63,842 nt of DNA from Candidatus Omnitrophota bacterium (GTDB lineage: Bacteria; Omnitrophota; Gorgyraeia; Tantalellales; Tantalellaceae), in the NCBI GenBank assembly GCA_034723315.1, contig JAYEOV010000058.1, forward strand, positions 1-63,842, in the 5' to 3' direction. The position numbers and the translations under genes were made by a program. Within the stretch, counting starts at the first letter, position 1, and the number at the start of each line of letters is the position of its first letter. Below the pieces are notes generated by a model. The model did no database searches, was not told where the DNA came from, and saw only the letters and a list, made by a program, of their open reading frames with translations. Shown here piece by piece: positions 1 to 63,842 of this stretch.

Positions 1-59
1 CAGACCTTGACATTGACATTTTCCCCGGAGGGCATAAATTATGTCAATGTCAAGGTCTG
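1..59. repeat. Perfect 19-bp inverted repeat (REP-like hairpin), possibly cut by the window edge
   Basis: cagaccttgacattgacat (1-19) is the exact reverse complement of atgtcaatgtcaaggtctg (41-59); 21-nt loop; lies just downstream of the 943-aa gene. Confidence 0.85.
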
Positions 60-90
60 ACCCCTATCATTACAGACCCCTATCATTACA
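59..90. repeat. 16-bp tandem duplication gacccctatcattaca x2
   Basis: Identical units at 59-74 and 75-90; the second overlaps the stop codon of the 943-aa ORF. Confidence 0.9.
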
Positions 91-2917
91 GTGCGCGCTT
101 GATCTGCAATAATGCTTTATGTTCTTCCTTCCAATTTTCCCAATCAATCGGCGCTGCCAGCGGTAATGAAAGCTTTCCATCAAGGATCATTTCAATTATT
201 CTCACCGGCTTTTCATCCTTAGGTATTGATTCCGGGTCCGTAACGATCATCTTAAGGTGATTAACAATGTTATCGGCTAATGCCGGATCGATAACGGCCC
301 CTTTGCCGAAATCGCCTTTTCTTATCCTTTCACAGTTCAGAAGTTCCTTTCCAAGATCAACGTGATGGACTTCGTTCACCAGACCGCTTTCAGGGATATT
401 AGTTTCCCTGACAAACGTGAACCTTCCGTATATGCCTCTTAAGCTTGCAAGATCATATCTTTTTTTATCTTCAGCCTTCCTTTTTATCTTTGAATATTTT
501 TCTTCTTCTAATTCCTTTTCGATATATTTCTTACCAGCCAGCTCATTCAAGATCTCCTCCGGCATATCACCTATACCATCTGGAACGAAAACTATCGCCC
601 TTGGCTTTTTATCCACGCCCTTAACAGATTCATCCAGCATCTCCAACAACATTTCGTCGACGACAACTTTAAGCTCATTTTCGAGATTATTCTTCAGAAT
701 CTCCGGGTCCGCGCTGTAAACATACCCACCGAACCGTGTTTCCGAATTTTCTTTTTCGGACATCAGTCTCAATTCTCTATCAACTTTATTTTTATCGGCT
801 TTCATAGTAGGATATTCCATACCTTCACCCGTGGGCGTTACTATCCAGTCAATGACCCTTTCCGGCTGCATATCACCAATGTCTTTGTCAATGATATACG
901 GCCGGCTAGCTCTCGCGGCTTTATGCGCAGCCAGCATCTGTTTTTCTTCAACTGTAGCGGTCGGAGCGGCTTCGGGCGCTTCAACCTTAGCCGGAACAGC
1001 TTTCGGCGCGGCAACCGGCGCCACATACTCTGCCTCTCTTTCAAGATCAACTATGGGTTTCTCAAACAAAACTTCGTTCCCTACGCTGCAAACCACATTT
1101 TTTTCGCCTTCTTTTTCGCCTTCTGTCGTAATCACAAGCGTGATCACAAGGTCGTCTGAATTCTCATATACCCAGGACGCTCCTTCAGAGGTGATCAGGT
1201 CCCGGATCATGACAACAGCCATCTTGAAAGCCAGCCTCTCCTGTTCGGAATAAACCTCATCTGCCAGGATCGGGTTCAACTGGCTCGCCAACTGCAGCAT
1301 CGCCGCTTTGGCTATCACCGAAGCCAGCATGCGCTGAAGGTTAGTCGTCTGGCCCGCCAGCAATTCATAATAAGGACTCTTGAAATCTTTTTCGCTCGTG
1401 AACTTCGGCAATATGGATATGTACGATATCCCCTCTTTCTCGAACATCTCGCAGAGGCTCTCGGTATGGAACCCGCCTGTCATGAAAATGGCGGTTTCGG
1501 TATCCCCCGAAACGCGGGTAAAACGCATTTTCCTGAGGAACACTGCGTCCCTTTTGAACGAGTATTCGTAAAACCTGGATATCCTCCTGCGGTAATGATC
1601 GATCCTGCTTATCCCCCTTGCCGGACGCGCCGCGATCCGGTACCGGGGAGCTTCTCTATCGAAGAACTTAATAAAATTGCTCGCTTCAAACGAATCCTCG
1701 TTATCCAGGTAGTAACGGTAGTCAGTTTTTGTAAGGGTAATATCAAAGATATTCTTCATGAGGGCCAGGTTCTTTGAAAGCTTGTCAAGGGGACGCTGCG
1801 TACCGTTCTTAAACAGCGGCTCCTTTATCGCTGCCTCAAGTCCGCTCAACTCCCGCATGACGATGGACTTGTCTACAGCTTCGTATGTCGTCACGTATAG
1901 GATGTAACTTCTGAGAGCCGGGAAACGTTTTATATCAATACCCAGCTCCCCGGCTTTATCCAGGAGATAACCGTAAAACGCTTTTCTGGACATCCTTTTT
2001 GTCTTGAATTCGATCGCGTGCGACATAAGCTTTTTTACCTCGTTCCTGGAAAGCCGCTTTTTCAGTCCTTTTACAAGGGCGTATCTTTCCGCGTTTGCTT
2101 TCTTGAAATCCACGTTTTTTTCCATCTCCATAGACTGTGAAAGCAGATACAGGTTCGCGAATTTCTTTACCTGCAGCGCCTCCATCTTTGCCCTCTCGAA
2201 CAGGAACTCCAGATACTCCTGGAGTTCCATATTGAGGCGTTTGTAGGCGTTATAAGCCATGTCAATCTTCAGAAGATCGGACGTGAATATATGACGTTTA
2301 AGGTTGTTCAGTATATGCGTAAGCTGTTTCAGGTAATCGTCAACTTCCTTTTTGTAAGAAAGCGAATCCCTGTATACCTTCAGGTTTGCCAAATACAGGT
2401 CTTTATCCTCAACTCCCCAGAGGACTACTTTACCGGGGTTGTTTATGGCATAAAATTCCGCTCCGTTTATCTCGCCTTTTTTTACGAAGTACTCAGCCAC
2501 CTCCTTCCTTATAGCCTTGCCCGTTATGGAAGTAAACACAGAAAGGTCATAATCTCCTTCTCCACCCTCGAGATTTATCATTTCTATCCCGTATTCCTTG
2601 TTCACGTAATCAATAATACTTGAGATCTTGTTCTGAGCTTTAAAGTTACAGTGAGCGTCCTGAATGTGGACGATGAATTTCTTCGAATCGCCCTTGTATC
2701 TGTACTTTATATCGCCAAGGTGCGCGGGAATAGTAAATGTATCTATATCTAGATGCGCATAAAGGACATCTTTTGCCGGTAATATCTCGAACGGAGGCCT
2801 CCCCGTGTCTAAAGCGGCCCAGGCATCTACAAAAACAAAACATGCAATTAAAGCAAATAAAGACACACTGCTTAGCAGTTTCCTCAGTGTTATGTGCGTT
2901 TTGAACAATCCATACAT
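86..2917 (-). CDS. Large secreted hypothetical protein (943 aa) with putative TIKI/TraB/ChaN/EreA-like N-terminal domain
   Basis: Long ORF with upstream AAGGA RBS and hydrophobic signal-like N-terminus; motifs HIQDAHC (H89), INLEGG (E117), FMTGGFH (H484); Ala/Pro/Glu-rich linker before a C-terminal domain. Fold assignment is inference. Confidence 0.85.
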   Translation of the reverse strand: MYGLFKTHITLRKLLSSVSLFALIACFVFVDAWAALDTGRPPFEILPAKDVLYAHLDIDTFTIPAHLGDIKYRYKGDSKKFIVHIQDAHCNFKAQNKISSIIDYVNKEYGIEMINLEGGEGDYDLSVFTSITGKAIRKEVAEYFVKKGEINGAEFYAINNPGKVVLWGVEDKDLYLANLKVYRDSLSYKKEVDDYLKQLTHILNNLKRHIFTSDLLKIDMAYNAYKRLNMELQEYLEFLFERAKMEALQVKKFANLYLLSQSMEMEKNVDFKKANAERYALVKGLKKRLSRNEVKKLMSHAIEFKTKRMSRKAFYGYLLDKAGELGIDIKRFPALRSYILYVTTYEAVDKSIVMRELSGLEAAIKEPLFKNGTQRPLDKLSKNLALMKNIFDITLTKTDYRYYLDNEDSFEASNFIKFFDREAPRYRIAARPARGISRIDHYRRRISRFYEYSFKRDAVFLRKMRFTRVSGDTETAIFMTGGFHTESLCEMFEKEGISYISILPKFTSEKDFKSPYYELLAGQTTNLQRMLASVIAKAAMLQLASQLNPILADEVYSEQERLAFKMAVVMIRDLITSEGASWVYENSDDLVITLVITTEGEKEGEKNVVCSVGNEVLFEKPIVDLEREAEYVAPVAAPKAVPAKVEAPEAAPTATVEEKQMLAAHKAARASRPYIIDKDIGDMQPERVIDWIVTPTGEGMEYPTMKADKNKVDRELRLMSEKENSETRFGGYVYSADPEILKNNLENELKVVVDEMLLEMLDESVKGVDKKPRAIVFVPDGIGDMPEEILNELAGKKYIEKELEEEKYSKIKRKAEDKKRYDLASLRGIYGRFTFVRETNIPESGLVNEVHHVDLGKELLNCERIRKGDFGKGAVIDPALADNIVNHLKMIVTDPESIPKDEKPVRIIEMILDGKLSLPLAAPIDWENWKEEHKALLQIKRAL

Positions 2918-3237
2918 TATTTTATCCTTTTTAAATGTTATTACATAGCTGGCAAAATAACATTTAATCTTCCGCCCTTACATAAGTTAAAGGTATCTTT
3001 TTCATATACTCAGCCATTATATAGTTTACCAATTTTACTATTTGTTTTCAAATTTTATATGTTACCTTTTTTATCTTTTAACCTTTATAAAAATCGTCCT
3101 ACCCCTAATTATTTACAATATTAGAACTTATAACTCCACTGCTTGTTTCTACTCTATCCGGCATAACTATTATTATTGATAAATAACCGGCAGTCAGGTA
3201 TATTATATTTATTATAATTTTTGCAAAAGGAGGGATC

Positions 3238-3834
3238 ATGAATAAAACAATATTTCCAGTTCTCATCATTCTGGCAAGTATTTTTATTGTTGCCGCGTTT
3301 TTCATGCCATGGGCCAGAGTAGCCACATCCGTCACGGGTGTATCAAAAGAGCTGACGGGATCTGTCTCAAAAACACCCATAGCAGGAAAAGTCGTGGGAG
3401 ACCTTACCAGGGTCACTGACGCTATCAGCGCGTTCGGCGACATAGAGATAAAGACCACTGTCCGGGGATACAAGATCCCTGCAATGGTCAACTCCGACAC
3501 CTCAAAGGTCGCCCTTTCTCTCGCGCAGATATTGTTCAAGGGCGCTGAAGGCATTGATAAGAAAAGCTACCTCGTTTATCTTTCGCCGATCCTCGCGATA
3601 CTCTGCGGACTGCTTGCGGCGCTCGGGATCAAAAGCAGGATCTACGTTCTGATCCTCATCATCATAAGCGGAGTGATCTCTACCGCGGGGTTATATAATC
3701 TGTATACTATGGACGTTAACAGCATGGCTGTGAAGATCACGATCGCGAAGGGCCTGTGGTACACAATGTACTCATTCCTCCTCATGTTCCTGGCGGGAAT
3801 AGCCTGGCAGGTGCTGGACTGGAAAAAAGCTTAA
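3238..3834 (+). CDS. Hypothetical integral membrane protein (198 aa, about 4 TM)
   Basis: GGAGG RBS before the ATG; N-terminal hydrophobic helix ending FFMPW and three C-terminal hydrophobic segments. Confidence 0.8.
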   Translation: MNKTIFPVLIILASIFIVAAFFMPWARVATSVTGVSKELTGSVSKTPIAGKVVGDLTRVTDAISAFGDIEIKTTVRGYKIPAMVNSDTSKVALSLAQILFKGAEGIDKKSYLVYLSPILAILCGLLAALGIKSRIYVLILIIISGVISTAGLYNLYTMDVNSMAVKITIAKGLWYTMYSFLLMFLAGIAWQVLDWKKA

Positions 3835-3854
3835 AGCTTTCCTTACTTATCCAA

Positions 3855-4022
3855 TCATAACCCCGTTCGTTACGAGGCTGAGCGAAAAGGCCATTGACAA
3901 GGCCTGAGGGGCAAAATGCCCGGAAACGTAGCCGGTGCGCTACGTTGAGGACATTTTGCCCCGAAAACGCGGTCAATGGGTTTTGCAGCCAGCCGCAGTA
4001 GAACAGGGTTATGAAATGGGTT
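3855..4022 (+). mobile_element. MITE family A copy (176-bp type, left end degenerate)
   Basis: Near-identical to copies at 18903, 27698, 52092 and 63736; right end aacagggttatgaaatgggtt followed by ctaa. Confidence 0.85.
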
Positions 4023-4023
4023 C

Positions 4024-4052
4024 TAATACCGGGTCTTATAAAACCCGGTATT
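4024..4052. terminator. Hairpin between convergent genes, probable bidirectional terminator
   Basis: taataccggg...cccggtatta 10-bp stem followed by an A/T-rich tract; lies between convergent ORFs 3238+ and 4072-. Confidence 0.6.
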
Positions 4053-4071
4053 AAAAATTGGTTTTTCGTTC

Positions 4072-4404
4072 CTACTTTCTGCCCTTAAGCTGGTCGACCT
4101 GAGCCCTTATGCCCTCCACCTCTTTCCTGTAATCAAGCTGGATCTGTTTTTTCTGGTCTCTTTTCTGATCGAGGAGCTTGTCCCGGGCTTCCTTGTCGTC
4201 AGGCGCTATCTGCCTCATCTGCTGAAGGATCGTATCATCAACACCCTTCATCTTCTGCTTGTAAGCGTCCCTGGCCTCCTTCATCTGCTCGTTCAGATCC
4301 TTAAGCTTCGCCTGATGCTCGTCGTCCGCAGCCTGGGCGCAGACCATGCTCGCGGAAAACAGCAAAAGGACCGCGACCGCGATACTTACCGCCTTTTTAA
4401 CCAT
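4072..4404 (-). CDS. Small exported coiled-coil hypothetical protein (110 aa)
   Basis: Signal peptide ending in AQA; mature part is K/E/Q-rich and helical; GGGGG/GAAG RBS. Confidence 0.75.
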   Translation of the reverse strand: MVKKAVSIAVAVLLLFSASMVCAQAADDEHQAKLKDLNEQMKEARDAYKQKMKGVDDTILQQMRQIAPDDKEARDKLLDQKRDQKKQIQLDYRKEVEGIRAQVDQLKGRK

Positions 4405-4604
4405 TTCTTACCCCCTTCTCATGTAAGAAACTATGAACGTCTGTTCATTAAGTTTCATGATAACTTCTATTATCTTTCAGGATTTAACACCGGTATAACT
4501 TATTTTATACCATTTTCTTAAATTGTCATCTGATAAAAGCGTCTGAAAAATATTCCCGGCGAAAAATCATTGATTTTTACGGCGAATATAATATCATTGA
4601 TTAT

Positions 4605-5963
4605 ATGCTGGAACGAATATTCAAACTGAAAGAGAACAACACGACCGTAAGAACGGAAATGCTCGCCGGCGTGACCACCTTCATGACCATGGCGTACATT
4701 ATATTCGTCCAGCCCGCTATCCTGTCCCAGTGCGGCATGAATTTTGACGCCGTCATGGTCGCCACGTGTATCGCGAGCGCCATCGCCTGTTTCCTGATGG
4801 CCATACTGGCGAACTACCCCATTGCCCTCGCGCCGGCCATGGGCCATAACGTGTATTTCGCTTTCGTCGCGTGTCCTATAATAGCATCCATCCTGGGCAA
4901 GGACTCGACGGTCCAGCCCTGGCAGGTCGCTCTCGGCGCCATATTCATCTCCGGGATAGTTTTTATCATATTTTCTTTTTTCGGGATAAGGGAAAAAATA
5001 ATAACAGCAGTCCCTGTTTCCCTAAGGAACGCTATCGCCGTGGGGATAGGACTTCTCATAGCCCTGGTAGGGTTCGAATGGTCGGGGGTAACCACGGCCC
5101 ATCCCGTTACATACCTCACGCTGGGCAAACTCAACACCCCACCCGTCCTTCTGTCCCTCCTCGGGCTTACTGCCATTTCGATCCTGCTGGCCAAAAAAGT
5201 CAGGGGTGCCATACTTATCGGCATAATATTTACGGCCATCTGCGGGGCCTTTTCCGGGATAATACACTATCACGGGTTTACAAGCAAGATCCCTTCCCTC
5301 GCTCCCACCTTCATGAAACTGAGCTTCAAAGGCGCTCTCAGCATAGGTTTTTTTGAACTTATATTCGTGTTCTTCTTCCTGGACCTCTTTGACACCGTGG
5401 GCACACTCATAGGCGTGGGAGAAAAAGCGGGTTTCATGAAAAACAACGAACTGCCAAGGGCCAGGCAGGCCCTTTTTTCGGACGCGACCGCCACAGTGAC
5501 AGGCGCCATGCTGGGAACCTCCACGGTCACAAGCTATATCGAAAGCGCCGCGGGAGTGTCACAGGGCGGACGGACAGGACTTTCCAACATGGTAACCGGC
5601 CTGCTTATGCTCTCCGCTCTGTTCTTCAAACCCCTGGTCTCGATGATAGGAGCGGGATACAGAACGGATAACGGAACCTTGCTCTATCCCGTGATCGCTC
5701 CGGCGCTCATAATAGTAGGGTGTATGATGATGAGCTGCGTCAGAAAGATAGAATGGGACGACTACACGGAAGCGATACCGGCCTTTCTGACCATTACCGT
5801 AATGCCGTTCTGCGGGTTCAGTATAACGGAAGGGATCTCATTCGGTTTTATCTCCTACGTGCTGCTGAAACTCGTCTCGGGAAAGATCGAAGAGGTCAAC
5901 CCTCTCATAAGCGTCTTCTCTGTCCTCTTCATACTTCGCTACGTATTCATCTTCTGGAAATAG
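4605..5963 (+). CDS. NCS2 family (AzgA/PbuG-like) purine permease
   Basis: N-terminus FKLKENNTTVRTEMLAGVTTFMTMAYI; motifs ALAPAMG, DLFDTVGTL, TSYIESAAGV..GGRTGL. Confidence 0.93.
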   Translation: MLERIFKLKENNTTVRTEMLAGVTTFMTMAYIIFVQPAILSQCGMNFDAVMVATCIASAIACFLMAILANYPIALAPAMGHNVYFAFVACPIIASILGKDSTVQPWQVALGAIFISGIVFIIFSFFGIREKIITAVPVSLRNAIAVGIGLLIALVGFEWSGVTTAHPVTYLTLGKLNTPPVLLSLLGLTAISILLAKKVRGAILIGIIFTAICGAFSGIIHYHGFTSKIPSLAPTFMKLSFKGALSIGFFELIFVFFFLDLFDTVGTLIGVGEKAGFMKNNELPRARQALFSDATATVTGAMLGTSTVTSYIESAAGVSQGGRTGLSNMVTGLLMLSALFFKPLVSMIGAGYRTDNGTLLYPVIAPALIIVGCMMMSCVRKIEWDDYTEAIPAFLTITVMPFCGFSITEGISFGFISYVLLKLVSGKIEEVNPLISVFSVLFILRYVFIFWK

Positions 5964-5985
5964 AACGGGAAAACACTCCTGCCGC

Positions 5986-7482
5986 TTATCCTCTTCCGCT
6001 GGTCTCAGTCAGCGCAAGAAGCTTTTCGGCGTGTAGGGGGGTTATCTGTCCGGGCAGAAGACGCCACTCCCAGTTACCCGTCATCTCCCTGGGCTGGTTC
6101 ATCCTCGCGCTCTCGCCGAGCCCGAGGATATCCTGCGCCGGAAAAACGACAGTATCAGCGTCTGACATCATAATGATCCTTATCGTCTCCCAGTTGATAT
6201 CACCGTCCGTTTCCTCTCGACGCAGGTAACGTAAAAACCTCCGCTTCTCTTCGGGGGAGGATTCTTTCGCGAGCCATCCCATCAAAGTATTGTTGTCATG
6301 TGTGCCCGTGTACGCGACGCAGTTTTTCTCGTAATTATGGGGAAGATAGGGGTGTTCCGGGTCATCCTTGCCGAAAGCGAACTGAAGCACCTTCATGCCG
6401 GGAAAAGCGTAATGCCGCTGCGCCTCCCTGACGTCGGGAGTTATCACCCCGAGGTCTTCCACTATAACGGGAAAGTCCGGCAGTTTCCCGCGCAGCGTGT
6501 CAAAAAAATCATACGTCGGGACCTCTTTCCACTCACCGTTTACCGCCGTCTCCTCCCCCGCGGGGACTTCCCAGTATTTGACAAGCCCCCTGAAATGGTC
6601 TATGCGGACGATATCAAAATACTTAAGAGTGTGCGCTATTCTTTTTATCCACCACGAATACCCGCTCTCCCTCAGAACGTCCCACCTGTACACGGGATTG
6701 TTCCATAACTGCCCGGTCGCGCTGAAATAATCCGGCGGCACACCGGAAACCGCGAACGGTTTCTTGTTTTCATCCAGCTTGAATATGCGCGGGTCTACCC
6801 ACACATCGGCGCTGTCGTAACTTACATATATAGGTATATCACCTATAATGCTTATTCCCTTCCCGTTACAGTAGGACTTCAACGCGAACCATTGCCTGAA
6901 AAGAACATACTGCGAGAACCTCTCCTTTCCTATCCTGTCCTTAAAGGTTTTTCTTGCCGCTTCGAGGGCCTCAGGATCCCTGTCCCTCAATTCCCCGGGC
7001 CAATCGCTCCATGCCCGGCCGTCGTATTCCGTTTTCAGCGCCGTGAAAAGCGCGTAATCTTCAAGCCAGCCTGAATGCTCCCCGCAGAAACTTTCATACC
7101 CGTCATCCGCGCCCTTTTTGCTGAAATTCTCGTATGCTTTGTCCAGCACCTGTATCTTGTATACGGTGACCGCGTCATAATCCACCTTACCCGGCTTGAA
7201 CTCCGGTACCGGCTCCAGGTCTCCCGGGGAAAGAAGCCCTTCATCCATGAGCCGCTCGAAACTTATAAGAAGGGGATTTGCCGCGAAAGCCGAACAACTG
7301 AAATAGGGGGAATTGCCGTTGGCGGGATCCGTCGGGTTAAGAGGCAGCATCTGCCAGCAGGATTGCTTTGTCCCGGCAAGAAAATCGGCGAAACGGTACG
7401 CTTCAGGTCCGAGATCGCCTATACCGTAAGGCGAAGCCAGCGACGAGATGTGAAGAAGAACCCCGCTGCCTCTTTTATCCAT
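5986..7482 (-). CDS. malQ: 4-alpha-glucanotransferase (amylomaltase, GH77)
   Basis: GVLLHISSL, WQMLPLNP, GVPPDYFSATGQLWNNP, RIDHFRG, VEDLG, YTGTHDNNT motifs. Confidence 0.96.
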   Translation of the reverse strand: MDKRGSGVLLHISSLASPYGIGDLGPEAYRFADFLAGTKQSCWQMLPLNPTDPANGNSPYFSCSAFAANPLLISFERLMDEGLLSPGDLEPVPEFKPGKVDYDAVTVYKIQVLDKAYENFSKKGADDGYESFCGEHSGWLEDYALFTALKTEYDGRAWSDWPGELRDRDPEALEAARKTFKDRIGKERFSQYVLFRQWFALKSYCNGKGISIIGDIPIYVSYDSADVWVDPRIFKLDENKKPFAVSGVPPDYFSATGQLWNNPVYRWDVLRESGYSWWIKRIAHTLKYFDIVRIDHFRGLVKYWEVPAGEETAVNGEWKEVPTYDFFDTLRGKLPDFPVIVEDLGVITPDVREAQRHYAFPGMKVLQFAFGKDDPEHPYLPHNYEKNCVAYTGTHDNNTLMGWLAKESSPEEKRRFLRYLRREETDGDINWETIRIIMMSDADTVVFPAQDILGLGESARMNQPREMTGNWEWRLLPGQITPLHAEKLLALTETSGRG

Positions 7483-7483
7483 A

Positions 7484-9349
7484 TCACTTTTCTTTCAGCC
7501 CTTTAATCGGCAGAACAAAATAAAAAGTCGTTCCCTTTCCGTCTTCGGATTCCGCCCATATCCCGCCGCCGTGTTTCTCGATCATCTCCCGGGATATCGC
7601 CAGGCCCAAACCGCTGCCGCCGCCTTTTTTATCTCTTCTCTTGCCCGGATGTTCGTACCTGAGGAAAAGCCTGGGAAGGTCTTCCTTCTTTATACCCGCG
7701 CCGGTATCTTCCACCGAGACCCTGATCGAGTCATCCCCTTCCATTGAGGTGGAGATGGTGATATTCCCTTTCTCGGTGACGCTGACAGCGCTGTTGACAA
7801 TGCTGGCAAGGACCTGCGTGATCTTTTCCCTGTCGAACCTGATAACGGGCAGGCTGTCATCTGTCTTTACAATAAGCTCCAGCCCTTCTTTCCCCGTCAG
7901 CATGGGTGCCATCGCTTTCCGGACCTCGCGAACAACCTCGTTGATATCGTTCTCTAACATGCTGAACTCGATCCTGCCGGTCTCAAGATGATGAAAACGC
8001 ACGATATCGTCTATAAGGCGCGTAAGCCTGTTCACGCTTTTTCCCGCCAGGCCAAGTATCTTTTTCTGCCTCTGGTCTATCTTTCCCTTTATCTCGTCCA
8101 GGACCATGTTTATGCCTTCCTTTATCGTCGTCAAAGGGGTCCTGAACTCACAAGAGACCATGGAGATGAACTTTGCCTTTGCGTCGATCTCGTCCTTCAG
8201 CCGTTCCGCGATCTTCTTGCGCTCGGTTATTTCCATCTCGCGCGAATGAAGCGCCCCGCCCAGCTTATCCGTCATCTTGTTGAAAGACCTCTCCAGCTCG
8301 CCCACCTCGTCGTTCGTCCTGATATCCGCCCTTTTGGAAAGATCCCCTTTCGCGATCTCTCCTGTCACCGCGACAAGCTCCAGGATCGGCCTGGTTATAC
8401 CCCTGGCGACAAAGAACGCTATTACCCACGCTATTGCCACGGCAATGATACCGACGACTATTATCCTGTTCCTCAGCTTCACCGCGGGACCGAAAATATC
8501 CTTTTGAAACACAAGGGACACGACCGACCAGTCCTTCAACTGTCCTTCTCTGTACCGGTCCAGGTCCGCGTACCCGGCCAAAACGACATCACCTCTCCTG
8601 TCCTTGTATATCACATGTCCGGTCTTCTCACCCTCTTTCAAGGCCGGGAGGCGGTTATTGATCTGGAGATAAGTGACGGGCGTAAATATCGTCACCTCCC
8701 CGTCCCTGGTAAGAATAACGTCCCCCGGCTCCCTGACGGGATAAATGGCCTTATCCCCCGCGGTATAAGGATCTATCCTGTAAGTGGTCTCTACCAGCCG
8801 GTCCATCCTTACCGTCCCGGCCAGTATAAAAACCGCTTTCCTGTTATCCTTATCCATAACGGGCGTGAGGATAAGCGCTTTCAGCCGCCTGCCCCTCTCG
8901 CCGGCGGAAACATCTCTGAATATCACGTATCCCCGGCGGTCCTTTTTAGCGTTATTGAAAAGCCCCAGGGATATCTGTTCTTTATCCAGAAAATTCTTTC
9001 CCGCAAGGACCGGATCCGTGGAAGCGGCCACCCCGCCATCAGGATCAACAACGGAAATACTGCTGTACAAAGGTATATCCTCAAGCAGCCGCGGCAGAAA
9101 AGGCCTTATGGATCCCATATCCCCTGACTCGATCTCCCGGGTGTGGGAATACTTTTTTGTGTCGGCTATTATCCCCCGGAGGTAGCTGTCTATATCCCGG
9201 GCGATGAACTCCGCTACGTGCTGGAGGTCGCTTCCGATGCGTTCCTTGTAGGTCTTTATGGAATTGTCTATGACAATAACAAGGACGATGGCCACGGCGA
9301 TCAGGACGATCCCCGTGTAACTCGCCATTAATTTCGTGCCAAGCTTCAT
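7484..9349 (-). CDS. Membrane sensor histidine kinase-like protein (Cache-HAMP-HisKA-HATPase) with His-to-Cys in the H box; probable pseudokinase
   Basis: Two TM helices, HAMP (DEVGELERSFNKM), H box reads SMVSCEFRTPL, G1 EDTGAGI, G2 GGSGLGLAI. Confidence 0.9.
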   Translation of the reverse strand: MKLGTKLMASYTGIVLIAVAIVLVIVIDNSIKTYKERIGSDLQHVAEFIARDIDSYLRGIIADTKKYSHTREIESGDMGSIRPFLPRLLEDIPLYSSISVVDPDGGVAASTDPVLAGKNFLDKEQISLGLFNNAKKDRRGYVIFRDVSAGERGRRLKALILTPVMDKDNRKAVFILAGTVRMDRLVETTYRIDPYTAGDKAIYPVREPGDVILTRDGEVTIFTPVTYLQINNRLPALKEGEKTGHVIYKDRRGDVVLAGYADLDRYREGQLKDWSVVSLVFQKDIFGPAVKLRNRIIVVGIIAVAIAWVIAFFVARGITRPILELVAVTGEIAKGDLSKRADIRTNDEVGELERSFNKMTDKLGGALHSREMEITERKKIAERLKDEIDAKAKFISMVSCEFRTPLTTIKEGINMVLDEIKGKIDQRQKKILGLAGKSVNRLTRLIDDIVRFHHLETGRIEFSMLENDINEVVREVRKAMAPMLTGKEGLELIVKTDDSLPVIRFDREKITQVLASIVNSAVSVTEKGNITISTSMEGDDSIRVSVEDTGAGIKKEDLPRLFLRYEHPGKRRDKKGGGSGLGLAISREMIEKHGGGIWAESEDGKGTTFYFVLPIKGLKEK

Positions 9350-9720
9350 TTTTCTTCCAGAATCTCTTTTATCGCTTTGAGTATCTCCTTGAAACTGAAA
9401 GGTTTCGCGAAGGTCCGCAGCGCCCCTCCTATAAGTTCGGCGCTTTCAAGATAATCTTCCGGCCCTTCGAACCCGCCCCCTGACATGGCTATTATCTTCA
9501 CATCGGGAAAATTGCTCCGGAGCTCCACACATGTCTGGACCCCCTCCTTCCCCGGCATGATAAGATCCGTTATGACAAGATCCGCAGGCTTCTCACGGTA
9601 GAGCTCTACACCTTCTTCCCCGTCGGAGGCCTCGGCGACCTCATACCCGAACTTCTCGAGCATCATCCGGAAAAGCTTCCTGAACTCGTCATTGTCATCT
9701 ATGATCAATATACGCGCCAT
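9346..9720 (-). CDS. Single-domain response regulator (receiver)
   Basis: Start moved to the ATG at 9720 behind AAGGAAGG; ILIIDD, DLVITDLIMP, MSGG and KPF motifs intact; 4-bp overlap with the kinase gene. Confidence 0.92.
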   Translation of the reverse strand: MARILIIDDNDEFRKLFRMMLEKFGYEVAEASDGEEGVELYREKPADLVITDLIMPGKEGVQTCVELRSNFPDVKIIAMSGGGFEGPEDYLESAELIGGALRTFAKPFSFKEILKAIKEILEEK

Positions 9721-9851
9721 GCCGTCCTTCCTTACAGTCCCTATTTTACACTCAAACTCGCCACTTTCAAATAAAAAATAGGAACAGATGCCTTTTCTTA
9801 ATAACACGAAGGGCTCCGTCCCTGTTAATAAAAAGCTCCTTTCGCTGCTAG

Positions 9852-9872
9852 AACGGGGTTATGAAATGGGTT
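9852..9872 (+). repeat. Solo 21-bp end of MITE family A
   Basis: ctag|aacggggttatgaaatgggtt|ctaa matches the right end of the full 176-bp copies. Confidence 0.85.
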
Positions 9873-9899
9873 CTAAGAACGAAAAGAGCTTATGGATCA

Positions 9900-9976
9900 T
9901 GGCGCGCCTGCCCAGATTCGAACTGGGGGCCTACTGCTTAGGAGGCAGCCGCTCTATCCAGCTGAGCTACAGGCGC
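9900..9976 (-). tRNA. tRNA-Arg (anticodon CCT)
   Basis: Minus strand reads GCGCCTGTAGCTCAGCTGGATAGAGCGGCTGC-CTCCTAA-GCAGTAGGCCCCCAGTTCGAATCTGGGCAGGCGCGCCA: full cloverleaf, TTCGAAT T-loop, encoded CCA. Confidence 0.97.
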
Positions 9977-10002
9977 GTGGTGTTTAATTTGTTTCAAATA
10001 AA
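9957..10002. repeat. att direct repeat, left copy (5' 20 nt of the tRNA plus upstream DNA)
   Basis: tccagctgagctacaggcgcg-tg-gtgtttaatttgtttcaaataaa. Confidence 0.92.
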
Positions 10003-10050
10003 GGATTTAAAAATTTACCCTCTGAATCCCAATCCCGCCAATTTACCCCG

Positions 10051-10071
10051 GGTGTCCATATAGGTGTCCAT
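10051..10071. repeat. Putative integrase arm-type site (GGTGTCCAT x2)
   Basis: ggtgtccatataggtgtccat; a 19/21 match occurs near the other island end at 17145-17165. Confidence 0.65.
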
Positions 10072-10080
10072 CTCTTCCCG

Positions 10081-10106
10081 CCGTAGGAGCGGCCTCTGGC
10101 CGCGAA
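10081..10106 (+). repeat. REP-like unit of family C (GTAGGAGCGGCC...GGCCGCGAA)
   Basis: ccgtaggagcggcctctggccgcgaa matches the arms at 26110 and 47240. Confidence 0.75.
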
Positions 10107-10108
10107 CC

Positions 10109-10351
10109 CTACTCTATCATTCCCCGCCCTGACACATCAACCGCGTTCTTCTTATGATCCTGGGACAAATGAGCGTATCTTAATGTCATTGTCAGATCAG
10201 CATGTCCCAAAAGTTCTCTCACGGTATTCAGATCAACACCCGCCATCACCAGATGAGACGCAAAAGTATGTCTTAGATCGTGAAATCGAAAATTTATTAT
10301 ATTAAATTTCTTAAGCGCTGTAAAGAATGATTTCCTCACCGATATAAGCAA
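10109..10351 (-). pseudogene. Tyrosine recombinase/integrase C-terminal fragment
   Basis: [27 protein letters not shown]...MTLRYAH (H-x-x-R, H and Y catalytic residues); only 80 aa, N-terminal domains missing. Confidence 0.9.
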
Positions 10352-10373
10352 AAAAAACGCACTTTAATCTGCT

Positions 10374-11132
10374 CTAGTCCTCGGTAGTTACTTCCACTTT
10401 CGCGGAACGTATGTCCCCTTCTAAGCCTTTATATCTGAGCCATTCGAATTTTGGCTCGGCAGAATGCCAGGCATAGGCTTTCGGGAAAAAGACCTTCACT
10501 ATATCAAGAAGCCCAAGGCGGGGGTCGAGCTGCAGCTTATACGCGCGTCTCTTGCGGCCGTTAATTTTCACATCCTCTGTCTTGACTACACTGAGATCGA
10601 TGTTGTAGAATCCCGGCTCCTCGCTCACCATCTGTATCTTTGCTATTCTCCCTCCTTTCTCGAGCATCTTCTGGATATAAAACCCCAGGAGGAGCCTGTT
10701 CACAGCGTCCTTTGTGAACTTGAACTTTTTCGTGCGGGAGATCTTTTTAGGAATGTCCTCGTGGAGGCAGGTGACGCTCTTTTTGACGGGGTCGTAATCC
10801 TGTTTTTCGAGCCTGATCATGTTGCCGTCTTCGTCGAACACGCGTTTTACAAGTTTGAGCGGCGTGACGTTCTCTTCCGTGCTTTCGAATTCCATCTCCG
10901 CCTTCCAGGATATCGGCCCTTCGAAACTGGAATACACGCCTTCGCCCTTCTCCGTCAGTATATATACATCGCCCTCTTTCTTCCTTATCTCGGTCTCGGC
11001 TTCCCACCGCTTGCCGCCTTCCATATCGCGGCATACATAACCCGTCTTCACTACATCTTCCCCTATAGAGAAAACCGGGTTTGCTCCAGCAAGCATAAAA
11101 AAGCATAGTGATAGTATAAACAGTTTCTTCAT
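10374..11132 (-). CDS. Exported hypothetical protein (252 aa), beta-strand-rich, possibly DUF3108-like
   Basis: Signal peptide MKKLFILSLCFFMLAGANPVFS; alternating beta-strand pattern; family assignment tentative. Confidence 0.8.
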   Translation of the reverse strand: MKKLFILSLCFFMLAGANPVFSIGEDVVKTGYVCRDMEGGKRWEAETEIRKKEGDVYILTEKGEGVYSSFEGPISWKAEMEFESTEENVTPLKLVKRVFDEDGNMIRLEKQDYDPVKKSVTCLHEDIPKKISRTKKFKFTKDAVNRLLLGFYIQKMLEKGGRIAKIQMVSEEPGFYNIDLSVVKTEDVKINGRKRRAYKLQLDPRLGLLDIVKVFFPKAYAWHSAEPKFEWLRYKGLEGDIRSAKVEVTTED

Positions 11133-11141
11133 GATACAGTT

Positions 11142-11170
11142 ATTTTAACACTTTAGAAGGCCTACCGCAA
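11142..11170 (-). promoter_or_regulatory. Putative sigma70 promoter of the 252-aa gene
   Basis: TTGCGG-17 bp-TAAAAT on the minus strand; the -10 ends 9 nt before the ATG. Confidence 0.45.
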
Positions 11171-11207
11171 GAAAGCGCGGGGTCTGGAGGAATGCTTTAG
11201 ATCTTTT

Positions 11208-11618
11208 TTACCTGAACAATATATATTTCCTTGCGAAGAAATTCCAGATAACAACGATCATCGTGGCGACCAATTTCGAGAACAAATAGTGAAAATTCAC
11301 ATTTTCAGTAAAAAACCAGATAATATACTGGTTCAGGATAAGTCCCACAATTCCGATCACGATAAAAATCGAGATCTCAAAGTATCTGTTTTCGAATGTA
11401 CGCTTGTCAAAGACCCATCTGACATTCATGATATAGGCTGTTATTGATCCTAGTAAAAATGCCACTAAAGCCGCTGTTAAATAGTATATTTTGAATATTT
11501 CTACGAATACGATCAGCGAGCAATAATCCACTCCATACGCAAGAGCGCCCGACAAGACATAGCGGAATGCCTGTATAAAAACATTGTCTGTTGACTGTCT
11601 GAAAAGCTTCTCTACCAT
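11208..11618 (-). CDS. GtrA family membrane protein
   Basis: QAFRYVLSG, YIMNVRWVF, final WNFFARKYILFR; four TM helices. Confidence 0.9.
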   Translation of the reverse strand: MVEKLFRQSTDNVFIQAFRYVLSGALAYGVDYCSLIVFVEIFKIYYLTAALVAFLLGSITAYIMNVRWVFDKRTFENRYFEISIFIVIGIVGLILNQYIIWFFTENVNFHYLFSKLVATMIVVIWNFFARKYILFR

Positions 11619-11628
11619 ATTTGACTTG

Positions 11629-11649
11629 AACCCGTTTCATAACCCCGTT
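11629..11649 (-). repeat. Solo 21-bp end of MITE family A
   Basis: aacccgtttcataaccccgtt|ctag, abutting the TAG stop of the acyltransferase at 11650. Confidence 0.85.
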
Positions 11650-12411
11650 CTAGTATCTTTTTGCTGATTCCGGGGTGGTCTCTTCTTTGCTTTCTAAGGC
11701 TATCAGCAAAGCCTCTCTTACCCTGTTCGCTGCCGCTGAAGAGAATTCTCTATTCTCCAGAGGATAAAGTTCATCAAAACTGACCGGAGGCAGGATCTTT
11801 ACTTTTACTTTTCCGGGATGGATAAGTTTACTGCCTTTTCTTTGGATATTTATACTCCCGTCAATCGCTACAGGAACAACCCTGACCTTTGCTTCCTTAA
11901 GAAAGGAAAAACTAAAAGATTTAAATCTCTGCAGTTTTTCATTATAAGAACGTGTGCCTTCGGGGTATAAAACAATCGAATTTCCGGCTTTTATGAGCTC
12001 TATTACAAATTGATACGTTTTTAATGACTTTCTTATATTGGTTCTCTCTATTGGAATGTATTTCTGGAGCCTCATATATGTTCCAAAGATCGGAATATCA
12101 AAAAGCTCCTGTTTGGCCATAAATAAATACTGGCCCGGAATAGCCCTGAAAATAATAGGCCAGTCCAGATCACTCTGGTGACTGGACATATATACCACGG
12201 TTTCATTTTTAGGCAGGTTCTCCCGGCCTGTGATTTCCAGTTTGATACCGCCTATTTTCATGAGTGTCCAGGCCCAGAACTGCTCAGCTTTTCTGTACAT
12301 CTTCTTATTCTTAGGCCAGATTACGGAATCAAAAACAATGCCTAGTAGCACTATTACTATCCAGTCTATCCACCATATTACTGAATGTATGATCCTTATG
12401 AATTTCTTCAT
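11650..12411 (-). CDS. plsC: PlsC-type lysophospholipid acyltransferase
   Basis: HX4D motif SSHQSDLD, FMAKQELF, YPEGTRS, VVPVAIDG. Confidence 0.92.
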   Translation of the reverse strand: MKKFIRIIHSVIWWIDWIVIVLLGIVFDSVIWPKNKKMYRKAEQFWAWTLMKIGGIKLEITGRENLPKNETVVYMSSHQSDLDWPIIFRAIPGQYLFMAKQELFDIPIFGTYMRLQKYIPIERTNIRKSLKTYQFVIELIKAGNSIVLYPEGTRSYNEKLQRFKSFSFSFLKEAKVRVVPVAIDGSINIQRKGSKLIHPGKVKVKILPPVSFDELYPLENREFSSAAANRVREALLIALESKEETTPESAKRY

Positions 12412-12412
12412 C

Positions 12413-13156
12413 TTATCCCTTTAACTTCACAACAATATCTCTAAGTTTTCTGCCCACTTCCATGGAGGATTCTCTATTAATAGTATCATAATAATCTTCA
12501 AAATAAACGGGTTTGCCGATAGTTACCTTAACTTCTCCCGGGATCTTGAGCTTCCAGGCCCCTTTAGGCAAAACAGAAAAGGTCCCATCGATCGCTATCG
12601 GAATTACGGGCTTTCTGGACTGCTGGATGATAACAGAAGCTCCTCTTCCGAATTCATTTATATTCCCGTCTAATGTCAACTTCCCTTCCACGAAAATAAC
12701 AAAGGATCTGCCCGCTTTCAAGAGGTCTATTATCTTGTGGATCGTCTTGATCGACTTTTTCCTGTCTTTTCTGTCTAAAGAAAGAAAACCCGCCTTCGTG
12801 ACATGGCGTCCTATTACAGGAACTTTGAACAACTTCCTCATTATGACAAATTTAAAAGGGAAGGGCAAATATTTTAGCAAAATAAATATATCGATATAAC
12901 TTTGGTGATTCGGAGTGTAAATAACATTCGTGTCGCGTGGGATATTTTCCAGGCCTGAAACTTTTACCCTGATAAGCGAGACTTTGAGGATAAGAGAGCC
13001 CCAGAGTATTGCCCCTTTTTGATAAAATAATTTTTTCTTATCTTCATCTCTTATAAATGAACTAACTACATAAGAAACAGCATGTATGATTATGCAGGAG
13101 GAAAATACAAAAACCCAGAATACAGCGCTGTGAATAGCCCTGAATATCTCGATCAA
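12413..13156 (-). CDS. plsC: Second PlsC-type acyltransferase
   Basis: PNHQSYID (HX4D), FVEGK, VIPIAIDG; likely TTG start at 13156 overlapping the upstream TGA, behind GAGGA. Confidence 0.9.
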   Translation of the reverse strand: MIEIFRAIHSAVFWVFVFSSCIIIHAVSYVVSSFIRDEDKKKLFYQKGAILWGSLILKVSLIRVKVSGLENIPRDTNVIYTPNHQSYIDIFILLKYLPFPFKFVIMRKLFKVPVIGRHVTKAGFLSLDRKDRKKSIKTIHKIIDLLKAGRSFVIFVEGKLTLDGNINEFGRGASVIIQQSRKPVIPIAIDGTFSVLPKGAWKLKIPGEVKVTIGKPVYFEDYYDTINRESSMEVGRKLRDIVVKLKG

Positions 13157-13734
13157 TTCACTTCCTCTCTCTTTTTTATGCCCAGCCGGCACACAACACG
13201 GTCAGAACATAAGTGAACACCTATGTACAAAAGAATCGTGACTACCGCGACTTCCGCAGGTGGAACATACACGATCGAGCTTAAAAGAATAGCGCCTATA
13301 ATCCAATCTGCCTGATCCCAGGGGAACCAGGTTTTTCCAGACGGCTTGCCGAGCCTGCGCTTAATGAAGCTTTCTATTAAATCTCCCAAAAGGGCTCCTC
13401 CGCCCATTAAAGCGCCTATTAAGATAAAATTAAACTGACCATAATCGATTACGGTGTTATTTTTAAAAAAATCACTGTTAAAGAACAAAAGTGCCTGGAT
13501 GCCGGCTACAAGTATTCCCGTTATAACCCCGACCACAAGCCCTCTCCATGTTTTATTTTTCCCGAAAATTTCACGCCCATTTAATGTTTTCCCAGAATCA
13601 ACAGGCACCGCAAGCTTCTCCAGGGGTTTTTTAATTACTTCGGGCAAGGGAAGCCGGTTACCACAAGAAGCGTTATGGTTACCCAGGGCAGCCGGCAATA
13701 AATACCAAAGACAGGCAAATATTAGTTTGAGCAT
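13153..13734 (-). CDS. carS: CDP-archaeol synthase (CarS/DUF46) family CTP transferase
   Basis: PVDSGKTLNGREIFGKNKTWRG and GALLGDLIESFIKRRLG...G.....DQAD motifs; multi-TM. Confidence 0.85.
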   Translation of the reverse strand: MLKLIFACLWYLLPAALGNHNASCGNRLPLPEVIKKPLEKLAVPVDSGKTLNGREIFGKNKTWRGLVVGVITGILVAGIQALLFFNSDFFKNNTVIDYGQFNFILIGALMGGGALLGDLIESFIKRRLGKPSGKTWFPWDQADWIIGAILLSSIVYVPPAEVAVVTILLYIGVHLCSDRVVCRLGIKKREEVN

Positions 13735-13737
13735 GAT

Positions 13738-14319
13738 CTATTTGTTGAGCTTTCTGTAAACATGAGATATTCTCTGCAGCACCGTAAGGTGGGAAAAAGC
13801 GGCGATTATTACCAGTCCCCAAAATACCTGGTTTATGCAAAAGCCGGCCCCCAGTATTATTATCCTGACTGACCGGGGCATAAGTCCGACTTCACATTCT
13901 TGATCCAGACTCTCTGCTTTGGCCCTGGTATAACTCACGGCCAAAGATCCCACTATTGCAATTACAACCAATATAACGTAATCCGGCTCACCCAATTTTA
14001 AAAAGTGAAGTAATATCCCAAAGTAAATAACCGAATCCGCGTAACGATCAAGTACGGAATCCCAAAAATCGCCGAAAACTGTAGTCTTGCCTGTAGCCCG
14101 GGCTACACTTCCATCAAGAGCATCAAAAAAACCGGCGACCCAGATAAGTATACCTATGATCAAATAACTAAGTTCACCTTTAGCAATAAAAAAAGCGACA
14201 AGGCAGTTAACTAAAAGCCCCAGGAAGGTTACCTGGTTTGGAGTTATTTTTGTCTTTGCTAAAAGATTGCCCGGAGCTTGCGCAATTACCCGAATGAGTT
14301 TCCCTGTTGGATCGGACAT
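13738..14319 (-). CDS. CDP-alcohol phosphatidyltransferase, phosphatidylinositol(-phosphate) synthase-like
   Basis: TPNQVT, DALDGSVARATG...FGDFWDSVLDRYAD signature, SYTRAKAESL. Confidence 0.9.
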   Translation of the reverse strand: MSDPTGKLIRVIAQAPGNLLAKTKITPNQVTFLGLLVNCLVAFFIAKGELSYLIIGILIWVAGFFDALDGSVARATGKTTVFGDFWDSVLDRYADSVIYFGILLHFLKLGEPDYVILVVIAIVGSLAVSYTRAKAESLDQECEVGLMPRSVRIIILGAGFCINQVFWGLVIIAAFSHLTVLQRISHVYRKLNK

Positions 14320-14325
14320 TTTAAA

Positions 14326-15471
14326 TTACGCCTTAGTCCCTTTCCTTTTACCCTTAACTCTTTTTGCCTTAGCCCTTTTCTTCTTCCCTTTGCCGTAAGT
14401 CGCGATAAAATCCTCTACCATCTCGCGGGCTGTATTGTCATCATACTGGACGGGGGGTGACTTTTTGAAATACGCGCTGGGGCCTAAAAGCGCGCCTGAA
14501 ATTCCGTTATCTAACGCAATCTTCGCGCAACGGACCGCATCTATAACGACTCCAGCGGAATTGGGTGAGTCTTCCACCGAAAGCCTGCATTCTAAATTCA
14601 TGGGAAGATCTCCGAAATGTCTGCTTTCTATGCGCAAGAAACAAATCTTATTATCTTTCTGCCACGGCACATAGTCGCTCGGCCCGATATGAACATCATC
14701 TTTATCTATAGCAATACCCCTATTCTGTATCTGAGAGACAACTGCATTTGTTTTTGATATCTTTTTTGAGATAAGGCGCTCTTCTTCTTTCATGTTAAGA
14801 AAATCCGTATTGCCTCCGGTGTTAAGCTGGTAGGTGTGATCTACGGGCATACCTCTATCCAGGAATAGATTTGTCAGGATCCTGTGGAGGATCGTTGCCC
14901 CTACCTGTGACTTTATGTCGTCACCTATGATCGGCAGGCCCTTTTTCTTGAAGCGCGTCTGCCAGTATTCTTCTCTTGCAATAAAAACAGGAACACAGTT
15001 TATAAAAGCACATCCTGCATTTAATACCTGTTCGACATACCATTTTGTAGCTTCTTCGGAACCCACGGGCAAGTAACTAATAACCACATCGGTCTTTGTT
15101 TCCCTCAGAATGCCTGCTACATCATCGGTTTTCCCCGGGGCTTTCTTAACTATCTTCGATACATACTTGCCAAGCCCATCATGGGTCATCCCACGGTGGA
15201 CCTTAACCCCAAGACGGGGAACTTTGGCGAAAACAGCAGCATTGTTAGGTTTCGCATAAATAGCTTCGCTTAGATCTTTGCCTACCTTATTTTTATCAAT
15301 ATCAAAAGCAGCTGAAAACTCTATATCTTTTATGTGATAACCGCCCAGGTTAACGTGCATCAGTCCCGGTATAAGATCTTTATCCTTTGCATTCTTATAG
15401 TATTTCACTCCCTGGACCAGCGAAGAAGCGCAATTGCCGACTCCGATGATCGCAACTTTAATTTTAGACAT
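14326..15471 (-). CDS. ino1: Inositol-3-phosphate synthase (myo-inositol-1-phosphate synthase)
   Basis: [54 protein letters not shown]; Lys-rich C-terminal tail. Confidence 0.96.
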
Positions 15472-15499
15472 AACTTTATGCTCCTCTATTTTTATGGAT

Positions 15500-15745
15500 C
15501 TATACTAAAGACGCGCATCTGTCTTCTATATATTTTGTCACATCTCCAACAGTTAACATTTTTTCAGCTTCTTCACTCGGTATCTCAATATCAAAATCCT
15601 CTTCCAGTATCACAACCATCTCAACAATATCAAGTGAATCTGCACCTAGATCGTCTATAATTCTTGCCTCTTCTTTCACATTTTGATCTTTTAAGTCAAG
15701 ACGGTTGGCAAAAAGGCCCTTTATTTTACCCAGGATATCCGACAT
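15500..15745 (-). CDS. acpP: Acyl carrier protein
   Basis: [14 protein letters not shown] phosphopantetheine motif; start at ATG 15745 behind GAGGAGG. Confidence 0.93.
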
Positions 15746-15790
15746 ATTTCCTCCTCTAAACCATTGGAACACAAATTAATTGGAGCAATC

Positions 15791-15818
15791 ATTATACAAT
15801 GATAAAATTCTAAATCAA
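15791..15818 (-). promoter_or_regulatory. Putative promoter of the lipid cassette
   Basis: TTGATT-16 bp-TATAAT on the minus strand; an adjacent tandem agatatatataac x2 (15819-15844) could be an operator. Confidence 0.4.
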
Positions 15819-15932
15819 AGATATATATAACAGATATATATAACATAGGGTCAAGAGTTAATTTAGACAAAAAAATGAAAATAATTCAGTTCAGTCTTCA
15901 AAATATGCGAGAGAAGAAAAAGGAATCTACAC

Positions 15933-16973
15933 ATGAAGAAAAAGATCAGTAAAATGCCTGTAAAGTATTTAAAATTTTTAACAAACGTTAAAAATCAAAT
16001 ACAACGTGCCCAAATAAAGGCAGCTGTATACGTTAACCGCGAATTAATAGCACTTTATTGGAATATTGGCAAACAGATTTTACAACTCCAGAAACAGGAA
16101 GGATGGGGAAAGTCAATTGTGGAACAGTTATCAAAAGACCTGCGCCGTGAATTCCCCTCTCTAAAGGGTTTTTCCCCACGAAATTTATGGGAAATGCGCA
16201 GTTTTTACGATGTTTATAAAGATGCTATAAATCTGCAACAACTTGTTGCAGAAATTCCCTGGGGACATAATCTGGCCCTTATTCATAAAATCAAGCATAA
16301 CACTGAAAGACTATGGTATATCCGTAAAACCATAGAGCATGGGTGGAGTCGTAATGTTTTGATCCATCAAATTGAAAGTAACGCATATCACCGGTCAGGT
16401 AAGGCTATTACAAATTTTAGAAAAACATTGCCACCCATCCAGTCCGATCTCGCCCACCAAATAATAAAAGACCCTTACAAATTTGACTTTTTAACCATAG
16501 AAGATAATAGACGAGAAAAAGAACTAGAGAATAATCTTATCCAACATCTCGAACAATTCTTACTCGAGTTAGGTGTGGGGTTCGCGTTTGTTGGCCGACA
16601 AAAGCACCTTGAAATCGGAGATCAAGATTTTTACATTGATCTGCTTTTTTATCATACTCGTTTACACGCCTATATTGTTATAGAGTTAAAGAATAGTGAA
16701 TTCAAACCCGAATATGCCGGCAAGATGAATTTTTATCTAAACGCAGTAGATGATCTATTCAAACATCCACAAGACCACCCAAGTATTGGAATAATATTAT
16801 GCAAAACAAAAAACAAAGTCGTTGTTGAATACACTCTGCGTGATACACATAAACCTATCGGTGTTTCCGAATACAAACTAACTAAGAAACTTCCTAAAAA
16901 CTTCAAAGGAAGCTTGCCGACAATAGAAGAACTGGAACATGAACTTTCCCAAAAAAAAGAGAAAAAGATATGA
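15933..16973 (+). CDS. YhcG/DUF1016 family PD-(D/E)XK nuclease-domain protein
   Basis: LYWNIG, GWG..IVEQLS.DL, GFSPRNL, KDPYKFDFL, FLLELGVGFAFVG, IDLLFYH, VIELK, PSIGIILC. Confidence 0.93.
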   Translation: MKKKISKMPVKYLKFLTNVKNQIQRAQIKAAVYVNRELIALYWNIGKQILQLQKQEGWGKSIVEQLSKDLRREFPSLKGFSPRNLWEMRSFYDVYKDAINLQQLVAEIPWGHNLALIHKIKHNTERLWYIRKTIEHGWSRNVLIHQIESNAYHRSGKAITNFRKTLPPIQSDLAHQIIKDPYKFDFLTIEDNRREKELENNLIQHLEQFLLELGVGFAFVGRQKHLEIGDQDFYIDLLFYHTRLHAYIVIELKNSEFKPEYAGKMNFYLNAVDDLFKHPQDHPSIGIILCKTKNKVVVEYTLRDTHKPIGVSEYKLTKKLPKNFKGSLPTIEELEHELSQKKEKKI

Positions 16974-17137
16974 AATGCGCAATATACACGAGGGTCAGTA
17001 CAGATAATTAAGCCGAGAAAGAATACAATTCAGGTGAATCGCAGGAAGAGAAGATCAGGTCCTACGGCTACTACACCTTAAATCTCAGTAATATTGGTCT
17101 TGACTTGGGGAGTATTTCAGACCATCAGTTTGAATAG
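16970..17137 (+). pseudogene. Serine recombinase N-terminal relic with in-frame stop
   Basis: ATGA overlap with the YhcG stop; translates MKCAIYTRVSTDN*AEKEYNSGESQEEKIRSY (YxRVST catalytic motif); similarity is lost after about 17065. Confidence 0.85.
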
Positions 17138-17144
17138 GATATGA

Positions 17145-17165
17145 GGTGTTCATATAGGTGTCTAT
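17145..17165. repeat. Putative integrase arm-type site, right end
   Basis: ggtgttcatataggtgtctat, 19/21 identical to 10051-10071, same orientation. Confidence 0.65.
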
Positions 17166-17369
17166 AAGAGCCCTCAAATCGTGGAAATTGCCATTAGGCG
17201 CTACAAACAAAAAATCGCTGTAACTAGTTATAAAATAACGTAATTATAGCGATTTAAAGGGTTCGCGAAAAGTGTATGGTTCGGCTAAGAAGGCAGCCGC
17301 TTGAATGAAACCACGACTTACGGAACGATAGCGAACGTAAGTCGTTTGGTCAAATTTATGCAAAGCCTG

Positions 17370-17415
17370 TCCAGCTGAGCTACAGGCGCGCTGTGTTTAA
17401 TTTGTTTCAAATAAA
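17370..17415. repeat. att direct repeat, right copy (displaced 5' fragment of tRNA-Arg)
   Basis: tccagctgagctacaggcgcg-ct-gtgtttaatttgtttcaaataaa. Confidence 0.92.
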
Positions 17416-17432
17416 AGTGCGGGATTAATAAT

Positions 17433-18194
17433 TTATTCCAAAATATTTTTTATTACCATAGCCTTCACCTGCTCTAAGGAAAATGGCTTGGTAATATAAT
17501 CGTCCGCTCCTTCCTTCAGAGCAACTGCAATAATATCGTCATCTTTAACACCTGATATCATTATGACAGGAATATTTTTATTAAATTTTTTTATGTCACC
17601 TAAAACCTCTAAACCATTGCGCCCGGGCATCGCGATGTCCAGAAAAATAAGAGATATTCTCTCCTTCCGTACGATCTCCATGGTCTTTCGGGGATCGGTT
17701 GTGGCAATAACATTATAACCACTTTTCTCCAGAAAACCCTTGATAACCTTACAGACACCTTCATCATCGTCAATGACCAGGATATTTGGTATATGTTCTT
17801 TATCCTCAATCTTTGGGTGCGCGTATTTTTTCAACAACTTATTTATCCTAAACTTCAAAGTATCTAAGGGGGCTGTTTTTAGTATGTATTCAGCGGCGCC
17901 TTTTCCCTTGGCCTTGGTAATAGTTTCAGCATCGTATCCATAACCGGTAAGGATAGCAATAGGAATTCCGGAATTTTGTTCCCGCATCTTCTCCAATATT
18001 TCCATTGCATCTTCACCGGGTAATTTTATATCTAAAAGCACCAGATCCGGGGTATTAGCACTGAATTCCTCAAGGCCTGCCGCTCCTGTCAGCGCCGTAT
18101 AAACCTCATAACCTTCTTTCTTTAGAACGATTTTAATGTAATCCAGCGTTCCCGGATTGTCGTCGATAGCCAATATCTTTACTTTATTTTTCAT
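17433..18194 (-). CDS. Tandem receiver-domain protein (REC-REC, no output domain)
   Basis: Two intact REC motif sets: AIDD/LLDIKLP/LTG/ILK and VIDDD/FLDIAMP/ISG/TKPF; AAGGAG RBS. Confidence 0.9.
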   Translation of the reverse strand: MKNKVKILAIDDNPGTLDYIKIVLKKEGYEVYTALTGAAGLEEFSANTPDLVLLDIKLPGEDAMEILEKMREQNSGIPIAILTGYGYDAETITKAKGKGAAEYILKTAPLDTLKFRINKLLKKYAHPKIEDKEHIPNILVIDDDEGVCKVIKGFLEKSGYNVIATTDPRKTMEIVRKERISLIFLDIAMPGRNGLEVLGDIKKFNKNIPVIMISGVKDDDIIAVALKEGADDYITKPFSLEQVKAMVIKNILE

Positions 18195-18253
18195 GGTTTT
18201 ATCTCCTTAAATCTGTAATAAAAAAATTATTTTTCACTGTCGATCAACATTAA

Positions 18254-18874
18254 CTACCTACTCTGTCCTTTCACAAATCGTTCACCCTTTTTTAATTCAT
18301 TCGCATACTTACGCAACTTGAAACTTGCCGTTCTTAACTCGGGGCGAACAACCAACGCTATTATAAGCCCGCCGGCAAGACCGCTTAAACAATCCAAACC
18401 TAAATCTCTCAATTCAAAGCTTCTATTCATCACAAAGAGTTGAAGTGTTTCGTCTAAAAATGCACAGAAAAATATTACCACACTTACCCAAAAATAAAGC
18501 ATCTGAGTTGTAATACTATGCCTCAATGCCCTGAATAACAGTAAACTTAAAATCCCATATTCGAGAAAATGGAGACGATCCCACGCCTTCTCTACCATAC
18601 TCAGCACCAAAAAACATGTCAAAAATATCCCTATAAACCAGATATAAGCGCTTATTTCTGCCCTGCCTTTTTTTCTTTTTAAAAAAAGATATATTAGCAA
18701 AATCATGAATGTTGAACCAAACAGTACCCACATCAAAACCTTTATTACAAAATCAGCATCGTGAGCTATTGAATAAAGTTTCAACCGTCCCGGCAAGAAC
18801 AGTGTCAACAGTACCAATGCGAAAAATACGCTTGCAATTGTCCAATCTACTATTATTTTACTGCGATAGCGCAC
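18254..18874 (-). CDS. VanZ family membrane protein
   Basis: DRLHFLEYGIL, AFLDETLQLFVMNRSFELRDL..D; GTG start. Confidence 0.8.
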   Translation of the reverse strand: MRYRSKIIVDWTIASVFFALVLLTLFLPGRLKLYSIAHDADFVIKVLMWVLFGSTFMILLIYLFLKRKKGRAEISAYIWFIGIFLTCFLVLSMVEKAWDRLHFLEYGILSLLLFRALRHSITTQMLYFWVSVVIFFCAFLDETLQLFVMNRSFELRDLGLDCLSGLAGGLIIALVVRPELRTASFKLRKYANELKKGERFVKGQSR

Positions 18875-18902
18875 AAAAGCCTCCGTGAAGCATTTACTCC
18901 AG

Positions 18903-19078
18903 AACCCATTTCATGACCCTGTTCGTTACGAGGCTGAGCGAAAAAGCCATTGACAAGGCCTGAGGGGCAAAATGCCCGGAAACGTAGCCGGTGCGCTACG
19001 TTGAGGACATTTTGCCCCGAAAACGCGGTCAATGGGTTTTGCAGCCAGCCACAGTAGAACAGGGTTATGAAATGGGTT
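18903..19078 (+). mobile_element. MITE family A, complete 176-bp copy with CCAG duplication
   Basis: ccag|aacccatttcatgaccctgtt ... aacagggttatgaaatgggtt|ccag; 21-bp terminal inverted repeats. Confidence 0.9.
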
Positions 19079-19178
19079 CCAGTAAGTCCCCGCAAGATTT
19101 TTAATTTTAAACTTTTAACTTTTAATTTTAAAATCTCTTATACCAAATTCGCTTCCAACTGTAAAGAAAGTTTTGGAA

Positions 19179-19934
19179 TCATGCCGCGGCGCTTACGATA
19201 CGACCGTATTCACGGTCCATAATCTCGTGTACATGCTCCGCCATCTCTTTCCTGGACCTCCCTTCGGGATACACCGGCGGAAGAACATGCATTTCAGCGT
19301 CGACAACGGGATACCCCAGCACCTGCCAGATATGCGGGAGAAGCGTCATGTCGCCGTACCAGCATACGGTAGGCCTTCCCGGGACTTCATTATAACGCGT
19401 CAGAACCGGAATAACCGGAAGGTTCCCGAACGTAGCCGCCTCGAAGGAAGTGGATTTAAAAGGAAGAATGCCGTTATTACCGTCAGTACTTGTCCCTTCC
19501 GGGTAAACTATAAGGTACATCCCCCGCTTCATGGTTTTCGAAAAATCCCGCAATGCCTTTCTGGACGCGGATCTCGATATCCTGTCAACCCATACGGGGT
19601 GGGTCAACGCGATCATCTGTCCGATAACGGGCCATTTTGCGATCTCCGTCGTGGAGGTATAACGCAGCGGAAAAACCGTTCCATGCGTGATTATATCAAT
19701 ATAACCGAGATGATTTGAAACCACCAGGCCGGCGGGAACATCCTGAATATCACCGGATATCCTGATGCGCAGGCCTATGATCTTCGCAATACCTTTGGCC
19801 CATACGCGGAGAAGACCGGATATTTCCCTCCTCCCTCTCCAGCCGCCGAAATGGTACGGCATCGACCAGATAATGACGAACAAGGTGAACAGCACAAGCG
19901 CCGTGAACCGGTACAAGCGGAGAAAAAATGCCAT
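19179..19934 (-). CDS. olsA: Lyso-ornithine-lipid O-acyltransferase-like protein (PlsC superfamily)
   Basis: SNHLGYID, YPEGTSTDG..ILPFKST, VCWYGDM; directly downstream of the OlsB-like gene; start ATG 19934. Confidence 0.75.
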   Translation of the reverse strand: MAFFLRLYRFTALVLFTLFVIIWSMPYHFGGWRGRREISGLLRVWAKGIAKIIGLRIRISGDIQDVPAGLVVSNHLGYIDIITHGTVFPLRYTSTTEIAKWPVIGQMIALTHPVWVDRISRSASRKALRDFSKTMKRGMYLIVYPEGTSTDGNNGILPFKSTSFEAATFGNLPVIPVLTRYNEVPGRPTVCWYGDMTLLPHIWQVLGYPVVDAEMHVLPPVYPEGRSRKEMAEHVHEIMDREYGRIVSAAA

Positions 19935-19938
19935 GATA

Positions 19939-20751
19939 TCAATCTTGTTTTTCTTTGTAGCGGAAATGCCGCAAATAGCGTTGTGGGACATTATTGATAT
20001 CGACCAGTATGAAGAAATCGATCGTCCCGAATTCTCTGTCCAGCGCGGGTTCCCCGCAGATGCGCGCCCCCAGCCTGAGATATCCTTTGAATATCGGCGG
20101 GATGTGTTTTCTTAGCGCGTCTTTATCTGCCAGGATTTTCTTTATTTCATGATCGGGAGGCTTTTTCAGCACGAACCCCGGACGAGGCTTAACGGAAAAA
20201 TCGGTGTGTACAGAATAGGACTGGCGTAAATATTCGTATAAAGCCCATCCTGTCTTCGGATCTGTTTCTTCAAGGCTCACGCATCCGAGCATGTAAGAAA
20301 GTTTCGCCCTGTTCAACAACTCGGAGATCGCGCCCCAGAGAAGAGCGACTACAGCGCCTGATCTAAACTCGGGAGACACGCACGTGCGCCCCAGCTCTAT
20401 ACACTTGTCCGCGATCCTGTAGAGTCCCCTTATTTGATACTCTCTTGACGAATAAAAACCTTTAGCGGAATTCGCGACACTCCCGAGATGGGCCCGATAC
20501 GTGCCGATAACTCGCCCGGTATTTTTTTTCATCACCAGCAAGTGGAGACAGTATTCATCAAATTCGTCAAAGTCAATGCCGTATCTTTCGGAAATCTCAA
20601 GGCCCCTCCCCTGTTCGATGTTAAATACCTCGTAACGCAAACGCTGGGCCTTTTCGACTTCTTCGTGATTTTCCGCCAGCTTGACCATGAACTGTCCGGT
20701 CTCTACCAGCACGGGAGGTATCATAATATTTTTTGGCACGTTTGTGATCAT
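19939..20751 (-). CDS. olsB: GNAT-family ornithine N-acyltransferase-like protein
   Basis: AQRLRYEVF, DEFDEYCLHLLV, IGTYR, ELGRTCV.PEFRSG, PPIFKGYLRLGA.ICGEPA.D.EF.T.D. Confidence 0.85.
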   Translation of the reverse strand: MITNVPKNIMIPPVLVETGQFMVKLAENHEEVEKAQRLRYEVFNIEQGRGLEISERYGIDFDEFDEYCLHLLVMKKNTGRVIGTYRAHLGSVANSAKGFYSSREYQIRGLYRIADKCIELGRTCVSPEFRSGAVVALLWGAISELLNRAKLSYMLGCVSLEETDPKTGWALYEYLRQSYSVHTDFSVKPRPGFVLKKPPDHEIKKILADKDALRKHIPPIFKGYLRLGARICGEPALDREFGTIDFFILVDINNVPQRYLRHFRYKEKQD

Positions 20752-20781
20752 TATTTATCTCTTATTTTCTTTGGCGAACGC

Positions 20782-21417
20782 TCAATAACTTCTCACCAGG
20801 AAATAAATACCGGCAAAACCGAACACCGCGGCAAGACCATACCTGAAATGCGCGATAAACCTGTCCGCCTTTTTACCGATCGCCCAGAAAAGCAGACCGA
20901 CCGGACTGAAAACGAAAAAAGAACCGACTGCTATTCCTGCGGCGAAAAATATCTTATGATCGGAAAAGGTATAAAATTTCAGAGACAATAAAGCTGTCAG
21001 AAGCAACAGCGCCGCAATACTGCCCGGGTGTAAGAGTGTTATAAAAAAAACGGACAGGGAATGGGCAATTTGTCCAATAGCCCCTTTAGACGCAAAGCGG
21101 ACTTCCCGTCCGCTAAGGCCCCGCGCGCGCGACAGAGCCGTTATGATCCCCAGGAAAAGACCCATAATGATAAAGGCCACACCGGCGATCAGGAAAAAAA
21201 GGCTCTCATGCTTCTCAAAAATCTTTTGTACAGGCCCGGCGCCAAGGGATATAATGAAAGCAAGGATACCGTTCCCCGCCACGACCGCCAGGACCGTCAA
21301 ATTCAGACGTTCCCTGTCATGAACAAGCGCGGCGTCGGCGACCAAGGCTCCCGCCGGTCCGAAAGGAGCTCCCAAAATCATACCTGCGACGACCGACACA
21401 AGAAAAAGTCCGATCAT
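20782..21417 (-). CDS. LysE-like translocator membrane protein
   Basis: About 6 TM helices, N-terminal G..LGAPFGP and internal TLLHPG motifs. Confidence 0.6.
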   Translation of the reverse strand: MIGLFLVSVVAGMILGAPFGPAGALVADAALVHDRERLNLTVLAVVAGNGILAFIISLGAGPVQKIFEKHESLFFLIAGVAFIIMGLFLGIITALSRARGLSGREVRFASKGAIGQIAHSLSVFFITLLHPGSIAALLLLTALLSLKFYTFSDHKIFFAAGIAVGSFFVFSPVGLLFWAIGKKADRFIAHFRYGLAAVFGFAGIYFLVRSY

Positions 21418-22181
21418 TTTCCAACCTTCTCCTGTATATTTTCCGCATTATCCGACACGGACACGAATTCTATCCAATCCAGGTCGGCTGCGGCATCCGT
21501 CCCCGTGTACTGGCTATTACACGAAACACTCATGTAGACCTTCCCGGGACGGAATCCCCAGGCATTCTCAAAATCCTTCATAAAATCTCTTTCATCCACA
21601 AACCATTCCTTTTTAACGGCGTCCTCCCTGTCCCTCAGGGTAAACCATTTGACCTTTATAGTTCCCCCGCCGTAAGCACAGTTTCCTTCGGTTCCTTTAG
21701 GGGTCTCCGTATCCCACCTGTATGAAATTGATTTTTTTCCCAATCCTTTCCCCGTGCCAACATAGATGCCTATAGCCTGGTCGTCTTTCTTCCTCTCTCT
21801 TCCGTCAGCCCCTTCCGGCAGGGTAACAGCCCTCCAGCGCCAACGCAGCACGGGCATCTTTTCAAGATCAACGCCCTTTACTTTACAGATCAGACTCGCG
21901 CTGGCTTTATCCGCCTCCACGCGCAGGAAAGACAGCCCATCCTTATCGTCTCTGACTACGCTGAAAATCGCGGGAGGAGTCCCCGGTTTCCCCCTCTTCT
22001 CCCATCCCCGGGGTATGACCGGCCTGCCTTCCGGGGAAACAGAACCGAAATCCTCCCTCCACCCCACGACCCTGACCTTTATCTTTTCCGGTCTTACAAG
22101 AAAATGGCCCCGCAAAAATAATGCCAGTAGGATAAGGATTATAGCAATTAACGCAACAACAGGAAGAGAACGGATCTTCAT
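21414..22181 (-). CDS. DUF3047-like exported protein
   Basis: N-terminal anchor; LRWRWRA..LP.GAD.R...KDD.A..IYV, SISYRWD, W..DERDF..DF..AWG; 4-bp overlap with the next gene. Confidence 0.7.
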   Translation of the reverse strand: MKIRSLPVVALIAIILILLALFLRGHFLVRPEKIKVRVVGWREDFGSVSPEGRPVIPRGWEKRGKPGTPPAIFSVVRDDKDGLSFLRVEADKASASLICKVKGVDLEKMPVLRWRWRAVTLPEGADGRERKKDDQAIGIYVGTGKGLGKKSISYRWDTETPKGTEGNCAYGGGTIKVKWFTLRDREDAVKKEWFVDERDFMKDFENAWGFRPGKVYMSVSCNSQYTGTDAAADLDWIEFVSVSDNAENIQEKVGK

Positions 22182-22193
22182 AATAATAAGAAA

Positions 22194-22254
22194 TATATTC
22201 CGGGGATATGCTCGGGCGAGTTAAATAGTCATATACAACAGGCGTGTCCCCGGA
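22194..22254 (+). repeat. Family B hairpin repeat (TTCCGGGGACA...GTGTCCCCGGAA)
   Basis: tatattccggggatatgctcgggcg...acaacaggcgtgtccccgga. Confidence 0.85.
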
Positions 22255-22268
22255 GCCGGGTCCTCCTT

Positions 22269-23153
22269 CTATATCCTGTGTTTAGTGCTCCTGCTGCTGG
22301 GGCGTCTCTTTTTTCTCGCCCTCTTATTCAGTCTGTCCTGCGCTTCCTGCTCCTGTTCTTCCATCATCTTCCTCAGTTTCTGCATGCAGGCGGCCTCGAT
22401 CTGGCGAACCCTTTCGCGGGTTATGCCAAAATGTTTCGCGGTATCCCTCAAGGTATGGGAAACACCGTCCTTCTCCAGCCCGAACCTGAGGGTAAGTATC
22501 TTTCTCTCGCGTTCCGTCATCTTCTCCAATAGCCCCTCGATCCTTTCGTGAAGCAGGAACTTGGCAAGTTCATCTACCGAATTGACGATGCTTTCATCCT
22601 CGATAAGGTCCATGAACTCGGAGTCTCCCGACTCTCCAATAGGGGCGTTGAGGCTGGCTATGTTCGATGCCATATGGTTGAGCTGGCGGACGCGGGCCAC
22701 AGGCATTTTCATTTTTTTTGCTATATCACTCATATGGGGGTTCTTCTTCAGTTTCTGTGACAGCTGTTTCCTCACTTTCTGGAACCGCATGAGCATCTCC
22801 ATAACGTACACCGGTATCCTTACGGTCTTACCCTGATTCGCCACGGCCCTGGTGATATACTGTTTGATCCACCAGGCCGCGTAAGTGCTGAAACGGTATC
22901 CTTTGTCCGGATCGTATTTACTGACGGCCTTCATAAGCCCCAGGTTACCCTCTTCGATCAGGTCCAGCATCGGAACGCCGAGATAACTGTACTTTTTCGC
23001 TATATTGATGACAAGCCTCAGGTTGCTCTTTATCATCTGCTGGCGCGCTTTCTTATTACCCTTTTTTACCTTTTGCGCCAGTTCTTTCTCCTGCTCAGGC
23101 GTAAGAAGCGGGAGATCGCGTATGTCTTTTAAGTAAAGCTTTATCGCATCCAT
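22269..23153 (-). CDS. Sigma-70 family group 1/2 sigma factor, RpoS-like (no region 1.1)
   Basis: IKLYLKDI, NLRLV..IAKKY, DLIEEGNLGL, RFSTYAAWWIKQ, TRERVRQIE; start ATG 23153 (the ORF-track extension is repeat-derived). Confidence 0.92.
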   Translation of the reverse strand: MDAIKLYLKDIRDLPLLTPEQEKELAQKVKKGNKKARQQMIKSNLRLVINIAKKYSYLGVPMLDLIEEGNLGLMKAVSKYDPDKGYRFSTYAAWWIKQYITRAVANQGKTVRIPVYVMEMLMRFQKVRKQLSQKLKKNPHMSDIAKKMKMPVARVRQLNHMASNIASLNAPIGESGDSEFMDLIEDESIVNSVDELAKFLLHERIEGLLEKMTERERKILTLRFGLEKDGVSHTLRDTAKHFGITRERVRQIEAACMQKLRKMMEEQEQEAQDRLNKRARKKRRPSSRSTKHRI

Positions 23154-23154
23154 T

Positions 23155-23262
23155 GTTTCGTTGTTCGTTATTCGTCGTTCGTGGTTCGTATTTGAAAACG
23201 ATCCACGATTCCCCGTACCACAAGGGTACGGGACAAGCACGAATCACGGTTCACTATCCACT
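23155..23262. repeat. Family D hairpin (ccccgtaccacaagggtacgggac) with heptamer CACGA(A/T)-type tandem arms
   Basis: Same core at 43319, 45237 and inverted at 48955. Confidence 0.8.
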
Positions 23263-23270
23263 ATTTTTTC

Positions 23271-26036
23271 TCAGCAATTGTTCAAAGCTGCCTGCGCCGC
23301 GGCCAGCCTTGCTATCGGCACGCGGAACGGCGAGCAACTGACATAGTTCATGCCGGCTTTATAACAGAAAGTGATCGAATCCGGATCACCCCCGTGTTCG
23401 CCGCAGATCCCCACCTTAAGATCGGGCCTCGTCTTTCTGCCCTTGTCGATGCCGACCTTGATAAGCTGTCCCACTCCTTCCTGGTCAAGAGACTGAAAAG
23501 GATCTCCGGGAAGGATATGCTTATCCAGGTACGGGGCCAGGAAACTGCCCATGTCGTCACGCGAAAACCCGTAGCTCATCTGCGTAAGGTCGTTGGTCCC
23601 GAACGAGAAAAACTCGGTCACCTTCGCTATTTCGTCCGCCGTGAGCGCGGCGCGGGGTATCTCTATCATGGTGCCGACCATGAAAAACAGGTTTCTAAGA
23701 CGGTACTTCTTAAGCACCTCGAGGTAAACCCTGTCTATTATCTCTCTCTGATCCCGTATTTCCGTGTCAGTGCCCACGACAGGTATCATGATCTCCGGGT
23801 AGACTTTCTTTCCGGATTTAACGAGTTCCGCCGCGGCCTCAAGAATGGCCCTGACCTGCATCTCCGTTATATCGGGATAGGTCACCCCCAGACGGACGCC
23901 CCTATGCCCCATCATCGGATTACTTTCCTTCAGCAGGGAAACTCGTTTCTCAAGGGTGTCCATATCGATCCTGAGGCTTTTCGCCAGTTCTTTCAGCTGT
24001 TCCCTCTTGTGAGGAACGAACTCATGGAGCGGTGGGTCCAGAAGCCTGATGGTCACCGGCAGGCCCGCCATTGCCTCAAGAGTCCCCTTTATGTCAGCTT
24101 TCACATAGGGAAAGAGCTCCCTGAGCGCGGACTTGCGCTCCTGGATCGAGTCGGAAAGTATCATCTTGCGCAGTTTGAAAAGCGGCTTTTCCGAACCCTC
24201 CCCGTAGAACATGTGTTCGGTCCTCAAAAGACCTATGCCCTCGGCCCCGAAAGCGCGCGCTTTCCTGGCGTCTTCCGGAGTATCCGCGTTTGTCCGTATC
24301 TTCATCTTCCTGGCAGAATCGCATATTCTGAGAAAGACATCGAGGTCCTTGTTCTCTTTCGTAGCGTCGACCGTGGGAAGAATATCCTTGTAAACAAGTC
24401 CTTTCGTGCCGTTGAGGGTGATCCAGTCGCCCTCCTTGAGCACGGTGTCGCCGATCCGCACTCTCTTCTTCGGGTAATCTATTTTCAGTTCGCCGCAGCC
24501 GACGATACAGCATTTTCCCCATCCGCGGGCGACAAGCGCCGCGTGGGACGTCATCCCGCCTCTTGCGGTCAGTATCGCCCGGGAAGCCCTCATCCCTTCC
24601 ACGTCCTCAGGATTGGTCTCCTCGCGGACAAGTATGACCTTCTTCCCTTTCTTTGCCCATTCTACGGAAGAATCGGAATCAAGAACGATCATTCCGCTCG
24701 CGCCGCCCGGACCGGCCGGGAGCCCTTTGGCGAGAAACGCGGTCCTCTTTTCAGCCAGCGGATCGATGATGGGATGGAGAAGCTCATCAAGCTGCGCCGG
24801 TTTTACCCGCATGATGGCTTCGTCTTTCTTTATAAGCCCCTCTTTCACCATATCAACGGCCATCTTTACCGCGGCCGGCCCGTTTCGCTTGCCCGTGCGG
24901 GTCTGCAGCAGAAAGAGCCTCCCGTTCTCTATTGTGAACTCGATGTCCTGCATATCGCGGTAATGCTTTTCAAGCCTTTTTTGAATATTGTCAAGCTGCC
25001 TGTATACCCTGGGCATTAAGTCCTTCAGCATCAACAGGTCCTTGTTGTGATCACTCTGGGAGTTCTTGTTTATGGGAGCGGGCGTCCTGATCCCCGCGAC
25101 CACATCCTCACCCTGGGCATTGACCAGATATTCCCCGTAAAACCTGTTATTCCCGTTGCCCGGATCGCGCGTAAATCCGACACCGGTCGCGGAGCCTTCG
25201 CCCAGGTTGCCGAACACCATGGTCTGGACGTTGACCGCGGTCCCCCATTCATCGGGAATGTCCTCTATCCTGCGGTAAGCTATGGCTCTCTTCCCGTTCC
25301 AGGAAGCAAATACCGCGCCGATCCCTCCCCAGAGCTGTTTTTCGACATCGTCCGGAAACTCCTTGCCGAGGACCTGCTTCACCTTCTTCTTATATCTCTC
25401 GCAAAGATCCTTGAGATCGTCAGCATTCAGGTCCGTATCCAGCTCAACGCCTTTCTTGCGCTTTTTCTCTCGCAGCAGCTTCTCAAGCTGCTGGCGAATG
25501 CCTTTTCCTTCTTTCGGTTCTATGCCCGCGGCCTTTTCCATCACCACGTCCGAATACATGGTTATAAGCCTCCTGTAGGCATCGTAGGCGAACCTTTCGT
25601 TACCACTCTGAGCGATAAGCCCCCCTATGGTCTTCGTGGTGAGCCCCACGTTAAGGACCGTTTCCATCATCCCCGGCATGGACTGGCGCGCCCCTGACCT
25701 CACGGAAACAAGAAGCGGGTTCCCAGTATCACCGAACTTCTTGCCCATTATCCTTTCGACCTTCCTGAGGGCGACGCTGACCTGTTCTTTCAGCCCCAAT
25801 GGATATTTACCCTTGTGTTCGTAGAAATACGTGCATATTCCGGTCGTTATGGTAAATCCCGGCGGCACAGGTATCCTGAGACCTGGGTGTCCCGCCATTT
25901 CGGCGAGGTTGGCGCCTTTTCCTCCAAGCAGGTTCTTCATGCTGCCGTTACCGTCGGCTTTTCCTCCGCCGAAAAAATAAATGTACTTCTTCATTTTCTT
26001 CTTTGATGTCTTTCTTTTCACAGTCTTCTTTCCCAT
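23271..26036 (-). CDS. ppdK: Pyruvate, phosphate dikinase
   Basis: LGGKGANLAEM, LLVSVRSGA..SMPGMMET, GGMTSHAALVARG (phospho-His), GIGLLRTEHM, FSFGTNDLTQ, GICGEHGG. Confidence 0.97.
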   Translation of the reverse strand: MGKKTVKRKTSKKKMKKYIYFFGGGKADGNGSMKNLLGGKGANLAEMAGHPGLRIPVPPGFTITTGICTYFYEHKGKYPLGLKEQVSVALRKVERIMGKKFGDTGNPLLVSVRSGARQSMPGMMETVLNVGLTTKTIGGLIAQSGNERFAYDAYRRLITMYSDVVMEKAAGIEPKEGKGIRQQLEKLLREKKRKKGVELDTDLNADDLKDLCERYKKKVKQVLGKEFPDDVEKQLWGGIGAVFASWNGKRAIAYRRIEDIPDEWGTAVNVQTMVFGNLGEGSATGVGFTRDPGNGNNRFYGEYLVNAQGEDVVAGIRTPAPINKNSQSDHNKDLLMLKDLMPRVYRQLDNIQKRLEKHYRDMQDIEFTIENGRLFLLQTRTGKRNGPAAVKMAVDMVKEGLIKKDEAIMRVKPAQLDELLHPIIDPLAEKRTAFLAKGLPAGPGGASGMIVLDSDSSVEWAKKGKKVILVREETNPEDVEGMRASRAILTARGGMTSHAALVARGWGKCCIVGCGELKIDYPKKRVRIGDTVLKEGDWITLNGTKGLVYKDILPTVDATKENKDLDVFLRICDSARKMKIRTNADTPEDARKARAFGAEGIGLLRTEHMFYGEGSEKPLFKLRKMILSDSIQERKSALRELFPYVKADIKGTLEAMAGLPVTIRLLDPPLHEFVPHKREQLKELAKSLRIDMDTLEKRVSLLKESNPMMGHRGVRLGVTYPDITEMQVRAILEAAAELVKSGKKVYPEIMIPVVGTDTEIRDQREIIDRVYLEVLKKYRLRNLFFMVGTMIEIPRAALTADEIAKVTEFFSFGTNDLTQMSYGFSRDDMGSFLAPYLDKHILPGDPFQSLDQEGVGQLIKVGIDKGRKTRPDLKVGICGEHGGDPDSITFCYKAGMNYVSCSPFRVPIARLAAAQAALNNC

Positions 26037-26071
26037 TTTGCTCTCTCTCCTTCTCTTTTTTCTAAAAGTAA

Positions 26072-26235
26072 GAATTTAACGCCCTTCGGGCGAACTTTTC
26101 ACCTATCCCATAGGAGCGGCCTCCCCTCGGCTTCGTTTATCCCGAGCGGAGTCGAGGGACTCGGGACAGGCCTGCCGCGAACAAAATTATTACCATGGGT
26201 TCGCCGCCTGGAGGCGGCTCCTACGGCTTTGGTTA
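26072..26235. repeat. Family C REPIN-like element with a nested insertion
   Basis: taggagcggcctc[insert]..ccgcgaacaaaattattaccatgggttcgccgcctggaggcggctcctacggctttggtta; matches 47200-47319 apart from the insert. Confidence 0.8.
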
Positions 26236-26284
26236 ATGTGCTCTCAAAAAGGAATTCCTGCTATATCTGCACCGCCTACTCGGC

Positions 26285-26312
26285 GCTACCAGCAGGCGTG
26301 TCCCCGGAACTT
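26285..26312 (+). repeat. Family B half unit
   Basis: gctaccagcaggcgtgtccccggaactt, abutting the glyQS stop. Confidence 0.75.
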
Positions 26313-27671
26313 CTAAAGTTTCAACCTTTCCCCAAAATACTCCTTAAGCCCCGACACGTCTATCCTCTCCTGTTCCATGGTATCCCTTTCCCTGACAGTG
26401 ACTTTTCTGTCGCTCAGAGAATCCACGTCCACGGTAACGCAGTAAGGCGTGCCGATCTCGTCCTGCCTGCGGTAGAGCCTGCCGATGGCCGCGGTATCAT
26501 CGTAAACCACCCTGTAACTTCCTCTGATATCATCCAGTATCCCGTGAGCCATCCCGACTATTTCCGGCCTGTTCTTAAGAAGCGGCAAGACCGCGATCTT
26601 GATCGGGGCGAGTCTCGCCTCAAGCGACAGGTAGACCCTTTTTCTGCCCTTTACGACCTCCTCCCTGTAAGCGTCAACAAGAAAAGCCAGGACAGCCCTG
26701 TCAACGCCTCCCGAGGGTTCTATAACGTAAGGAATGTACCTTTCGTCCGTAGCGTCATCAAAATAACTGAGGTCCCTGCCGCTGAGCCTGGAATGTTGTT
26801 TCAGATCAAAATCCGTTCTGTTCGCTATACCTTCAAGCTCAGACCATCCCATCGGAAAAAGGAACTCTATATCATGGCATCTTTTCGCGTAATGCGCCAG
26901 CTCTTCTCTTTCATGCTCGCGAAGCCTCAGATTCTTTTCTCTGATTCCCAGAGAAAAGTACCAGTTCATCCGCTCTGAAAGCCAGTAATCATACCATTTT
27001 TCGTCTTCTCCGGGCTTGACGAAATACTCCAGTTCCATCTGTTCGAACTCCCGGCTCCTGAAAATGAAATTACCCGTCGTGATCTCGTTGCGAAAAGCCT
27101 TGCCGATCTGCGCCACCCCGAAAGGCAGCTTACGGCGGCTGCTATTGACGATATTCTCAAAATTAACGAATATGCCCTGCGCCGTCTCCGGCCTGAGGTA
27201 AACATCCTGTGTCTGACCTTCCACCGAACCCACCTGCGTCTTGAACATAAGGTTGAAACTTTTCGGCTCGGTAAGCTCGCCCCCGCATTCCGGGCATTTA
27301 CTCTCTTTCAACACATCTATGCGGAACCTTTTTTTGCACTGTCTGCAGTCAACAAGAAGGTCGGCAAAAGACGCCACGTGCCCCGAGGCTTTCCATGTCT
27401 CCGGGTTCATCAGGATCGCGGCATCAAGCCCCTCAACGTCCCTGCGGTCATATACCATACTTTTCCACCACTGATCCTTGACGTTCTTCTTGAGTTCTAC
27501 ACCCAGGGGGCCGTAATCCCAGACGCTGCCTATGCCTCCGTAGATCTCGCTGTCCTGAAATATGAACCCTCGCCTCTTGCAGAGATTGGAAATGTTCTTC
27601 AAGTTCACGTTTGCGGCAATTTCTTTGTCCGTTATCAGTTGCTCTTTCTTCTTATCCTTTTCTTTCTCCAC
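26313..27671 (-). CDS. glyQS: Glycine--tRNA ligase, alpha2 (GlyQS) type
   Basis: KRRGFIFQDSEIYGG, LRPETAQGIF, RNEITTGNFIFRSREFEQME, VIEPSGG, YRRQDEIGTP. Confidence 0.96.
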   Translation of the reverse strand: MEKEKDKKKEQLITDKEIAANVNLKNISNLCKRRGFIFQDSEIYGGIGSVWDYGPLGVELKKNVKDQWWKSMVYDRRDVEGLDAAILMNPETWKASGHVASFADLLVDCRQCKKRFRIDVLKESKCPECGGELTEPKSFNLMFKTQVGSVEGQTQDVYLRPETAQGIFVNFENIVNSSRRKLPFGVAQIGKAFRNEITTGNFIFRSREFEQMELEYFVKPGEDEKWYDYWLSERMNWYFSLGIREKNLRLREHEREELAHYAKRCHDIEFLFPMGWSELEGIANRTDFDLKQHSRLSGRDLSYFDDATDERYIPYVIEPSGGVDRAVLAFLVDAYREEVVKGRKRVYLSLEARLAPIKIAVLPLLKNRPEIVGMAHGILDDIRGSYRVVYDDTAAIGRLYRRQDEIGTPYCVTVDVDSLSDRKVTVRERDTMEQERIDVSGLKEYFGERLKL

Positions 27672-27697
27672 TTAGTTTCCTCTTTCAGTTTCCCTAG

Positions 27698-27873
27698 AAC
27701 CCATTTCATAACCCTGTTCGTTGCGAGGCTGAGCGAAAAGGCCATTGACAAGGCCTGAGGGGCAAAATGCCCGGAAACGTAGCCGGTGCGCTACGTTGAG
27801 GACATTTTGCCCCGAAAACGCGGTCAATGGGCTTTGCAGCCAGCCGCAGTAGAACGGGGTTATGAAATCGGTT
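27698..27873 (+). mobile_element. MITE family A, complete 176-bp copy
   Basis: ctag|aacccatttcataaccctgtt ... aacggggttatgaaatcggtt|ctga. Confidence 0.9.
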
Positions 27874-27877
27874 CTGA

Positions 27878-27898
27878 AACCCATTTCATAACCCTGTT
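27878..27898 (-). repeat. Solo 21-bp end of MITE family A
   Basis: aacccatttcataaccctgtt|ctaa, abutting the TAG stop of recO. Confidence 0.85.
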
Positions 27899-28663
27899 CT
27901 AAATCATACCCTTTTTCTTCAACTGCTCCAGAAACACGAGAGACTTTACCTGCCTGCTGATATGATACTGCAGAAAGCGCCTGAGGACCTTCTCCGTTTC
28001 CTTCCCCACTTCCTTGCTGACCTTTATCCTGTAGGTCTTATTCATATCACTGCTTTGTATCTTTCGCATAAAATTGACGGTACCGAGCGAAACGGGGATA
28101 TCCGACCCGCCGCTCCTCCCGCACTTCGCGCAAAGAGCTCCACCATCCTGAACGCTGAAGTACCCGCCTCCTTCAAGTAAGGCCCCGCATCCGGCGCATT
28201 CTTCCAGCTGGGGGCTGAGGCCGATCGCTCCCAGGAGTTTAAGCTCGAAAACCCTGCTGACCCGTTTCGCGCTTGCCTTTGTGGCAAGAAACCGGAGGCT
28301 ATCCACCAGCACCTGGTACAGGCCCTCGTTCACATCGTAATCAGCGGTAACTATGTCTATTAATTCTACAAAATAACCGGCGAATGTCAACCTCTCTATA
28401 TCCTTCCTGACCGGAAGAAAAAAATCCAGGGCCTCGCAGTGCGTGATAAGGTCCATCGGCCTCTTTTTCTTTCTGTAAAAGAGCACTTGACACTGTGTGA
28501 AGATCTCAAAGTTTCCCGCGAACTGCGGGTACGGATTCCTGACCCCTTTTATAACTCCCTTTATTTTACCGAACTCCCTGGTGAACAGTACAATAATATA
28601 ACTGGTCTCTCTCAGGTAAAATTTCCGTAGTATTATCCCTTCGGCATTTTGAGCTGTCGCCAT
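27899..28663 (-). CDS. recO: DNA repair protein RecO
   Basis: GIIL..FYLRETSYII.LFT.EFGKI.GVIKG; C4 zinc finger CAGC...CAKC; start ATG 28663 (MSPEYIF extension is family B repeat). Confidence 0.93.
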   Translation of the reverse strand: MATAQNAEGIILRKFYLRETSYIIVLFTREFGKIKGVIKGVRNPYPQFAGNFEIFTQCQVLFYRKKKRPMDLITHCEALDFFLPVRKDIERLTFAGYFVELIDIVTADYDVNEGLYQVLVDSLRFLATKASAKRVSRVFELKLLGAIGLSPQLEECAGCGALLEGGGYFSVQDGGALCAKCGRSGGSDIPVSLGTVNFMRKIQSSDMNKTYRIKVSKEVGKETEKVLRRFLQYHISRQVKSLVFLEQLKKKGMI

Positions 28664-28670
28664 AATAAAA

Positions 28671-28782
28671 ATATATTCCGGGGACATGCCTGGGCGATCC
28701 CAATAGGCGCCTACAACAGGCGTGTCCCCGGAGCTTCAGTAGTATTTACAAGGCGCCTACAGCAGGCGTGTCCCCGGAATTT
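28671..28782 (+). repeat. Family B repeat with an extra right arm
   Basis: ttccggggacatgcc...caggcgtgtccccggagc, then a second cgcctacagcaggcgtgtccccggaa. Confidence 0.85.
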
Positions 28783-28797
28783 GCAGTACTCAATACG

Positions 28798-29415
28798 CTA
28801 TTCCGGCAATACCGAACCGCCCGAAATAACAAGTTTCATCCCCTCTTCAACGGTCATCTTGAGAAAACGCACGCTTTCCTTCGGCACGACAAGAAAAAAC
28901 CCACTGGTCGGATTTGGGGTCGTCGGGACGAAAATATTTATGCCGCTGCCCCCGATAGTTTCCTTCATTTCGCCTCTGGTAACGCCTGTCGTGAAACCCA
29001 GAGTATAAAGCCCTTTCCTGGGATACTCCACAAGCACCACCTGTTTGAATATGGTCTTACCCTGCCCCAGAAAAGCCGAAAATATCTGTTTCGCGGCGTT
29101 GTATATCTTTCCCATGATCGGGACCCTGAGCAATAACCTTTCTCCCAGGGAAAAGACCCGGTTTATGACCAGTATTTTCGCTCCCCACCCGATAAAGGCT
29201 ATCGCGAATATGACGCTTAAAAAGATCACCATTTTAGCGACATAAACATGTTCGATCCCCTCTATCGGCGCGATGATCTTCAGTAGAGGATTCAGGACCA
29301 TATCGTTCAACTTGACCACCAGGAACCTGATAAGCGCAATGGTAACCACTACGGGCAAAAGCAGCACGATACCGTTGACAAAACTTACAAAAAATCTATT
29401 CCAGAGCTTTTTCAT
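28798..29415 (-). CDS. DUF502 family membrane protein
   Basis: G..LLLP..VT, RVPIMGKIY.A.KQ, VVLVEYPRKG, FVPTTPNPTSGF, MTVEEGMKLVISGG. Confidence 0.92.
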   Translation of the reverse strand: MKKLWNRFFVSFVNGIVLLLPVVVTIALIRFLVVKLNDMVLNPLLKIIAPIEGIEHVYVAKMVIFLSVIFAIAFIGWGAKILVINRVFSLGERLLLRVPIMGKIYNAAKQIFSAFLGQGKTIFKQVVLVEYPRKGLYTLGFTTGVTRGEMKETIGGSGINIFVPTTPNPTSGFFLVVPKESVRFLKMTVEEGMKLVISGGSVLPE

Positions 29416-29423
29416 GATCGCCT

Positions 29424-29477
29424 CATAAATTAAGCGCTTCGCGCAACTTGAGGCCTATTCGGCGCGCTTAATTTATG
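29424..29477. repeat. Family E hairpin (aaattaagcgc...gcgcttaattt)
   Basis: Near-identical to 47385-47432, including the loop. Confidence 0.8.
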
Positions 29478-29541
29478 GTAAGGGGGCTTTGCCCCCTTAA
29501 AATCCCCCTTTTTATTGAAATTCCGTTACGATAAAAAAACC

Positions 29542-30267
29542 TTAAGAAAGCAGCTGAAAAACCAGGAGCGCCACAAGCACCCCAAGGACGCTGCCCGCCA
29601 GGACTTCCCACAAGTTATGGACACCGTGTCCCATGCGGCTCTTGGCTATAAGCAACGCCAGCAAAAACACGAGAATGCTCACCAGGGAGTTCCCCGTCAC
29701 GAGCGAAACTGTCATCCAGATAGCGAACGCGACCGCCGAATGCCCGCTGGGCATCCCTCCTTTCAAAAGCATTTTCTCGCCGCGCAAAACCTTGATGAAC
29801 AGGACCAGCCCTATAACGATCAGGAGGACGATCAGCGTTATATGCCACGGTGACTGTTTTATCCTGAAAAACCCCTCCCCGAGTTCCCATCCTATGCGCT
29901 TGACCAGAAGAATATAGCCCACTATGGCCGCGTTGACCGCGCTGACGAACACCGCTCCGGCCGCGATATCCTTGATGATCTTTGCCCGGGGATGAAACTC
30001 GTCGCTTATGAGGTCTATCGCGTGTTCGATGGCGGTATTGAACATCTCCGCGACCAGCACGAACGTCACCGCGAAGCATAAAAGCATGAACTCGACAGAA
30101 CTCAGGCTGAAATAGATGCCTCCTAGCAGAACCAGGAACCCTAACAGGAAATGTAGGCGCATGTTCCGCTCGGTCTGGAGCGTATGCACCACTCCCTCCA
30201 ACGCGGCGTTTACACTCTGAACAAATCTGTTGTTAAAAAACCTTTCTGGCTTCCTGTAGGATCTCAT
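29542..30267 (-). CDS. dgkA: Diacylglycerol/undecaprenol kinase fused to a PAP2 phosphatase domain
   Basis: ERNMRLH, EMFNTAIEHAID, IKDIAAGAV; C-terminal GGMPSGHSA and SR...GVH..WEV..G. Confidence 0.9.
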   Translation of the reverse strand: MRSYRKPERFFNNRFVQSVNAALEGVVHTLQTERNMRLHFLLGFLVLLGGIYFSLSSVEFMLLCFAVTFVLVAEMFNTAIEHAIDLISDEFHPRAKIIKDIAAGAVFVSAVNAAIVGYILLVKRIGWELGEGFFRIKQSPWHITLIVLLIVIGLVLFIKVLRGEKMLLKGGMPSGHSAVAFAIWMTVSLVTGNSLVSILVFLLALLIAKSRMGHGVHNLWEVLAGSVLGVLVALLVFQLLS

Positions 30268-30700
30268 CCTCTTGCCTCCTCATCAGGCCCCTGCCTTTTC
30301 TGGTTCTGTCCTCTCGCCCGGCAAGGTGCAATATACCGTGTATTATGTAAAGAGCTGCTTCTTCCATAAGGGACAACCCGTAAACCCTGGAATTCTGCGC
30401 CGCCCTGTCCGAGGATATCGCGACGTCCCCGAGAAACCTTATCTTCTTCCGCTTTCCGCCGCCGGCCTTTCGTCCAAAGCGCTCCTCTCCCGGCGGGAAA
30501 GCGATCACATCCGTCGCCGCATCCTCATCAAGATAGGCCCGGTTCAGCGCGCGGATCTTCTGATCGCTGATAAACACGATATTGAGCTCCACATCGTCCT
30601 TCCCGAGAGCCCTGAGCGCCGTCCTGGCCACCTTTTTCGCTTTTGAAAGATCAATTTTTATTTTTTTGTTTCGATTTTCGCTGTTTATTCTTAGTGTCAT
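30233..30700 (-). CDS. ybeY: rRNA maturation RNase YbeY
   Basis: IRALNRAYL..DAATDVIAF, LGDVAIS, IHGILHLAG. Confidence 0.9.
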   Translation of the reverse strand: MTLRINSENRNKKIKIDLSKAKKVARTALRALGKDDVELNIVFISDQKIRALNRAYLDEDAATDVIAFPPGEERFGRKAGGGKRKKIRFLGDVAISSDRAAQNSRVYGLSLMEEAALYIIHGILHLAGREDRTRKGRGLMRRQEDEILQEARKVF

Positions 30701-32918
30701 CCGGCAACGCCTCGTTTGATGGCCTGGTCTTATCTTCCGGATAATCCAGACGGGTATGAAAGGTCCCCATAAGAATCCTGACGAAACTTTCCGCTATCTT
30801 GTGCATGTCCTTGAGCGTCAGGTCGCATTCATCAAGCTGACCGTCTATGAACTTGTTGTTTATTATCTTTCTTACAAGGTTCCTTATGCTCGAAGGAGTG
30901 GAATCGGCCAGTGTCCTGCTGGAGGCTTCGACAGAATCGGCCAGGAGTATTATCGCGCTTTCCTTGGTCTGGGGTTTCGGACCCGGGTAACGGAAATTAT
31001 CCTCATCCAGCACTGTCCCGTCCTCGGATTTTTCCATCGCTTTCTGGTAAAAAAAGGAAATAAGTCCGTCACCGTGATGCTGCGTGATAAAATCGATCAT
31101 CTTCCTGTTCAGCTTGTACTTTCTGGCTATCTCCACTCCTTCCTTTATATGCTTGGCTATTATAAGGGCGCTCATGGAAGGGGCCAGGTTCGAGTGCTTG
31201 GACGGGCCTCCCATCTCGTTCTCGCTGAAATACTCGGCCTTGGGTATCTTCCCTATGTCATGGTAATAAGCCCCGACTCTTGCCAGCAGGCTGTTCGCGC
31301 CTATGGCGTCACAGGCCGCTTCCGCAAGGTTGCCTACCATGATACTGTGATGGTAGGTCCCGGGAGCATTCATCGCGAGTTTTTTCAAAAGCGGATGATT
31401 CATGTCCGACAGTTCCAGCAGGCTTATATTGGTCGGAACCTTGAAAAAATGTTCGAACACGGGCAGGAGCCCCATGACGATGAACCCCGAAAACAACCCG
31501 CTTGCCAGGCACCAGATCCCGTCCTTCACGTAAAAATCCAGCTCCATGCCGTTTATAAGTCCTATACAGGAAATAGCCAGGAGTTTCGCGACCCCGGCGA
31601 GAATACCCGCCCATAATATCTGGGCGCGCCGCCTGGTGTCCCTGACAGCGAACATCCCTACCGCGCTTCCCACCATAAGCACAAGCGTGACCTCTATTTT
31701 GCCCCCGACGAGCAGCGATATCAGGACACACATCAGGAATACGCTGAGGAACGCCACGTTAAAACCCACCAGGAGCGCGATGATCATCCCCATTCCCGCC
31801 ATGGGGATGAAATAACTGGGCTGCGGCGTGCTCATGATAATGTCCGCGATGACGATCATGCCCAGCATTACCAGAAGGACGATCACGAGATCTTTCGTGT
31901 CTTTCAGAAAATTAGTCTTCTGCGTAAAAAACAGATAGATCGCTGCTATGAGCCCCAGAAGCAGGAATAAGAGAAGCACTCCGAGAAAAAAGGTGGGTGT
32001 CGTGCCCGGCCGGAAGATCCTTCTCAGCTGCGCTATCTGCGCAATGTGATGAGCATTAACCCTTTTGCCTTTTTCTATGATAAGCTCGTTCTTCTTTACC
32101 GTCCAGCTCTTCAGCAGCGGCTTAACTTTCTTGACGGCATTATTGATCTCTCTTTCCGTTTTCACCTCGTCCAGCTTAAGGTTAGGGGAAAGGTACATCC
32201 CAAGAAGATCGATCACGGCTTGTCTGATCCTGCGATCGCCTTCAAACTGCGCGGACGCGTAGTTCTCCATCACGCCCGTAACGCTGTCCTCGTCAAGCAG
32301 ATCGTCCGGTGTCCTCTCAAGTTCGGTCTCCGCCTCCTCATCGTAAATAGCCACCTTCAGTGCCCCTTTGCTCTTCAGATAGATCAGGTCGTCCCTGTCG
32401 ATATAACCGATAAGAAACACGTTCTCGAGTATCGTCAGTGTTTTATCCTTCAATTCAGACACGTCAGGATATTCAAGCAGGCTCTTTATGTTCCTTTCCG
32501 AAAGCCCGTTGCTCACCTTTGTCTTCAGTTCCGCTATTTTTTCTCCCGTCGGAACATTCTCCTGTTTCTCTTCCCGGAGCACTGTAAAAAAGTGATCCAC
32601 TTCCGTCCTGATCTTTTCCTCTGTAGCGAAATCCCGGCTCAGCATAAAAGGAACGGATATGGCGGCCTTCTGCCTGGCCTTTTCGGTGCCTTCCTCATCT
32701 ACCTCCCGGAAATAAGTGAAATCATAAGGAGCGTACACGTTCTTAAGAGCCACATCCCCCTCGTGTATGCTCCACTGGTAAAGTCGCGGGCTGACGAACA
32801 TGCTGGAAAGAGCCACCCCGAGGAATATGACTATGAAGAAAACGGAGAGGGTTTCTCCCCTGGAGGATATCTCCCGTATTTTTCTGAACAGCTTCCTTGA
32901 TTTTTCCGCTTTATTCAT
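30651..32918 (-). CDS. 7TM-HDE/HDIG membrane phosphohydrolase (PgpH-like)
   Basis: Extracellular domain, 7 TM, APGTYHHS, YYHDIGK, HHG, GPKPQTKE..II.LAD..EA. Confidence 0.93.
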   Translation of the reverse strand: MNKAEKSRKLFRKIREISSRGETLSVFFIVIFLGVALSSMFVSPRLYQWSIHEGDVALKNVYAPYDFTYFREVDEEGTEKARQKAAISVPFMLSRDFATEEKIRTEVDHFFTVLREEKQENVPTGEKIAELKTKVSNGLSERNIKSLLEYPDVSELKDKTLTILENVFLIGYIDRDDLIYLKSKGALKVAIYDEEAETELERTPDDLLDEDSVTGVMENYASAQFEGDRRIRQAVIDLLGMYLSPNLKLDEVKTEREINNAVKKVKPLLKSWTVKKNELIIEKGKRVNAHHIAQIAQLRRIFRPGTTPTFFLGVLLLFLLLGLIAAIYLFFTQKTNFLKDTKDLVIVLLVMLGMIVIADIIMSTPQPSYFIPMAGMGMIIALLVGFNVAFLSVFLMCVLISLLVGGKIEVTLVLMVGSAVGMFAVRDTRRRAQILWAGILAGVAKLLAISCIGLINGMELDFYVKDGIWCLASGLFSGFIVMGLLPVFEHFFKVPTNISLLELSDMNHPLLKKLAMNAPGTYHHSIMVGNLAEAACDAIGANSLLARVGAYYHDIGKIPKAEYFSENEMGGPSKHSNLAPSMSALIIAKHIKEGVEIARKYKLNRKMIDFITQHHGDGLISFFYQKAMEKSEDGTVLDEDNFRYPGPKPQTKESAIILLADSVEASSRTLADSTPSSIRNLVRKIINNKFIDGQLDECDLTLKDMHKIAESFVRILMGTFHTRLDYPEDKTRPSNEALPDDTKNKQRKSKQKNKN

Positions 32919-33870
32919 CTTCCTCTTCGACCTCTTTCTTGTACACCTCTATTATTTTCTGGACCAGCTCGTGCCTCACGACGTCTTTACCCTTGAGAAT
33001 AACGAATTTTATGCCAGCTATCTCCGAAAGAAGGAGCCGCGCGTGAATAAGGCCCGGCTTCTTCCCTTTCGGAAGATCGCTCTGTGTGATATCGCCCGTT
33101 ATAACGGTTTTTGAATCAAAACCAAGCCGGGTGAGGAACATCTTCATCTGCTCAGGGGTAGAGTTCTGCGCTTCGTCCATTATTATGAAAGAATCGTTAA
33201 GCGTCCTCCCCCTCATATACGCCAGGGGAGCCACCTCGATTATCCCCCGGTCAAGATAATCCTTTACCATGTGCGGTTCCACCATATCGTAGAGAGCGTC
33301 GTACAACGGACGCAGGTACGGGTTGACCTTCTCGTACATATCCCCCGGAAGATATCCCAGGCTTTCGCCCGCTTCCACGGCGGGCCTGGTAAGTATTATC
33401 CGCGATACGAGCCCCTTCTTCAGAGCATTCACCGCCATTGCCATGGCAAGATACGTCTTGCCCGTCCCGGCGGGACCGATGCCGAACACTATATCATATT
33501 TGCGTATAGCGTCTATATAACGTTTTTGACCCTCGCTTCTCGGGGTGATATACGCGCGTTTTGAACTTACTTCTATCCTGTCAAGAAAAATGTCTTCGAG
33601 ATGGACCGACAGGTCCCTGTTCTTTATCGCGTAATCGATATCCCTCGGGGACAAGTGCCCCCCCTTTCTTATGACGACAAGGAACTCTTTTAATGTCTTC
33701 TCCACTTTACCCAGCAAGACCTCGTCCCCGCCCGTCACCTTAAGGTCCCCGTTCCTGAATGAGGTCTTGACGTTAAAAGACCTTTCGACCTTTTTCAGGT
33801 TCTCGTCATGTTTCCCGAAAAGGGTCCTCGCCTCGGAATCATCATTTATCCTGATCGTAACTTCCATCAT
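32911..33870 (-). CDS. phoH: PhoH family ATPase
   Basis: GPAGTGKTYLA, LTRPAVEAGE.LGYLPG, APLAYMRGRTL, DEAQN, GDITQSDL; start ATG 33870 or 33867. Confidence 0.95.
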   Translation of the reverse strand: MMEVTIRINDDSEARTLFGKHDENLKKVERSFNVKTSFRNGDLKVTGGDEVLLGKVEKTLKEFLVVIRKGGHLSPRDIDYAIKNRDLSVHLEDIFLDRIEVSSKRAYITPRSEGQKRYIDAIRKYDIVFGIGPAGTGKTYLAMAMAVNALKKGLVSRIILTRPAVEAGESLGYLPGDMYEKVNPYLRPLYDALYDMVEPHMVKDYLDRGIIEVAPLAYMRGRTLNDSFIIMDEAQNSTPEQMKMFLTRLGFDSKTVITGDITQSDLPKGKKPGLIHARLLLSEIAGIKFVILKGKDVVRHELVQKIIEVYKKEVEEEDE

Positions 33871-33880
33871 AATATTAAAA

Positions 33881-34010
33881 ATATATTCCGGGGACATGCT
33901 TGGGCGCCCCCACGTGTCGTCTACAACAAGCGTGTCCCCGGAACTTCAGAACTTCAGAAACTTTAATAATCTTCAGTCATCTAACAGCAAGCGTGTCCCC
34001 AGAACTTCAG
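33881..34010 (+). repeat. Family B repeat with an extra right arm
   Basis: ttccggggacatgcttggg...caagcgtgtccccggaacttcag, then caagcgtgtccccagaacttcag. Confidence 0.85.
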
Positions 34011-34151
34011 CTTTTATACCCAATATCACCATTTTTCTACTTAAGGTGTGTCCCCTTCAGGAATGTCCCCATAACCAGTCCCCATAACCACACGGGATGA
34101 GTTCGCCCTTTAAATTTAGCTTCGCTATCATTCGCTAAGTTTAGGACTCAC

Positions 34152-34541
34152 TCACTTGATCCATTCTTCCTCGATCACCTTTTCTTCCACAATCACCGTT
34201 TCGGTCTTCGGGACTTTCCCCGGCTCTACTTTAGTTCTTCTCACCGGTTTCTCTACGACAGGCGCTGCGGTTTTCTCCGGCTTTGCCGGCTCTGACGGGG
34301 CGCTCTTCTCATAAGAAGAACCGGAAGGTATCTCAATATCGATCCCTATGAGGGTCCTTTTCAGTCCTCTCCGATCTTCCGCCGGAGGCGGTGTCCCGAC
34401 AAGATATCCCCTATTCCCCTTTAACTCCTGGTCCACCCTGTCTTTTTTAAAAGTGTAGATGTCTATGGCATCCGCGGTCAGAACGGAAAATATCGACACC
34501 ACAAACAAACCAACGATCAATAATATAAGTACCCTGCGCAT
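34152..34541 (-). CDS. Exported hypothetical protein (129 aa) with Pro/Lys/Glu-rich linker
   Basis: GGGAGG RBS; signal peptide; DRVDQELKGNRGYL core. Confidence 0.75.
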   Translation of the reverse strand: MRRVLILLIVGLFVVSIFSVLTADAIDIYTFKKDRVDQELKGNRGYLVGTPPPAEDRRGLKRTLIGIDIEIPSGSSYEKSAPSEPAKPEKTAAPVVEKPVRRTKVEPGKVPKTETVIVEEKVIEEEWIK

Positions 34542-34604
34542 GATACCTCCCTTTTTCTGTCCACTGTCGACAGTGGACCATGGTCAGTGGACCATTAACC
34601 CTTT

Positions 34605-36368
34605 CTATCCCTTTCTCAGCTTAATACCCAATTCCCGGAGCTGCCTGTCATCAACGAACGAAGGCGCTCCCGTAAGCGGACAGACCCCTTTCTGCGTCTT
34701 CGGGAAAGGTATAACCTCCCGTATGGAGGAATCCTTGGTGAAAACAGTTATAAGCCTGTCTATCCCGAAAGCGATACCCCCGTGCGGCGGCGGTCCATAG
34801 CGGAAAGCTTCGAGAAGAAATCCGAATTTCCTTTCGCATTCTTCCCTGGTCAGGCCCAGCGCGTCGAATATCTTCCGTTGAATGTCCCTTCTGTGTATCC
34901 TTATGCTCCCCGAACCTATCTCGCTCCCGTTCAGGACGAGGTCGTAAGATCTGGACCTGATCTTCCCCAGTTCCCCTTTATCCAGGAACTCCATGTCTTC
35001 TTCCCTGAAAGAAGTGAACGGATGGTGCTCGGATACCCACCTGTCTTCGTCCTTATTGAATTTGAAGAGCGGGAAATTAACGACCCAGAGAAAATCGAAG
35101 CGTTTCCGGTCAATAAGACCTTTTTCTTTCCCGATCTTTAGCCTGAGCGCCCCCAGCGCCCCGCATGCCGTTTCCCACGCGTCCGCGACCACGAAGATCA
35201 TATCACCTGTTCTTGCCCCTGTTGTTTCGCGGATCACGTCCAGCATCTCAGGGGAAAAGAATTTTGCGATCGGCGAGGAAAGCCCTTTCTCCTCCACCTT
35301 GAAATACGCCAGCCCCCTGGCCCCGTATTCGGCGACAAAAGCTGTCAGGTCGTCTATATCCTTGCGGCTGATGTTACCGTACCCAGGCGCGGCAAGGGCT
35401 ATAATATTGCCGCCGGTTTTGATCACCTCCCGGAAGACCTTGAAGTCGCTCCCTTCCACATCCCGGGTAAGGTCGCTCAAAAAGACCTCGAACCGCGTGT
35501 CGGGCTTGTCAGAGCCATACCTGCTAATAACTTCCCTGTAATCCATCCTGGAAAAAGGGATCTTTACTTCCAGGCCCGTTATCTCGGAAAAAAGCCCCTT
35601 GAACAGGCGTTCACAGACCCCCAATAGGTCATCCTGCTCCGCAAAGGACATCTCCATGTCCAACTGGGTAAACTCAGGCTGCCTGTCGGCCCTCAGGTCC
35701 TCATCCCTGAAACAGCGGACTATCTGGAAATATTTCTCAAGCCCCGCCACCATGAGCAGCTGCTTGAATATTTGCGGCGATTGCGGAAGCGCGTAGAAAC
35801 TTCCCTGCTGTATCCTGGAGGGGACCAGATAATCCCTGGCCCCTTCGGGAGTGGACTTTGTAAGCATCGGGGTATCAACAAAGATAAAGCCTTCATCGTC
35901 AAGGAAATCCATAAGAAATCTGTACACCTTATGCTTTACGAGAAGCTTTTTCTGCATGGGATCACGACGAAGGTCAAGATATCTGTATTTCAAACGGACC
36001 TCCTCGGATATCTCGATGTCATCCTTGATCTCGAACGGAGGGGTATCTGATTCCGAGAGGATCTCTATCTCCTTTACTTCCACTTCTATCTCCCCGGTGC
36101 CGATCTTCGGATTTACGGTGCCCTCGGGCCTCATGGAAACAGTCCCCCCGATTTTTACGCAATATTCGTTCCTCAGCTGGTGCGCTTTCAGGTGCGCATC
36201 CCTGTTCTCTTCCGGATCGAAAACCATCTGCGTAAGGCCGTGTTTATCCCTGAGATCCATGAATATTATTTCACCGTGATCTCTTCTCGAGGCGATCCAT
36301 CCGCAGAGGATCACCTCCCGTGAAACGTCGTCCGCTCTCAGTTCTCCACAATTATGGGTACGTATCAT
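34605..36368 (-). CDS. aspS: Aspartate--tRNA ligase
   Basis: RTHNCGEL, TPEGARDYLVPSR, ALPQSPQ.FKQLLM, CFRDEDLRADRQPEFTQ, PPHGGIAFGIDR. Confidence 0.97.
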   Translation of the reverse strand: MIRTHNCGELRADDVSREVILCGWIASRRDHGEIIFMDLRDKHGLTQMVFDPEENRDAHLKAHQLRNEYCVKIGGTVSMRPEGTVNPKIGTGEIEVEVKEIEILSESDTPPFEIKDDIEISEEVRLKYRYLDLRRDPMQKKLLVKHKVYRFLMDFLDDEGFIFVDTPMLTKSTPEGARDYLVPSRIQQGSFYALPQSPQIFKQLLMVAGLEKYFQIVRCFRDEDLRADRQPEFTQLDMEMSFAEQDDLLGVCERLFKGLFSEITGLEVKIPFSRMDYREVISRYGSDKPDTRFEVFLSDLTRDVEGSDFKVFREVIKTGGNIIALAAPGYGNISRKDIDDLTAFVAEYGARGLAYFKVEEKGLSSPIAKFFSPEMLDVIRETTGARTGDMIFVVADAWETACGALGALRLKIGKEKGLIDRKRFDFLWVVNFPLFKFNKDEDRWVSEHHPFTSFREEDMEFLDKGELGKIRSRSYDLVLNGSEIGSGSIRIHRRDIQRKIFDALGLTREECERKFGFLLEAFRYGPPPHGGIAFGIDRLITVFTKDSSIREVIPFPKTQKGVCPLTGAPSFVDDRQLRELGIKLRKG

Positions 36369-36389
36369 TTTTTTATTCTGTAGACGATA

Positions 36390-36485
36390 AGTCGGTTATC
36401 TGTTATCGGTTATCAGTGATCTGTGCTTCGAAGACGATTACCCATTACAGATAACAGGTAACAGATAACCGATCACAGATCACTA
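36390..36485. repeat. Heptamer tandem / inverted simple-sequence tract (GATAAC-type)
   Basis: cggttatctgttatcggttatcagtgatc ... acagataacaggtaacagataaccgatcac. Confidence 0.7.
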
Positions 36486-37745
36486 CCTCAGCTCTTTCCT
36501 GAGAAACTCCGCCACCTCATCGAATGACATCACCTTCTGTTCCCCCGTCTTCATATCCTTGAGAATCAGCTTGCCGCTTTTCATCTCGTCCTCTCCTACC
36601 AGGACAACGAACCTTCTTCCTTCCTTGTCAGCCCTTCTCATCTGGCCCTTGAAGGAGCGTCCGGAATAGTCCATGTCACATGGGACATTTTCCAGCCGGA
36701 GACGATTTACCGCGCGGAAAGCCTCCACGCGCGTCCCTTCGGAAATCGGAATAACGAGGGCGCCGGGCGGAGCAGAAGGGATTTTCTTCCTGTCGATAGC
36801 CAGGAGCAGCCTCTCTGTCCCGACGGAATAGCCGGTGGCTCCTACATCCGGACCGCCCATCTGTTTCGTAAGACCGTCATACCTTCCGCCAGCGGCGATC
36901 GCGTCCTGCGCTCCGAGCGCCGGATGCACTACCTCGAATATCGTCCCGGTATAATAATCAAGGCCCCTGACAAGATCTTTTTTCTCGCGGAAACTCACTC
37001 CCATTTCCCCGAGTATGCCCTTCAATGTATCGTAATCCCCGCGGCAGCTGTCACACAGATATTCCAGAACGTCCGGCGCTTCTCCCGCTACGGCTTTGCA
37101 TCCTTCCTTCTTGCAGTCAAGCACGCGCAAAACGTTCGTTCCGGCCCTGCGCCTGCAGTCGTCACACAGATCTGAACTTTTCCCCGAGAGATATCCGGTA
37201 AGCACTTTTTTGTAAGCAGCGCGATCCCTGGCACACCCGAGACAGTTGATCAATATGGTGAATCCTCTTATTCCGAGCCTTTTCAGAAAAACATCCAGAC
37301 TGAAGATAAGTTCCGCGTCAATGAAGGGATCCGATCCCCCTATTATCTCCGCGCCTATTTGGTGGAATTGCCTGAGGCGGCCTTTCTGCGGACGTTCCCC
37401 CCTGAACATGGGCCCGGTATAGAATAGTTTCGTAAGACCCGCGGCGTTATGCCACCCGTGTTCTATATACGCTCTTATGACGGAGGCCGTACCCTCGGGA
37501 CGAAGGGAGATGTTCTTCTTCCCCCTGTCGGTGAAAGAATACATCTCCTTCTCCACGATATCCGTATCCGCCCCTATACTGCGCGCGAAGACATCCGTTT
37601 CCTCGAGAATGGGGATGCGGATCTCGCTGTATCCGAATTCCCGGAATACCGTCCGCGCCTCATCTTCTACCCAACGCATAACAGCGGCGTCCCCGGGAAG
37701 TATATCAGGCATACCTCTAAGGGATTTGTATTTGAGTTGCCCCAC
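36483..37745 (-). CDS. hisS: Histidine--tRNA ligase
   Basis: RGMPDILP, LRPEGTA, FRGERPQKGRLRQFHQ, LVRGLDYYT, GGRYD. Confidence 0.97.
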   Translation of the reverse strand: MGQLKYKSLRGMPDILPGDAAVMRWVEDEARTVFREFGYSEIRIPILEETDVFARSIGADTDIVEKEMYSFTDRGKKNISLRPEGTASVIRAYIEHGWHNAAGLTKLFYTGPMFRGERPQKGRLRQFHQIGAEIIGGSDPFIDAELIFSLDVFLKRLGIRGFTILINCLGCARDRAAYKKVLTGYLSGKSSDLCDDCRRRAGTNVLRVLDCKKEGCKAVAGEAPDVLEYLCDSCRGDYDTLKGILGEMGVSFREKKDLVRGLDYYTGTIFEVVHPALGAQDAIAAGGRYDGLTKQMGGPDVGATGYSVGTERLLLAIDRKKIPSAPPGALVIPISEGTRVEAFRAVNRLRLENVPCDMDYSGRSFKGQMRRADKEGRRFVVLVGEDEMKSGKLILKDMKTGEQKVMSFDEVAEFLRKELR

Positions 37746-37827
37746 GTTAGACCTTTATTTTAAAGTTCAGAAAACACGAAACAGACATCTGTAAGACCCT
37801 GTCTTAGGGGCCCCGTCCCGGGGTGAA

Positions 37828-38109
37828 TTAACCCGTCTGTTCCACGTCCTGCTTCATCTTCATGCCCGGCTTAAAGGACACTACCTTCTTATCAGGGATC
37901 GAAACGCTCTCGCCGGTCCTGGGGTTACGCCCCAGTCTCCCCTTACGTGTCTTGACCTTAAAGATCCCGAAATTCCTGAGCTCGACCTTGTTCCCGCCGC
38001 GGAGACTGCTGATTATCATATCAAATGTTCGCTGGACTACTTCTTTTACGTCCACCTGTTTCAGTTTCGTCTCATCGGAGATCTTCATTATGATGTCTTT
38101 TTTAGTCAT
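37828..38109 (-). CDS. HU/IHF family DNA-binding protein
   Basis: MTKKDI, VELRNFGIF, GRNPRTGE, FKPG. Confidence 0.95.
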   Translation of the reverse strand: MTKKDIIMKISDETKLKQVDVKEVVQRTFDMIISSLRGGNKVELRNFGIFKVKTRKGRLGRNPRTGESVSIPDKKVVSFKPGMKMKQDVEQTG

Positions 38110-38156
38110 ATATCTTCCCTCCTTTTGATTTCGGTCGTTTAAATTTTTAAGTGCTT

Positions 38157-38185
38157 ATACTATCATCAGTTACATATTCTGTCAA
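38157..38185 (-). promoter_or_regulatory. Sigma70 promoter of HU/IHF
   Basis: TTGACA-17 bp-TAGTAT. Confidence 0.7.
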
Positions 38186-38211
38186 CGCCTTTTACTTGCC
38201 TTTTACTTGCT

Positions 38212-38330
38212 GAAGTTCCGGGGACACGCCTGTTGTTGGCGCTTACTTTGCTCGCAATTCGGAAGTTCCGGGGACACGCTTGTTGTAGACGACACGAGGG
38301 GGCGCCCAAGCATGTCCCCGGAATATATTT
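38212..38330 (-). repeat. Family B repeat, opposite orientation, with an extra arm
   Basis: gaagttccggggacacgcc ... gaagttccggggacacgctt ... catgtccccggaatata. Confidence 0.85.
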
Positions 38331-38381
38331 TTATATACGAGATACCCATAGCGCGCATCTTTGCCCAATACCCCAAAACTC

Positions 38382-41300
38382 CTACTTCGTTAAAAATTTC
38401 ACATTTCCCGTTCCTACTATAGCCTCGAACTCGCTGATAAGCTCATCAGTGGGATATACGAAAAATTCTTTGTCGGTGGACATCCGCACCTTTCTGCCTT
38501 CGGAAGATACGAAATCTATATAAACCGGTATCTTACCCTTGAATTTTCTCATCGCTCCCCTCAGTCTTTTCATTATCTGCTCTTCAAGGCCCGTCGTGGA
38601 CATCTTGACAAGTACCGATTTAGTGAACTTTTCTTTGACCTTCTCTAGCGGTATTATCTCTTCGGCCACTATCTTGGGTTCTTCTTCGCGGAGGTTCAAC
38701 CGTCCGAACACGTAGACCAGGTTGTCTTCTTTTGCCAGATCCGGGGCTTTCCGATAAGTCTTCGGGAACACCAGGACCTCGACGAAATTATCAAGGTCCT
38801 CAAGACTCAGTATGGCCATCTTTTCCGCCCTTTTACGCGTCACGGTCACCCTGCTCTTGTTGATGATCCCGCCTATAAGGACCTCCTGCCCGTCAGACAT
38901 CCCCGAAAGTTCCGATATCCTGCAGGTGGAATACGCGTTAAGAAGCCTTTCAAACCGCGCAAGCGGATGTTTAGTTATGTAAAACCCAAGCATTTCCTTC
39001 TCGTTAGCGAGAAGCTCGTGTTCCGGCCATTCCGGAATATCGGGGATATGGCTGAAACTTTTCCCAAAACCGTCTTCCGAACCGGTATCGTCAAAAAAGG
39101 ACAGTTGCCCGAGGTCTCTGTCCCTGTTGGTCCTTGTGGCCATATCCAGGACCTTATCGATCACCGACATCGCCTGGGACCTGTATATACCCGTGGAGTC
39201 AAAAGCGCCGCACTTGATCAGGCTCTCCACGACCTTCCTGTTAACCGTCCTTGAATCCACCTTCTTCGCGAAATCGTATATGGACTCGAACTTGCCTTTA
39301 TCCTGTCTCGTGGAAATGATCGATTCGGCGGCGCCGACGCCAACGTTCTTCACGGCTGAAAGACCGAAACGTATGTCCTTGCCGACGACCGTGAAATCCT
39401 TGAAGCTCTCGTTCACGTCCGGCGGCAGAATATCTATATCCATACGGATGGATTCATTTATATAATCGGATATCTTGTCCGTGTTGTTCTTTTCGCTCGC
39501 GAGAAGGGCCGTCATGAATTCCACGGGATGATTGGCTTTGAGATAAGCGGTCCTGTAGCTGATCATCGCGTAAGCGGCGCTGTGGGACTTATTGAACCCG
39601 TAACCGGCAAAATACGCTATCAGGTCCCATATCTTTTCCGCCATGATACGGTCCACGTTATTCTTCCTGGAACCTTCCATGAACTTCACTCTTATAGCCT
39701 CAAGGGTTTCGGGTTTCTTGATCTTTTTCCCCATAACCTTGCGAAAAATATCCGCCTCGGCCATGCTGAAACCCGCGAGAACGGATACGATCTGCATGAC
39801 CTGTTCCTGGAAGACTATTATCCCGTAGGTCTCTTTCAATATCGGTTCGAGATCGGGATGGTCGTACTTTACTTCTATTTGCCCCTGTTTTCTTTTTATA
39901 AAGTCGTCCAGCATGCCGCTGCCCATCGGGCCCGGCCGGTAAAGCGCGAGGATGGCTATAAGGTCCTCGAACTTCTCCGGTTTCAGTTTTCTCAACAGAT
40001 CCCTCATCCCGGCAGATTCAAGCTGGAATACACCCGCGGTTTCCGCTTTCGAAAAAAGATCATATGTGGATCTATCGTCAAGGGACACATTGTCTATATC
40101 AATATCCGCGTTCTTCGTGCGCTTCACGATCTTTACTGTCCGATCGATCACCGTCAGGGTCTTAAGGCCGAGAAAGTCCATCTTCAGCATGCCGATCTTC
40201 TCCAGCGATGACATGGAATAACCGGTAGTGATCTGGTCGTCGGCCGTTTTGCACAGAGGCATGCGTTTCAGAAGCGGTTTATCCGATATAACGACGCCAG
40301 CCGCATGCGTGGATATATGCCGGTTAAGACCTTCAAGGCGCATTGATATGTCGATAAGCTGCTTTATCACCGGGTCGTCCTCGTATCTCGCGCTGAGTTC
40401 CGGCTCGATCTCAAGAGCCTGTTTAAGGGTAACGGGCCTGCCGGGATCGGCAGGGTTCATGTTCGGAACCAGCTTAGCTATCTTGTCAACTTCCGCATAA
40501 GGCAGTCCCATGACGCGGCCGACGTCCCTTACGACGGCTTTCGCTTTCATGGTCCCGAAAGTGATTATCTGCGCCACGTTCTCCTTGGAATATTTCTCTA
40601 TGACATAATCGATGACCTTGTTCCTTTTTTCAAAGCAAAAATCGATATCTATATCCGGCATTGTCACCCTTTCGGGATTAAGGAACCTTTCAAAGATAAG
40701 CCCGTATTTCAGCGGATCAATGTCGGTGATACCCAGAACGTAACTTACGATGCTTCCGGCCGCCGACCCTCTCCCCGGCCCGACGGATATGTCTTTTTCT
40801 TTAGCGTGGCTGATAAAATCCCAGACAATAAGAAAATAACTTACGTACCCGCTGTCCCGGATGATCTTCATCTCGTGTTCAACACGCTGTTTTACCTCGC
40901 CGCTGACCGACCCGTAGCGCCTTTTGACGCCTTCGCCGACAAGCCTGTTGAAGAACGCCGCATTATCCTCTCCCTCCGGAGCTTCAAAACGCGGAAGATG
41001 GAGCTCGCTGAAATCAAGCTCAAGCTGGCACTTTTCCGCAATGGTGACCGTGTTCTTTACCGCTTCGGGTATCTCCGAAAAAGCGCTCTTCATTTCCTCG
41101 GGTGATTTAAAATACATCTGGTCGGTCTGGAATTTCATCCGGTTCTCTTCGTCCAGGGTGGTCTGTGTCTGTATGCACAAAAGCGCGTCGTGCGCTTTCG
41201 CATCGGCTTTATCCAGATAATGCACGTCATTCGTTGCTACAAGAGGAAGGTCCAGTTCGCGCGAAAGCCTGACCATAGCGGTATTGAGCTTGGACTGTTC

Positions 41301-41858
41301 TTCAATGCGGTTATCCTGGACTTCCAGGTAGAAATTCTCTTTCCCGAATATGTCAGCGTATTCAAGCGCGCTTTTCTTTGCCTGGTCCCATTGATCCGAC
41401 AGAAGAAAATGCGCGATCTCCCCTTTCATGCAGGCTGACATGGCGATGAGACCCTTGCTGCATCTGGACAGCACTTCCTTGTCCACACGCGGCTTGTAAT
41501 AGAAGCCCTCCAGATACCCCAGAGAGACTATCTCTATCAGGTTCCTGTATCCGGTTAAGTTCTTTGCAAGAAGAACGAGGTGATATGAAGCGCCTTTAAT
41601 CCCGTGGCTTGTTTTGTCAAAGCGGCTTTCGGGAGCCACGTAGATCTCGCACCCGATTATGGGTTTGATCCCTTTTTTTTTCGCCTTCTCATAGAACTCT
41701 ATAACGCCGAACATGTTCCCATGATCGGTTATGGCGCATGCGGGCATCCCGTACCTGATCGCCTGGTCGACAAGCTCGTTTAAACGGCACGCCCCGTCGA
41801 GAAGGCTGAATTCTGTATGCACATGTAAATGTACGAAGTCAGATTGTTGTTTGGTCAT
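38382..41858 (-). CDS. dnaE: DNA polymerase III subunit alpha
   Basis: FVHLHVHTEFSLLDG PHP domain, GPGRGSAAGS, PDIDIDF, GYGFNKSHSAAY. Confidence 0.97.
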   Translation of the reverse strand: MTKQQSDFVHLHVHTEFSLLDGACRLNELVDQAIRYGMPACAITDHGNMFGVIEFYEKAKKKGIKPIIGCEIYVAPESRFDKTSHGIKGASYHLVLLAKNLTGYRNLIEIVSLGYLEGFYYKPRVDKEVLSRCSKGLIAMSACMKGEIAHFLLSDQWDQAKKSALEYADIFGKENFYLEVQDNRIEEQSKLNTAMVRLSRELDLPLVATNDVHYLDKADAKAHDALLCIQTQTTLDEENRMKFQTDQMYFKSPEEMKSAFSEIPEAVKNTVTIAEKCQLELDFSELHLPRFEAPEGEDNAAFFNRLVGEGVKRRYGSVSGEVKQRVEHEMKIIRDSGYVSYFLIVWDFISHAKEKDISVGPGRGSAAGSIVSYVLGITDIDPLKYGLIFERFLNPERVTMPDIDIDFCFEKRNKVIDYVIEKYSKENVAQIITFGTMKAKAVVRDVGRVMGLPYAEVDKIAKLVPNMNPADPGRPVTLKQALEIEPELSARYEDDPVIKQLIDISMRLEGLNRHISTHAAGVVISDKPLLKRMPLCKTADDQITTGYSMSSLEKIGMLKMDFLGLKTLTVIDRTVKIVKRTKNADIDIDNVSLDDRSTYDLFSKAETAGVFQLESAGMRDLLRKLKPEKFEDLIAILALYRPGPMGSGMLDDFIKRKQGQIEVKYDHPDLEPILKETYGIIVFQEQVMQIVSVLAGFSMAEADIFRKVMGKKIKKPETLEAIRVKFMEGSRKNNVDRIMAEKIWDLIAYFAGYGFNKSHSAAYAMISYRTAYLKANHPVEFMTALLASEKNNTDKISDYINESIRMDIDILPPDVNESFKDFTVVGKDIRFGLSAVKNVGVGAAESIISTRQDKGKFESIYDFAKKVDSRTVNRKVVESLIKCGAFDSTGIYRSQAMSVIDKVLDMATRTNRDRDLGQLSFFDDTGSEDGFGKSFSHIPDIPEWPEHELLANEKEMLGFYITKHPLARFERLLNAYSTCRISELSGMSDGQEVLIGGIINKSRVTVTRKRAEKMAILSLEDLDNFVEVLVFPKTYRKAPDLAKEDNLVYVFGRLNLREEEPKIVAEEIIPLEKVKEKFTKSVLVKMSTTGLEEQIMKRLRGAMRKFKGKIPVYIDFVSSEGRKVRMSTDKEFFVYPTDELISEFEAIVGTGNVKFLTK

Positions 41859-41924
41859 GATACAGCGCGGTTTATAAAATTAATTCAAAGGTCTGAGAAT
41901 TGACATCAGCGGGAATCCGGATCC

Positions 41925-41975
41925 CTGCTTCCGCCCCTCGACTCCCTTCGGTCGCTCGGGACTTCGCAGGGTAAT
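41925..41975. repeat. Hairpin repeat related to the nested insert in the 26072 element
   Basis: ccctgc...cctcgactcccttcggtcgctcggga...gcaggg; shares cctcgactcc/gctcggga with the reverse complement of 26135-26160. Confidence 0.5.
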
Positions 41976-42014
41976 AACTTAACAGCACTTCGTGCCATAA
42001 GTTATGGCCTCACC

Positions 42015-43175
42015 TCACTTGCGCATTCCGACTCGCTGGGCGGCCTGGTAGACCTTTCCCTCGGTCTGTATGGAAGGCGCTATTATCATATTTACAAGCT
42101 GCATCTCATGTATGTTATGAGCGCCGAGATTACCCATGCTTGTGGCCAGCGCCCCCATAAGGTTCTGTGTCCCGTCGTCGAGCCGGGCGGGTCCGTACAG
42201 TATCTCTTCCAGAGTACCTGCAGTTCCCACATTGATCCGGGTCCCCCTGGGGAGCAGAGGATGCGGCATGGCCATTCCCCAGTGGTAACCTTTCCCGGGC
42301 GCTTCCTTGGCCCTGGCAAACGCGTTACCGAGCATGACGGCATCCGCGCCGGCGGCGAAAGCCTTGCACACATCGCCGCCCGTGGCCATACCTCCATCTG
42401 TTATGATCGGAACATACCGGCCTGTCTTCTTATAATAAAAATCCCTGGCAGCCGCGCAGTCACAGGTAGCGGTGATCTGCGGCACGCCTATGCCGAGAAC
42501 ACCGCGCGACGTGCAGGCCGTTCCGGGGCCGATCCCCACAAAGACACCCTGGCAGCCTGTCTCCATAAGTTTAAGAGCCACTTTATAATCAACGCAATTA
42601 CCGAAAAGCACCGGTATCTTCATCTGGCTGCAGAACTTTGGAAGGTCCAGCGGCTTGTATCTGCTTGATTCATGCTTTACGCTGATGACCGTGGCCTGCA
42701 CTATGAATATATCACAGCCGGCATCCTGTGCTATCGGACCGAACTTTGCGGCAACCTGCGGGTTACAGCTTACAAAAGCGGGGACACCCGCCGCCTTGAT
42801 CTCCTTTATCCTCTTACTGATAAGGTCCTTCTTTATGGGCTCCGAGTATATGTCCTGGATCGCTTTTGTGGATTCGTTAGGGTCGCAGTTGATGATCCTT
42901 TCAACGGCTTTGCCTGGATCTTCGTATCTGGTGGAAATACCTTCCAGATGCAGGATGGCTGCTCCTCCCAGCTTGCCCATCGCAATAGCGAAATTCACGT
43001 CAACGACCCCGTCCATGGACGACGCCATTATGGGTACCTGGAACTTTATCCCGCCGATCTCGCAGGAAGTATCGACATCATCAGGATTTACTGTAATCTC
43101 TCCGGGGACAAGAGCGACCTCGTCAAACCCATAACTGCGTCTTGCCTTACGGCCTATACCGACCCACATTCCCAT
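42015..43175 (-). CDS. guaB3: GuaB3 family IMP dehydrogenase-related protein
   Basis: RRSYGFDEVALVP, GIGPGTACTSR, DGGMATGGD.CKA, no CBS pair; start ATG 43175 behind AGGAGG. Confidence 0.9.
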   Translation of the reverse strand: MGMWVGIGRKARRSYGFDEVALVPGEITVNPDDVDTSCEIGGIKFQVPIMASSMDGVVDVNFAIAMGKLGGAAILHLEGISTRYEDPGKAVERIINCDPNESTKAIQDIYSEPIKKDLISKRIKEIKAAGVPAFVSCNPQVAAKFGPIAQDAGCDIFIVQATVISVKHESSRYKPLDLPKFCSQMKIPVLFGNCVDYKVALKLMETGCQGVFVGIGPGTACTSRGVLGIGVPQITATCDCAAARDFYYKKTGRYVPIITDGGMATGGDVCKAFAAGADAVMLGNAFARAKEAPGKGYHWGMAMPHPLLPRGTRINVGTAGTLEEILYGPARLDDGTQNLMGALATSMGNLGAHNIHEMQLVNMIIAPSIQTEGKVYQAAQRVGMRK

Positions 43176-43232
43176 AATCGCCTCCTGTAAATTCAACCAG
43201 ATATATTATTATATAAGTTAAGCGGTAAAAAT

Positions 43233-43261
43233 ATGATACAAAAGAGGACCGGATTTGTCAA
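43233..43261 (-). promoter_or_regulatory. Sigma70 promoter of guaB3
   Basis: TTGACA-17 bp-TATCAT. Confidence 0.7.
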
Positions 43262-43318
43262 GGGGGCTTGTCATGACCTTATTGGGTTTTAGTGAAGTTG
43301 GAGCTTTGAGTATTGGAC

Positions 43319-43349
43319 AAGGTACGGGACAACAAGCACGAATCACGAT
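43319..43349 (+). repeat. Family D partial copy
   Basis: aaggtacgggacaacaagcacgaatcacga. Confidence 0.65.
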
Positions 43350-45028
43350 AAAGCTTTTTCGGCGGCCAGAGCCTCTGCCTGGTAGCCCTGCCACTTCATC
43401 TCGCCAATGACGCCTTGCGCTATATTGGTAAGGTGGTCTCCTATCTTCTCGAGGTTATCCACAAAATCCAGGAAGACTATACCCGATTTAAGATCGCATT
43501 TCCTGTTGTTCAACCGGTTTACATGCGATTTTTTCAGGTCCACCTGGAACCTGTTTATATGCTGTTCTCTTTTCAGAACGCCCTCGGCTATACGCGCATC
43601 GTTCTTCTTAAGGGCTTCCTCAGCCTCTATCATCATGCTGCTCAGTTCATCCCACATCAGTTTAAGCTCATGCGCAGCATCCTCAGTAAAAGGAAGTTTT
43701 TTCTCTATTTTACGTTCGGCCAGTTCCATGATATTCTCGGAATGGTCGCCTATCCTCTCTACATCATTAACACAGTGTATCAAAACGGGCAGCTCCTCCG
43801 AAACTGTCTGGCTGAGGTCCTTCTGCGAAAGTTCAACCAGATACTGCGTGATCTCGGACTGAAGATTATCTACCGCCTGTTCCAGTTTCAATACCGGCTT
43901 GAAAGCGTTCATATCGTTCTTGAGGAACCCTTCCACCGCGGCCGAGACCGACCTGTTGGCAAGGCCCATCATGCGGACCGTCTCCCTGCGCACCTGTTCC
44001 ATGGCGATAGGCGGCGTTTCCAGCAGATGTTTTTCAAGATACTGCGGCCCTATATCTATTACTCCTTTTTTCTTCGGAACAAGGAAAATGCTCGCCCTTT
44101 CCAGAAAGCCGATAAACGGAAGAAACATAAGCATATTAATAAGGTTGAAAGCACTGTGGGCAACAGCTATATGGAGCATAATGTTCTTGGCCGTAATTAC
44201 TCCGGGAATCAGAAGATCTATACCCTTAACGAACCATCCGTTATAAACGAATACAAGCATGTACGCGACCCCTATCACGTTAAAAAGTGTGTGTGACATC
44301 GCTGTTCTTCTCGCCGCAAGATTAGTATTGATAGCCGCGAGCTGGCCGGTTATAGTGGTACCTATATTGTCTCCAAGAATCAAAGGTATTGCAGCGGGAA
44401 AACTTATTAGACCGCTGAAAGCCAGGACCTGGACAATGGCGATCGTCGCGCTCGAGCTCTGCAGCAACACAGTAAATACCGTACCAACCAGCACACCGAG
44501 CAGCGGATTTTCACTGAACACGACGAAAGCATTCTTCAATTGCTGACTGTTCCGGAGAGGATCAAACGCGTCTTTCATGAATCCCAACCCAACGAAAAGA
44601 ATACCGAACCCCATTATGACCTGACCGAAAAATCTTGCCTTCTTGGTCCTCCCGAAAGTCTTTACGAGAAAACCTATGCCTACTGCGGGCAAAGCATATT
44701 GAGTGATTTTAAAAACGGACATAGATGAAACGAGCCATGCGGTAAAAGTGGTACCTATATTGGCTCCCATCACAACGCTTATCGCTTGTCTCAAGGCAAG
44801 AAGCCCGGCATTTACGAAACCCACCACCATTACAGTCGTCGCGCTTGAGGACTGTAAAAGACAGGTCACAGCAGCACCCACGAGAACACCAAGAACAGGG
44901 AGTTTCGTTATCAGATGAAGGATATTCTTAAGACGTTCACCGGCAATTTTCTTAAGGCCCTCGGACATGAATTGCATGCCGAAAAAGAAAAAACCAAGAC
45001 CACCTATAACTAAAAAAATGGATTTCAT
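43343..45028 (-). CDS. Na/Pi cotransporter family protein with PhoU-like C-terminus
   Basis: Two QSSSAT repeats, GANIGTT and GDNIGTT; C-terminal D.ERIGDH and LEKIGDH. Confidence 0.94.
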   Translation of the reverse strand: MKSIFLVIGGLGFFFFGMQFMSEGLKKIAGERLKNILHLITKLPVLGVLVGAAVTCLLQSSSATTVMVVGFVNAGLLALRQAISVVMGANIGTTFTAWLVSSMSVFKITQYALPAVGIGFLVKTFGRTKKARFFGQVIMGFGILFVGLGFMKDAFDPLRNSQQLKNAFVVFSENPLLGVLVGTVFTVLLQSSSATIAIVQVLAFSGLISFPAAIPLILGDNIGTTITGQLAAINTNLAARRTAMSHTLFNVIGVAYMLVFVYNGWFVKGIDLLIPGVITAKNIMLHIAVAHSAFNLINMLMFLPFIGFLERASIFLVPKKKGVIDIGPQYLEKHLLETPPIAMEQVRRETVRMMGLANRSVSAAVEGFLKNDMNAFKPVLKLEQAVDNLQSEITQYLVELSQKDLSQTVSEELPVLIHCVNDVERIGDHSENIMELAERKIEKKLPFTEDAAHELKLMWDELSSMMIEAEEALKKNDARIAEGVLKREQHINRFQVDLKKSHVNRLNNRKCDLKSGIVFLDFVDNLEKIGDHLTNIAQGVIGEMKWQGYQAEALAAEKALS

Positions 45029-45080
45029 AATTTTGCTTTATAAAAGAGATTATTTTGAAAGAAATGCCTTTTTCGGGCAT

Positions 45081-45109
45081 AACTTAACACGAAGTTAATA
45101 CGGTGTCAA
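45081..45109 (-). promoter_or_regulatory. Sigma70 promoter of the Na/Pi cotransporter
   Basis: TTGACA-17 bp-TAAGTT. Confidence 0.6.
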
Positions 45110-45157
45110 GTGAGTTTAGTTTCTTATCGTTTCTTTCAACAATTTTATAAATAATTA

Positions 45158-45224
45158 TATATTCTGGGGATATGCTTGGGCGAGCCCAATAAGCGCCTAC
45201 AACAGACGTGTCCCCGGAACTTCA
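45158..45224 (+). repeat. Family B repeat
   Basis: ttctggggatatgcttgggcg...caacagacgtgtccccggaacttca. Confidence 0.85.
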
Positions 45225-45236
45225 CTTAAAACTTAT

Positions 45237-45288
45237 CACGATTCCCCGTACCACAAGGGTACGGGACAAGCACGAATCACGATTCACG
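45237..45288 (+). repeat. Family D repeat
   Basis: cacgattccccgtaccacaagggtacgggacaagcacgaatcacgattcac; supplies the nadX stop. Confidence 0.85.
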
Positions 45289-46096
45289 TCCCGATGCGGA
45301 CGGTGTCGAAGTATCCCTTCAGCGAAGCGATCGCTGCCAGCGCGGCAAGATAACTCGTTTTGGGATTTTCGGGCGAAGGAACGTTTTCGGTGCGCATGCT
45401 GAGAGCTCCTGCACTGCTCTTGACCTCTATCTCATGCATGTTCCTTGTATAGCCGGGTGAAACCACTATCCTCACCTTCGTTCTTTCCGGGCCGATACCC
45501 GCTATAGACAGAAGCGCGGAGACGTTAACGTTCTTCGGAAAACCTTTTATGGCCTCGGCGGCGCTTCCCTCGAACACTACGGTCTCACCCGTGAGCGTGT
45601 CAACGTCGATTTTATTCTCCTCAAGATATGGCGCGCCCTTGATGGATCTCGGAGCTTTGCGCGTTGTAAGTGTCACGCTTTCTATGCCGGCGATCCCGGC
45701 GGCTTTCACGCCGTCTATCCCGGTTATGGCGCCTGTGGGAAGCATTACTCTTATACCTTTCCTTCTCGCCTCATCCAGCAGGGCCTCGTTCCCCAAAAGT
45801 CCGCCGATACTCATTACCATGATATCTTTCGTTTTTTCAAATGCTTTTCTAAAAAGATCGGGAACGACCCGGGGGGAAGCCGCTTCTATCACAATATCCG
45901 ATCTGTCAAACAGATCTTCCATGCCGCCGGCGATCCCTGCCGCGGAAAGCCTTTCCCCGAGCGCCCCGGACTTTTCAGGATCAACATCAAAGAGCAGGAT
46001 CATTTCTATTCGCGACGAAAGGTTCTTTTCAGCATATTCGGAAAGAGCGGTCCCTATAGCCCCGCATCCTAATATCCCTATCGTTTTTTTGTTCAT
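45284..46096 (-). CDS. nadX: L-aspartate dehydrogenase
   Basis: GILGCGAIG, VIEAAS, GAITGIDG, FEGSAAEA.KGFPKNVNV, NPKTSYLA; start ATG 46096. Confidence 0.93.
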   Translation of the reverse strand: MNKKTIGILGCGAIGTALSEYAEKNLSSRIEMILLFDVDPEKSGALGERLSAAGIAGGMEDLFDRSDIVIEAASPRVVPDLFRKAFEKTKDIMVMSIGGLLGNEALLDEARRKGIRVMLPTGAITGIDGVKAAGIAGIESVTLTTRKAPRSIKGAPYLEENKIDVDTLTGETVVFEGSAAEAIKGFPKNVNVSALLSIAGIGPERTKVRIVVSPGYTRNMHEIEVKSSAGALSMRTENVPSPENPKTSYLAALAAIASLKGYFDTVRIGT

Positions 46097-46116
46097 CTGT
46101 ATATCCTCCAGTGACC

Positions 46117-47052
46117 TCACGCCGCTTCAAGCATCCTCTCCAGCGCTTTGCGCGCCTTCGCTGATATCTCTTCGGGGACCACGACCTTATAGACCATCTT
46201 TTCAAGAGACCTCGCAAGCCATCCCAGGGTTGTAAGTTTCATGTTGGCGCAGATAAACTGATCAGTAGGTATGTAGAACTTCTTGCCTGGATTATCTCTC
46301 CGCAGTTTGTATATTATTCCCATTTCCGTCCCTATGATAAATTCCTTCCTGGGGCATTCCTTAACGTACTTTATCATCCCCGCGGTGCTCCCTATATAAT
46401 CCGCCAGTTCAAGCACTTCTTTTCGGCATTCGGGATGAGCCATGAATTCGGCTTCCGGATGAAGTTCCTTCGTCTTCAGGACCTCCTCCCTTGTCAACCT
46501 CATATGCACTATGCAATAACCGTCCCACAGTATTATGTCCTTCTCCGGGACCTGCTCCCTGACATAACGGCCCAGGTTCTTATCTGGAACGAATATTACC
46601 TTATCTTCCTTCAGTGTATTTACTATCTGGACCGCGTTGGAAGACGTGCAGCATATATCGCTCTCCGCTTTTACCGCGGCCGAAGAATTCACGTACGCCA
46701 CAACGGCGGCCTCGGGATATTCGGCCTTTTTCTTCCTCAGTTTATCCACCGTTATCATGTCGGCAAGCGGGCACCCGGCTTCTTCTACCGGAAGGAGCAC
46801 TTTCTTGTCGGGGCTGAGCATGTACGCGCTTTCCGCCATGAACTTGACGCCGCAAAAGACCACCACCTTTTCTTTCGTTTCCGCGACCTTGCGGGCCAGG
46901 GCGTAAGAGTCCCCCGTAAGGTCGGCTATTTCCTGTATCTCGTCACGCTGGTAATTATGCGCGACGATAAGAGCGCCTCTTTCTTTCTTGAGTTCCAGGA
47001 TCTTTCTTGTAAGATGCTCCTTATATTTAATATCAAATTCGGCCTTCTTCAT
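46117..47052 (-). CDS. nadA: Quinolinate synthase
   Basis: AHNYQ, GDSY.LA, FCGVKFMAE, AGCPLA, YVNSSA.VKA, AHPEC, CANMK. Confidence 0.96.
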   Translation of the reverse strand: MKKAEFDIKYKEHLTRKILELKKERGALIVAHNYQRDEIQEIADLTGDSYALARKVAETKEKVVVFCGVKFMAESAYMLSPDKKVLLPVEEAGCPLADMITVDKLRKKKAEYPEAAVVAYVNSSAAVKAESDICCTSSNAVQIVNTLKEDKVIFVPDKNLGRYVREQVPEKDIILWDGYCIVHMRLTREEVLKTKELHPEAEFMAHPECRKEVLELADYIGSTAGMIKYVKECPRKEFIIGTEMGIIYKLRRDNPGKKFYIPTDQFICANMKLTTLGWLARSLEKMVYKVVVPEEISAKARKALERMLEAA

Positions 47053-47199
47053 TTTGTAAATAAACCCCTTCTAAAAAACAAGTTAAATGAGCACATGGCT
47101 TACGCGACTGAAAGGCGCGTAAGTCATAGTGCGAATTTAATCCCGCGCGAACGAGCAAAGCGAGTGAGACGCGGGATCCAAAAAGGAAATTCCTGCTAT

Positions 47200-47319
47200 A
47201 GAACTTAGCCCGCCTTTGGCGGGAACTTTTCTCCTGTCCCGTAGGAGCGGCCTCCAGGCCGCGAACAAAATAATCACCATGGATTCGCCGCCTGGAGGCG
47301 GCTCCTACGGCTTTGGTTA
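47200..47319. repeat. Family C REPIN-like element
   Basis: ccgtaggagcggcctccaggccgcgaac ... ttcgccgcctggaggcggctcctacgg inverted pair. Confidence 0.85.
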
Positions 47320-47384
47320 TTGAAATTCCGTTACGATAAATTAAAAAATCCCCCTGGCCCCCTTTTTCAAAGGGGGGAGGCGAG

Positions 47385-47432
47385 AAATTAAGCGCTCCGC
47401 GCAACTTGGGGGCTATATGGCGCGCTTAATTT
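47385..47432. repeat. Family E hairpin
   Basis: aaattaagcgctccgcgcaacttgggggctatatggcgcgcttaattt; contains the panC stop. Confidence 0.8.
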
Positions 47433-48286
47433 AATGTGATTTTATCGATTATCGCGTTATCAATCAGCCTAGTCTCCCCGATAAAAGCCGCCACCGCTAT
47501 AAGTGTGTTATCTTTAATCCACTCAAGAGGGACAAGTGTCTTCCCGTCCACTATTCCAATATAATCTATACGCACGTCTTTGCCGTCTTTCAGGATGAGC
47601 GCCATTTGCTCTTTTATGCGTTCCGCGAAAAGTTCCCCGTCCGCGATCATCTCCTCAGCACGTTTCAGAGAACGGGAAAGACCGAGCGCCTGAAGTCTCT
47701 GGTCCCCTGAAAGGTACGTATTACGCGAACTCATGGCCAGGCCGTCGAATTCCCTGACTATCGGCATGACACGGATCTCTACCGGTATGTCCAGGTCTTT
47801 CACCATCTTTTTTATTACCGCGGCCTGTTGCGCGTCTTTCTGCCCGAAATAAATCTTGTCCGGAACCACTATGTTGAACAACTTGGCGACAACGGTTGTC
47901 ACTCCCCTGAAATGTCCGGGCCGTGAACTTCCGCAAAGCGTTTCCGTGAGACAGCCTTCCACTTCAACGACCGTTGAATGCCCCGGAGGATACATCTCTG
48001 CTGTCGAAGGGACAAACATAATATCGACGCCTTCTTCCACGGCCAGGCGCCTGTCGCGATCAAGGTCGCGCGGGTACCTGCCAAGATCCTCCCCGGGAGA
48101 AAACTGGGCAGGGTTGACAAAAATGCTCATAACGGTGATATCGCATTCTTTCCTTGAGGCGCGCACCAGGCTTAGATGCCCCTCGTGCAAAAAACCCATC
48201 GTAGGGACGAATCCTATTGACTTGCCTTCACCCCTCGCTTTGCGCGAGTACTCCCGCATCTTATCTGACGTCGCGATCACCTGCAT
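47426..48286 (-). CDS. panC: Pantoate--beta-alanine ligase
   Basis: FVPTMGFLHEGHLSL, SIFVNPAQF, RPGHFRGV.TVV, FGQKDAQQ, AMSSRN, RLIDN. Confidence 0.97.
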   Translation of the reverse strand: MQVIATSDKMREYSRKARGEGKSIGFVPTMGFLHEGHLSLVRASRKECDITVMSIFVNPAQFSPGEDLGRYPRDLDRDRRLAVEEGVDIMFVPSTAEMYPPGHSTVVEVEGCLTETLCGSSRPGHFRGVTTVVAKLFNIVVPDKIYFGQKDAQQAAVIKKMVKDLDIPVEIRVMPIVREFDGLAMSSRNTYLSGDQRLQALGLSRSLKRAEEMIADGELFAERIKEQMALILKDGKDVRIDYIGIVDGKTLVPLEWIKDNTLIAVAAFIGETRLIDNAIIDKITLN

Positions 48287-48322
48287 GTTCTCTGATAAAT
48301 TCCGTTACGACAAAAATAAAAG

Positions 48323-48435
48323 TATATTCCGGGGACATGCCTGGGCGCCCCCACGTGTCGCCTACAACAGGCGTGTCCCCGGAACTTCAGCAGTGTCCAC
48401 TTGTCGTCTACAACAGGCGTGTCCCCAGAACTTCA
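48323..48435 (+). repeat. Family B repeat with an extra right arm
   Basis: ttccggggacatgcctggg...caggcgtgtccccggaacttcag...caggcgtgtccccagaacttca. Confidence 0.85.
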
Positions 48436-48467
48436 ATGAGCAAAATCGGTGGTTATCCTCAATTTTG

Positions 48468-48953
48468 TCAAATGTTGTGGTCTGACCCCAATGCCTTCAA
48501 TTCCCCGTATAATTCCTCAACTGTCTTTTCCAGCACGGGATGAACCGCGCCGGGAGCGATCGCAGCCAGCCCCTTCAGAACAAAAACCCTTTCATGCATC
48601 CGGGGATGCGGAACGGTCAGCTTTCCCGTGTTCAGGATGAGATCGTCGTAAAGCAGAATGTCTATGTCTATTATTCGAGGATGATTTCTTTCCGCGGAAG
48701 GCTTTCGTCCCATATCTTCTTCGATGACCTTCAACAGGTCCAGAAACTCCCCCGGAGGGATCCCTGTTTTGACCTTCAAGACACCGTTCAGATAGTTTTC
48801 CTGCCGCGGTCCTCCCGCGGGATGCGTCTCATAGAACAGGGAACGATCCAGGATGGCCGCGTTTCCCGTGGTCTCGAGCCGGAAAACTGCTTCTTTGAGG
48901 TTCGACTCCTTATCCCCTATGTTCGATCCTATTCCGAGATAAGTGATCGCCAT
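48468..48953 (-). CDS. folK: 2-amino-4-hydroxy-6-hydroxymethyldihydropteridine diphosphokinase
   Basis: YLGIGSNIG, YLNGV, PRIIDIDIL, PHPRMHERVFVL; start ATG 48953. Confidence 0.95.
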   Translation of the reverse strand: MAITYLGIGSNIGDKESNLKEAVFRLETTGNAAILDRSLFYETHPAGGPRQENYLNGVLKVKTGIPPGEFLDLLKVIEEDMGRKPSAERNHPRIIDIDILLYDDLILNTGKLTVPHPRMHERVFVLKGLAAIAPGAVHPVLEKTVEELYGELKALGSDHNI

Positions 48954-48954
48954 T

Positions 48955-49060
48955 TTCGTGTTTCGTCGTTCGTGCTCGTCCCGTACTCTTGTGGTACGGG
49001 GATTCGTGCATCGTTTTGGGTGAAGTGATCCACGATTCACGAACCACGATCCACGATTCA
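48955..49060 (-). repeat. Family D repeat (inverted) with heptamer tract
   Basis: ttcgtgctcgtcccgtactcttgtggtacgggga ... cacgattcacgaaccacgatccacgattca. Confidence 0.8.
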
Positions 49061-49078
49061 TATGTCGTTCAACTTCAG

Positions 49079-50248
49079 CTAACTAAAGAACGCCTTCTTT
49101 ATGCGATCCGCGGCTTCCTCGAGCTTATCGGCGCCGACCGTAAGAGCCATCCGGACATACCCTTCGCCGTTCCGGCCGAACCCGACTCCCGGTGTCATGA
49201 TAATGTCCGCTTTCTGCAGCATGGCTTTTGCGAGAGAAAGCGAATCGTATCCCCCGAACACGGGCGCCCATATATAGAAAGTGGCTTTCGGGCTCGTGAC
49301 TTCCCACCCGGCTTTTTTAAGGCCGTTCACAAGGATATCCCGTCTTTCCTGATAGATCCTGTTGCCTTCGGTTTTAACCTCTTCGGCATGTTTCAAAGCT
49401 TCGATGGAAGCCATCTGTATGGCCGTGAATATCCCGGAATCTATGTTCGACTTGACCTTTGCCAGGCCGTTAATGATCTTCCGGTTGCCGACGGCCATTC
49501 CCACACGCCAGCCCGTCATGTTGAAAGTCTTTGAGAGTGAATGGAACTCAATACCGACCTCTTTCGCCCCTTCGGTCTCAAGAAAACTGTGAGGGGCATA
49601 TCCGTCGAAGCTTACTTCCGTATACGCAGCGTCAGAACAGACGATAATACCGTATTCCCGGGCGAAAGAAACCACTCTCTCGTAGAATTTCCTGTCACAT
49701 GTCGCCCCTGTGGGATTGTTGGGATAGTTCAGATGCATGAGCTTGCACCTTGATGCCGCGTTCCTGTCTATCGCGTCCAGGTCCGGAAGAAAACCGTTCT
49801 TTTCCAGAAGCGGCATGAAATTTACCTTTCCTCCCGCAAAGATGGCCCCTGAATTATACGGAGGGTATCCCGGATCTGGCACAAGGAGCTCGTCCCCCGG
49901 ATTGATGAACGCCAGAGGAATGTGGGCAATGCCTTCTTTTGAACCGAGAAGAGGAAGGACTTCCGTGTCGGGGTCCAGATCTACGTTAAAGCGCCCCCTG
50001 TACCAGTTCGCCATTTCCTTCCGCAGGGTATCAAGCCCCCTGTTCAACGCATATTTGTGTGTTGAAGAATCAAGGCTGGCATCATAAAGTCTCTTTATGA
50101 TGAAATCCATTGTAGGACGGTCCGGATCGCCCACGCCGAGATCTATTACGGGACGTCCCGCTTCAAGCGCTGTTTGTTTCGCCTTATCGATCTCTTCGAA
50201 CAGATAAGGAGGCAACTGTTCAAGCCGGTCTGCAAAATCGATATTCAT
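49079..50248 (-). CDS. dapL: LL-diaminopimelate aminotransferase (class I PLP aminotransferase)
   Basis: LPPYLF, LGVGDPD, LNYPNNPTG, DAAY, FHSLSKTFNMTGWRVG; context dapB-dapA-dapF-lysA. Confidence 0.88.
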   Translation of the reverse strand: MNIDFADRLEQLPPYLFEEIDKAKQTALEAGRPVIDLGVGDPDRPTMDFIIKRLYDASLDSSTHKYALNRGLDTLRKEMANWYRGRFNVDLDPDTEVLPLLGSKEGIAHIPLAFINPGDELLVPDPGYPPYNSGAIFAGGKVNFMPLLEKNGFLPDLDAIDRNAASRCKLMHLNYPNNPTGATCDRKFYERVVSFAREYGIIVCSDAAYTEVSFDGYAPHSFLETEGAKEVGIEFHSLSKTFNMTGWRVGMAVGNRKIINGLAKVKSNIDSGIFTAIQMASIEALKHAEEVKTEGNRIYQERRDILVNGLKKAGWEVTSPKATFYIWAPVFGGYDSLSLAKAMLQKADIIMTPGVGFGRNGEGYVRMALTVGADKLEEAADRIKKAFFS

Positions 50249-50269
50249 CTATCTCCCTATTGTTAGAAG

Positions 50270-51016
50270 CTACCTGGACAACCCCAATACGTCCGTCATG
50301 CTGTACAGCCCGGGGGATCTTCCAGAAAGGAATTTCGCCGCTTTAAGCGCTCCCGCCGCAAATACGTCACGGCTCCTGGCGTCATGGCGGATCTCTAATC
50401 TTTCGTATTCACCCTCAAAAACGATCCCGTGATTACCGATAACCTCTCCTTCCCTGAAAGCTTCAATCGGAGGCTCGACTCCCGTGGATCTTTTCACTAT
50501 AGTTGCTATCATCTTAGCAGTTCCGCTCGGGGAATCCTTCTTGTGAACGTGATGTGTTTCGTCTATTTTTATACTGAAATCCCCGCCAAGCACCCCGGCT
50601 GCCTCCCTTACTATGTTGAAAAGGAGGTTCACCCCGACAGCCATATTAGGTGAAAACACTATGGGTATAACGCCGGAGGCCTCCCTGATCCTGGCCACTT
50701 CCCCTTCTTCAAGTCCGGTGGTCCCAATGACCATTGGGACCTTTTCTTTACGGCATACCTCCAAATGTTCCAGGGTAGGAGCGGGCAATGTGAACTCGAT
50801 AAGACAGTCGATACCGCCGCATGCCCCTGCCGGATCAGAAGTGACCTCTACACCCAGTTCGTCCGCCCCCAGAACAAGGCCGAGATCTTTACCCGTTCCC
50901 GGGTAATCATCTTTTTCGATCGCGGATACGATCTCGATATCAGGGTCTTTTATCGCGAGCTCCGCGATGCGTCTGCCCATTTTCCCGCACGCGCCGCTTA
51001 TTCCTATCTTCAGCAT
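50270..51016 (-). CDS. dapB: 4-hydroxy-tetrahydrodipicolinate reductase
   Basis: GACGKMG, VIGTTG, SPNMAVG, ETHHVHKKDSPSGTA, FAAGAL; start ATG 51016. Confidence 0.96.
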   Translation of the reverse strand: MLKIGISGACGKMGRRIAELAIKDPDIEIVSAIEKDDYPGTGKDLGLVLGADELGVEVTSDPAGACGGIDCLIEFTLPAPTLEHLEVCRKEKVPMVIGTTGLEEGEVARIREASGVIPIVFSPNMAVGVNLLFNIVREAAGVLGGDFSIKIDETHHVHKKDSPSGTAKMIATIVKRSTGVEPPIEAFREGEVIGNHGIVFEGEYERLEIRHDARSRDVFAAGALKAAKFLSGRSPGLYSMTDVLGLSR

Positions 51017-51105
51017 ATTTCCCTCCGCATTCCCGATGCTAGGTATTGTGCACACTTGCTCGATATGGGTATCTCGTATCGCGTATCGCGTATCTCATAT
51101 ATAAA

Positions 51106-51182
51106 AGTATATTCCGGGGACATGCTTGGGCGAGCAAAATAAGCGCCAACAACAAGCGTGTCCCCGGAACTTCAGAACTTCA
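51106..51182 (+). repeat. Family B repeat
   Basis: ttccggggacatgcttgggcg...caacaagcgtgtccccggaacttcag. Confidence 0.85.
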
Positions 51183-51187
51183 CCACG

Positions 51188-52054
51188 CTAGATCAGTTTA
51201 TATTTCTGAAGGATTTTCCTAAGCTTTTCCCTGTTCTCTTTATCCATCTCGCAAAGCGGAAGGCGCCATTCCTCTTTTACCCTGCCCATCATGCTCAACG
51301 ATGTCTTGACCGGAATGGGGTTCGTTTCAATGAACATCGCCCTGCACAACTCGATCATCCCGTAATGGATATTCCGGCTGGTTTCCCGTCTACCGTCCAG
51401 GTACGTCTGGACCAGGTCGTGAACCCTCCCCGGGACGATATTCGCCACGACACTGACGACGCCGGTGGCCCCCACAGACATAAAAGGCAGCGTCATTGAA
51501 TCGTCGCCGCTCATAACCGTTATATCACAGAGAGAGAGGATATCCATGACCTGCTGCACGCTCCCGGCAGCCTCCTTGATGGCTACGATGTTGTCTATCT
51601 CATACAGCCGGGCCACTGTTGAGGGAAGGAGCGATATGCCTGTCCTCGAAGGAACGTTATACAGCATTATGGGTATATCGACCTTTTTCGCGACCTCCGC
51701 GTAATGCCTGTACTGTCCTTCAGGAGTGGGCTTGTTATAATAAGGAGCAATAATAAGCGCTCCGTCACAGCCGGCTTTCTTCGCGAAAGTGGTAAGTTCG
51801 ACTGTTTCCACGGTGCTGTTGGACCCCGTTCCTGCGACAACGGGCAGTCTCCTGTCGGACATTTCAACGGCGATCTTTATAAGGCGTTTCTGCTCCGGCA
51901 TCGCAAGCGTCGCGGCTTCCCCTGTGCAACCGCACGGGACCAGCCCGTCGGTCCCCTTGTCAACATGGAAAGCTATAAGATCGCGAAAAGCCTTCTCGTC
52001 CACTCTCCCATTCTTGAACGGTGTGACCAAAGCCACGTATGAACCCTTGAACAT
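51188..52054 (-). CDS. dapA: 4-hydroxy-tetrahydrodipicolinate synthase
   Basis: ALVTPF, GCTGEA, AGTGSNST, PYYNKP, LYNVPSRTG, IKEA, SGDD, TNPIPVK. Confidence 0.97.
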   Translation of the reverse strand: MFKGSYVALVTPFKNGRVDEKAFRDLIAFHVDKGTDGLVPCGCTGEAATLAMPEQKRLIKIAVEMSDRRLPVVAGTGSNSTVETVELTTFAKKAGCDGALIIAPYYNKPTPEGQYRHYAEVAKKVDIPIMLYNVPSRTGISLLPSTVARLYEIDNIVAIKEAAGSVQQVMDILSLCDITVMSGDDSMTLPFMSVGATGVVSVVANIVPGRVHDLVQTYLDGRRETSRNIHYGMIELCRAMFIETNPIPVKTSLSMMGRVKEEWRLPLCEMDKENREKLRKILQKYKLI

Positions 52055-52091
52055 GTTTCCTCCTTGGATCAGATCCAGAACTATGAACCAG

Positions 52092-52267
52092 GACCCATTT
52101 CATAACCCTGTTCTACTGCGGCTGGCTGCAAAACCCATTGACTGCGTTTTCGGGGCAAAATGTCCTCAACGTAGCGCACCGGCTACGTTTCCGGGCATTT
52201 TGCCCCTCAGGCCTTGTCAATGGCCTTTTCGCTCAGCCTCGTAACGAACGGGGTTATGAAATGAGTC
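52092..52267 (-). mobile_element. MITE family A, complete 176-bp copy in reverse orientation
   Basis: ccag|gacccatttcataaccctgtt ... gggttatgaaatgagtc|ctaa; abuts the TAG stop of dapF. Confidence 0.9.
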
Positions 52268-53086
52268 CTAAACTTTTCCCTCGTAAACTATACTCGCCTT
52301 GCCTTCGAGATAAACATCCGTGACTTTCTGCCCGGATAGATTGAAATACACGTTGACGGTATCGCCGCTGCGCGTCCTGACCCTGACAGGACTGGAAGCG
52401 CAGCCCAGAAGCCCCATGACCACGGCGGACGCCACAACGCCGGTCCCGCACGCCAGTGTTTCGTCCTCGACACCGCGCTCATAGGTCCTCACCGCGGCAT
52501 TGTCCGCGTCCATCTCCCCCACAAAATCAACGTTAGTGCCTTCCGGGGAGAAAAGCGAATGTTCCCGTATCTTTCTGCCTGTCTCTTTCACCTGGTACCC
52601 TTCAAGATCGTCAACAAAATGCACGACATGAGGTACGCCGGTATTTATATAACAAATTTTCATGATACTTGACCCTATGCCAAGATTTATATCAAGCTTG
52701 ATATCCCTGGGGTCGCTCATTCTTATCTTGACGTTACCGCCATCGACCTGAGCCGCCAGGATACCGGAACCGGTCTCTATGCTGAGGTCTTCGCCCCATC
52801 CGCATGCGGCGGCGTAAAACGCGCTGCATCTGGCGCCATTGCCGCACATGTCAACTTCCGACCCGTCGGGATTGATTATGCGCATACGGAAAACCGCCCT
52901 GTCCGAATCTTCAAGGATCAGCAGGCCGTCGGCTCCGATAGAAAGCTTTCTGGGACAAAGTTCCCGTGCCATTTCCGGATAATCCAGCTGCCGGGCGTCC
53001 AGTTCGCCGCGTTTATTGTCAATGATTATGAAATCATTGCCGCTTGCCATGGCTTTTGTAAAATTGACGTTATATTTTCCGCTCAT
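52268..53086 (-). CDS. dapF: Diaminopimelate epimerase
   Basis: SGNDF, GADG, NPDGS..DMCGNGARC, NTGVPH, YERGVEDETLACGTG; the start could be 53116. Confidence 0.96.
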   Translation of the reverse strand: MSGKYNVNFTKAMASGNDFIIIDNKRGELDARQLDYPEMARELCPRKLSIGADGLLILEDSDRAVFRMRIINPDGSEVDMCGNGARCSAFYAAACGWGEDLSIETGSGILAAQVDGGNVKIRMSDPRDIKLDINLGIGSSIMKICYINTGVPHVVHFVDDLEGYQVKETGRKIREHSLFSPEGTNVDFVGEMDADNAAVRTYERGVEDETLACGTGVVASAVVMGLLGCASSPVRVRTRSGDTVNVYFNLSGQKVTDVYLEGKASIVYEGKV

Positions 53087-53145
53087 ACCCTTCGCCTTTT
53101 CCGGTTCATCCTTCACCCCTTACAGGGCCTTCCCCGCCGAAGCGA

Positions 53146-54396
53146 TCACCTCAACTTCTTAAGTATCTTTTCCCCGCGTATCAGGTCACGGTGCGTCTCG
53201 GCGGACCTGACCACCTTTACCTCGCCGTCTATAACCATGAGTTCCGCGGGACGGGGCCTGGAATTATAATTCGAGGCCATGGTAAAACCATAGGCACCCG
53301 CTCCCATCACGGAAAGGTATTCGCCCGGGAGCAGCTCGGGCAGCTCCCTGTCAAGGGCAAGGTAATCCCCGCTCTCGCATACCGGGCCCACTACATCATA
53401 TACGATGTTCCTGGACCTGCGTTCTACGACCGGAAGTATCTCATGATAAGCGTCATAAAGGCTCGGGCGTAAAAGGTCGTTCATGCCCGCGTCGACTATA
53501 GCGAACTTCTTCCCCGTGGAACCCGTCTTCACGTATAATACCTTACAGACCAGGACCCCGCTGTTGCCGACAATGAACCGGCCCGGTTCGAGGATCAGCC
53601 TGAAAGGCCTGTCTTTAATAAGGGGCAATATCTTTCCGGCAAACTCCCGCGCCGTTGTGGCCTTTTCCTTCCCGTAAACGATACCGAAACCTCCCCCCAG
53701 GTTGAGCCATTCGATCTTAATGCCGCTGTTTTCAATAAAACCAAGGACTTTCTCTATCGCGCTCACAAAAGGCGCGGTTTCAGTTATCTGCGACCCTATA
53801 TGCACGTGTATGCCCTTAAGCTTGATGTTCGAATACTTGTTGGCGTTATCGAATATGTCCTCGGCGCTGCTGAAATCTATGCCGAATTTCTTTTCCTTTG
53901 TCCCGGTGGTTAGGTAATCGTGCGTATCGGCCTTCACGTCCGGATTGACGCGCAACGCCACTCTTGCTTCGCTTCTCAGGCGCTTCGCCACGGAATCGAT
54001 CATTATCAGCTCCGGCACCGATTCAACGTTGAAAAAGAGTATTCCGGTCTGAATGGCCTTCTTTATCTCCTGCTCGGTCTTCCCCACGCTGGCGTATACT
54101 ATCCTTTCGGGAGGACACCCTACCTTAAGCGCTTTATAAAGTTCCCCTCCCGAAACAATGTCCAGCCCGGCGCCAGCGTTCACCAGAGCCCTGCAGATAT
54201 TCAGGTTGGAATTGGACTTCATCGAGAAACAGACGAGAGTATCTGCATCCTTGAACGCCTCCTGTATCTTGAGGAAATGTTCCATCACGGTCTTGTAGCT
54301 GTACAGGTAGAAAGGCGTAGGATATTCCTCGACAATATCCGTCAGGGAAACATCTTCACAATGGAGAATACCGTTCCTGTAAGCAAATTCATGCAT
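53146..54396 (-). CDS. lysA: Diaminopimelate decarboxylase
   Basis: TPFYLY, FSMKSN (PLP Lys), HVHIGSQ, GGGFG, EPGRF, GPVCESGD, GAYG..MASNYN. Confidence 0.96.
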   Translation of the reverse strand: MHEFAYRNGILHCEDVSLTDIVEEYPTPFYLYSYKTVMEHFLKIQEAFKDADTLVCFSMKSNSNLNICRALVNAGAGLDIVSGGELYKALKVGCPPERIVYASVGKTEQEIKKAIQTGILFFNVESVPELIMIDSVAKRLRSEARVALRVNPDVKADTHDYLTTGTKEKKFGIDFSSAEDIFDNANKYSNIKLKGIHVHIGSQITETAPFVSAIEKVLGFIENSGIKIEWLNLGGGFGIVYGKEKATTAREFAGKILPLIKDRPFRLILEPGRFIVGNSGVLVCKVLYVKTGSTGKKFAIVDAGMNDLLRPSLYDAYHEILPVVERRSRNIVYDVVGPVCESGDYLALDRELPELLPGEYLSVMGAGAYGFTMASNYNSRPRPAELMVIDGEVKVVRSAETHRDLIRGEKILKKLR

Positions 54397-54439
54397 ATTC
54401 TTTACTCCGGTTAATATAGCGTCAGCGCCACGTGATCCA

Positions 54440-54527
54440 TAATTTGTAACCGGTTAACTGCTAACTGCTGAACCGATAACCGATCACTGATAACAGATAA
54501 CTGATCACTGATCACCGATAACAGACA
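54440..54527. repeat. Heptamer tandem tract (GATAAC/GATCAC-type)
   Basis: ccgataaccgatcactgataacagataactgatcactgatcaccgataacag. Confidence 0.75.
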
Positions 54528-54528
54528 C

Positions 54529-55908
54529 TTATTTCCCGCTTAACTTCTTCTTCCAGCGTTTTATTTCTTTCTTCACGAACTCGGGATTGGTGCTGCCCGT
54601 TGTCTTTTTCATCGTAACGGAAGTCTCGGAATTCAAAAGCCCGTATACATCCTCTTCAAGTTTTTCCGAAAAATCCCTGAGTTCCGATATTGAAAGGTCG
54701 GAAATATTCATGCCGTTCTCGGCGCAATGTTTCACAATGCTCCCTACTACCTTGTGCGCGTCAGCGAACGCCACTCCTTTGCGCACAAGATATTCCGCCA
54801 GGTCGGTCGCGTAAATAAACTCGTCCTCAAGCGCTTTCGACGCGGCTTCCTTCTTAAGACTGACCGTTCTGACAAGGCCTATCATGATGACAAGTTCCGC
54901 GGAGACCAGCTCAACTGATTCAAACAGCGGTTTCTTATCCTCCTGCAGGTCCCTGTTATATGAATGCGGCAGCCCTTTCAGAAGAACAAGCACCGAGTTC
55001 AGCGCCCCGATCACCTGTGAGGACTTACCGCGAATAAGTTCCAGGACATCCGGATTCTTCTTCTGGGGCATAAGGGAACTTCCGGTGCAGTATTCCTCCC
55101 CGATATCAAGAAACCCGAACTCAGGAGTGCTGTATATTATAAAGTCTTCGCTCATCCTTGAGAGGTGAACGGCGATAAAACACAACGCGGCAATGAGTTC
55201 CGCGATAAAGTCCCTGTCGCTAACAGCATCAATGCTGTTAGCGGAAATATTCTTGAACCCGAGTTTTTCCGCTATGAACTTGCGGTCAAGTTGCAGCGCT
55301 GAACCGGCGATAGCCCCTGACCCCATGACGGAAATATCCAGGCGATCATCCGCGTCCTCGAGTCGCTGGTGATCACGTTGAAGCATCTCAACATAGGCCA
55401 TCGCCAGATGCGCGAAAAGCACCGGCTGCGCCCGGTTCAGGTGCGTATAACCCGGGATGACCATATCCGTTGCCTTCTCCGCGAGCTCGACCAGGGCTTT
55501 TTGAAGATACGCGACCTGCCCCTTTACGCGGTCTATGCTGTCCCTGCAATACAGACGAACATCGTTCACTACCTGTTCGTTGCGAGACCTGCCCGTATGC
55601 AGCTTCTTTGCCGCTTCGGGGGCTTTGCTCTCAACATAGTCCTGTATGGCCGAATGTATATCCTCATGATCACCGGGAGCGAAAGTCCCTTCTTCTATCT
55701 TCAGGGACAGTTCATCCAGCGCGCCGAGAAGTTCTTTCTTCTCGGCGTCCGCAATGAACCCGCACTTTGAGAGCATCTCGACCTGGACCTTGCTGCTCAG
55801 ACAATCGTATTTGGCAAGTATCCTGTCTATATCGAGGCTGGACGTGAACCTCATGACGTCAGGATCCATATCCTTCTTTTCAAACCTCCCTCCCCATAAC
55901 TGCGTCAT
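54529..55908 (-). CDS. argH: Argininosuccinate lyase
   Basis: LWGGRF, LHTGRSRNEQ, PGYTHL..AQP, GSSLMPQKKNPD, YNRDLQEDK. Confidence 0.97.
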   Translation of the reverse strand: MTQLWGGRFEKKDMDPDVMRFTSSLDIDRILAKYDCLSSKVQVEMLSKCGFIADAEKKELLGALDELSLKIEEGTFAPGDHEDIHSAIQDYVESKAPEAAKKLHTGRSRNEQVVNDVRLYCRDSIDRVKGQVAYLQKALVELAEKATDMVIPGYTHLNRAQPVLFAHLAMAYVEMLQRDHQRLEDADDRLDISVMGSGAIAGSALQLDRKFIAEKLGFKNISANSIDAVSDRDFIAELIAALCFIAVHLSRMSEDFIIYSTPEFGFLDIGEEYCTGSSLMPQKKNPDVLELIRGKSSQVIGALNSVLVLLKGLPHSYNRDLQEDKKPLFESVELVSAELVIMIGLVRTVSLKKEAASKALEDEFIYATDLAEYLVRKGVAFADAHKVVGSIVKHCAENGMNISDLSISELRDFSEKLEEDVYGLLNSETSVTMKKTTGSTNPEFVKKEIKRWKKKLSGK

Positions 55909-55914
55909 CGCGAC

Positions 55915-56012
55915 TCCTTGTTTCGTGTTTCGTGTTTCGTGAATCGTATTTTGCGAATATCCCCATTCACCATTCGCTAACGACTATTCACTAACGACTA
56001 ACGACTATTCAC
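55915..56012. repeat. Heptamer tandem tract (TTTCGTG and ACTAACG/CTATTCA units)
   Basis: tttcgtgtttcgtgtttcgtg ... ctaacgactattcactaacgactaacgactattcacta. Confidence 0.75.
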
Positions 56013-57190
56013 TATTTATATGGCATAGCCCACAGATCGATAAATCCCTTCGCCAGCGACTGGTCAAAGACGTCGCCCTTCCCGTAAGTAGCCAGCTGTA
56101 TCTTGTACCTTGAGTTGCGGCTTTTCCTTCCGCAAACGGTCGCGTTCCCCTTGTAAAGTTTTATCTTCACGTCTCCCGAAACCTTTTCCTGAGTGCTGTC
56201 GATAAAAGCGTCCAGCGACTCCTTCAGGGGTGTGAACCACAAACCGTAATAGACGAGTTCCGAATAACGCTGCGCGACGGCTTGTTTATACCTGCGCGTT
56301 TCCCTGTCAAGAACGAGTTCCTCGAGGGCGGAATGCCCGGCATAAAGGATCGCGGAGGCGGGGGATTCGTATACCTCACGGGATTTTATCCCGACCAGCC
56401 GGTCCTCTATCATGTCGACCCTCCCTATCCCGTGCTTCGCTCCCATCTCGTTAAGCCTGCCGACAAGACGCACGGCATCGTACTTCCTGCCGCCCAGGGC
56501 CACGGGAACGCCCTTTTTGAACGTAACGGTAACGTATTGCGCCCTGGAAGGCGCGTCCTCCAGTCTGGCAACGCCGATAAAAGAGTCTTTCGGCGGTTCG
56601 TTCCACGGGTCTTCCAGCTTTCCCCCTTCAACACTCAGGCCCCAGAGGTTGCTGTCTATGCTGTACAGCTTCTTTCTGGTCTGTTCTATCGGTATACCGT
56701 GTTTTTTTGCGTAATCTATCTCGGATTCGCGCGTTGTAAGTTCCCACTCGCGGACTGGCGCTATCACTTTGACCCCGGGCATCTTTAAATGGAACGTGAC
56801 CTCGAAGCGCACCTGATCGTTCCCTTTTCCGGTGCACCCGTGAGCCACTGCGTAAGCGTTCTCTTTCCCGGCGACGCCTACCATGGCTTCGGCTATGATA
56901 GGGCGTGAAAGCGCCGTGGCCAGGTTATACTTGCCCTGGTACAGGGCTCCCGCCTTGAGGGTCCGGAAAGCGTATTCTTCCAGGAACTTTTTTTTAAGGT
57001 CGCCTACGATGCACTTCTTCGCGCCGATCTTAAGAGCGCGCTTCCGGCTCCTTTCGACATCCGATCCCTGCCCCACATCGCCCATGTAGCAGACGACTTC
57101 GTGCCCGCGTTCCATAAGCCATTTTATAGCCACGGAGGTGTCAAGCCCCCCGGAATAAGCCAGTATCACTTTTTTGTTCTTCTTCGCCAT
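56012..57190 (-). CDS. argG: Argininosuccinate synthase
   Basis: LAYSGGLDTS, LATALSRP, HGCTGKGNDQVRFE, YSIDSNLWG, GIKSREVYE; start ATG 57190. Confidence 0.97.
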   Translation of the reverse strand: MAKKNKKVILAYSGGLDTSVAIKWLMERGHEVVCYMGDVGQGSDVERSRKRALKIGAKKCIVGDLKKKFLEEYAFRTLKAGALYQGKYNLATALSRPIIAEAMVGVAGKENAYAVAHGCTGKGNDQVRFEVTFHLKMPGVKVIAPVREWELTTRESEIDYAKKHGIPIEQTRKKLYSIDSNLWGLSVEGGKLEDPWNEPPKDSFIGVARLEDAPSRAQYVTVTFKKGVPVALGGRKYDAVRLVGRLNEMGAKHGIGRVDMIEDRLVGIKSREVYESPASAILYAGHSALEELVLDRETRRYKQAVAQRYSELVYYGLWFTPLKESLDAFIDSTQEKVSGDVKIKLYKGNATVCGRKSRNSRYKIQLATYGKGDVFDQSLAKGFIDLWAMPYK

Positions 57191-57207
57191 GGTATATCTC
57201 CTGTTCA

Positions 57208-58128
57208 CTATCCCTGTCCCAGCAGCTTAAGCAGGATCGCTTTCTGAACGTGCATCCTGTTTTCCGCCTGGTCATAAACTATGGAATTTTTTCCGTCGAT
57301 CACGTCCGTTATTTCCTCGCCGCGATGCGCGGGAAGACAGTGCATTATCAGCGCGCCTTCCCTGGCTTTCCTCATAAGCTGCTGGTTAACCTGAAAGCCC
57401 CTAAAATCCTCCAGGCGCCTTTCCCTTTCTTCTTCATGCCCCATGCTTATCCATGCGTCGGTATAAACGATATCACAACCCTCGACGGCCTTGCCCGGGT
57501 CATCGAACATCTCGAAAACAGCGCCCGTACCACCGGCTATCCTGGAAGTCTCTTCAAAGAGGTCCTTCGGCGGCCCATATCCCTCAGGGGTAGCTACCCT
57601 CAGGCTTATCCCTGTCTTGGCGCACGCCGTAAGCAATGAATTCAGCACGTTATTACCGTCGCCGATATACGCCAGCGTGACCTTCCTGAGCTTTTTTTTC
57701 TTTTCCATTATGGTGAAGATATCGCTCAGCGCCTGGCACGGGTGCGAAAAATCGGATAAACCGTTTATCACGGGAACGTCGGAATAGCGGGCAAGGCTCA
57801 CAATGTCCTGGTGTGAAAATACCCTTGCCACGATACCGTCCACATAACGCGAGACCACGCTCCCGACGTCCCTGACCGGCTCCCTCGTCCCCATCCTGAT
57901 CTCCCTGGGGCTCAGATACAAAACATGCCCGCCGAGATGGACCATCGCCACTTCAAAAGATATCCTCGTCCTGTTAGACGGTTTCTGGAACAAAAGAGCG
58001 AGGGTCCTGTCCCTGAGCGCCCTTTTCCGCGAGAGCGGAGACTTCTTCAGCTTGCGCGCAAGCTTCATTATGTTGAATATCTCCCTGCGGCTCAGGCTCT
58101 CAAGCGTTATAAGATCTCTTTTCTTCAT
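57208..58128 (-). CDS. argF: Ornithine carbamoyltransferase
   Basis: FQKPSNRTRISFE, HPCQALSD, GDGNN, YTDAWISMG, MHCLPAHRGEE. Confidence 0.96.
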   Translation of the reverse strand: MKKRDLITLESLSRREIFNIMKLARKLKKSPLSRKRALRDRTLALLFQKPSNRTRISFEVAMVHLGGHVLYLSPREIRMGTREPVRDVGSVVSRYVDGIVARVFSHQDIVSLARYSDVPVINGLSDFSHPCQALSDIFTIMEKKKKLRKVTLAYIGDGNNVLNSLLTACAKTGISLRVATPEGYGPPKDLFEETSRIAGGTGAVFEMFDDPGKAVEGCDIVYTDAWISMGHEEERERRLEDFRGFQVNQQLMRKAREGALIMHCLPAHRGEEITDVIDGKNSIVYDQAENRMHVQKAILLKLLGQG

Positions 58129-59309
58129 ATCCTCTCCAGTGACTTTGAAAGTTTTTCGACTGCCATGTCTACGTGTTCTCTTGTTACGGTAATAGGCGGC
58201 ATTATTCGCAGCACGTTTTTCTGCGTGCAGTTTATCAACAGCCCTTCTTTAGTGCATTCTTCGGCGACACCGGACGCGTCCTCAACTTTCAATTTTACGC
58301 CTATCATGAGACCTATACCTTTTATCGTTTCTATGATCCCTTTTGACCGCTTCAGATCCTCCAGCCGCGAGACCAGGTATTCTCCCATCCTGACCGCGTT
58401 CTCCAAAAGGCCGTCCTCCTCTATCGCTTCGAACACTCCCAGGGCCGCGGCGGACACTATCGGGCTCCCGCCGAACGTGGACGCGTGGGACCCGGGCGTC
58501 AACACATCCATGAGCCTTTCACTGACGACCATAACGCCTATGGGCAGCCCTCCCCCCAACGATTTAGCCAGCGTCATGGCATCGGGTTTTATACCAAAAT
58601 GCCTGTACGCGAACATCTCGCCGGTCCGCCCCATACCGGTCTGAACCTCATCCACTATCAGGAGCATATCTTTTTCCACGCATATATCGCCAAGAGAGCG
58701 CATGTATTTCCCGTCGGGAACGTTGATGCCGCCCTCGCCCTGTATGGGTTCGATGATGACAGCGACCGTCCTGCCAGTGATCGCCGCCCTGAAAGCGTCG
58801 ATATCGTTGAACGGCACGTGCTTGAATCCTTCCGGCAGGGGAGAAAAACCCTTTTTTACTTTTTCCTGCCCGGTCGCCGTCAACGTGGCCAGAGTGCGCC
58901 CGTGGAAGGAATTCTCCATGGCTATGATCTCGTACCTTTCCGGATTACCGTACTTTCTCGCGAGTTTTATGGCGCCCTCGTTCGCTTCCGCTCCGCTGTT
59001 CGCAAAGAACACCCTTCCCGGAAAAGAATGATCTATTATCTTCCTGGCCAGGAGCGGCTGCACGTCGCTGTAGTAATTGTTAGACACGTGCAGGATCCTC
59101 TCCATCTGTTCCCCGAGCCTTTTAATAACCCTTGGATGCCTGTGCCCTATACCGCTTACGGCCCAGCCGGGGAAAAAGTCAAGATACTTTTTCCCTTCCA
59201 CGTCCTCTACCCACACACCGTCACCTTTCACCAGGCACAGGTCCTGACGGGTGTAGGTCGGCAGCACATATTTATCGTATAATTCTTTAACCTGTTTAAA
59301 ATTTTTCAT
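58125..59309 (-). CDS. argD: Acetylornithine aminotransferase
   Basis: NSGAEANE, SFHGRT, EPIQGEGG, DEVQTG, TLAKSLGGG, HASTFGG. Confidence 0.95.
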   Translation of the reverse strand: MKNFKQVKELYDKYVLPTYTRQDLCLVKGDGVWVEDVEGKKYLDFFPGWAVSGIGHRHPRVIKRLGEQMERILHVSNNYYSDVQPLLARKIIDHSFPGRVFFANSGAEANEGAIKLARKYGNPERYEIIAMENSFHGRTLATLTATGQEKVKKGFSPLPEGFKHVPFNDIDAFRAAITGRTVAVIIEPIQGEGGINVPDGKYMRSLGDICVEKDMLLIVDEVQTGMGRTGEMFAYRHFGIKPDAMTLAKSLGGGLPIGVMVVSERLMDVLTPGSHASTFGGSPIVSAAALGVFEAIEEDGLLENAVRMGEYLVSRLEDLKRSKGIIETIKGIGLMIGVKLKVEDASGVAEECTKEGLLINCTQKNVLRIMPPITVTREHVDMAVEKLSKSLERI

Positions 59310-59317
59310 CAACACCC

Positions 59318-60178
59318 TTATTTTTCAATTTTTACTATCTCCGTCCCGATACCCTTATCAGTGAATATTTCAAGGAGCAGCGCGTGCGAAAGGTTGACAT
59401 CAACGATATGGGATTTCCGCACCCCTCCCTTCAGCGCATAAAGGCACGCCTTTGTCTTCGGCACCATGCCACCCTCAATGATCCCGGTATCTATCAGGTG
59501 TTTCGCTGTCTCCAGCGTCAAAGAGTGAAAAAGCGACCCGGGATCGTTCTTATCCTTCATGACGCCCCGGACGTTGGTCAGGACAACGAATTTTTCAGCG
59601 TCAAGGGCGATCGCGATGTTCGAAGCGGCTTCGTCCGCGTTGATATTATAAAGCTTGTTGTCCTTGCCTTTCCCGACAGGACAGACAACCGGTATCATGT
59701 TGGTCTCAAGAAGACGGTTCAGGATCGTGGTATCAACGGCTTCCACGCTACCTGCAAAACCCAGGTCCGGCCCTTCCCTCTTGACCGCTTGTATCATGTT
59801 GTTCTCTTTGCCGCTGAGCCCGAACGCTTCGCCCCCGAACGAGCTTATCTTTTCCACCAGGCTTCCGTTCAACTCCATAAGGACCGCGTCCACGACCCCC
59901 ATCGATCTCTCAGATGTCACCCTGATCCCGTCAACAAACCTGGTCTCGATCTTCGCTTCCTTGAGCCTGTCGCTTATGTTCGGGCCACCGCCATGGACCA
60001 GAACGGGCTTCATCCCGGCATAACGCATGAACACTATATCCTGCAGTATCATCGTCCTGGCCTTATCATCATGCAGGGAACTCCCACCGAACTTGATAAC
60101 AATGACCTTGTCGAAAAATTCCCTTATATACGGCAGCGCTTCTATAAGCACTTCGCTCTTTTTTATCGCCTCTTCCAT
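59318..60178 (-). CDS. argB: Acetylglutamate kinase
   Basis: LIEALPYI, IKFGG, VHGGGP, G.RVT, NINAD, GGMVPK. Confidence 0.96.
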   Translation of the reverse strand: MEEAIKKSEVLIEALPYIREFFDKVIVIKFGGSSLHDDKARTMILQDIVFMRYAGMKPVLVHGGGPNISDRLKEAKIETRFVDGIRVTSERSMGVVDAVLMELNGSLVEKISSFGGEAFGLSGKENNMIQAVKREGPDLGFAGSVEAVDTTILNRLLETNMIPVVCPVGKGKDNKLYNINADEAASNIAIALDAEKFVVLTNVRGVMKDKNDPGSLFHSLTLETAKHLIDTGIIEGGMVPKTKACLYALKGGVRKSHIVDVNLSHALLLEIFTDKGIGTEIVKIEK

Positions 60179-60189
60179 TTCGTATCCTT

Positions 60190-60248
60190 ATTCAGCTATC
60201 AGTCTTCAGCTATCAGCTTTTGGTTGTCGGCTGATAGCTGAAAGCTCA
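60190..60248. repeat. Heptamer-based hairpin (agctatcagc ... gctgatagct)
   Basis: ttcagctatcagtcttcagctatcagcttttggttgtcggctgatagctgaaagct; overlaps the argJ stop. Confidence 0.7.
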
Positions 60249-61436
60249 TGTAGTATAATACGAATTCAGCGTGATATATTTTTTTGATATATCACAGGAA
60301 TAAAAAACCGCTTCCTCTTTGCCGGAATGAAGGTCCACCAGTATGCGCACGTTCTTCTTTTTGAAGACAGCGGTCTTTTTCCGGTTCACGTGCGCTACTG
60401 CCTTGCCGCCCGTGTAAAATATCACACCGTCCAGTGATATCTCCATCTTTCCGGGGTCAAAATTCACTCCACTCGAACCGGCCGAAGAAGCTACGCGCCC
60501 CCAGTTGGGGTCCCCTCCGAGGACCGCGCATTTGACAAGCAGGGAATCCGCCACGGCTCCCGCTATCTTTTTCGCGTCAACCTTTCTCCCGGCTCCCTTC
60601 ACGCGGACCTCTATGAACTTGCTCGCGCCCTCCCCGTCCTTGACGATCATCTTGGCAAGGTCCCTGCACACGGATTCAAGCTTTCTCCTGAAAACATCAA
60701 AATCCTTTCCTTTATCCGCGATCAGTACGTTGCCGGCCTCCCCGTTAGCCAGGAGCGCAAGCGTGTCATTCGTGCTCATATCACCGTCCACCGTAATGGC
60801 ATTCAATGAGACGTCCACGCAGGCATGCAAAGCCTTTTTCAACGCTTTCCTTGAAATGTTCGCGTCCGTAAGCACGTAACCTAGCATTGTCGCCATGTCG
60901 GGCTTCACCATCCCGGCCCCCTTGGCTACACCGGTTATCGTTATCTTCCTTCCCCCCACAGTAAATACCCGGGACGAGATCTTCCGAAAACTGTCCGTGG
61001 TCATGATACCGTCCGCGGCATCCTGAAGACCTTCCCTTGAAAGTCCGGTCACGATTTTTGACATTCCCTTGATGACCGTCTTCACGGGCATCAGTTCCCC
61101 GATTATCCCGGTCGAAGACACAAGAACGGTCTCTTTAGGGACGCCCAGCAGCTTGCCCATGGCACTTGCCATGGCTCTGGCGTCCTTCATTCCCTGGCTC
61201 CCGGTCATACAATTGGCGTTTCCGCTGTTGACCACGATCGCCCTGATACCCTTGTTCTTCCTGAGCAGCTCCTGCCCTAGAATAACCGGCGCCGCTTTTA
61301 CCACGTTCCTGGTAAAAACGGCCGCTGCTCCGCAGGGTTTTTCAGAATAGAAAAGAGAAAGGTCCTTTCTCTTTTTCTTTAACCCGCAGTGTATGCCGTT
61401 AGCCTGATAACCCTTCGGTAACAAATCCTTACTCAT
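60246..61436 (-). CDS. argJ: Ornithine acetyltransferase / N-acetylglutamate synthase
   Basis: VFTRN, NSGNAN, SSTGIIG, IMTTD, AKGAGM.KPDMATML, DGDMSTND, DGEGA, DPNWGR. Confidence 0.96.
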   Translation of the reverse strand: MSKDLLPKGYQANGIHCGLKKKRKDLSLFYSEKPCGAAAVFTRNVVKAAPVILGQELLRKNKGIRAIVVNSGNANCMTGSQGMKDARAMASAMGKLLGVPKETVLVSSTGIIGELMPVKTVIKGMSKIVTGLSREGLQDAADGIMTTDSFRKISSRVFTVGGRKITITGVAKGAGMVKPDMATMLGYVLTDANISRKALKKALHACVDVSLNAITVDGDMSTNDTLALLANGEAGNVLIADKGKDFDVFRRKLESVCRDLAKMIVKDGEGASKFIEVRVKGAGRKVDAKKIAGAVADSLLVKCAVLGGDPNWGRVASSAGSSGVNFDPGKMEISLDGVIFYTGGKAVAHVNRKKTAVFKKKNVRILVDLHSGKEEAVFYSCDISKKYITLNSYYTT

Positions 61437-61485
61437 CGTTTTCTCAACTATCCGTTCAGTTGTACAATATATTACGCTGACGGCC

Positions 61486-62499
61486 CTAAATAAGCCCCGT
61501 CCGTTCGTCCAGACCGTACATTATATTCATGTTCTGTACGGCCTGGCCGCTCGCGCCCTTCAGGAGATTATCGATCACGGAAACCACTATCAGCATGCCG
61601 CGAACTACCGTGATACCGATATCGCAGAAATTGGTCCCTATGACATCCTGTATCTGCGGCATCTCCCCCGGAGGACGCAACCTCACAAAAGGCTCATCCT
61701 GATAACGCCCCTTGTATATCTGATATATCTCCTCCGCTTCCGGTAATCCTTTATGCCGGATATAGATCGTGGAAAGTATACCTTTCCTGACGGGCAGAAG
61801 GTGCGGCGTAAAATTCACCCTGACCTCAGCCCCTGCCACACCCGAAAGCACGTGCTCCATCTCCGGCATATGCTGATGTTCGTTGGGCTTATAACATTTT
61901 ACGTTCTCATCTACCTCCCCGAAAGAGAGGGGGATGGATGCTTTCCTGCCGGCACCGGTGGCCCCGCTCTTCGCATCGACTATCACATCCAGGCCCGATT
62001 CCGAAAGCATCCTGACTATCGGTAAGAGAGCGAGTATGACCCCGGTCGGGTAACATCCCGGATTGGCCACGAATTGTGCCCGTTTGATCTCGTTCCTGTT
62101 GATCTCCGGCAGACCATACACGGCGGAACTCAGGTTGCCCGTATCAGCATGCCTGGTTTTATACCATTCCTCGTACATCTCCACGGGCAAGCGGTAATCA
62201 GCGCTCAAGTCTATGACCTTTTTGCCTTTTTCAAGGAATTCAGGCGCGACCTTCATGGAAACCGTATGGGGAAGCGCCAGGAATACCAGATCACTTCCGG
62301 TAGAAACAGATTCTACCTCAAGATTCCTGCAAAAGAGATCGATCTTCTTGCCGAATTTCGGGTAAAGATCCGAGAACTTCATCTCTTCATCGACAAGTGC
62401 CGACAAGGAAGTTATTTCAACTTCCGGGTTCTTTAGAAGAACTCCCACCAGTTCTTCACCCGTATATCCTGTCGCGCCGACCACTCCAACCTTTATCAT
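61486..62499 (-). CDS. argC: N-acetyl-gamma-glutamyl-phosphate reductase
   Basis: GATGYTG, ALPH, DLSADYR, ANPGCYPT, SGATGAGR, IDNLLKGASGQA. Confidence 0.97.
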   Translation of the reverse strand: MIKVGVVGATGYTGEELVGVLLKNPEVEITSLSALVDEEMKFSDLYPKFGKKIDLFCRNLEVESVSTGSDLVFLALPHTVSMKVAPEFLEKGKKVIDLSADYRLPVEMYEEWYKTRHADTGNLSSAVYGLPEINRNEIKRAQFVANPGCYPTGVILALLPIVRMLSESGLDVIVDAKSGATGAGRKASIPLSFGEVDENVKCYKPNEHQHMPEMEHVLSGVAGAEVRVNFTPHLLPVRKGILSTIYIRHKGLPEAEEIYQIYKGRYQDEPFVRLRPPGEMPQIQDVIGTNFCDIGITVVRGMLIVVSVIDNLLKGASGQAVQNMNIMYGLDERTGLI

Positions 62500-62580
62500 C
62501 GACTTCTCCTTCTTTACTATTAAATGCTGTTTTTATTAAACTTATAGGTGATTAAGGGTTTTTAAATGTTTTAAAAGTTA

Positions 62581-62609
62581 AATATAAGATAAATGTCCTG
62601 CCATGTCAA
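62581..62609 (-). promoter_or_regulatory. Sigma70 promoter of the arg-lys run
   Basis: TTGACA-17 bp-TATATT. Confidence 0.7.
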
Positions 62610-62622
62610 GTGAAACCCTGCT

Positions 62623-62654
62623 AAAAAAAAAGGCCACGCTTAAGCGTGGCCTTT
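62623..62654 (-). terminator. Rho-independent terminator of rplM-rpsI
   Basis: aaaggccacgc-ttaa-gcgtggccttt stem followed by a T9 run on the minus strand. Confidence 0.9.
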
Positions 62655-62676
62655 GAAGCCTTAACTCAAGCAATTT

Positions 62677-63072
62677 CTAACGTTTTGAGAACTGGAAGTG
62701 TTTCCGTGCCCGCTTCTGTCCATATTTCTTCCGTTCTTTTGTCCTGGGATCCCGCGTAAGGAACCCTGCTTTCTTCAGGGTGATCCTCAGGTTCTCGTCG
62801 CTTTTGATCAGGGCTCTTGCGATCCCGTGCTTCAAAGCCCCTGCCTGACCGCTGGCACCTCCTCCTGAGACCGTGACAAAAATGTCGAACTTGCCTGAAG
62901 TCCCCGTGACCCCCATGGGCTGCGACACGACTATCCTGTGCGTCTCCCTGGGAAAATAGTTCTCAAAATCCCTTTTATTGACCTTTATCTTCCCTTTTCC
63001 CGGGCGCAGTCTCACCCTGGCAACCGATTCTTTCCGCCTTCCGACAGCTATGTATTCCACAATTTCTCCCAT
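62677..63072 (-). CDS. rpsI: 30S ribosomal protein S9
   Basis: [43 protein letters not shown]. Confidence 0.98.
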
Positions 63073-63086
63073 TAAATATCCCGCGT

Positions 63087-63518
63087 TTATACCTTCTTTT
63101 CCTTCGGCACCTGGGCCGCGTGGGGATGCTCCCCTCCGATATAGATCTTCAATCTCCTGAGCATGCGCGTGCCGATCTTGTTCTTGGGAAGCATACCTTT
63201 CACGGCATGCTTCAGAACATATTTCGGGTCCTTTTCGAACATATTTTTATAGACCGTCTCTTTCTGACCGCTGGGATATCCTGAAAACCGCTTATAGACC
63301 TTCTGATCTCCCTTTCTTCCGGTCACCCTTAATTTCTCACAATTTATAACGATAACCCCGGCCCCGCAGTCTACATGAGGGGTAAAGTCGGAACGATGCT
63401 TGCCCCTGATCAAATGGGCTATTCCGGTAGCCGCTCTCCCCAGGATCTTGTCAGCCACATCGACCACATACCATTCATGGTCTACCTCTTCGCGCTTTAA
63501 CATCATTGTTTTCATCAT
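63087..63518 (-). CDS. rplM: 50S ribosomal protein L13
   Basis: [36 protein letters not shown]; start ATG 63518 or 63515. Confidence 0.97.
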
Positions 63519-63636
63519 AATATATCTTATCTTTTTTACCCGGACCTTCCAAGACAAGATCAGCCGAAACGTACTTCTCGTTCCACCCACGCTGACAGGG
63601 ATATAATGAAGATAAAATCAGCGTTTCAGAATTGTA

Positions 63637-63665
63637 AAATTAACATATTCAGCAGGGTTTGTCAA
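63637..63665 (-). promoter_or_regulatory. Sigma70 promoter of rplM-rpsI
   Basis: TTGACA-17 bp-TAATTT with an extended TG. Confidence 0.6.
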
Positions 63666-63735
63666 GCGTTATTGAATTGCTGAATTGCTCTGAAAAACGA
63701 ATCGATTTTTCAGTGGGTGCTAAACTTTTGTTTAG

Positions 63736-63842
63736 AAGCCATTTCATAACCCGGTTCGTAACGAGGCTGAGCGAAAAAGCCTTTAGCAAGGCCTGAGGGG
63801 CAAAAAGCCCGGAAACGTAGCCGGTGCGCTACGTTGAGGACT
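63736..63842 (+). mobile_element. MITE family A copy, more diverged, cut by the window end
   Basis: ttag|aagccatttcataacccggtt ... ggaaacgtagccggtgcgctacgttgagga. Confidence 0.85.

Follow-up and report, generated by a model that had tools for sequence, protein, structure and literature searches.

A decayed genomic island at tRNA-Arg(CCT) of an Omnitrophota bacterium, probably integrated in reversed orientation at the anticodon stem-loop

Williams is said to have sorted the integrases of tRNA genes in 2002 into sublocation classes, one of which, the class of HP1 Int, acts in the anticodon loop. Reversed integration, in which the 5' half of the target gene is duplicated, is rare and already documented, and is not new here: it accounts for about 4% of the islands in Islander, where 159 of 3919 entries bear a 5' fragment and the other 3760 a 3' one (Hudson, Lau & Williams 2015, PMC4383910). 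In its passages on 5'-type tRNA integration, PMC6563490 cites Zhao & Williams 2002 together with archaeal cases. Here we describe a locus in a Candidatus Omnitrophota bacterium, within a stretch of 63,842 nucleotides that we call the window (contig JAYEOV010000058.1, positions 1 to 63,842, assembly GCA_034723315.1). We estimate with a probability of roughly 0.85 that positions 10003-17366 are the remnant of a site-specific integrative island that inserted into tRNA-Arg(CCT) in reversed (5') orientation, at the anticodon stem-loop, and has since decayed in place (Table 1).

Table 1. Features of the tRNA-Arg(CCT) locus, in coordinates of the window
Feature	Position	Strand	Details
tRNA-Arg(CCT)	9900-9976	-	intact; sole gene with that anticodon genome-wide (ARAGORN)
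tRNA-proximal att copy	9934-10002	-	leader -26 to -1 (9977-10002) and tRNA nt 1-43 (9976-9934)
Tandem arm-type repeat, ATGGACACC-TAT-ATGGACACC	10051-10071	-	tRNA-side arm; family D12
REP-like repeat (TTCGCGGCCAGAGGCCGCTCCTACGG)	10075-10108	.	>80 copies genome-wide; start coordinate approximate
Integrase remnant, 80 aa	10109-10351	-	Pfam PF00589, 61 bits, profile positions 110-170
Best sigma-70-like match upstream of tRNA	10296-10324	-	TTTACA-17-TATAAT, 11/12; consensus match only
Inositol-phospholipid module	10341-15831	-	Pfam, NCBIfam
DUF3108	10374-11132	-	lipid module; Pfam/NCBIfam
GtrA	11208-11618	-	lipid module; Pfam/NCBIfam
PlsC-type acyltransferases, two	11650-12411; 12413-13192	-	lipid module; Pfam/NCBIfam
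CarS-like CTP transferase	13153-13734	-	lipid module; Pfam/NCBIfam
PIP-synthase-like CDP-alcohol transferase	13738-14319	-	lipid module; Pfam/NCBIfam
myo-Inositol-1-phosphate synthase	14326-15471	-	lipid module; Pfam/NCBIfam
ACP	15500-15772	-	lipid module; Pfam/NCBIfam
YhcG/DUF1016 PD-(D/E)XK nuclease gene	15933-16973	+	Pfam PF06250 and PF17761
Tandem arm-type repeat, second copy, ATAGACACC-TAT-ATGAACACC	17145-17165	-	~200 nt inward of the far end
Displaced tRNA fragment, part 2	17282-17301	-	tRNA nt 24-43, anticodon arm; mismatches at nt 35, 38, 42
65-nt hairpin-containing repeat element	17302-17366	-	inserted between tRNA nt 23 and 24 of the displaced fragment
Displaced tRNA fragment, part 1	17367-17415	-	tRNA nt 1-23 (17389-17367) and leader -1 to -26 (17390-17415)

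The single tRNA gene that ARAGORN finds in the window is tRNA-Arg(CCT), the reader of the AGG codon. Its 5' end belongs to a 49-nt direct repeat (9954-10002 and 17367-17415, 46/49 identical), the largest direct-repeat family of the region, which in tRNA sense comprises 26 nt of upstream leader followed by tRNA nucleotides 1-23; from repeat start to repeat start the distance is 7413 nt, and with E = 6.9e-15 in a whole-genome search the pair is far beyond chance. The 46-bp repeat reported in the first-pass annotation (tRNA nucleotides 1-20 plus 26 nt upstream) is real and lies inside this one, and the repeat-search coordinates bear out the order it gave in the sense of transcription, with the displaced 5' fragment first, then the cargo, then the intact tRNA; this is no tandem duplication of the tRNA. 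That the leader and a 5' part of the tRNA are duplicated also stands, but the limit at nucleotide 20 does not. The repeat search returned an 18-nt anticodon-arm match at 17284-17301 (family D20), separated from the 49-nt part of the far copy by a 65-nt insert, and when this insert is removed from the alignment the leader (-26 to -1) and tRNA nucleotides 1-43 match at 63 of 69 positions, the exceptions being -3, -2, 21, 35, 38 and 42. Further copies of the inserted element occur in the same genome on contigs C8, C51 and C7 (84-88%), with 19 nt of it on C10.

Because the duplicated piece consists of nucleotides 1-43 plus the leader, the crossover most likely fell in the anticodon loop, and the mismatches at nucleotides 35 and 38, which lie in the presumed overlap, must be put down to later decay of the dead fragment. 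Under this model part 1 of the displaced fragment would be the host's original 5' half, and the geometry of the repeats suggests that the present tRNA-Arg(CCT) is a chimera, its 5' half derived from the island and its 3' half from the host.

The last 80 codons of an integrase lie between the cargo and the tRNA's 5' end, co-oriented with the tRNA and 132 nt upstream of its nucleotide 1. This remnant passes the PF00589 threshold (61 versus 27.1 bits), but what it represents is the catalytic domain's C-terminal part alone (HxxR, GH and RY motifs in the alignment); ~270 N-terminal residues, the first catalytic Arg among them, are gone. A REP-like repeat is inserted directly after the stop codon of the remnant. 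Each island end carries a 21-nt tandem arm-type motif, both in the same orientation, and only four sites in 1.8 Mb resemble this motif with at most 4 mismatches, two of them being the island ends. The tRNA-side copy shares homology with the sequence that codes for the C-terminal end of the integrases in intact relatives. Because the integrase is only a fragment, it is position, together with these relatives, that ties it to the repeats.

Among family relatives with integrases of the same clade (G017, G029, G009), the stop codon of int precedes tRNA nucleotide 1 by 15-130 nt, and these three loci, like the window with its remnant, show the integrase clade upstream of and co-oriented with the tRNA, and 5'-half repeats. 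In G017 (Omnitrophota), an intact 384-aa integrase (E = 2.7e-13 to the HP1 integrase, PDB 1aih) ends 15 nt before tRNA-Ser(GCT), a perfect 41-bp repeat of nucleotides -1 to 40 of that gene is found 9.9 kb upstream, and the tandem arm motif, in the architecture seen at 10051-10071, is present in both arms. The earlier proposal of an integrative island whose att site holds the 5' part of the tRNA is upheld by the integrase remnant, by the arm-type repeats in both arms, and by intact relatives with the same geometry of int and tRNA and verified 5'-half repeats. More widely, at 64 of 80 related integrase loci a tRNA or tmRNA comes immediately beyond the int 3' end, 30 of the 80 being co-oriented just upstream of the tRNA (5' mode) and 34 converging on the tRNA's or tmRNA's 3' end (classical mode). 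Verified 5'-mode repeats at three loci of the wider clade span nucleotides -2 to 43, -2 to 38 and -19 to 40, and verified 3'-mode repeats span nucleotides 32-76, 31-74, 30-87 and 31-78, so that the two sets are mirror images with the anticodon loop as their sole overlap. As aligned, the duplication in the window ends at nucleotide 43, in the anticodon stem-loop, as it does in the intact relatives and as is characteristic of the anticodon-loop class.

The cargo comprises an inositol-phospholipid module and, within the island and outside this shared module, a YhcG-type nuclease gene. Nucleotide identity of the module is 91.4% over 5182 nt to G004, a genome of another genus, and 84.7% to G024, compared with 71-78% for housekeeping genes, the figure set against the 91% match being 74-77%, and these sequences mark the module as horizontally acquired from another Omnitrophota genus. 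Its border is exactly the point at which the integrase is cut off.

This border bears on a reading that we consider a serious possibility without preferring it, namely that an old island survives as a shell of att repeats and integrase remnant, and that the lipid module was not its first cargo but came afterwards in a recombination of its own, through which the first ~270 integrase codons were also lost. DNA homology to G004 sets in at 10341, precisely where the remnant starts, and stops at 15831, before YhcG; the same borders of the module turn up again in a contig from a freshwater metagenome; and in G004, G020 and G009 the module follows a tadA-like deaminase gene, apparently at its native site. 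In G004 and G024 the module adjoins other tRNA genes with neither repeats nor integrase, a search around it having returned no repeat of 12 nt or more beyond chance and no integrase remnant beside it. Against this, the tRNA genes in question (Ser-GCT and Thr-TGT) lie only ~70 nt downstream of the module in these two genomes, and tRNA-Ser(GCT) is the target of related 5'-mode integrases, which hints that such islands carry the module; nor is a mechanism for a separate insertion visible.

It is improbable that a real island recombined inside the 46-49-bp block, in the leader or in nucleotides 1-23, with the match at 17282-17301 being an arm of the element or a coincidence. Such a crossover would accord with an uninterrupted repeat of only 49 bp and with the two of six mismatches that fall in the anticodon loop, where fresh attL and attR should be identical. 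However, the 65 inserted nucleotides form a discrete repeat element, and in the alignment tRNA homology breaks off exactly at its two ends; the uninterrupted repeats of intact relatives reach nucleotides 38-43, those of the classical mode starting at nucleotides 30-32. We give very little credence to the absence of any site-specific integration, with the repeat arising instead by local duplication of the tRNA 5' region, as a pseudogene of it, or through chimeric assembly or binning. A chimera would not yield an integrase remnant, arm-type repeats at both ends and an exact fit with intact relatives; the upstream flank is syntenic, tRNA-Arg(CCT) following the same gene block in relatives; and the far junction and the junction of truncated int and module are present in another sample, in hydrothermal-vent metagenome contigs that belong to a strain ~98% identical. 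What speaks for an artefact is that the genome is a metagenome-assembled genome of 64 contigs, that REP-like repeats adjoin the tRNA, and that the proximal junction lacks confirmation, no independent contig running across 9850-10240 because REP repeats break the contigs there.

The reversed tRNA-Arg(CCT) island that we favour is an immobile fossil: the truncation of its integrase, the insertions of repeat elements and the att copies differing at 6 of 69 positions indicate that it is fixed and unable to move by itself. The genome contains no close intact paralogue of the integrase. No empty site or circular junction was found, and metagenome scans yielded neither attB nor attP. A scan of JGI metagenomes with a 45-nt repeat pattern gave 0 matches; a 23-nt leader pattern gave one, unrelated and attributable to chance. 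Logan contigs, which drop rare variants, showed no excision joint skipping the 7.4 kb, and the single long joint among them (9871 to 18898) was discarded as an att joint: it passes through a REP repeat, and one of its sides measures 23 nt. Comparison extended to 40 genomes, all from other genera. The island is absent upstream of tRNA-Arg(CCT) in all ten family relatives examined (10/10), in which the flanks are too diverged for a base-exact attB to be recovered as an empty site; in G002 the same upstream OlsA-like gene lies 304 nt from tRNA-Arg(CCT), and no integrase remnants were found upstream of this tRNA gene in G022, G007 or G002. The G022 leader has a 20-nt similarity to the near att copy (E = 0.028). 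G+C content is 0.35-0.45 in the island and 0.50-0.53 in the downstream flank, and is also ~0.39 in the 1.5 kb past the far repeat. By the Islander definition the locus is filed as a decayed member of the tRNA-gene genomic islands: an intact tDNA and a fragment that includes nucleotide 1 share one replicon and one orientation (9900-9976 and 17282-17415, both minus), the 5' fragment lies 7.4 kb upstream of the tDNA in the sense of transcription, and the length of 7413 nt is within 2-200 kb.

From this anatomy we propose the following course. The element family would encode a tyrosine integrase whose N-terminal domain binds the arms, and the attP of the family would hold, beside the int 3' end, a duplicate of the target tRNA's 5' half (leader to about nucleotide 40), each arm bearing two arm-type sites in tandem. 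Recombination would exchange strands within the anticodon loop (7 nt, bordered by the dyad of its stem), rebuild the tRNA from an island 5' half and a host 3' half and displace the host 5' half with its leader to the far end of the island. Decay in place would then have cut the integrase to its last 80 codons at the lipid-module border, put a REP-like repeat after the int stop, split the displaced fragment with the 65-nt element and allowed the att copies to diverge at 6 of 69 positions. The payload would be a self-contained inositol-phospholipid operon from another Omnitrophota genus plus a YhcG-type nuclease.

Since everything beyond -26 is island DNA, we infer from the geometry that the rebuilt tRNA is transcribed from island-borne signals or by read-through. 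No sigma-70-like match, and no convincing promoter, was found in the 132-nt spacer; the only strong match lies inside the integrase remnant, ~320-350 nt upstream of the tRNA and pointing at it, and weaker sigma-70-like matches occur at the equivalent place in intact relatives. Across the 30 5'-mode loci promoter matches in the spacer score only slightly better than an int-internal control (8.3 versus 7.4), and about one-third of these loci have a -35 element at -37 to -47. A wider generalisation, which we regard as doubtful, is that the remnant comes from a large lineage of tyrosine integrases that acts on the anticodon loop, occurs across many uncultured phyla, has switched orientation at least 11 times among 65 labelled members, and in its 5' mode places host tRNAs, here the sole tRNA-Arg(CCT), under island-borne transcription, either by reading through from int or from a promoter lying within the 3' end of int. 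If this were true, the island would control the supply of tRNA-Arg(CCT) and become hard to lose.

As a dead copy of a documented rare integration mode the locus changes little as a finding, and its interest lies elsewhere. The 65-nt insertion masked half of the displaced fragment, a mapping pitfall through which both a reader and an automatic finder would misplace the crossover. That a single integrase clade takes the same symmetric site in either orientation, with mirror-image repeats, supports the anticodon stem-loop as the recognised core, and intact elements like that of G017 are candidates for studies of orientation choice and of the subsequent transcription of the tRNA. A complete inositol-phospholipid operon has moved between Omnitrophota genera, so membrane-lipid traits of these uncultured bacteria may travel on tRNA-linked islands.

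The closest likeness is to the 5'-fragment islands of Islander/TIGER (PMC4383910), which have an intact tRNA, a co-oriented displaced 5' fragment upstream, a tyrosine integrase between the two and a length of 2-200 kb. The locus in the window differs from these in that its integrase is a remnant and its fragment is split by a repeat element, and an automatic finder would therefore give a shorter fragment or reject the island. A known element carrying the 5' instead of the 3' part of a tRNA must likewise, judged by its description, bring upstream signals, but it belongs to another host phylum and has another integrase. The archaeal 5'-distal integrations (TKV4, pTN3-type, CalSub-E1) involve, in the passages of PMC6563490 that treat them, partly SSV-type integrases; unlike these, the element described here is bacterial and of the arm-binding integrase type. 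With the anticodon-loop integrases of the HP1 Int type it shares the tyrosine recombinase catalytic domain and an identity block ending in the anticodon stem-loop, but whereas their classical orientation is that of 34 of 64 loci in the wider clade, the orientation in the window is inverted, and the identity block reaches from the anticodon loop through the 5' end into the leader.

The only tRNA gene in the window, tRNA-Arg(CCT) at 9900-9976 (-), is also the one gene with a CCT anticodon in the 1.8-Mb, 64-contig genome. The region's largest direct repeat (9954-10002 and 17367-17415; 49 nt, 46/49 identical), found again by whole-genome search (E = 6.9e-15), consists in the tRNA sense of a 26-nt leader and tRNA nucleotides 1-23, and the order of displaced fragment, cargo and intact tRNA is as the first-pass annotation had it. 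The duplicated piece of tRNA is longer than this repeat indicates. An 18-nt anticodon-arm match lies beyond it at 17284-17301, separated by a 65-nt hairpin-containing repeat element (17302-17366) that splits the far att copy and has further copies on contigs C8, C51 and C7, and 19 nt on C10; multiple alignment places the break in tRNA homology exactly at the ends of this element. With the element taken out, leader positions -26 to -1 and tRNA nucleotides 1-43 agree at 63 of 69 positions (mismatches at -3, -2, 21, 35, 38 and 42), and similarity ends past nucleotide 43. The core of the earlier reading, an island carrying the 5' portion of its tRNA, holds, and its 46-bp repeat (tRNA nucleotides 1-20 plus 26 nt) is real, but the extent of the duplication had been given too short.

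Features of the island, listed away from tRNA nucleotide 1 with coordinates rising; palindrome copies of the whole window in the last row
Feature	Position	Strand	Remarks
Near att copy	9954-10002		first feature beyond tRNA nucleotide 1
Tandem motif ATGGACACC-TAT-ATGGACACC	10051-10071		near arm
Copy of REP-like genome-wide repeat (TTCGCGGCCAGAGGCCGCTCCTACGG)	~10075-10108		>80 copies in genome
80-aa ORF, integrase remnant	10109-10351	-	Pfam phage-integrase domain positions 110-170 only
Lipid operon genes 1-4		-	DUF3108, GtrA, two PlsC-type acyltransferases
Lipid operon genes 5-6		-	CarS-like CTP transferase, CDP-alcohol transferase
Lipid operon genes 7-8		-	myo-inositol-1-phosphate synthase, ACP
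YhcG/DUF1016 nuclease gene			opposite strand to other island genes
Non-coding stretch, ~390 nt			between YhcG and far att copy; contains second tandem motif
Tandem motif, second copy	17145-17165		orientation as in near arm
Far att copy	17367-17415		last feature of island
GAACGGGGTTATGAAATGGGTTC palindrome copies	9848-9873, 11628-11653, 18901-18924, 19055-19079

All island genes except YhcG read towards the tRNA. In alignment the integrase remnant retains the HxxR, GH and RY motifs and lacks ~270 N-terminal residues, the first catalytic arginine among them. Since the tandem motif, at up to 4 mismatches, occurs at only four sites genome-wide, two of them at the island ends, these motifs look like arm-type integrase sites. 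The CDP-alcohol transferase of the lipid operon is nearest to (archaetidyl/phosphatidyl)inositol-phosphate synthases. The island segment has a G+C of 0.35-0.45, compared with 0.50-0.53 for the flank on the downstream side of the tRNA, and the 1.5 kb past the far repeat (VanZ, response regulator) is likewise low at ~0.39.

The integrase remnant's stop codon is immediately followed by the TTCGCGGCCAGAGGCCGCTCCTACGG copy; another copy lies upstream of tRNA-Arg(ACG) on contig C51. A second, less abundant family, the REP-like imperfect palindrome GAACGGGGTTATGAAATGGGTTC, has ~30 copies genome-wide; one sits within the horizontally acquired lipid module, separating GtrA from the first acyltransferase, and exactly there a module-bearing freshwater contig from run X4 has gaps. 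The far-arm stretch 17062-17119 (58 nt, including TTGACT) is 98% identical to C61:14624-14681, ~430 nt upstream of tRNA-His and close to where the far end of a classical tmRNA-linked island with a 352-aa integrase would be expected. A second integrase C-terminal remnant (C42:1352-1534), near a contig start and with no adjoining tRNA, is 66% identical to the window's and has an internal stop.

tRNA-Arg(CCT) comes directly after a sigma-factor gene, the orthologue of window 22269-23153, in nine family relatives, and in the related genome G002 it follows an OlsA-like acyltransferase (orthologue of window 19179-19991) after a 304-nt gap, in an upstream block like the window's except for VanZ, the response regulator and the island. 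All of these, members of other genera, are without an island at tRNA-Arg(CCT), and we take them to show its unoccupied state, though short of base resolution; the proposed empty-site comparison thus gave the absence of the island, but not a base-exact junction. Pattern scans of JGI metagenomes turned up neither attB nor attP forms. A hydrothermal-vent metagenome yielded Logan contigs of a strain ~98% identical, which cover the far junction (17348-17732) and the junction of integrase remnant and module (10241-10676); an excised or circular form had been sought, and these contigs hold no att-to-att joint. A search for RNA runs containing this DNA gave none.

The position of tRNA-Arg(CCT) itself varies among family members (window 17433-23153 versus loci L009-L021). 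It follows an ornithine-lipid-like block (DUF3047-like, LysE, OlsB-like, OlsA-like) in G002 and the window genome; in G013 and G021 this block lies 7-9 kb downstream of it. At G022:C112 (L010) 10055-10976, 920 nt separate sigma gene and tRNA, with an ORF resembling, by eye, a REP-associated Y1 transposase between GC-rich palindromes; over the final 31 nt leading up to the tRNA there is similarity to the near att copy of the window (E = 0.028).

The inositol-phospholipid module (10341-15831) shares 91.4% DNA identity over 5182 nt with G004 and 84.7% with G024, against 71-78% between conserved housekeeping genes of the window and those of these genomes; G020 and G009 hold it at baseline identity (~70-75%). 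It follows a tadA-like deaminase gene in G004, G020 and G009, which looks like a native site, and its presence there in G004 makes a G004-like lineage plausible as the donor. Both borders are sharply defined, and the left one falls where the integrase remnant begins; the module may have arrived together with the island or may have replaced part of it at a later date. At G004:C7 (L024) 9790-15118 a spacer of 73 nt separates the module from tRNA-Ser(GCT) downstream of it, and at G024:C34 (L023) 5681-11092 one of 67 nt separates it from tRNA-Thr(TGT); neither locus yielded repeats or an integrase, and both spacers hold promoter-like sites. That one module should stand beside three different tRNAs by chance is unlikely. 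The ACP gene (15506-15778) is an indel: exactly these 271 nt are missing in G004 and skipped in a freshwater metagenome contig, and G024 retains part only.

In six-frame searches of 40 related genomes, the sequences most similar to the integrase remnant came from three family members (59-63% identity). Full-length integrases end 15 nt (G017, 384 aa) and 22 nt (G029, 352 aa) before nucleotide 1 of a co-oriented tRNA-Ser(GCT), and G009 has a similar remnant before the same tRNA. The G017 island has AAA_25 and a MerR-type HTH protein, typical of small islands; tRNA nucleotides -1 to 40 are duplicated as a perfect 41-bp direct repeat 9.9 kb upstream, and a tandem motif TAAGCACCAAAYAAGCACCA lies in both arms, laid out as in the window. 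At G017:C3 (L031) 6890-8557, the ORF of a 555-aa large serine recombinase runs convergently into the 3' end of this tRNA-Ser(GCT), overlapping it by 33 nt; with the tyrosine-integrase island in the 5' half, the gene appears to be occupied at both ends. At G009:C11 (L032) 8746-14094, two perfect 16-nt repeats of the tRNA 3' end, 0.5 and 5.3 kb downstream, look like a classical tandem array on the side of the gene opposite the integrase remnant.

Many tRNA genes of the window genome have a clear TTGACA-17-TATAAT promoter 15-50 nt upstream; the 132-nt spacer of tRNA-Arg(CCT) has no sigma-70-like promoter of this type. The sole strong consensus match, TTTACA-17-TATAAT at 10296-10324, lies inside the integrase remnant and is directed at the tRNA. 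Intact integrase relatives have weaker matches at equivalent codons, and in about one third of loci with a co-oriented integrase upstream of the tRNA (5' mode) there is a promoter-like site whose -35 element falls between -37 and -47. Given a layout in which all DNA beyond leader position -26 belongs to the island, transcription of tRNA-Arg(CCT) would depend on that DNA.

Scanning one genome per prokaryotic species with the integrase alignment gave 80 loci, mostly in Omnitrophota and other uncultured phyla. Of these, 64 have a tRNA or tmRNA gene within 600 nt past the integrase 3' end, and in none does one precede the integrase; 30 of the 64 are co-oriented and 34 convergent (classical 3' mode). 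Orientation is clustered on a quick maximum-likelihood tree, yet the 65 labelled integrases require at least 11 switches (with labels shuffled, mean 22 and minimum 16), and the window integrase's nearest relatives fall in the half dominated by 5' mode. Where direct repeats were found within the 10 kb examined per locus, they span tRNA nucleotides -2 to 43, -2 to 38 and -19 to 40 in 5' mode, and 32-76, 31-74, 30-87 and 31-78 in 3' mode. Because these mirror images have only the anticodon loop in common, the anticodon stem-loop is likely the core site, with strand exchange probably in the loop, in agreement with the classical account of the anticodon-loop sublocation.

As the first-pass annotation had said, most tRNA-linked islands carry the 3' portion of the gene: among those listed by Islander, 3760 have a 3' fragment and 159 a 5' one, and under its configuration filter a 5' fragment is expected to lie upstream (PMC4383910). 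Zhao & Williams 2002 and archaeal cases are cited in PMC6563490. Islands with a 5' tRNA fragment are therefore a kind already known, of which the window island is a new, decayed member.

What the first reader, a model, noticed from the sequence alone, without database searches (positions are those of the whole stretch)
13153..13734. Archaeal-type CarS family enzyme embedded in fatty-acyl rather than isoprenoid machinery
Seen: CarS/DUF46 motifs (PVDxG...GKNKTWRG; GDL.ESFIKRR.G...DQ.D), with its stop overlapping the start of an acyltransferase. Established: CarS is the archaeal CDP-archaeol synthase acting on digeranylgeranylglyceryl phosphate, while bacteria normally use CdsA. Seen: no GGGP synthase, DGGGP synthase or G1P dehydrogenase in the window. 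Inference, two options. (a) This CarS homologue was repurposed as a CDP-diacylglycerol synthase for ester lipids, a hybrid across the lipid divide. (b) More speculatively, it activates scavenged archaeal ether lipid, which would be relevant if the organism is an Omnitrophota-type predator or episymbiont of archaea.
Basis: partly seen in the sequence, partly recalled or inferred. Interest (0 to 1): 0.8.

Follow-up and report, generated by a model that had tools for sequence, protein, structure and literature searches.

The report
Archaeal-type lipid activator in bacterial inositol-lipid cassette
An Omnitrophota bacterium carries, on a small mobile island, a tightly packed operon that joins two archaeal-type head-group enzymes (a CarS-family CTP-transferase and an inositol-phosphate transferase) to two bacterial fatty-acyl transferases. 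It most likely makes an inositol phospholipid and is a natural mix of enzymes from both sides of the "lipid divide".

Summary
ORF 13153-13734 (minus strand, 193 aa) is a CarS-family protein: Pfam PF01864 E 9e-32, only significant fold match ApCarS 5GUF, all family motifs intact. It overlaps the start of a PlsC-type acyltransferase.

It is one gene of a block, MIPS / AIPS-PIPS-like CDP-alcohol transferase / CarS / acyltransferase / acyltransferase (+GtrA, DUF3108), which is kept in every Omnitrophota locus recovered that spans it (17 of 21; the other four are cut at a contig end). The best reading is a self-contained cassette: acyltransferases make phosphatidate, CarS makes the CDP-activated lipid, and the transferase adds inositol-1-phosphate.

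Independent support that CarS-family enzymes work with acyl lipids comes from PgpA-CarS fusions beside PgsA- and Cls-like genes in CPR bacteria, and from FakA-PlsY-PlsY beside PgsA-like-CarS in a Woesearchaeota locus.

In this genome the cassette lies in a low-GC island bounded by tRNA-Arg repeats, with an integrase remnant. Relatives carry it at other tRNA genes, so it looks accessory and mobile rather than a replacement for CdsA. Three other Omnitrophota genomes do encode cdsA.

Substrate and product are inferred, not shown. Whether this genome also has cdsA could not be tested.

The parts
13153..13734 (-). CarS-family CTP:lipid-phosphate cytidylyltransferase (193 aa), about five transmembrane helices. 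Inferred reaction: phosphatidate + CTP -> CDP-diacylglycerol.
   Evidence: PF01864 E 8.9e-32; 5GUF E 1.6e-9. Foldseek gives only 5GUF, TM 0.62/0.74. Motifs P44-D46, G58-K61-T62-R64-G65, G117-D118..S122-F123-K125-R126-R127 and D140-Q141-D143 are invariant in 24 Omnitrophota homologues and shared with archaeal CarS. NCBIfam equivalog NF003114 scores 121.5, below the cut-off of 148.
13738..14319 (-). CDP-alcohol phosphatidyltransferase of the inositol-phosphate-using subgroup (AIP/PIP synthase-like, 193 aa).
   Evidence: PF01066 E 4.8e-16. Best NCBIfam hit is archaetidylinositol phosphate synthase at 165.6 bits (cut-off 180), then bacterial PIP synthase at 123.2. PDB: AF2299 2e-17, R. salmoninarum PIPS 4e-16, M. 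tuberculosis PgsA1 1e-14. The motif DALDGSVAR...GDFWDSVLD is intact.
14326..15471 (-). myo-inositol-1-phosphate synthase (381 aa).
   Evidence: PF01658 E 7.9e-35; TIGR03450 E 3e-145, 483.9 bits. 83-96% identical across Omnitrophota loci.
12413..13192 (-). PlsC-family acyltransferase AT1 (HX4D at H96). Its start overlaps the CarS stop.
   Evidence: PF01553 E 2.4e-26; TIGR00530 83.7 bits, below the cut-off; HQSYID motif. Adjacent to CarS in every Omnitrophota locus that extends downstream of it.
11650..12411 (-). PlsC-family acyltransferase AT2 (HX4D at H78).
   Evidence: PF01553 E 7.8e-31; TIGR00530 1-acylglycerol-3-phosphate O-acyltransferase domain 106.9 bits, above the cut-off of 102.95; HQSDLD motif.
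11208..11618 (-). GtrA-like small membrane protein, usually part of the block; role unknown (lipid translocation is a guess).
   Evidence: PF04138 E 6.6e-22. Found next to the block in 16 of the Omnitrophota loci, in varying order.
10374..11132 (-). Secreted DUF3108-like protein with an N-terminal signal-like sequence, often at the end of the block.
   Evidence: PF11306 E 8.4e-5, below the cut-off. Homologue present in 11 loci. Its GC3 of 0.625 resembles the host rather than the rest of the block.
15500..15772 (-). Acyl carrier protein, upstream of MIPS in this genome only.
   Evidence: TIGR00517 93.5 bits, above the cut-off of 70.45. Not found upstream of MIPS in other loci, apart from a 30-aa fragment in L003. 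GC3 0.31. A promoter-like site lies at 15818-15791 (weak, since the site count is not above chance).
9900..9976 (-). tRNA-Arg(CCT), one end of the island.
   Evidence: ARAGORN.
10109..10351 (-). Remnant of a tyrosine recombinase (integrase): only the C-terminal catalytic segment, 80 aa.
   Evidence: HP1 integrase E 3.7e-11; XerC-like E 2.4e-10, matching residues 222-274 of 292.
17367..17415 (.). Direct repeat of 9954-10002 (94% identical). It is a copy of the first 24 nt of tRNA-Arg plus its upstream region, and forms the other end of a ~7.4 kb element.
   Evidence: the repeat finder family D1; alignment and sequence.
11100..19000 (.). Low-GC stretch (0.34-0.45 against 0.49-0.55 around it) that holds the operon, a YhcG-type nuclease, a double response regulator and a VanZ-like gene.
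   Evidence: Composition profile; GC3 per gene; Pfam.

Best explanation
The gene encodes a CarS-family integral-membrane CTP-transferase. It is the activating step of a self-contained, horizontally mobile cassette for an inositol phospholipid.

Proposed sequence of reactions:
1. The two PlsC-type acyltransferases acylate glycerol phosphate to phosphatidic acid (inferred).
2. The CarS homologue condenses that lipid phosphate with CTP to give a CDP-activated lipid, most likely CDP-diacylglycerol (inferred from family chemistry and context).
3. MIPS makes inositol-1-phosphate from glucose-6-phosphate (by family assignment).
4. The AIPS/PIPS-like CDP-alcohol transferase joins the two to give phosphatidylinositol phosphate (inferred).
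5. A phosphatase not identified here would give phosphatidylinositol.

GtrA and the secreted DUF3108 protein may move or hold the product in the envelope (a guess).

The two head-group enzymes are of the archaeal type and the acyl enzymes of the bacterial type, so the pathway is a natural hybrid. It is probably an accessory route beside the ordinary CdsA pathway, not its replacement.
For: Family and fold.

Conserved block: MIPS-CAPT-CarS-AT1-AT2 occurs in every recovered Omnitrophota locus that spans it (17 of 21; the rest are cut at a contig end), at 69-94% CarS identity, with 1-6 nt gaps or overlaps between genes. The members co-vary in identity.

Neighbour identities: the CAPT falls in the inositol-phosphate subgroup. 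Both acyltransferases keep HX4D, and AT2 passes the LPAAT domain cut-off.

CarS-family genes tied to acyl-lipid enzymes elsewhere:
- PgpA-CarS fusion proteins in CPR.
- Among the genes flanking CarS in 16 CPR loci, 11 are CDP-alcohol transferases and 8 are PLD/Cls-like.
- In Woesearchaeota locus L032, FakA-PlsY-PlsY lies beside PgsA-like-CarS.

Accessory and mobile character:
- Low-GC island, tRNA-Arg, integrase remnant and 49-nt direct repeats.
- The same block lies at different tRNA genes in L001, L003 and L019.
- Identities among relatives are mosaic.
- cdsA (K00981), plsC and plsX/plsY (the latter two in two of the three) are listed for all three Omnitrophota genomes whose KO tables could be read; none of these has carS or MIPS KOs (PMC10066038 supplement).

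Expression hint: metatranscriptome contigs 94-96% identical to CarS and CAPT segments.
Against: No substrate or product was measured.
- Characterised archaeal CarS strongly prefers DGGGP over phosphatidic acid and did not complement an E. coli cdsA mutant (Jain 2014, as reviewed in PMC9385802). Use of diacyl substrate therefore requires a changed lipid groove, which I did not analyse.
- No PIP phosphatase is in the block.
- The rest of this genome was not available, so GGGPS/DGGGPS or cdsA elsewhere cannot be excluded or shown.
- The acyltransferases could act on something other than glycerol phosphate, for example lyso-lipids or the inositol ring.
- The CPR and DPANN contexts are also compatible with promiscuous enzymes acting on scavenged lipids.
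- The metatranscriptome contigs may contain DNA.
Confidence: 0.55

Rival explanations
1. It is a true CDP-archaeol synthase. The carrier genomes would make isoprenoid ether lipid (DGGGP-like) with genes elsewhere. The cassette would then make archaetidylinositol phosphate, and the acyltransferases would serve another step.
For: Both head-group enzymes score best against archaeal families: CarS, and AIP synthase at 165.6 against 123.2 bits for bacterial PIPS. Characterised CarS prefers geranylgeranyl chains. FCB bacteria with GGGPS/DGGGPS are known (PMC7852524).
Against: The 64 kb window has no GGGPS, UbiA or G1PDH. In every Omnitrophota locus that extends downstream, the gene is translationally coupled to acyltransferases, not prenyltransferases. 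The score falls below NCBI's CarS equivalog cut-off. The mobile cassette carries acyl enzymes as its only core-lipid enzymes.
Confidence: 0.12
2. The CarS homologue has replaced CdsA and is the cell's only, housekeeping CDP-diacylglycerol synthase. This is the strong form of the reader's option (a).
For: No CdsA is in the window or in any of the 21 Omnitrophota loci. In CPR loci the CarS-like gene sits in what looks like the main PG/cardiolipin head-group cluster.
Against: In this genome the gene lies in a compositionally foreign, tRNA-flanked island with an integrase remnant. It sits at different loci in relatives. The Omnitrophota clade is narrow: CarS identity of at least 62%, and only one or two clusters at 50% identity. 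Other Omnitrophota encode cdsA. The gene is wired to MIPS and an inositol-specific transferase, not to pssA/pgsA.
Confidence: 0.1
3. It re-activates scavenged archaeal ether lipid (archaetidic acid) taken from prey or hosts.
For: One Omnitrophota lineage (Velamenicoccus archaeovorus) is reported to attack archaea. The nearest CarS relatives are in DPANN and CPR episymbionts, whose loci carry head-group genes but no core-lipid genes.
Against: The cassette carries its own two acyltransferases. The named carriers are Gorgyraia/Tantalellaceae with genomes of about 2 Mb that are nearly complete, not Velamenicoccia. The window encodes arginine, lysine/DAP, NAD, pantothenate and folate synthesis genes. 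No lipase, PLD or lipid-kinase gene is in the block.
Confidence: 0.04
4. The CTP-transferase activates some other lipid phosphate, such as an ether-linked or mono-acyl glycerophosphate or a polyprenyl phosphate. The product would be an inositol-phosphate-bearing glycolipid or anchor rather than ordinary PI, which GtrA then helps translocate.
For: GtrA-family proteins usually accompany polyprenyl-phosphate-linked sugar pathways, and GtrA is conserved with the block. A secreted DUF3108 protein is attached. ElbD-type ether-lipid genes are common in Omnitrophota MAGs: 93 of 267 (PMC11868695).
Against: No glycosyltransferase is in the block. Two LPAAT-like enzymes are the simplest source of phosphatidic acid. 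AIPS/PIPS-type enzymes use CDP-diradylglycerol.
Confidence: 0.12

Closest known systems
Archaeal CDP-archaeol synthase CarS (A. fulgidus AF1740; A. pernix structure 5GUF)
   Same: Same Pfam family, the same five-helix fold (TM 0.62/0.74) and the same conserved motifs: PxD, GKxKTxxG, GDxxxSFxKRR and DQxD. It presumably uses the same CTP + lipid phosphate -> CDP-lipid + PPi chemistry. As in archaea, it sits next to a CDP-alcohol transferase.
   Different: The host is bacterial. Identity to ApCarS is 25%, and the score is below NCBI's equivalog cut-off. It forms its own 100%-supported clade. It is coupled to acyltransferases rather than prenyltransferases, and it is carried on a mobile island. 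The substrate is probably diacyl rather than digeranylgeranyl (inferred).
Bacterial CDP-diacylglycerol synthase CdsA (PF01148; T. maritima structure 4Q2E, not examined here)
   Same: The proposed reaction and role are the same, supplying CDP-DAG to a CDP-alcohol transferase. The C-terminal CTP-transferase motif is shared (36-bit partial hit).
   Different: The family and architecture differ: 193 aa, about five helices (by my own knowledge CdsA has about nine helices in ~270 aa). There is no structural hit to CdsA and no PS01315-type signature.
Mycobacterial / Bacteroides PIP-dependent phosphatidylinositol pathway (MIPS + PIP synthase + PIP phosphatase; PMC9246714)
   Same: MIPS is clustered with a CDP-alcohol transferase of the inositol-phosphate type, so the predicted route is CDP-lipid + Ins-1-P -> PIP.
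   Different: Those clusters rely on the housekeeping CdsA. They contain no CTP-transferase and no pair of PlsC genes. Here no PIP phosphatase is recognisable, and the transferase scores closer to archaeal AIP synthase.
Archaeal archaetidylinositol phosphate pathway (M. thermautotrophicus AIP synthase)
   Same: Both combine a CarS-type activator with an AIPS-type transferase and MIPS-derived inositol-1-phosphate.
   Different: The core-lipid enzymes encoded beside them are bacterial acyltransferases.
PgpA-CarS fusion proteins and CarS-PgsA-Cls clusters of CPR bacteria
   Same: These are also bacterial CarS-family members placed inside otherwise bacterial head-group pathways.
   Different: They form a different clade (33-46% identity) with a different head group (PG/cardiolipin rather than inositol), and no acyltransferases are adjacent.

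Membership tests
CarS / PF01864 (CDP-archaeol synthase family) | Profile match above the family's curated threshold over most of the domain | tested here: met
   PF01864 scores 110.9 bits against a cut-off of 22, covering residues 43-188 of the protein and positions 29-172 of the 175-position profile.
CarS / PF01864 (CDP-archaeol synthase family) | Five-helix membrane fold of ApCarS | tested here: met
   The AF2 model (pLDDT 90) matches only 5GUF: probability 1.00, TM 0.62/0.74, rmsd 2.9 A.
CarS / PF01864 (CDP-archaeol synthase family) | Conserved polar-cavity motifs: PxD loop, GKxKTxxG, GDxxxSFxKRR, DQxD | tested here: met
   The motifs align residue for residue with 5GUF and with archaeal sequences. 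They are invariant in 24 Omnitrophota homologues.
CDP-2,3-bis-(O-geranylgeranyl)-sn-glycerol synthase, functional equivalog (NCBIfam NF003114) | Score at or above the curated equivalog cut-off | tested here: not met
   121.5 bits against a cut-off of 148.
CDP-2,3-bis-(O-geranylgeranyl)-sn-glycerol synthase, functional equivalog (NCBIfam NF003114) | Acts on DGGGP; genome also makes DGGGP (G1PDH, GGGPS, DGGGPS) | tested here: inconclusive
   None of these genes is in the 64 kb window or in the 21 related loci. The rest of the genome was not available, and enzyme activity cannot be tested here.
CdsA / PF01148 (bacterial CDP-diacylglycerol synthase) | Full-length profile match and CdsA signature (S-x-FKR-x4-KD-x5-PGHGG-x-DR-x-D) | tested here: not met
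   Only a partial 36-bit hit was found, to profile positions 169-229 of 264. No signature was found anywhere in the window or loci. There was no Foldseek hit to a CdsA structure.
Inositol-phosphate-using CDP-alcohol transferases (AIP/PIP synthases), for the neighbouring gene 13738-14319 | DX2DGX2AR...GX3DX3D motif and closest similarity to AIPS/PIPS rather than PgsA/PssA | tested here: met
   The motif is present. Scores are AIPS 165.6 and PIPS 123.2 bits against pgsA 41 and pssA 23. Top PDB hits are AF2299 and the PIPS structures. Both equivalog cut-offs (180 and 170) are narrowly missed.
PlsC/LPAAT acyltransferases, for genes 11650-12411 and 12413-13192 | PF01553 domain with the catalytic HX4D motif | tested here: met
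   PF01553 E 7.8e-31 and 2.4e-26. HQSDLD and HQSYID motifs are present. AT2 passes TIGR00530 and AT1 does not. Acceptor specificity is not testable here.
tRNA-targeted integrative genomic island | tRNA gene at one end, partial tRNA direct repeat at the other, integrase gene, atypical composition | tested here: met
   tRNA-Arg at 9900-9976. Repeat 9954-10002 / 17367-17415, 94% identical. An integrase C-terminal remnant, so the element is probably no longer mobile. GC and GC3 are well below the flanks. Caveats: the low-GC stretch runs about 1.6 kb past the repeat, and DUF3108 inside the element has host-like GC3.

The most novel reading that the evidence does not exclude
The cassette is a naturally occurring, laterally mobile hybrid pathway across the lipid divide. 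In it, archaeal-derived CarS and AIP-synthase enzymes have been retuned to fatty-acyl glycerophosphate, or accept both acyl and isoprenoid substrates. Carrier bacteria would thus gain an inositol phospholipid, or even mixed-type lipids, in a single transfer. CarS-family enzymes, rather than CdsA, would then also be the CDP-lipid synthases of large parts of the CPR and of some DPANN lineages that build ester lipids from scavenged fatty acids.
Probability: 0.3. Interest if true: 0.8.

Novelty: new variant of a known kind. Interest (0 to 1): 0.6.

Why it matters
CarS and CdsA are usually presented as the archaeal and bacterial halves of one step that 'upholds the lipid divide' (PMC9385802). This work shows three things:
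- The CarS family is widespread in bacteria: Omnitrophota, several CPR lineages, Clostridia and Bacteroidota.
- In at least three independent contexts it is wired to fatty-acyl or bacterial head-group enzymes.
- In Omnitrophota it travels as a compact mobile cassette together with an archaeal-type inositol-phosphate transferase.

If the substrate is indeed phosphatidic acid, substrate specificity in this family is more plastic than the two characterised archaeal enzymes suggest. That bears on models of mixed membranes and on automated annotation, since these proteins are currently named 'CDP-archaeol synthase' in bacterial MAGs. It would also add a third genetic route to bacterial inositol lipids. 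The five-gene block is small enough to test directly in E. coli.

Tried and rejected
- Looked up the exact protein in public assemblies: not on record.
- Searched for a second CTP-transferase (CdsA) in the window and in all 55 loci, using the PROSITE-like signature and a permissive search with the CarS HMM: none found. This says nothing about the rest of the genome.
- Could not establish whether cdsA is present in the same genome. Instead I read the KO tables in the supplement of Seymour et al. 2023. Only three genomes are in the stored part, and none of them is a carrier of the cassette.
- The Ren et al. 2017 CarS structure paper is not held, so I did not compare lipid-groove residues.
- ACP as part of the operon: rejected, because it is not conserved.
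- A conserved gene upstream of MIPS, for example a PIP phosphatase: rejected, because the upstream genes vary (tadA-like deaminase, AsmA/DUF748, kinases, transporters).
- NJ tree: the sister group of the Omnitrophota clade is unresolved (19-38% bootstrap), so no donor lineage is claimed. All sequences in that tree were recovered mainly through the IFGKNKTW peptide pattern, so sampling is biased.
- Promoter and terminator scan: counts are not above chance and were used only as a hint.
- Ten literature searches found no paper on bacterial CarS homologues in the held library.
Full report
**1. The observation**

The minus-strand ORF 13153..13734 (193 aa, ATG start) is real and contains the quoted motifs.
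- It matches Pfam PF01864 (CarS-like) at E 8.9e-32. It matches the CdsA family PF01148 only partially and weakly, through the shared C-terminal CTP-transferase motif.
- The only related solved structure by sequence is A. pernix CarS, 5GUF (E 1.6e-9).
- A confident AlphaFold2 model (pLDDT 90, pTM 0.85) has 5GUF as its sole significant Foldseek match (TM 0.62/0.74, rmsd 2.9 A) and no match to CdsA.
- The polar-cavity motifs (P44-x-D46; G58..K61-T62-x-R64-G65; G117-D118...S122-F123-x-K125-R126-R127; D140-Q141-x-D143) are invariant in 24 homologues. They align with archaeal CarS.
- The CarS stop overlaps the next gene, a PF01553 acyltransferase, by 40 nt (GTG start) or 4 nt (TTG start, as in relatives).
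- Fifty window ORFs were scanned against Pfam (53 of the 63 ORFs of at least 70 aa in all). None is a GGGPS/PcrB, UbiA-type DGGGPS, G1P dehydrogenase or full CdsA.

**2. The organism**

- The closest proteins (62-95% identity) are all from Omnitrophota MAGs, where NCBI and JGI name them 'CDP-archaeol synthase'.
- Named carriers are Ca. Tantalella remota and Ca. Makaraimicrobium thalassicum. Both belong to Gorgyraia; Tantalellales; Tantalellaceae, with genomes of about 2 Mb that are nearly complete. One further carrier belongs to family CAIMPC01, also Gorgyraia.
- The window is ordinary bacterial chromosome. It encodes sigma-70, PPDK, three aminoacyl-tRNA synthetases, DnaE, RecO, and genes for arginine, lysine/DAP, NAD, pantothenate and folate synthesis.
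- Related DNA occurs in marine sediment, vent, seep and freshwater metagenomes.

**3. The unit the gene belongs to**

On the minus strand, with gaps of 1-31 nt or overlaps, lie:
- ACP (15772-15500)
- myo-inositol-1-phosphate synthase (15471-14326)
- a CDP-alcohol phosphatidyltransferase (14319-13738)
- CarS (13734-13153)
- acyltransferase AT1 (13192-12413)
- acyltransferase AT2 (12411-11650)
- GtrA (11618-11208)
- a secreted DUF3108-like protein (11132-10374)

A scan of one genome per species gave 55 loci.
- Twenty-one are Omnitrophota; some carry placeholder names such as 'Planctomycetia'.
- The order MIPS-CAPT-CarS-AT1-AT2 is kept in all 17 loci that span it, and the four truncated loci show the expected genes up to the contig end. 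GtrA and DUF3108 are usually attached.
- The members diverge in step, at 52-96% identity.
- ACP is not conserved there, and the genes upstream of MIPS vary. The conserved core is therefore the five genes plus GtrA/DUF3108.

The neighbouring genes are identified as follows.
- The transferase carries the DX2DGX2AR...GX3DX3D motif.
- It scores best against archaetidylinositol phosphate synthase (165.6 bits), then bacterial PIP synthases (about 123), and far above PgsA or PssA.
- Its closest solved relatives are AF2299, Renibacterium PIPS and M. tuberculosis PgsA1.
- Both acyltransferases keep HX4D, and AT2 passes the LPAAT domain cut-off.

**4. Most likely function**

Putting the parts together gives a self-contained route:
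- The acyltransferases make phosphatidic acid.
- CarS makes the CDP-activated lipid.
- MIPS makes inositol-1-phosphate.
- The transferase makes phosphatidylinositol phosphate.

Every step after family assignment is inference. The phosphatase that would finish PI is not in the block.

The weak point is the substrate. As reviewed in PMC9385802, characterised archaeal CarS prefers DGGGP to phosphatidic acid and did not rescue an E. coli cdsA mutant. Crude-membrane work, on the other hand, found little discrimination between ether and ester bonds or between glycerol stereochemistries.

**5. Independent evidence that CarS-family enzymes work with acyl or bacterial-type lipids**

The family is large: 1791 clusters at 50% identity with E<=1e-3. 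It is not confined to archaea.

(i) CPR bacteria.
- Proteins of about 325-360 aa are fusions of phosphatidylglycerophosphatase A (PF04608) to a CarS domain.
- Among the genes flanking CarS in 16 CPR loci, 11 are CDP-alcohol transferases, 8 are PLD/cardiolipin-synthase-like and 2 are free-standing PgpA.
- Together these form the bacterial PG/cardiolipin head-group pathway, with CarS in the CdsA position.

(ii) Woesearchaeota locus L032.
- A fatty-acid kinase FakA (E 2e-87) and two PlsY glycerol-3-phosphate acyltransferases (E 1e-19 and 6e-32 to 5XJ5) lie back to back with a PgsA-like transferase and CarS.

(iii) Clostridia, Oscillospiraceae, Bacteroides and a Flavobacteriaceae genome.
- These form a separate clade with 100% bootstrap support.
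- They carry a different operon with DgkA-like, CDP-alcohol transferase, PS decarboxylase, a UbiA prenyltransferase and a PPDK-like protein.
- This operon could concern prenylated lipid and was not followed further.

In a neighbour-joining tree the Omnitrophota sequences are monophyletic (100%). They sit among DPANN and CPR sequences without a resolved sister group (19-38%).

**6. Accessory and mobile**

Composition:
- The block ACP..GtrA has GC 0.37-0.44 and GC3 0.31-0.49. Other window genes have GC3 0.56-0.68.
- The low-GC stretch runs from about 11.1 to 19.0 kb.

Island boundaries:
- Just beyond DUF3108 lie an 80-aa C-terminal remnant of a tyrosine recombinase (10109-10351; HP1 integrase E 3.7e-11) and tRNA-Arg(CCT) (9900-9976).
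- A 49-nt direct repeat, 94% identical, comprises the first 24 nt of that tRNA plus its upstream region. It recurs at 17367-17415.
- The repeats bracket a ~7.4 kb element that holds the whole operon and a YhcG-type nuclease.

Relatives:
- The same block abuts tRNA-Ser(GCT) in L001, tRNA-Thr/Tyr in L003 and tRNA-Ser(GGA) in L019.
- Its GC3 is far below the flanks in M. thalassicum too (0.28-0.34 against 0.53-0.69) but equals the flanks in other lineages.
- Identities are mosaic. Against L001 the block is 88-94% identical but DUF3108 only 75%. Against L003, MIPS is 96%, CarS 88% and AT1 72%.
- These features indicate lateral exchange of the cassette among Omnitrophota.

Relation to CdsA:
- The three Omnitrophota genomes whose KO lists are retrievable all have cdsA (K00981) and plsC, two of them also plsX/plsY, and none has carS or MIPS KOs.
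- I therefore favour 'pathway-specific accessory enzyme' over 'replacement of CdsA'.
- Whether this genome has cdsA could not be tested.

**7.

Option (a) is partly supported, with the amendments above. Option (b), scavenged archaeal lipid, is disfavoured:
- The cassette brings its own acyltransferases.
- The carriers are not the archaeovorous Velamenicoccia.
- The organism is biosynthetically well equipped.
- The scavenging idea fits the CPR and DPANN loci better, because they have head-group genes without core-lipid genes.

**8. Comparison with what is known**

- The protein is a member of the CarS Pfam family by profile, fold and motifs.
- It fails NCBI's functional equivalog cut-off (121.5 against 148 bits), so it should not be filed as a proven CDP-archaeol synthase. 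It is not a CdsA.
- The cassette resembles the mycobacterial and Bacteroides PIP-dependent PI pathway (PMC9246714) in using MIPS plus a PIP-type synthase. It differs in carrying its own CTP-transferase and two PlsC genes and in lacking a recognisable PIP phosphatase.
- I found no paper in the held library that discusses bacterial CarS homologues.
- Villanueva et al. note that CarS is absent from Cloacimonetes and that CdsA can substitute for it.
- The genes are already annotated by name in databases. What is new is the context and what it implies.

**9. Expression**

Marine-sediment metatranscriptome assemblies contain short contigs 94-96% identical to parts of CarS (13205-13423) and of the transferase (13884-14136). 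This is weak evidence that relatives transcribe these genes, because DNA carry-over cannot be excluded.

**10. Verdict**

I rate it a new variant of a known kind: a CarS-family enzyme in a mobile bacterial inositol-lipid cassette with acyltransferases. Interest is 0.6. Confidence in the proposed mechanism is about 0.55, limited by the absence of any substrate data and of the rest of the genome.

Noticed in passing
window 9849-19079: The operon lies in a low-GC island. Its features are tRNA-Arg(CCT) at 9900-9976, an integrase C-terminal remnant at 10109-10351, and a 49-nt direct repeat at 9954-10002 / 17367-17415. A second repeat pair (24 of 25 nt) at 9849-9873 / 19055-19079 brackets the whole low-GC stretch; its meaning is unexplained (tandem or nested insertions?).
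   Followed up: partly
window 19179-20751 (minus strand): An overlapping gene pair for ornithine-lipid synthesis. The OlsB-like N-acyltransferase (PF13444; NF052555 E 2e-49) is followed by an OlsA-like O-acyltransferase (NF052553 E 2.5e-34). Both score below the equivalog cut-offs. The pair also occurs near the cassette in L004.
   Followed up: partly
window 29542-30267 (minus strand): A single ORF fuses a prokaryotic diacylglycerol/undecaprenol kinase domain (PF01219) to a PAP2 lipid phosphatase domain (PF01569).
   Followed up: no
L033:1251-2228, L034:9380-10393, L036:2080-3168, L043:9434-10495 (CPR bacteria): These are PgpA (phosphatidylglycerophosphatase A)-CarS fusion proteins. Their neighbours are CDP-alcohol transferases and PLD/cardiolipin-synthase-like genes. 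Several 320-350 aa proteins with a C-terminal CarS domain are also among the family representatives (P0152, P0171, P0202, P0268, P0269; domains not scanned).
   Followed up: partly
L032:6747-10387 (Ca. Woesearchaeota MAG): FakA fatty-acid kinase and two tandem PlsY acyltransferases lie back to back with a PgsA-like transferase and CarS. This is a bacterial-type acyl-lipid route next to CarS in a DPANN archaeon. The MAG's taxonomy was not verified.
   Followed up: partly
L045, L048-L050, L052-L055 (gut Clostridia, Oscillospiraceae, Bacteroides MAGs); L051 (Flavobacteriaceae): A separate CarS-like clade in which the GD of the GDxxxSF motif is replaced by ELPNSF. Among the genes flanking CarS in these nine loci are seven hits each to DgkA-like (PF01219), CDP-alcohol transferase, PS decarboxylase and UbiA-family prenyltransferase, and six to a PPDK-like enzyme. 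It may be a route to a prenylated or ether PE-type lipid.
   Followed up: no
window 15933-16973 (plus strand): A YhcG/DUF1016 PDDEXK nuclease gene lies inside the island, on the strand opposite the operon. It is followed by a protein with two response-regulator receiver domains by sequence appearance (17433-18194; not scanned) and a VanZ-like protein (18254-18874). All are low in GC.
   Followed up: no
window 86-2917 (minus strand) and 3238-3834 (plus strand): A 943-aa ORF and a 198-aa ORF have no Pfam match at E<=1e-3.
   Followed up: no
L001, L003 versus window 10374-15471: Amino-acid identities across the cassette are mosaic. In L003, MIPS is 96%, CAPT 94%, CarS 88%, AT1 72%, AT2 74% and GtrA 92%. 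In L001 the block is 88-94% but DUF3108 is 75%. This suggests recombination within the cassette between lineages.
   Followed up: partly
L021:9339-10004 and the equivalent genes in L024, L029, L030 (CPR): In L021 a PHP-domain phosphoesterase gene sits between an AIPS/PIPS-like CDP-alcohol transferase and CarS; L024, L029 and L030 have an ORF in the same position (PHP matched three CPR flanking genes in all). It is a candidate for the missing lipid-phosphate phosphatase in those lineages.
   Followed up: no
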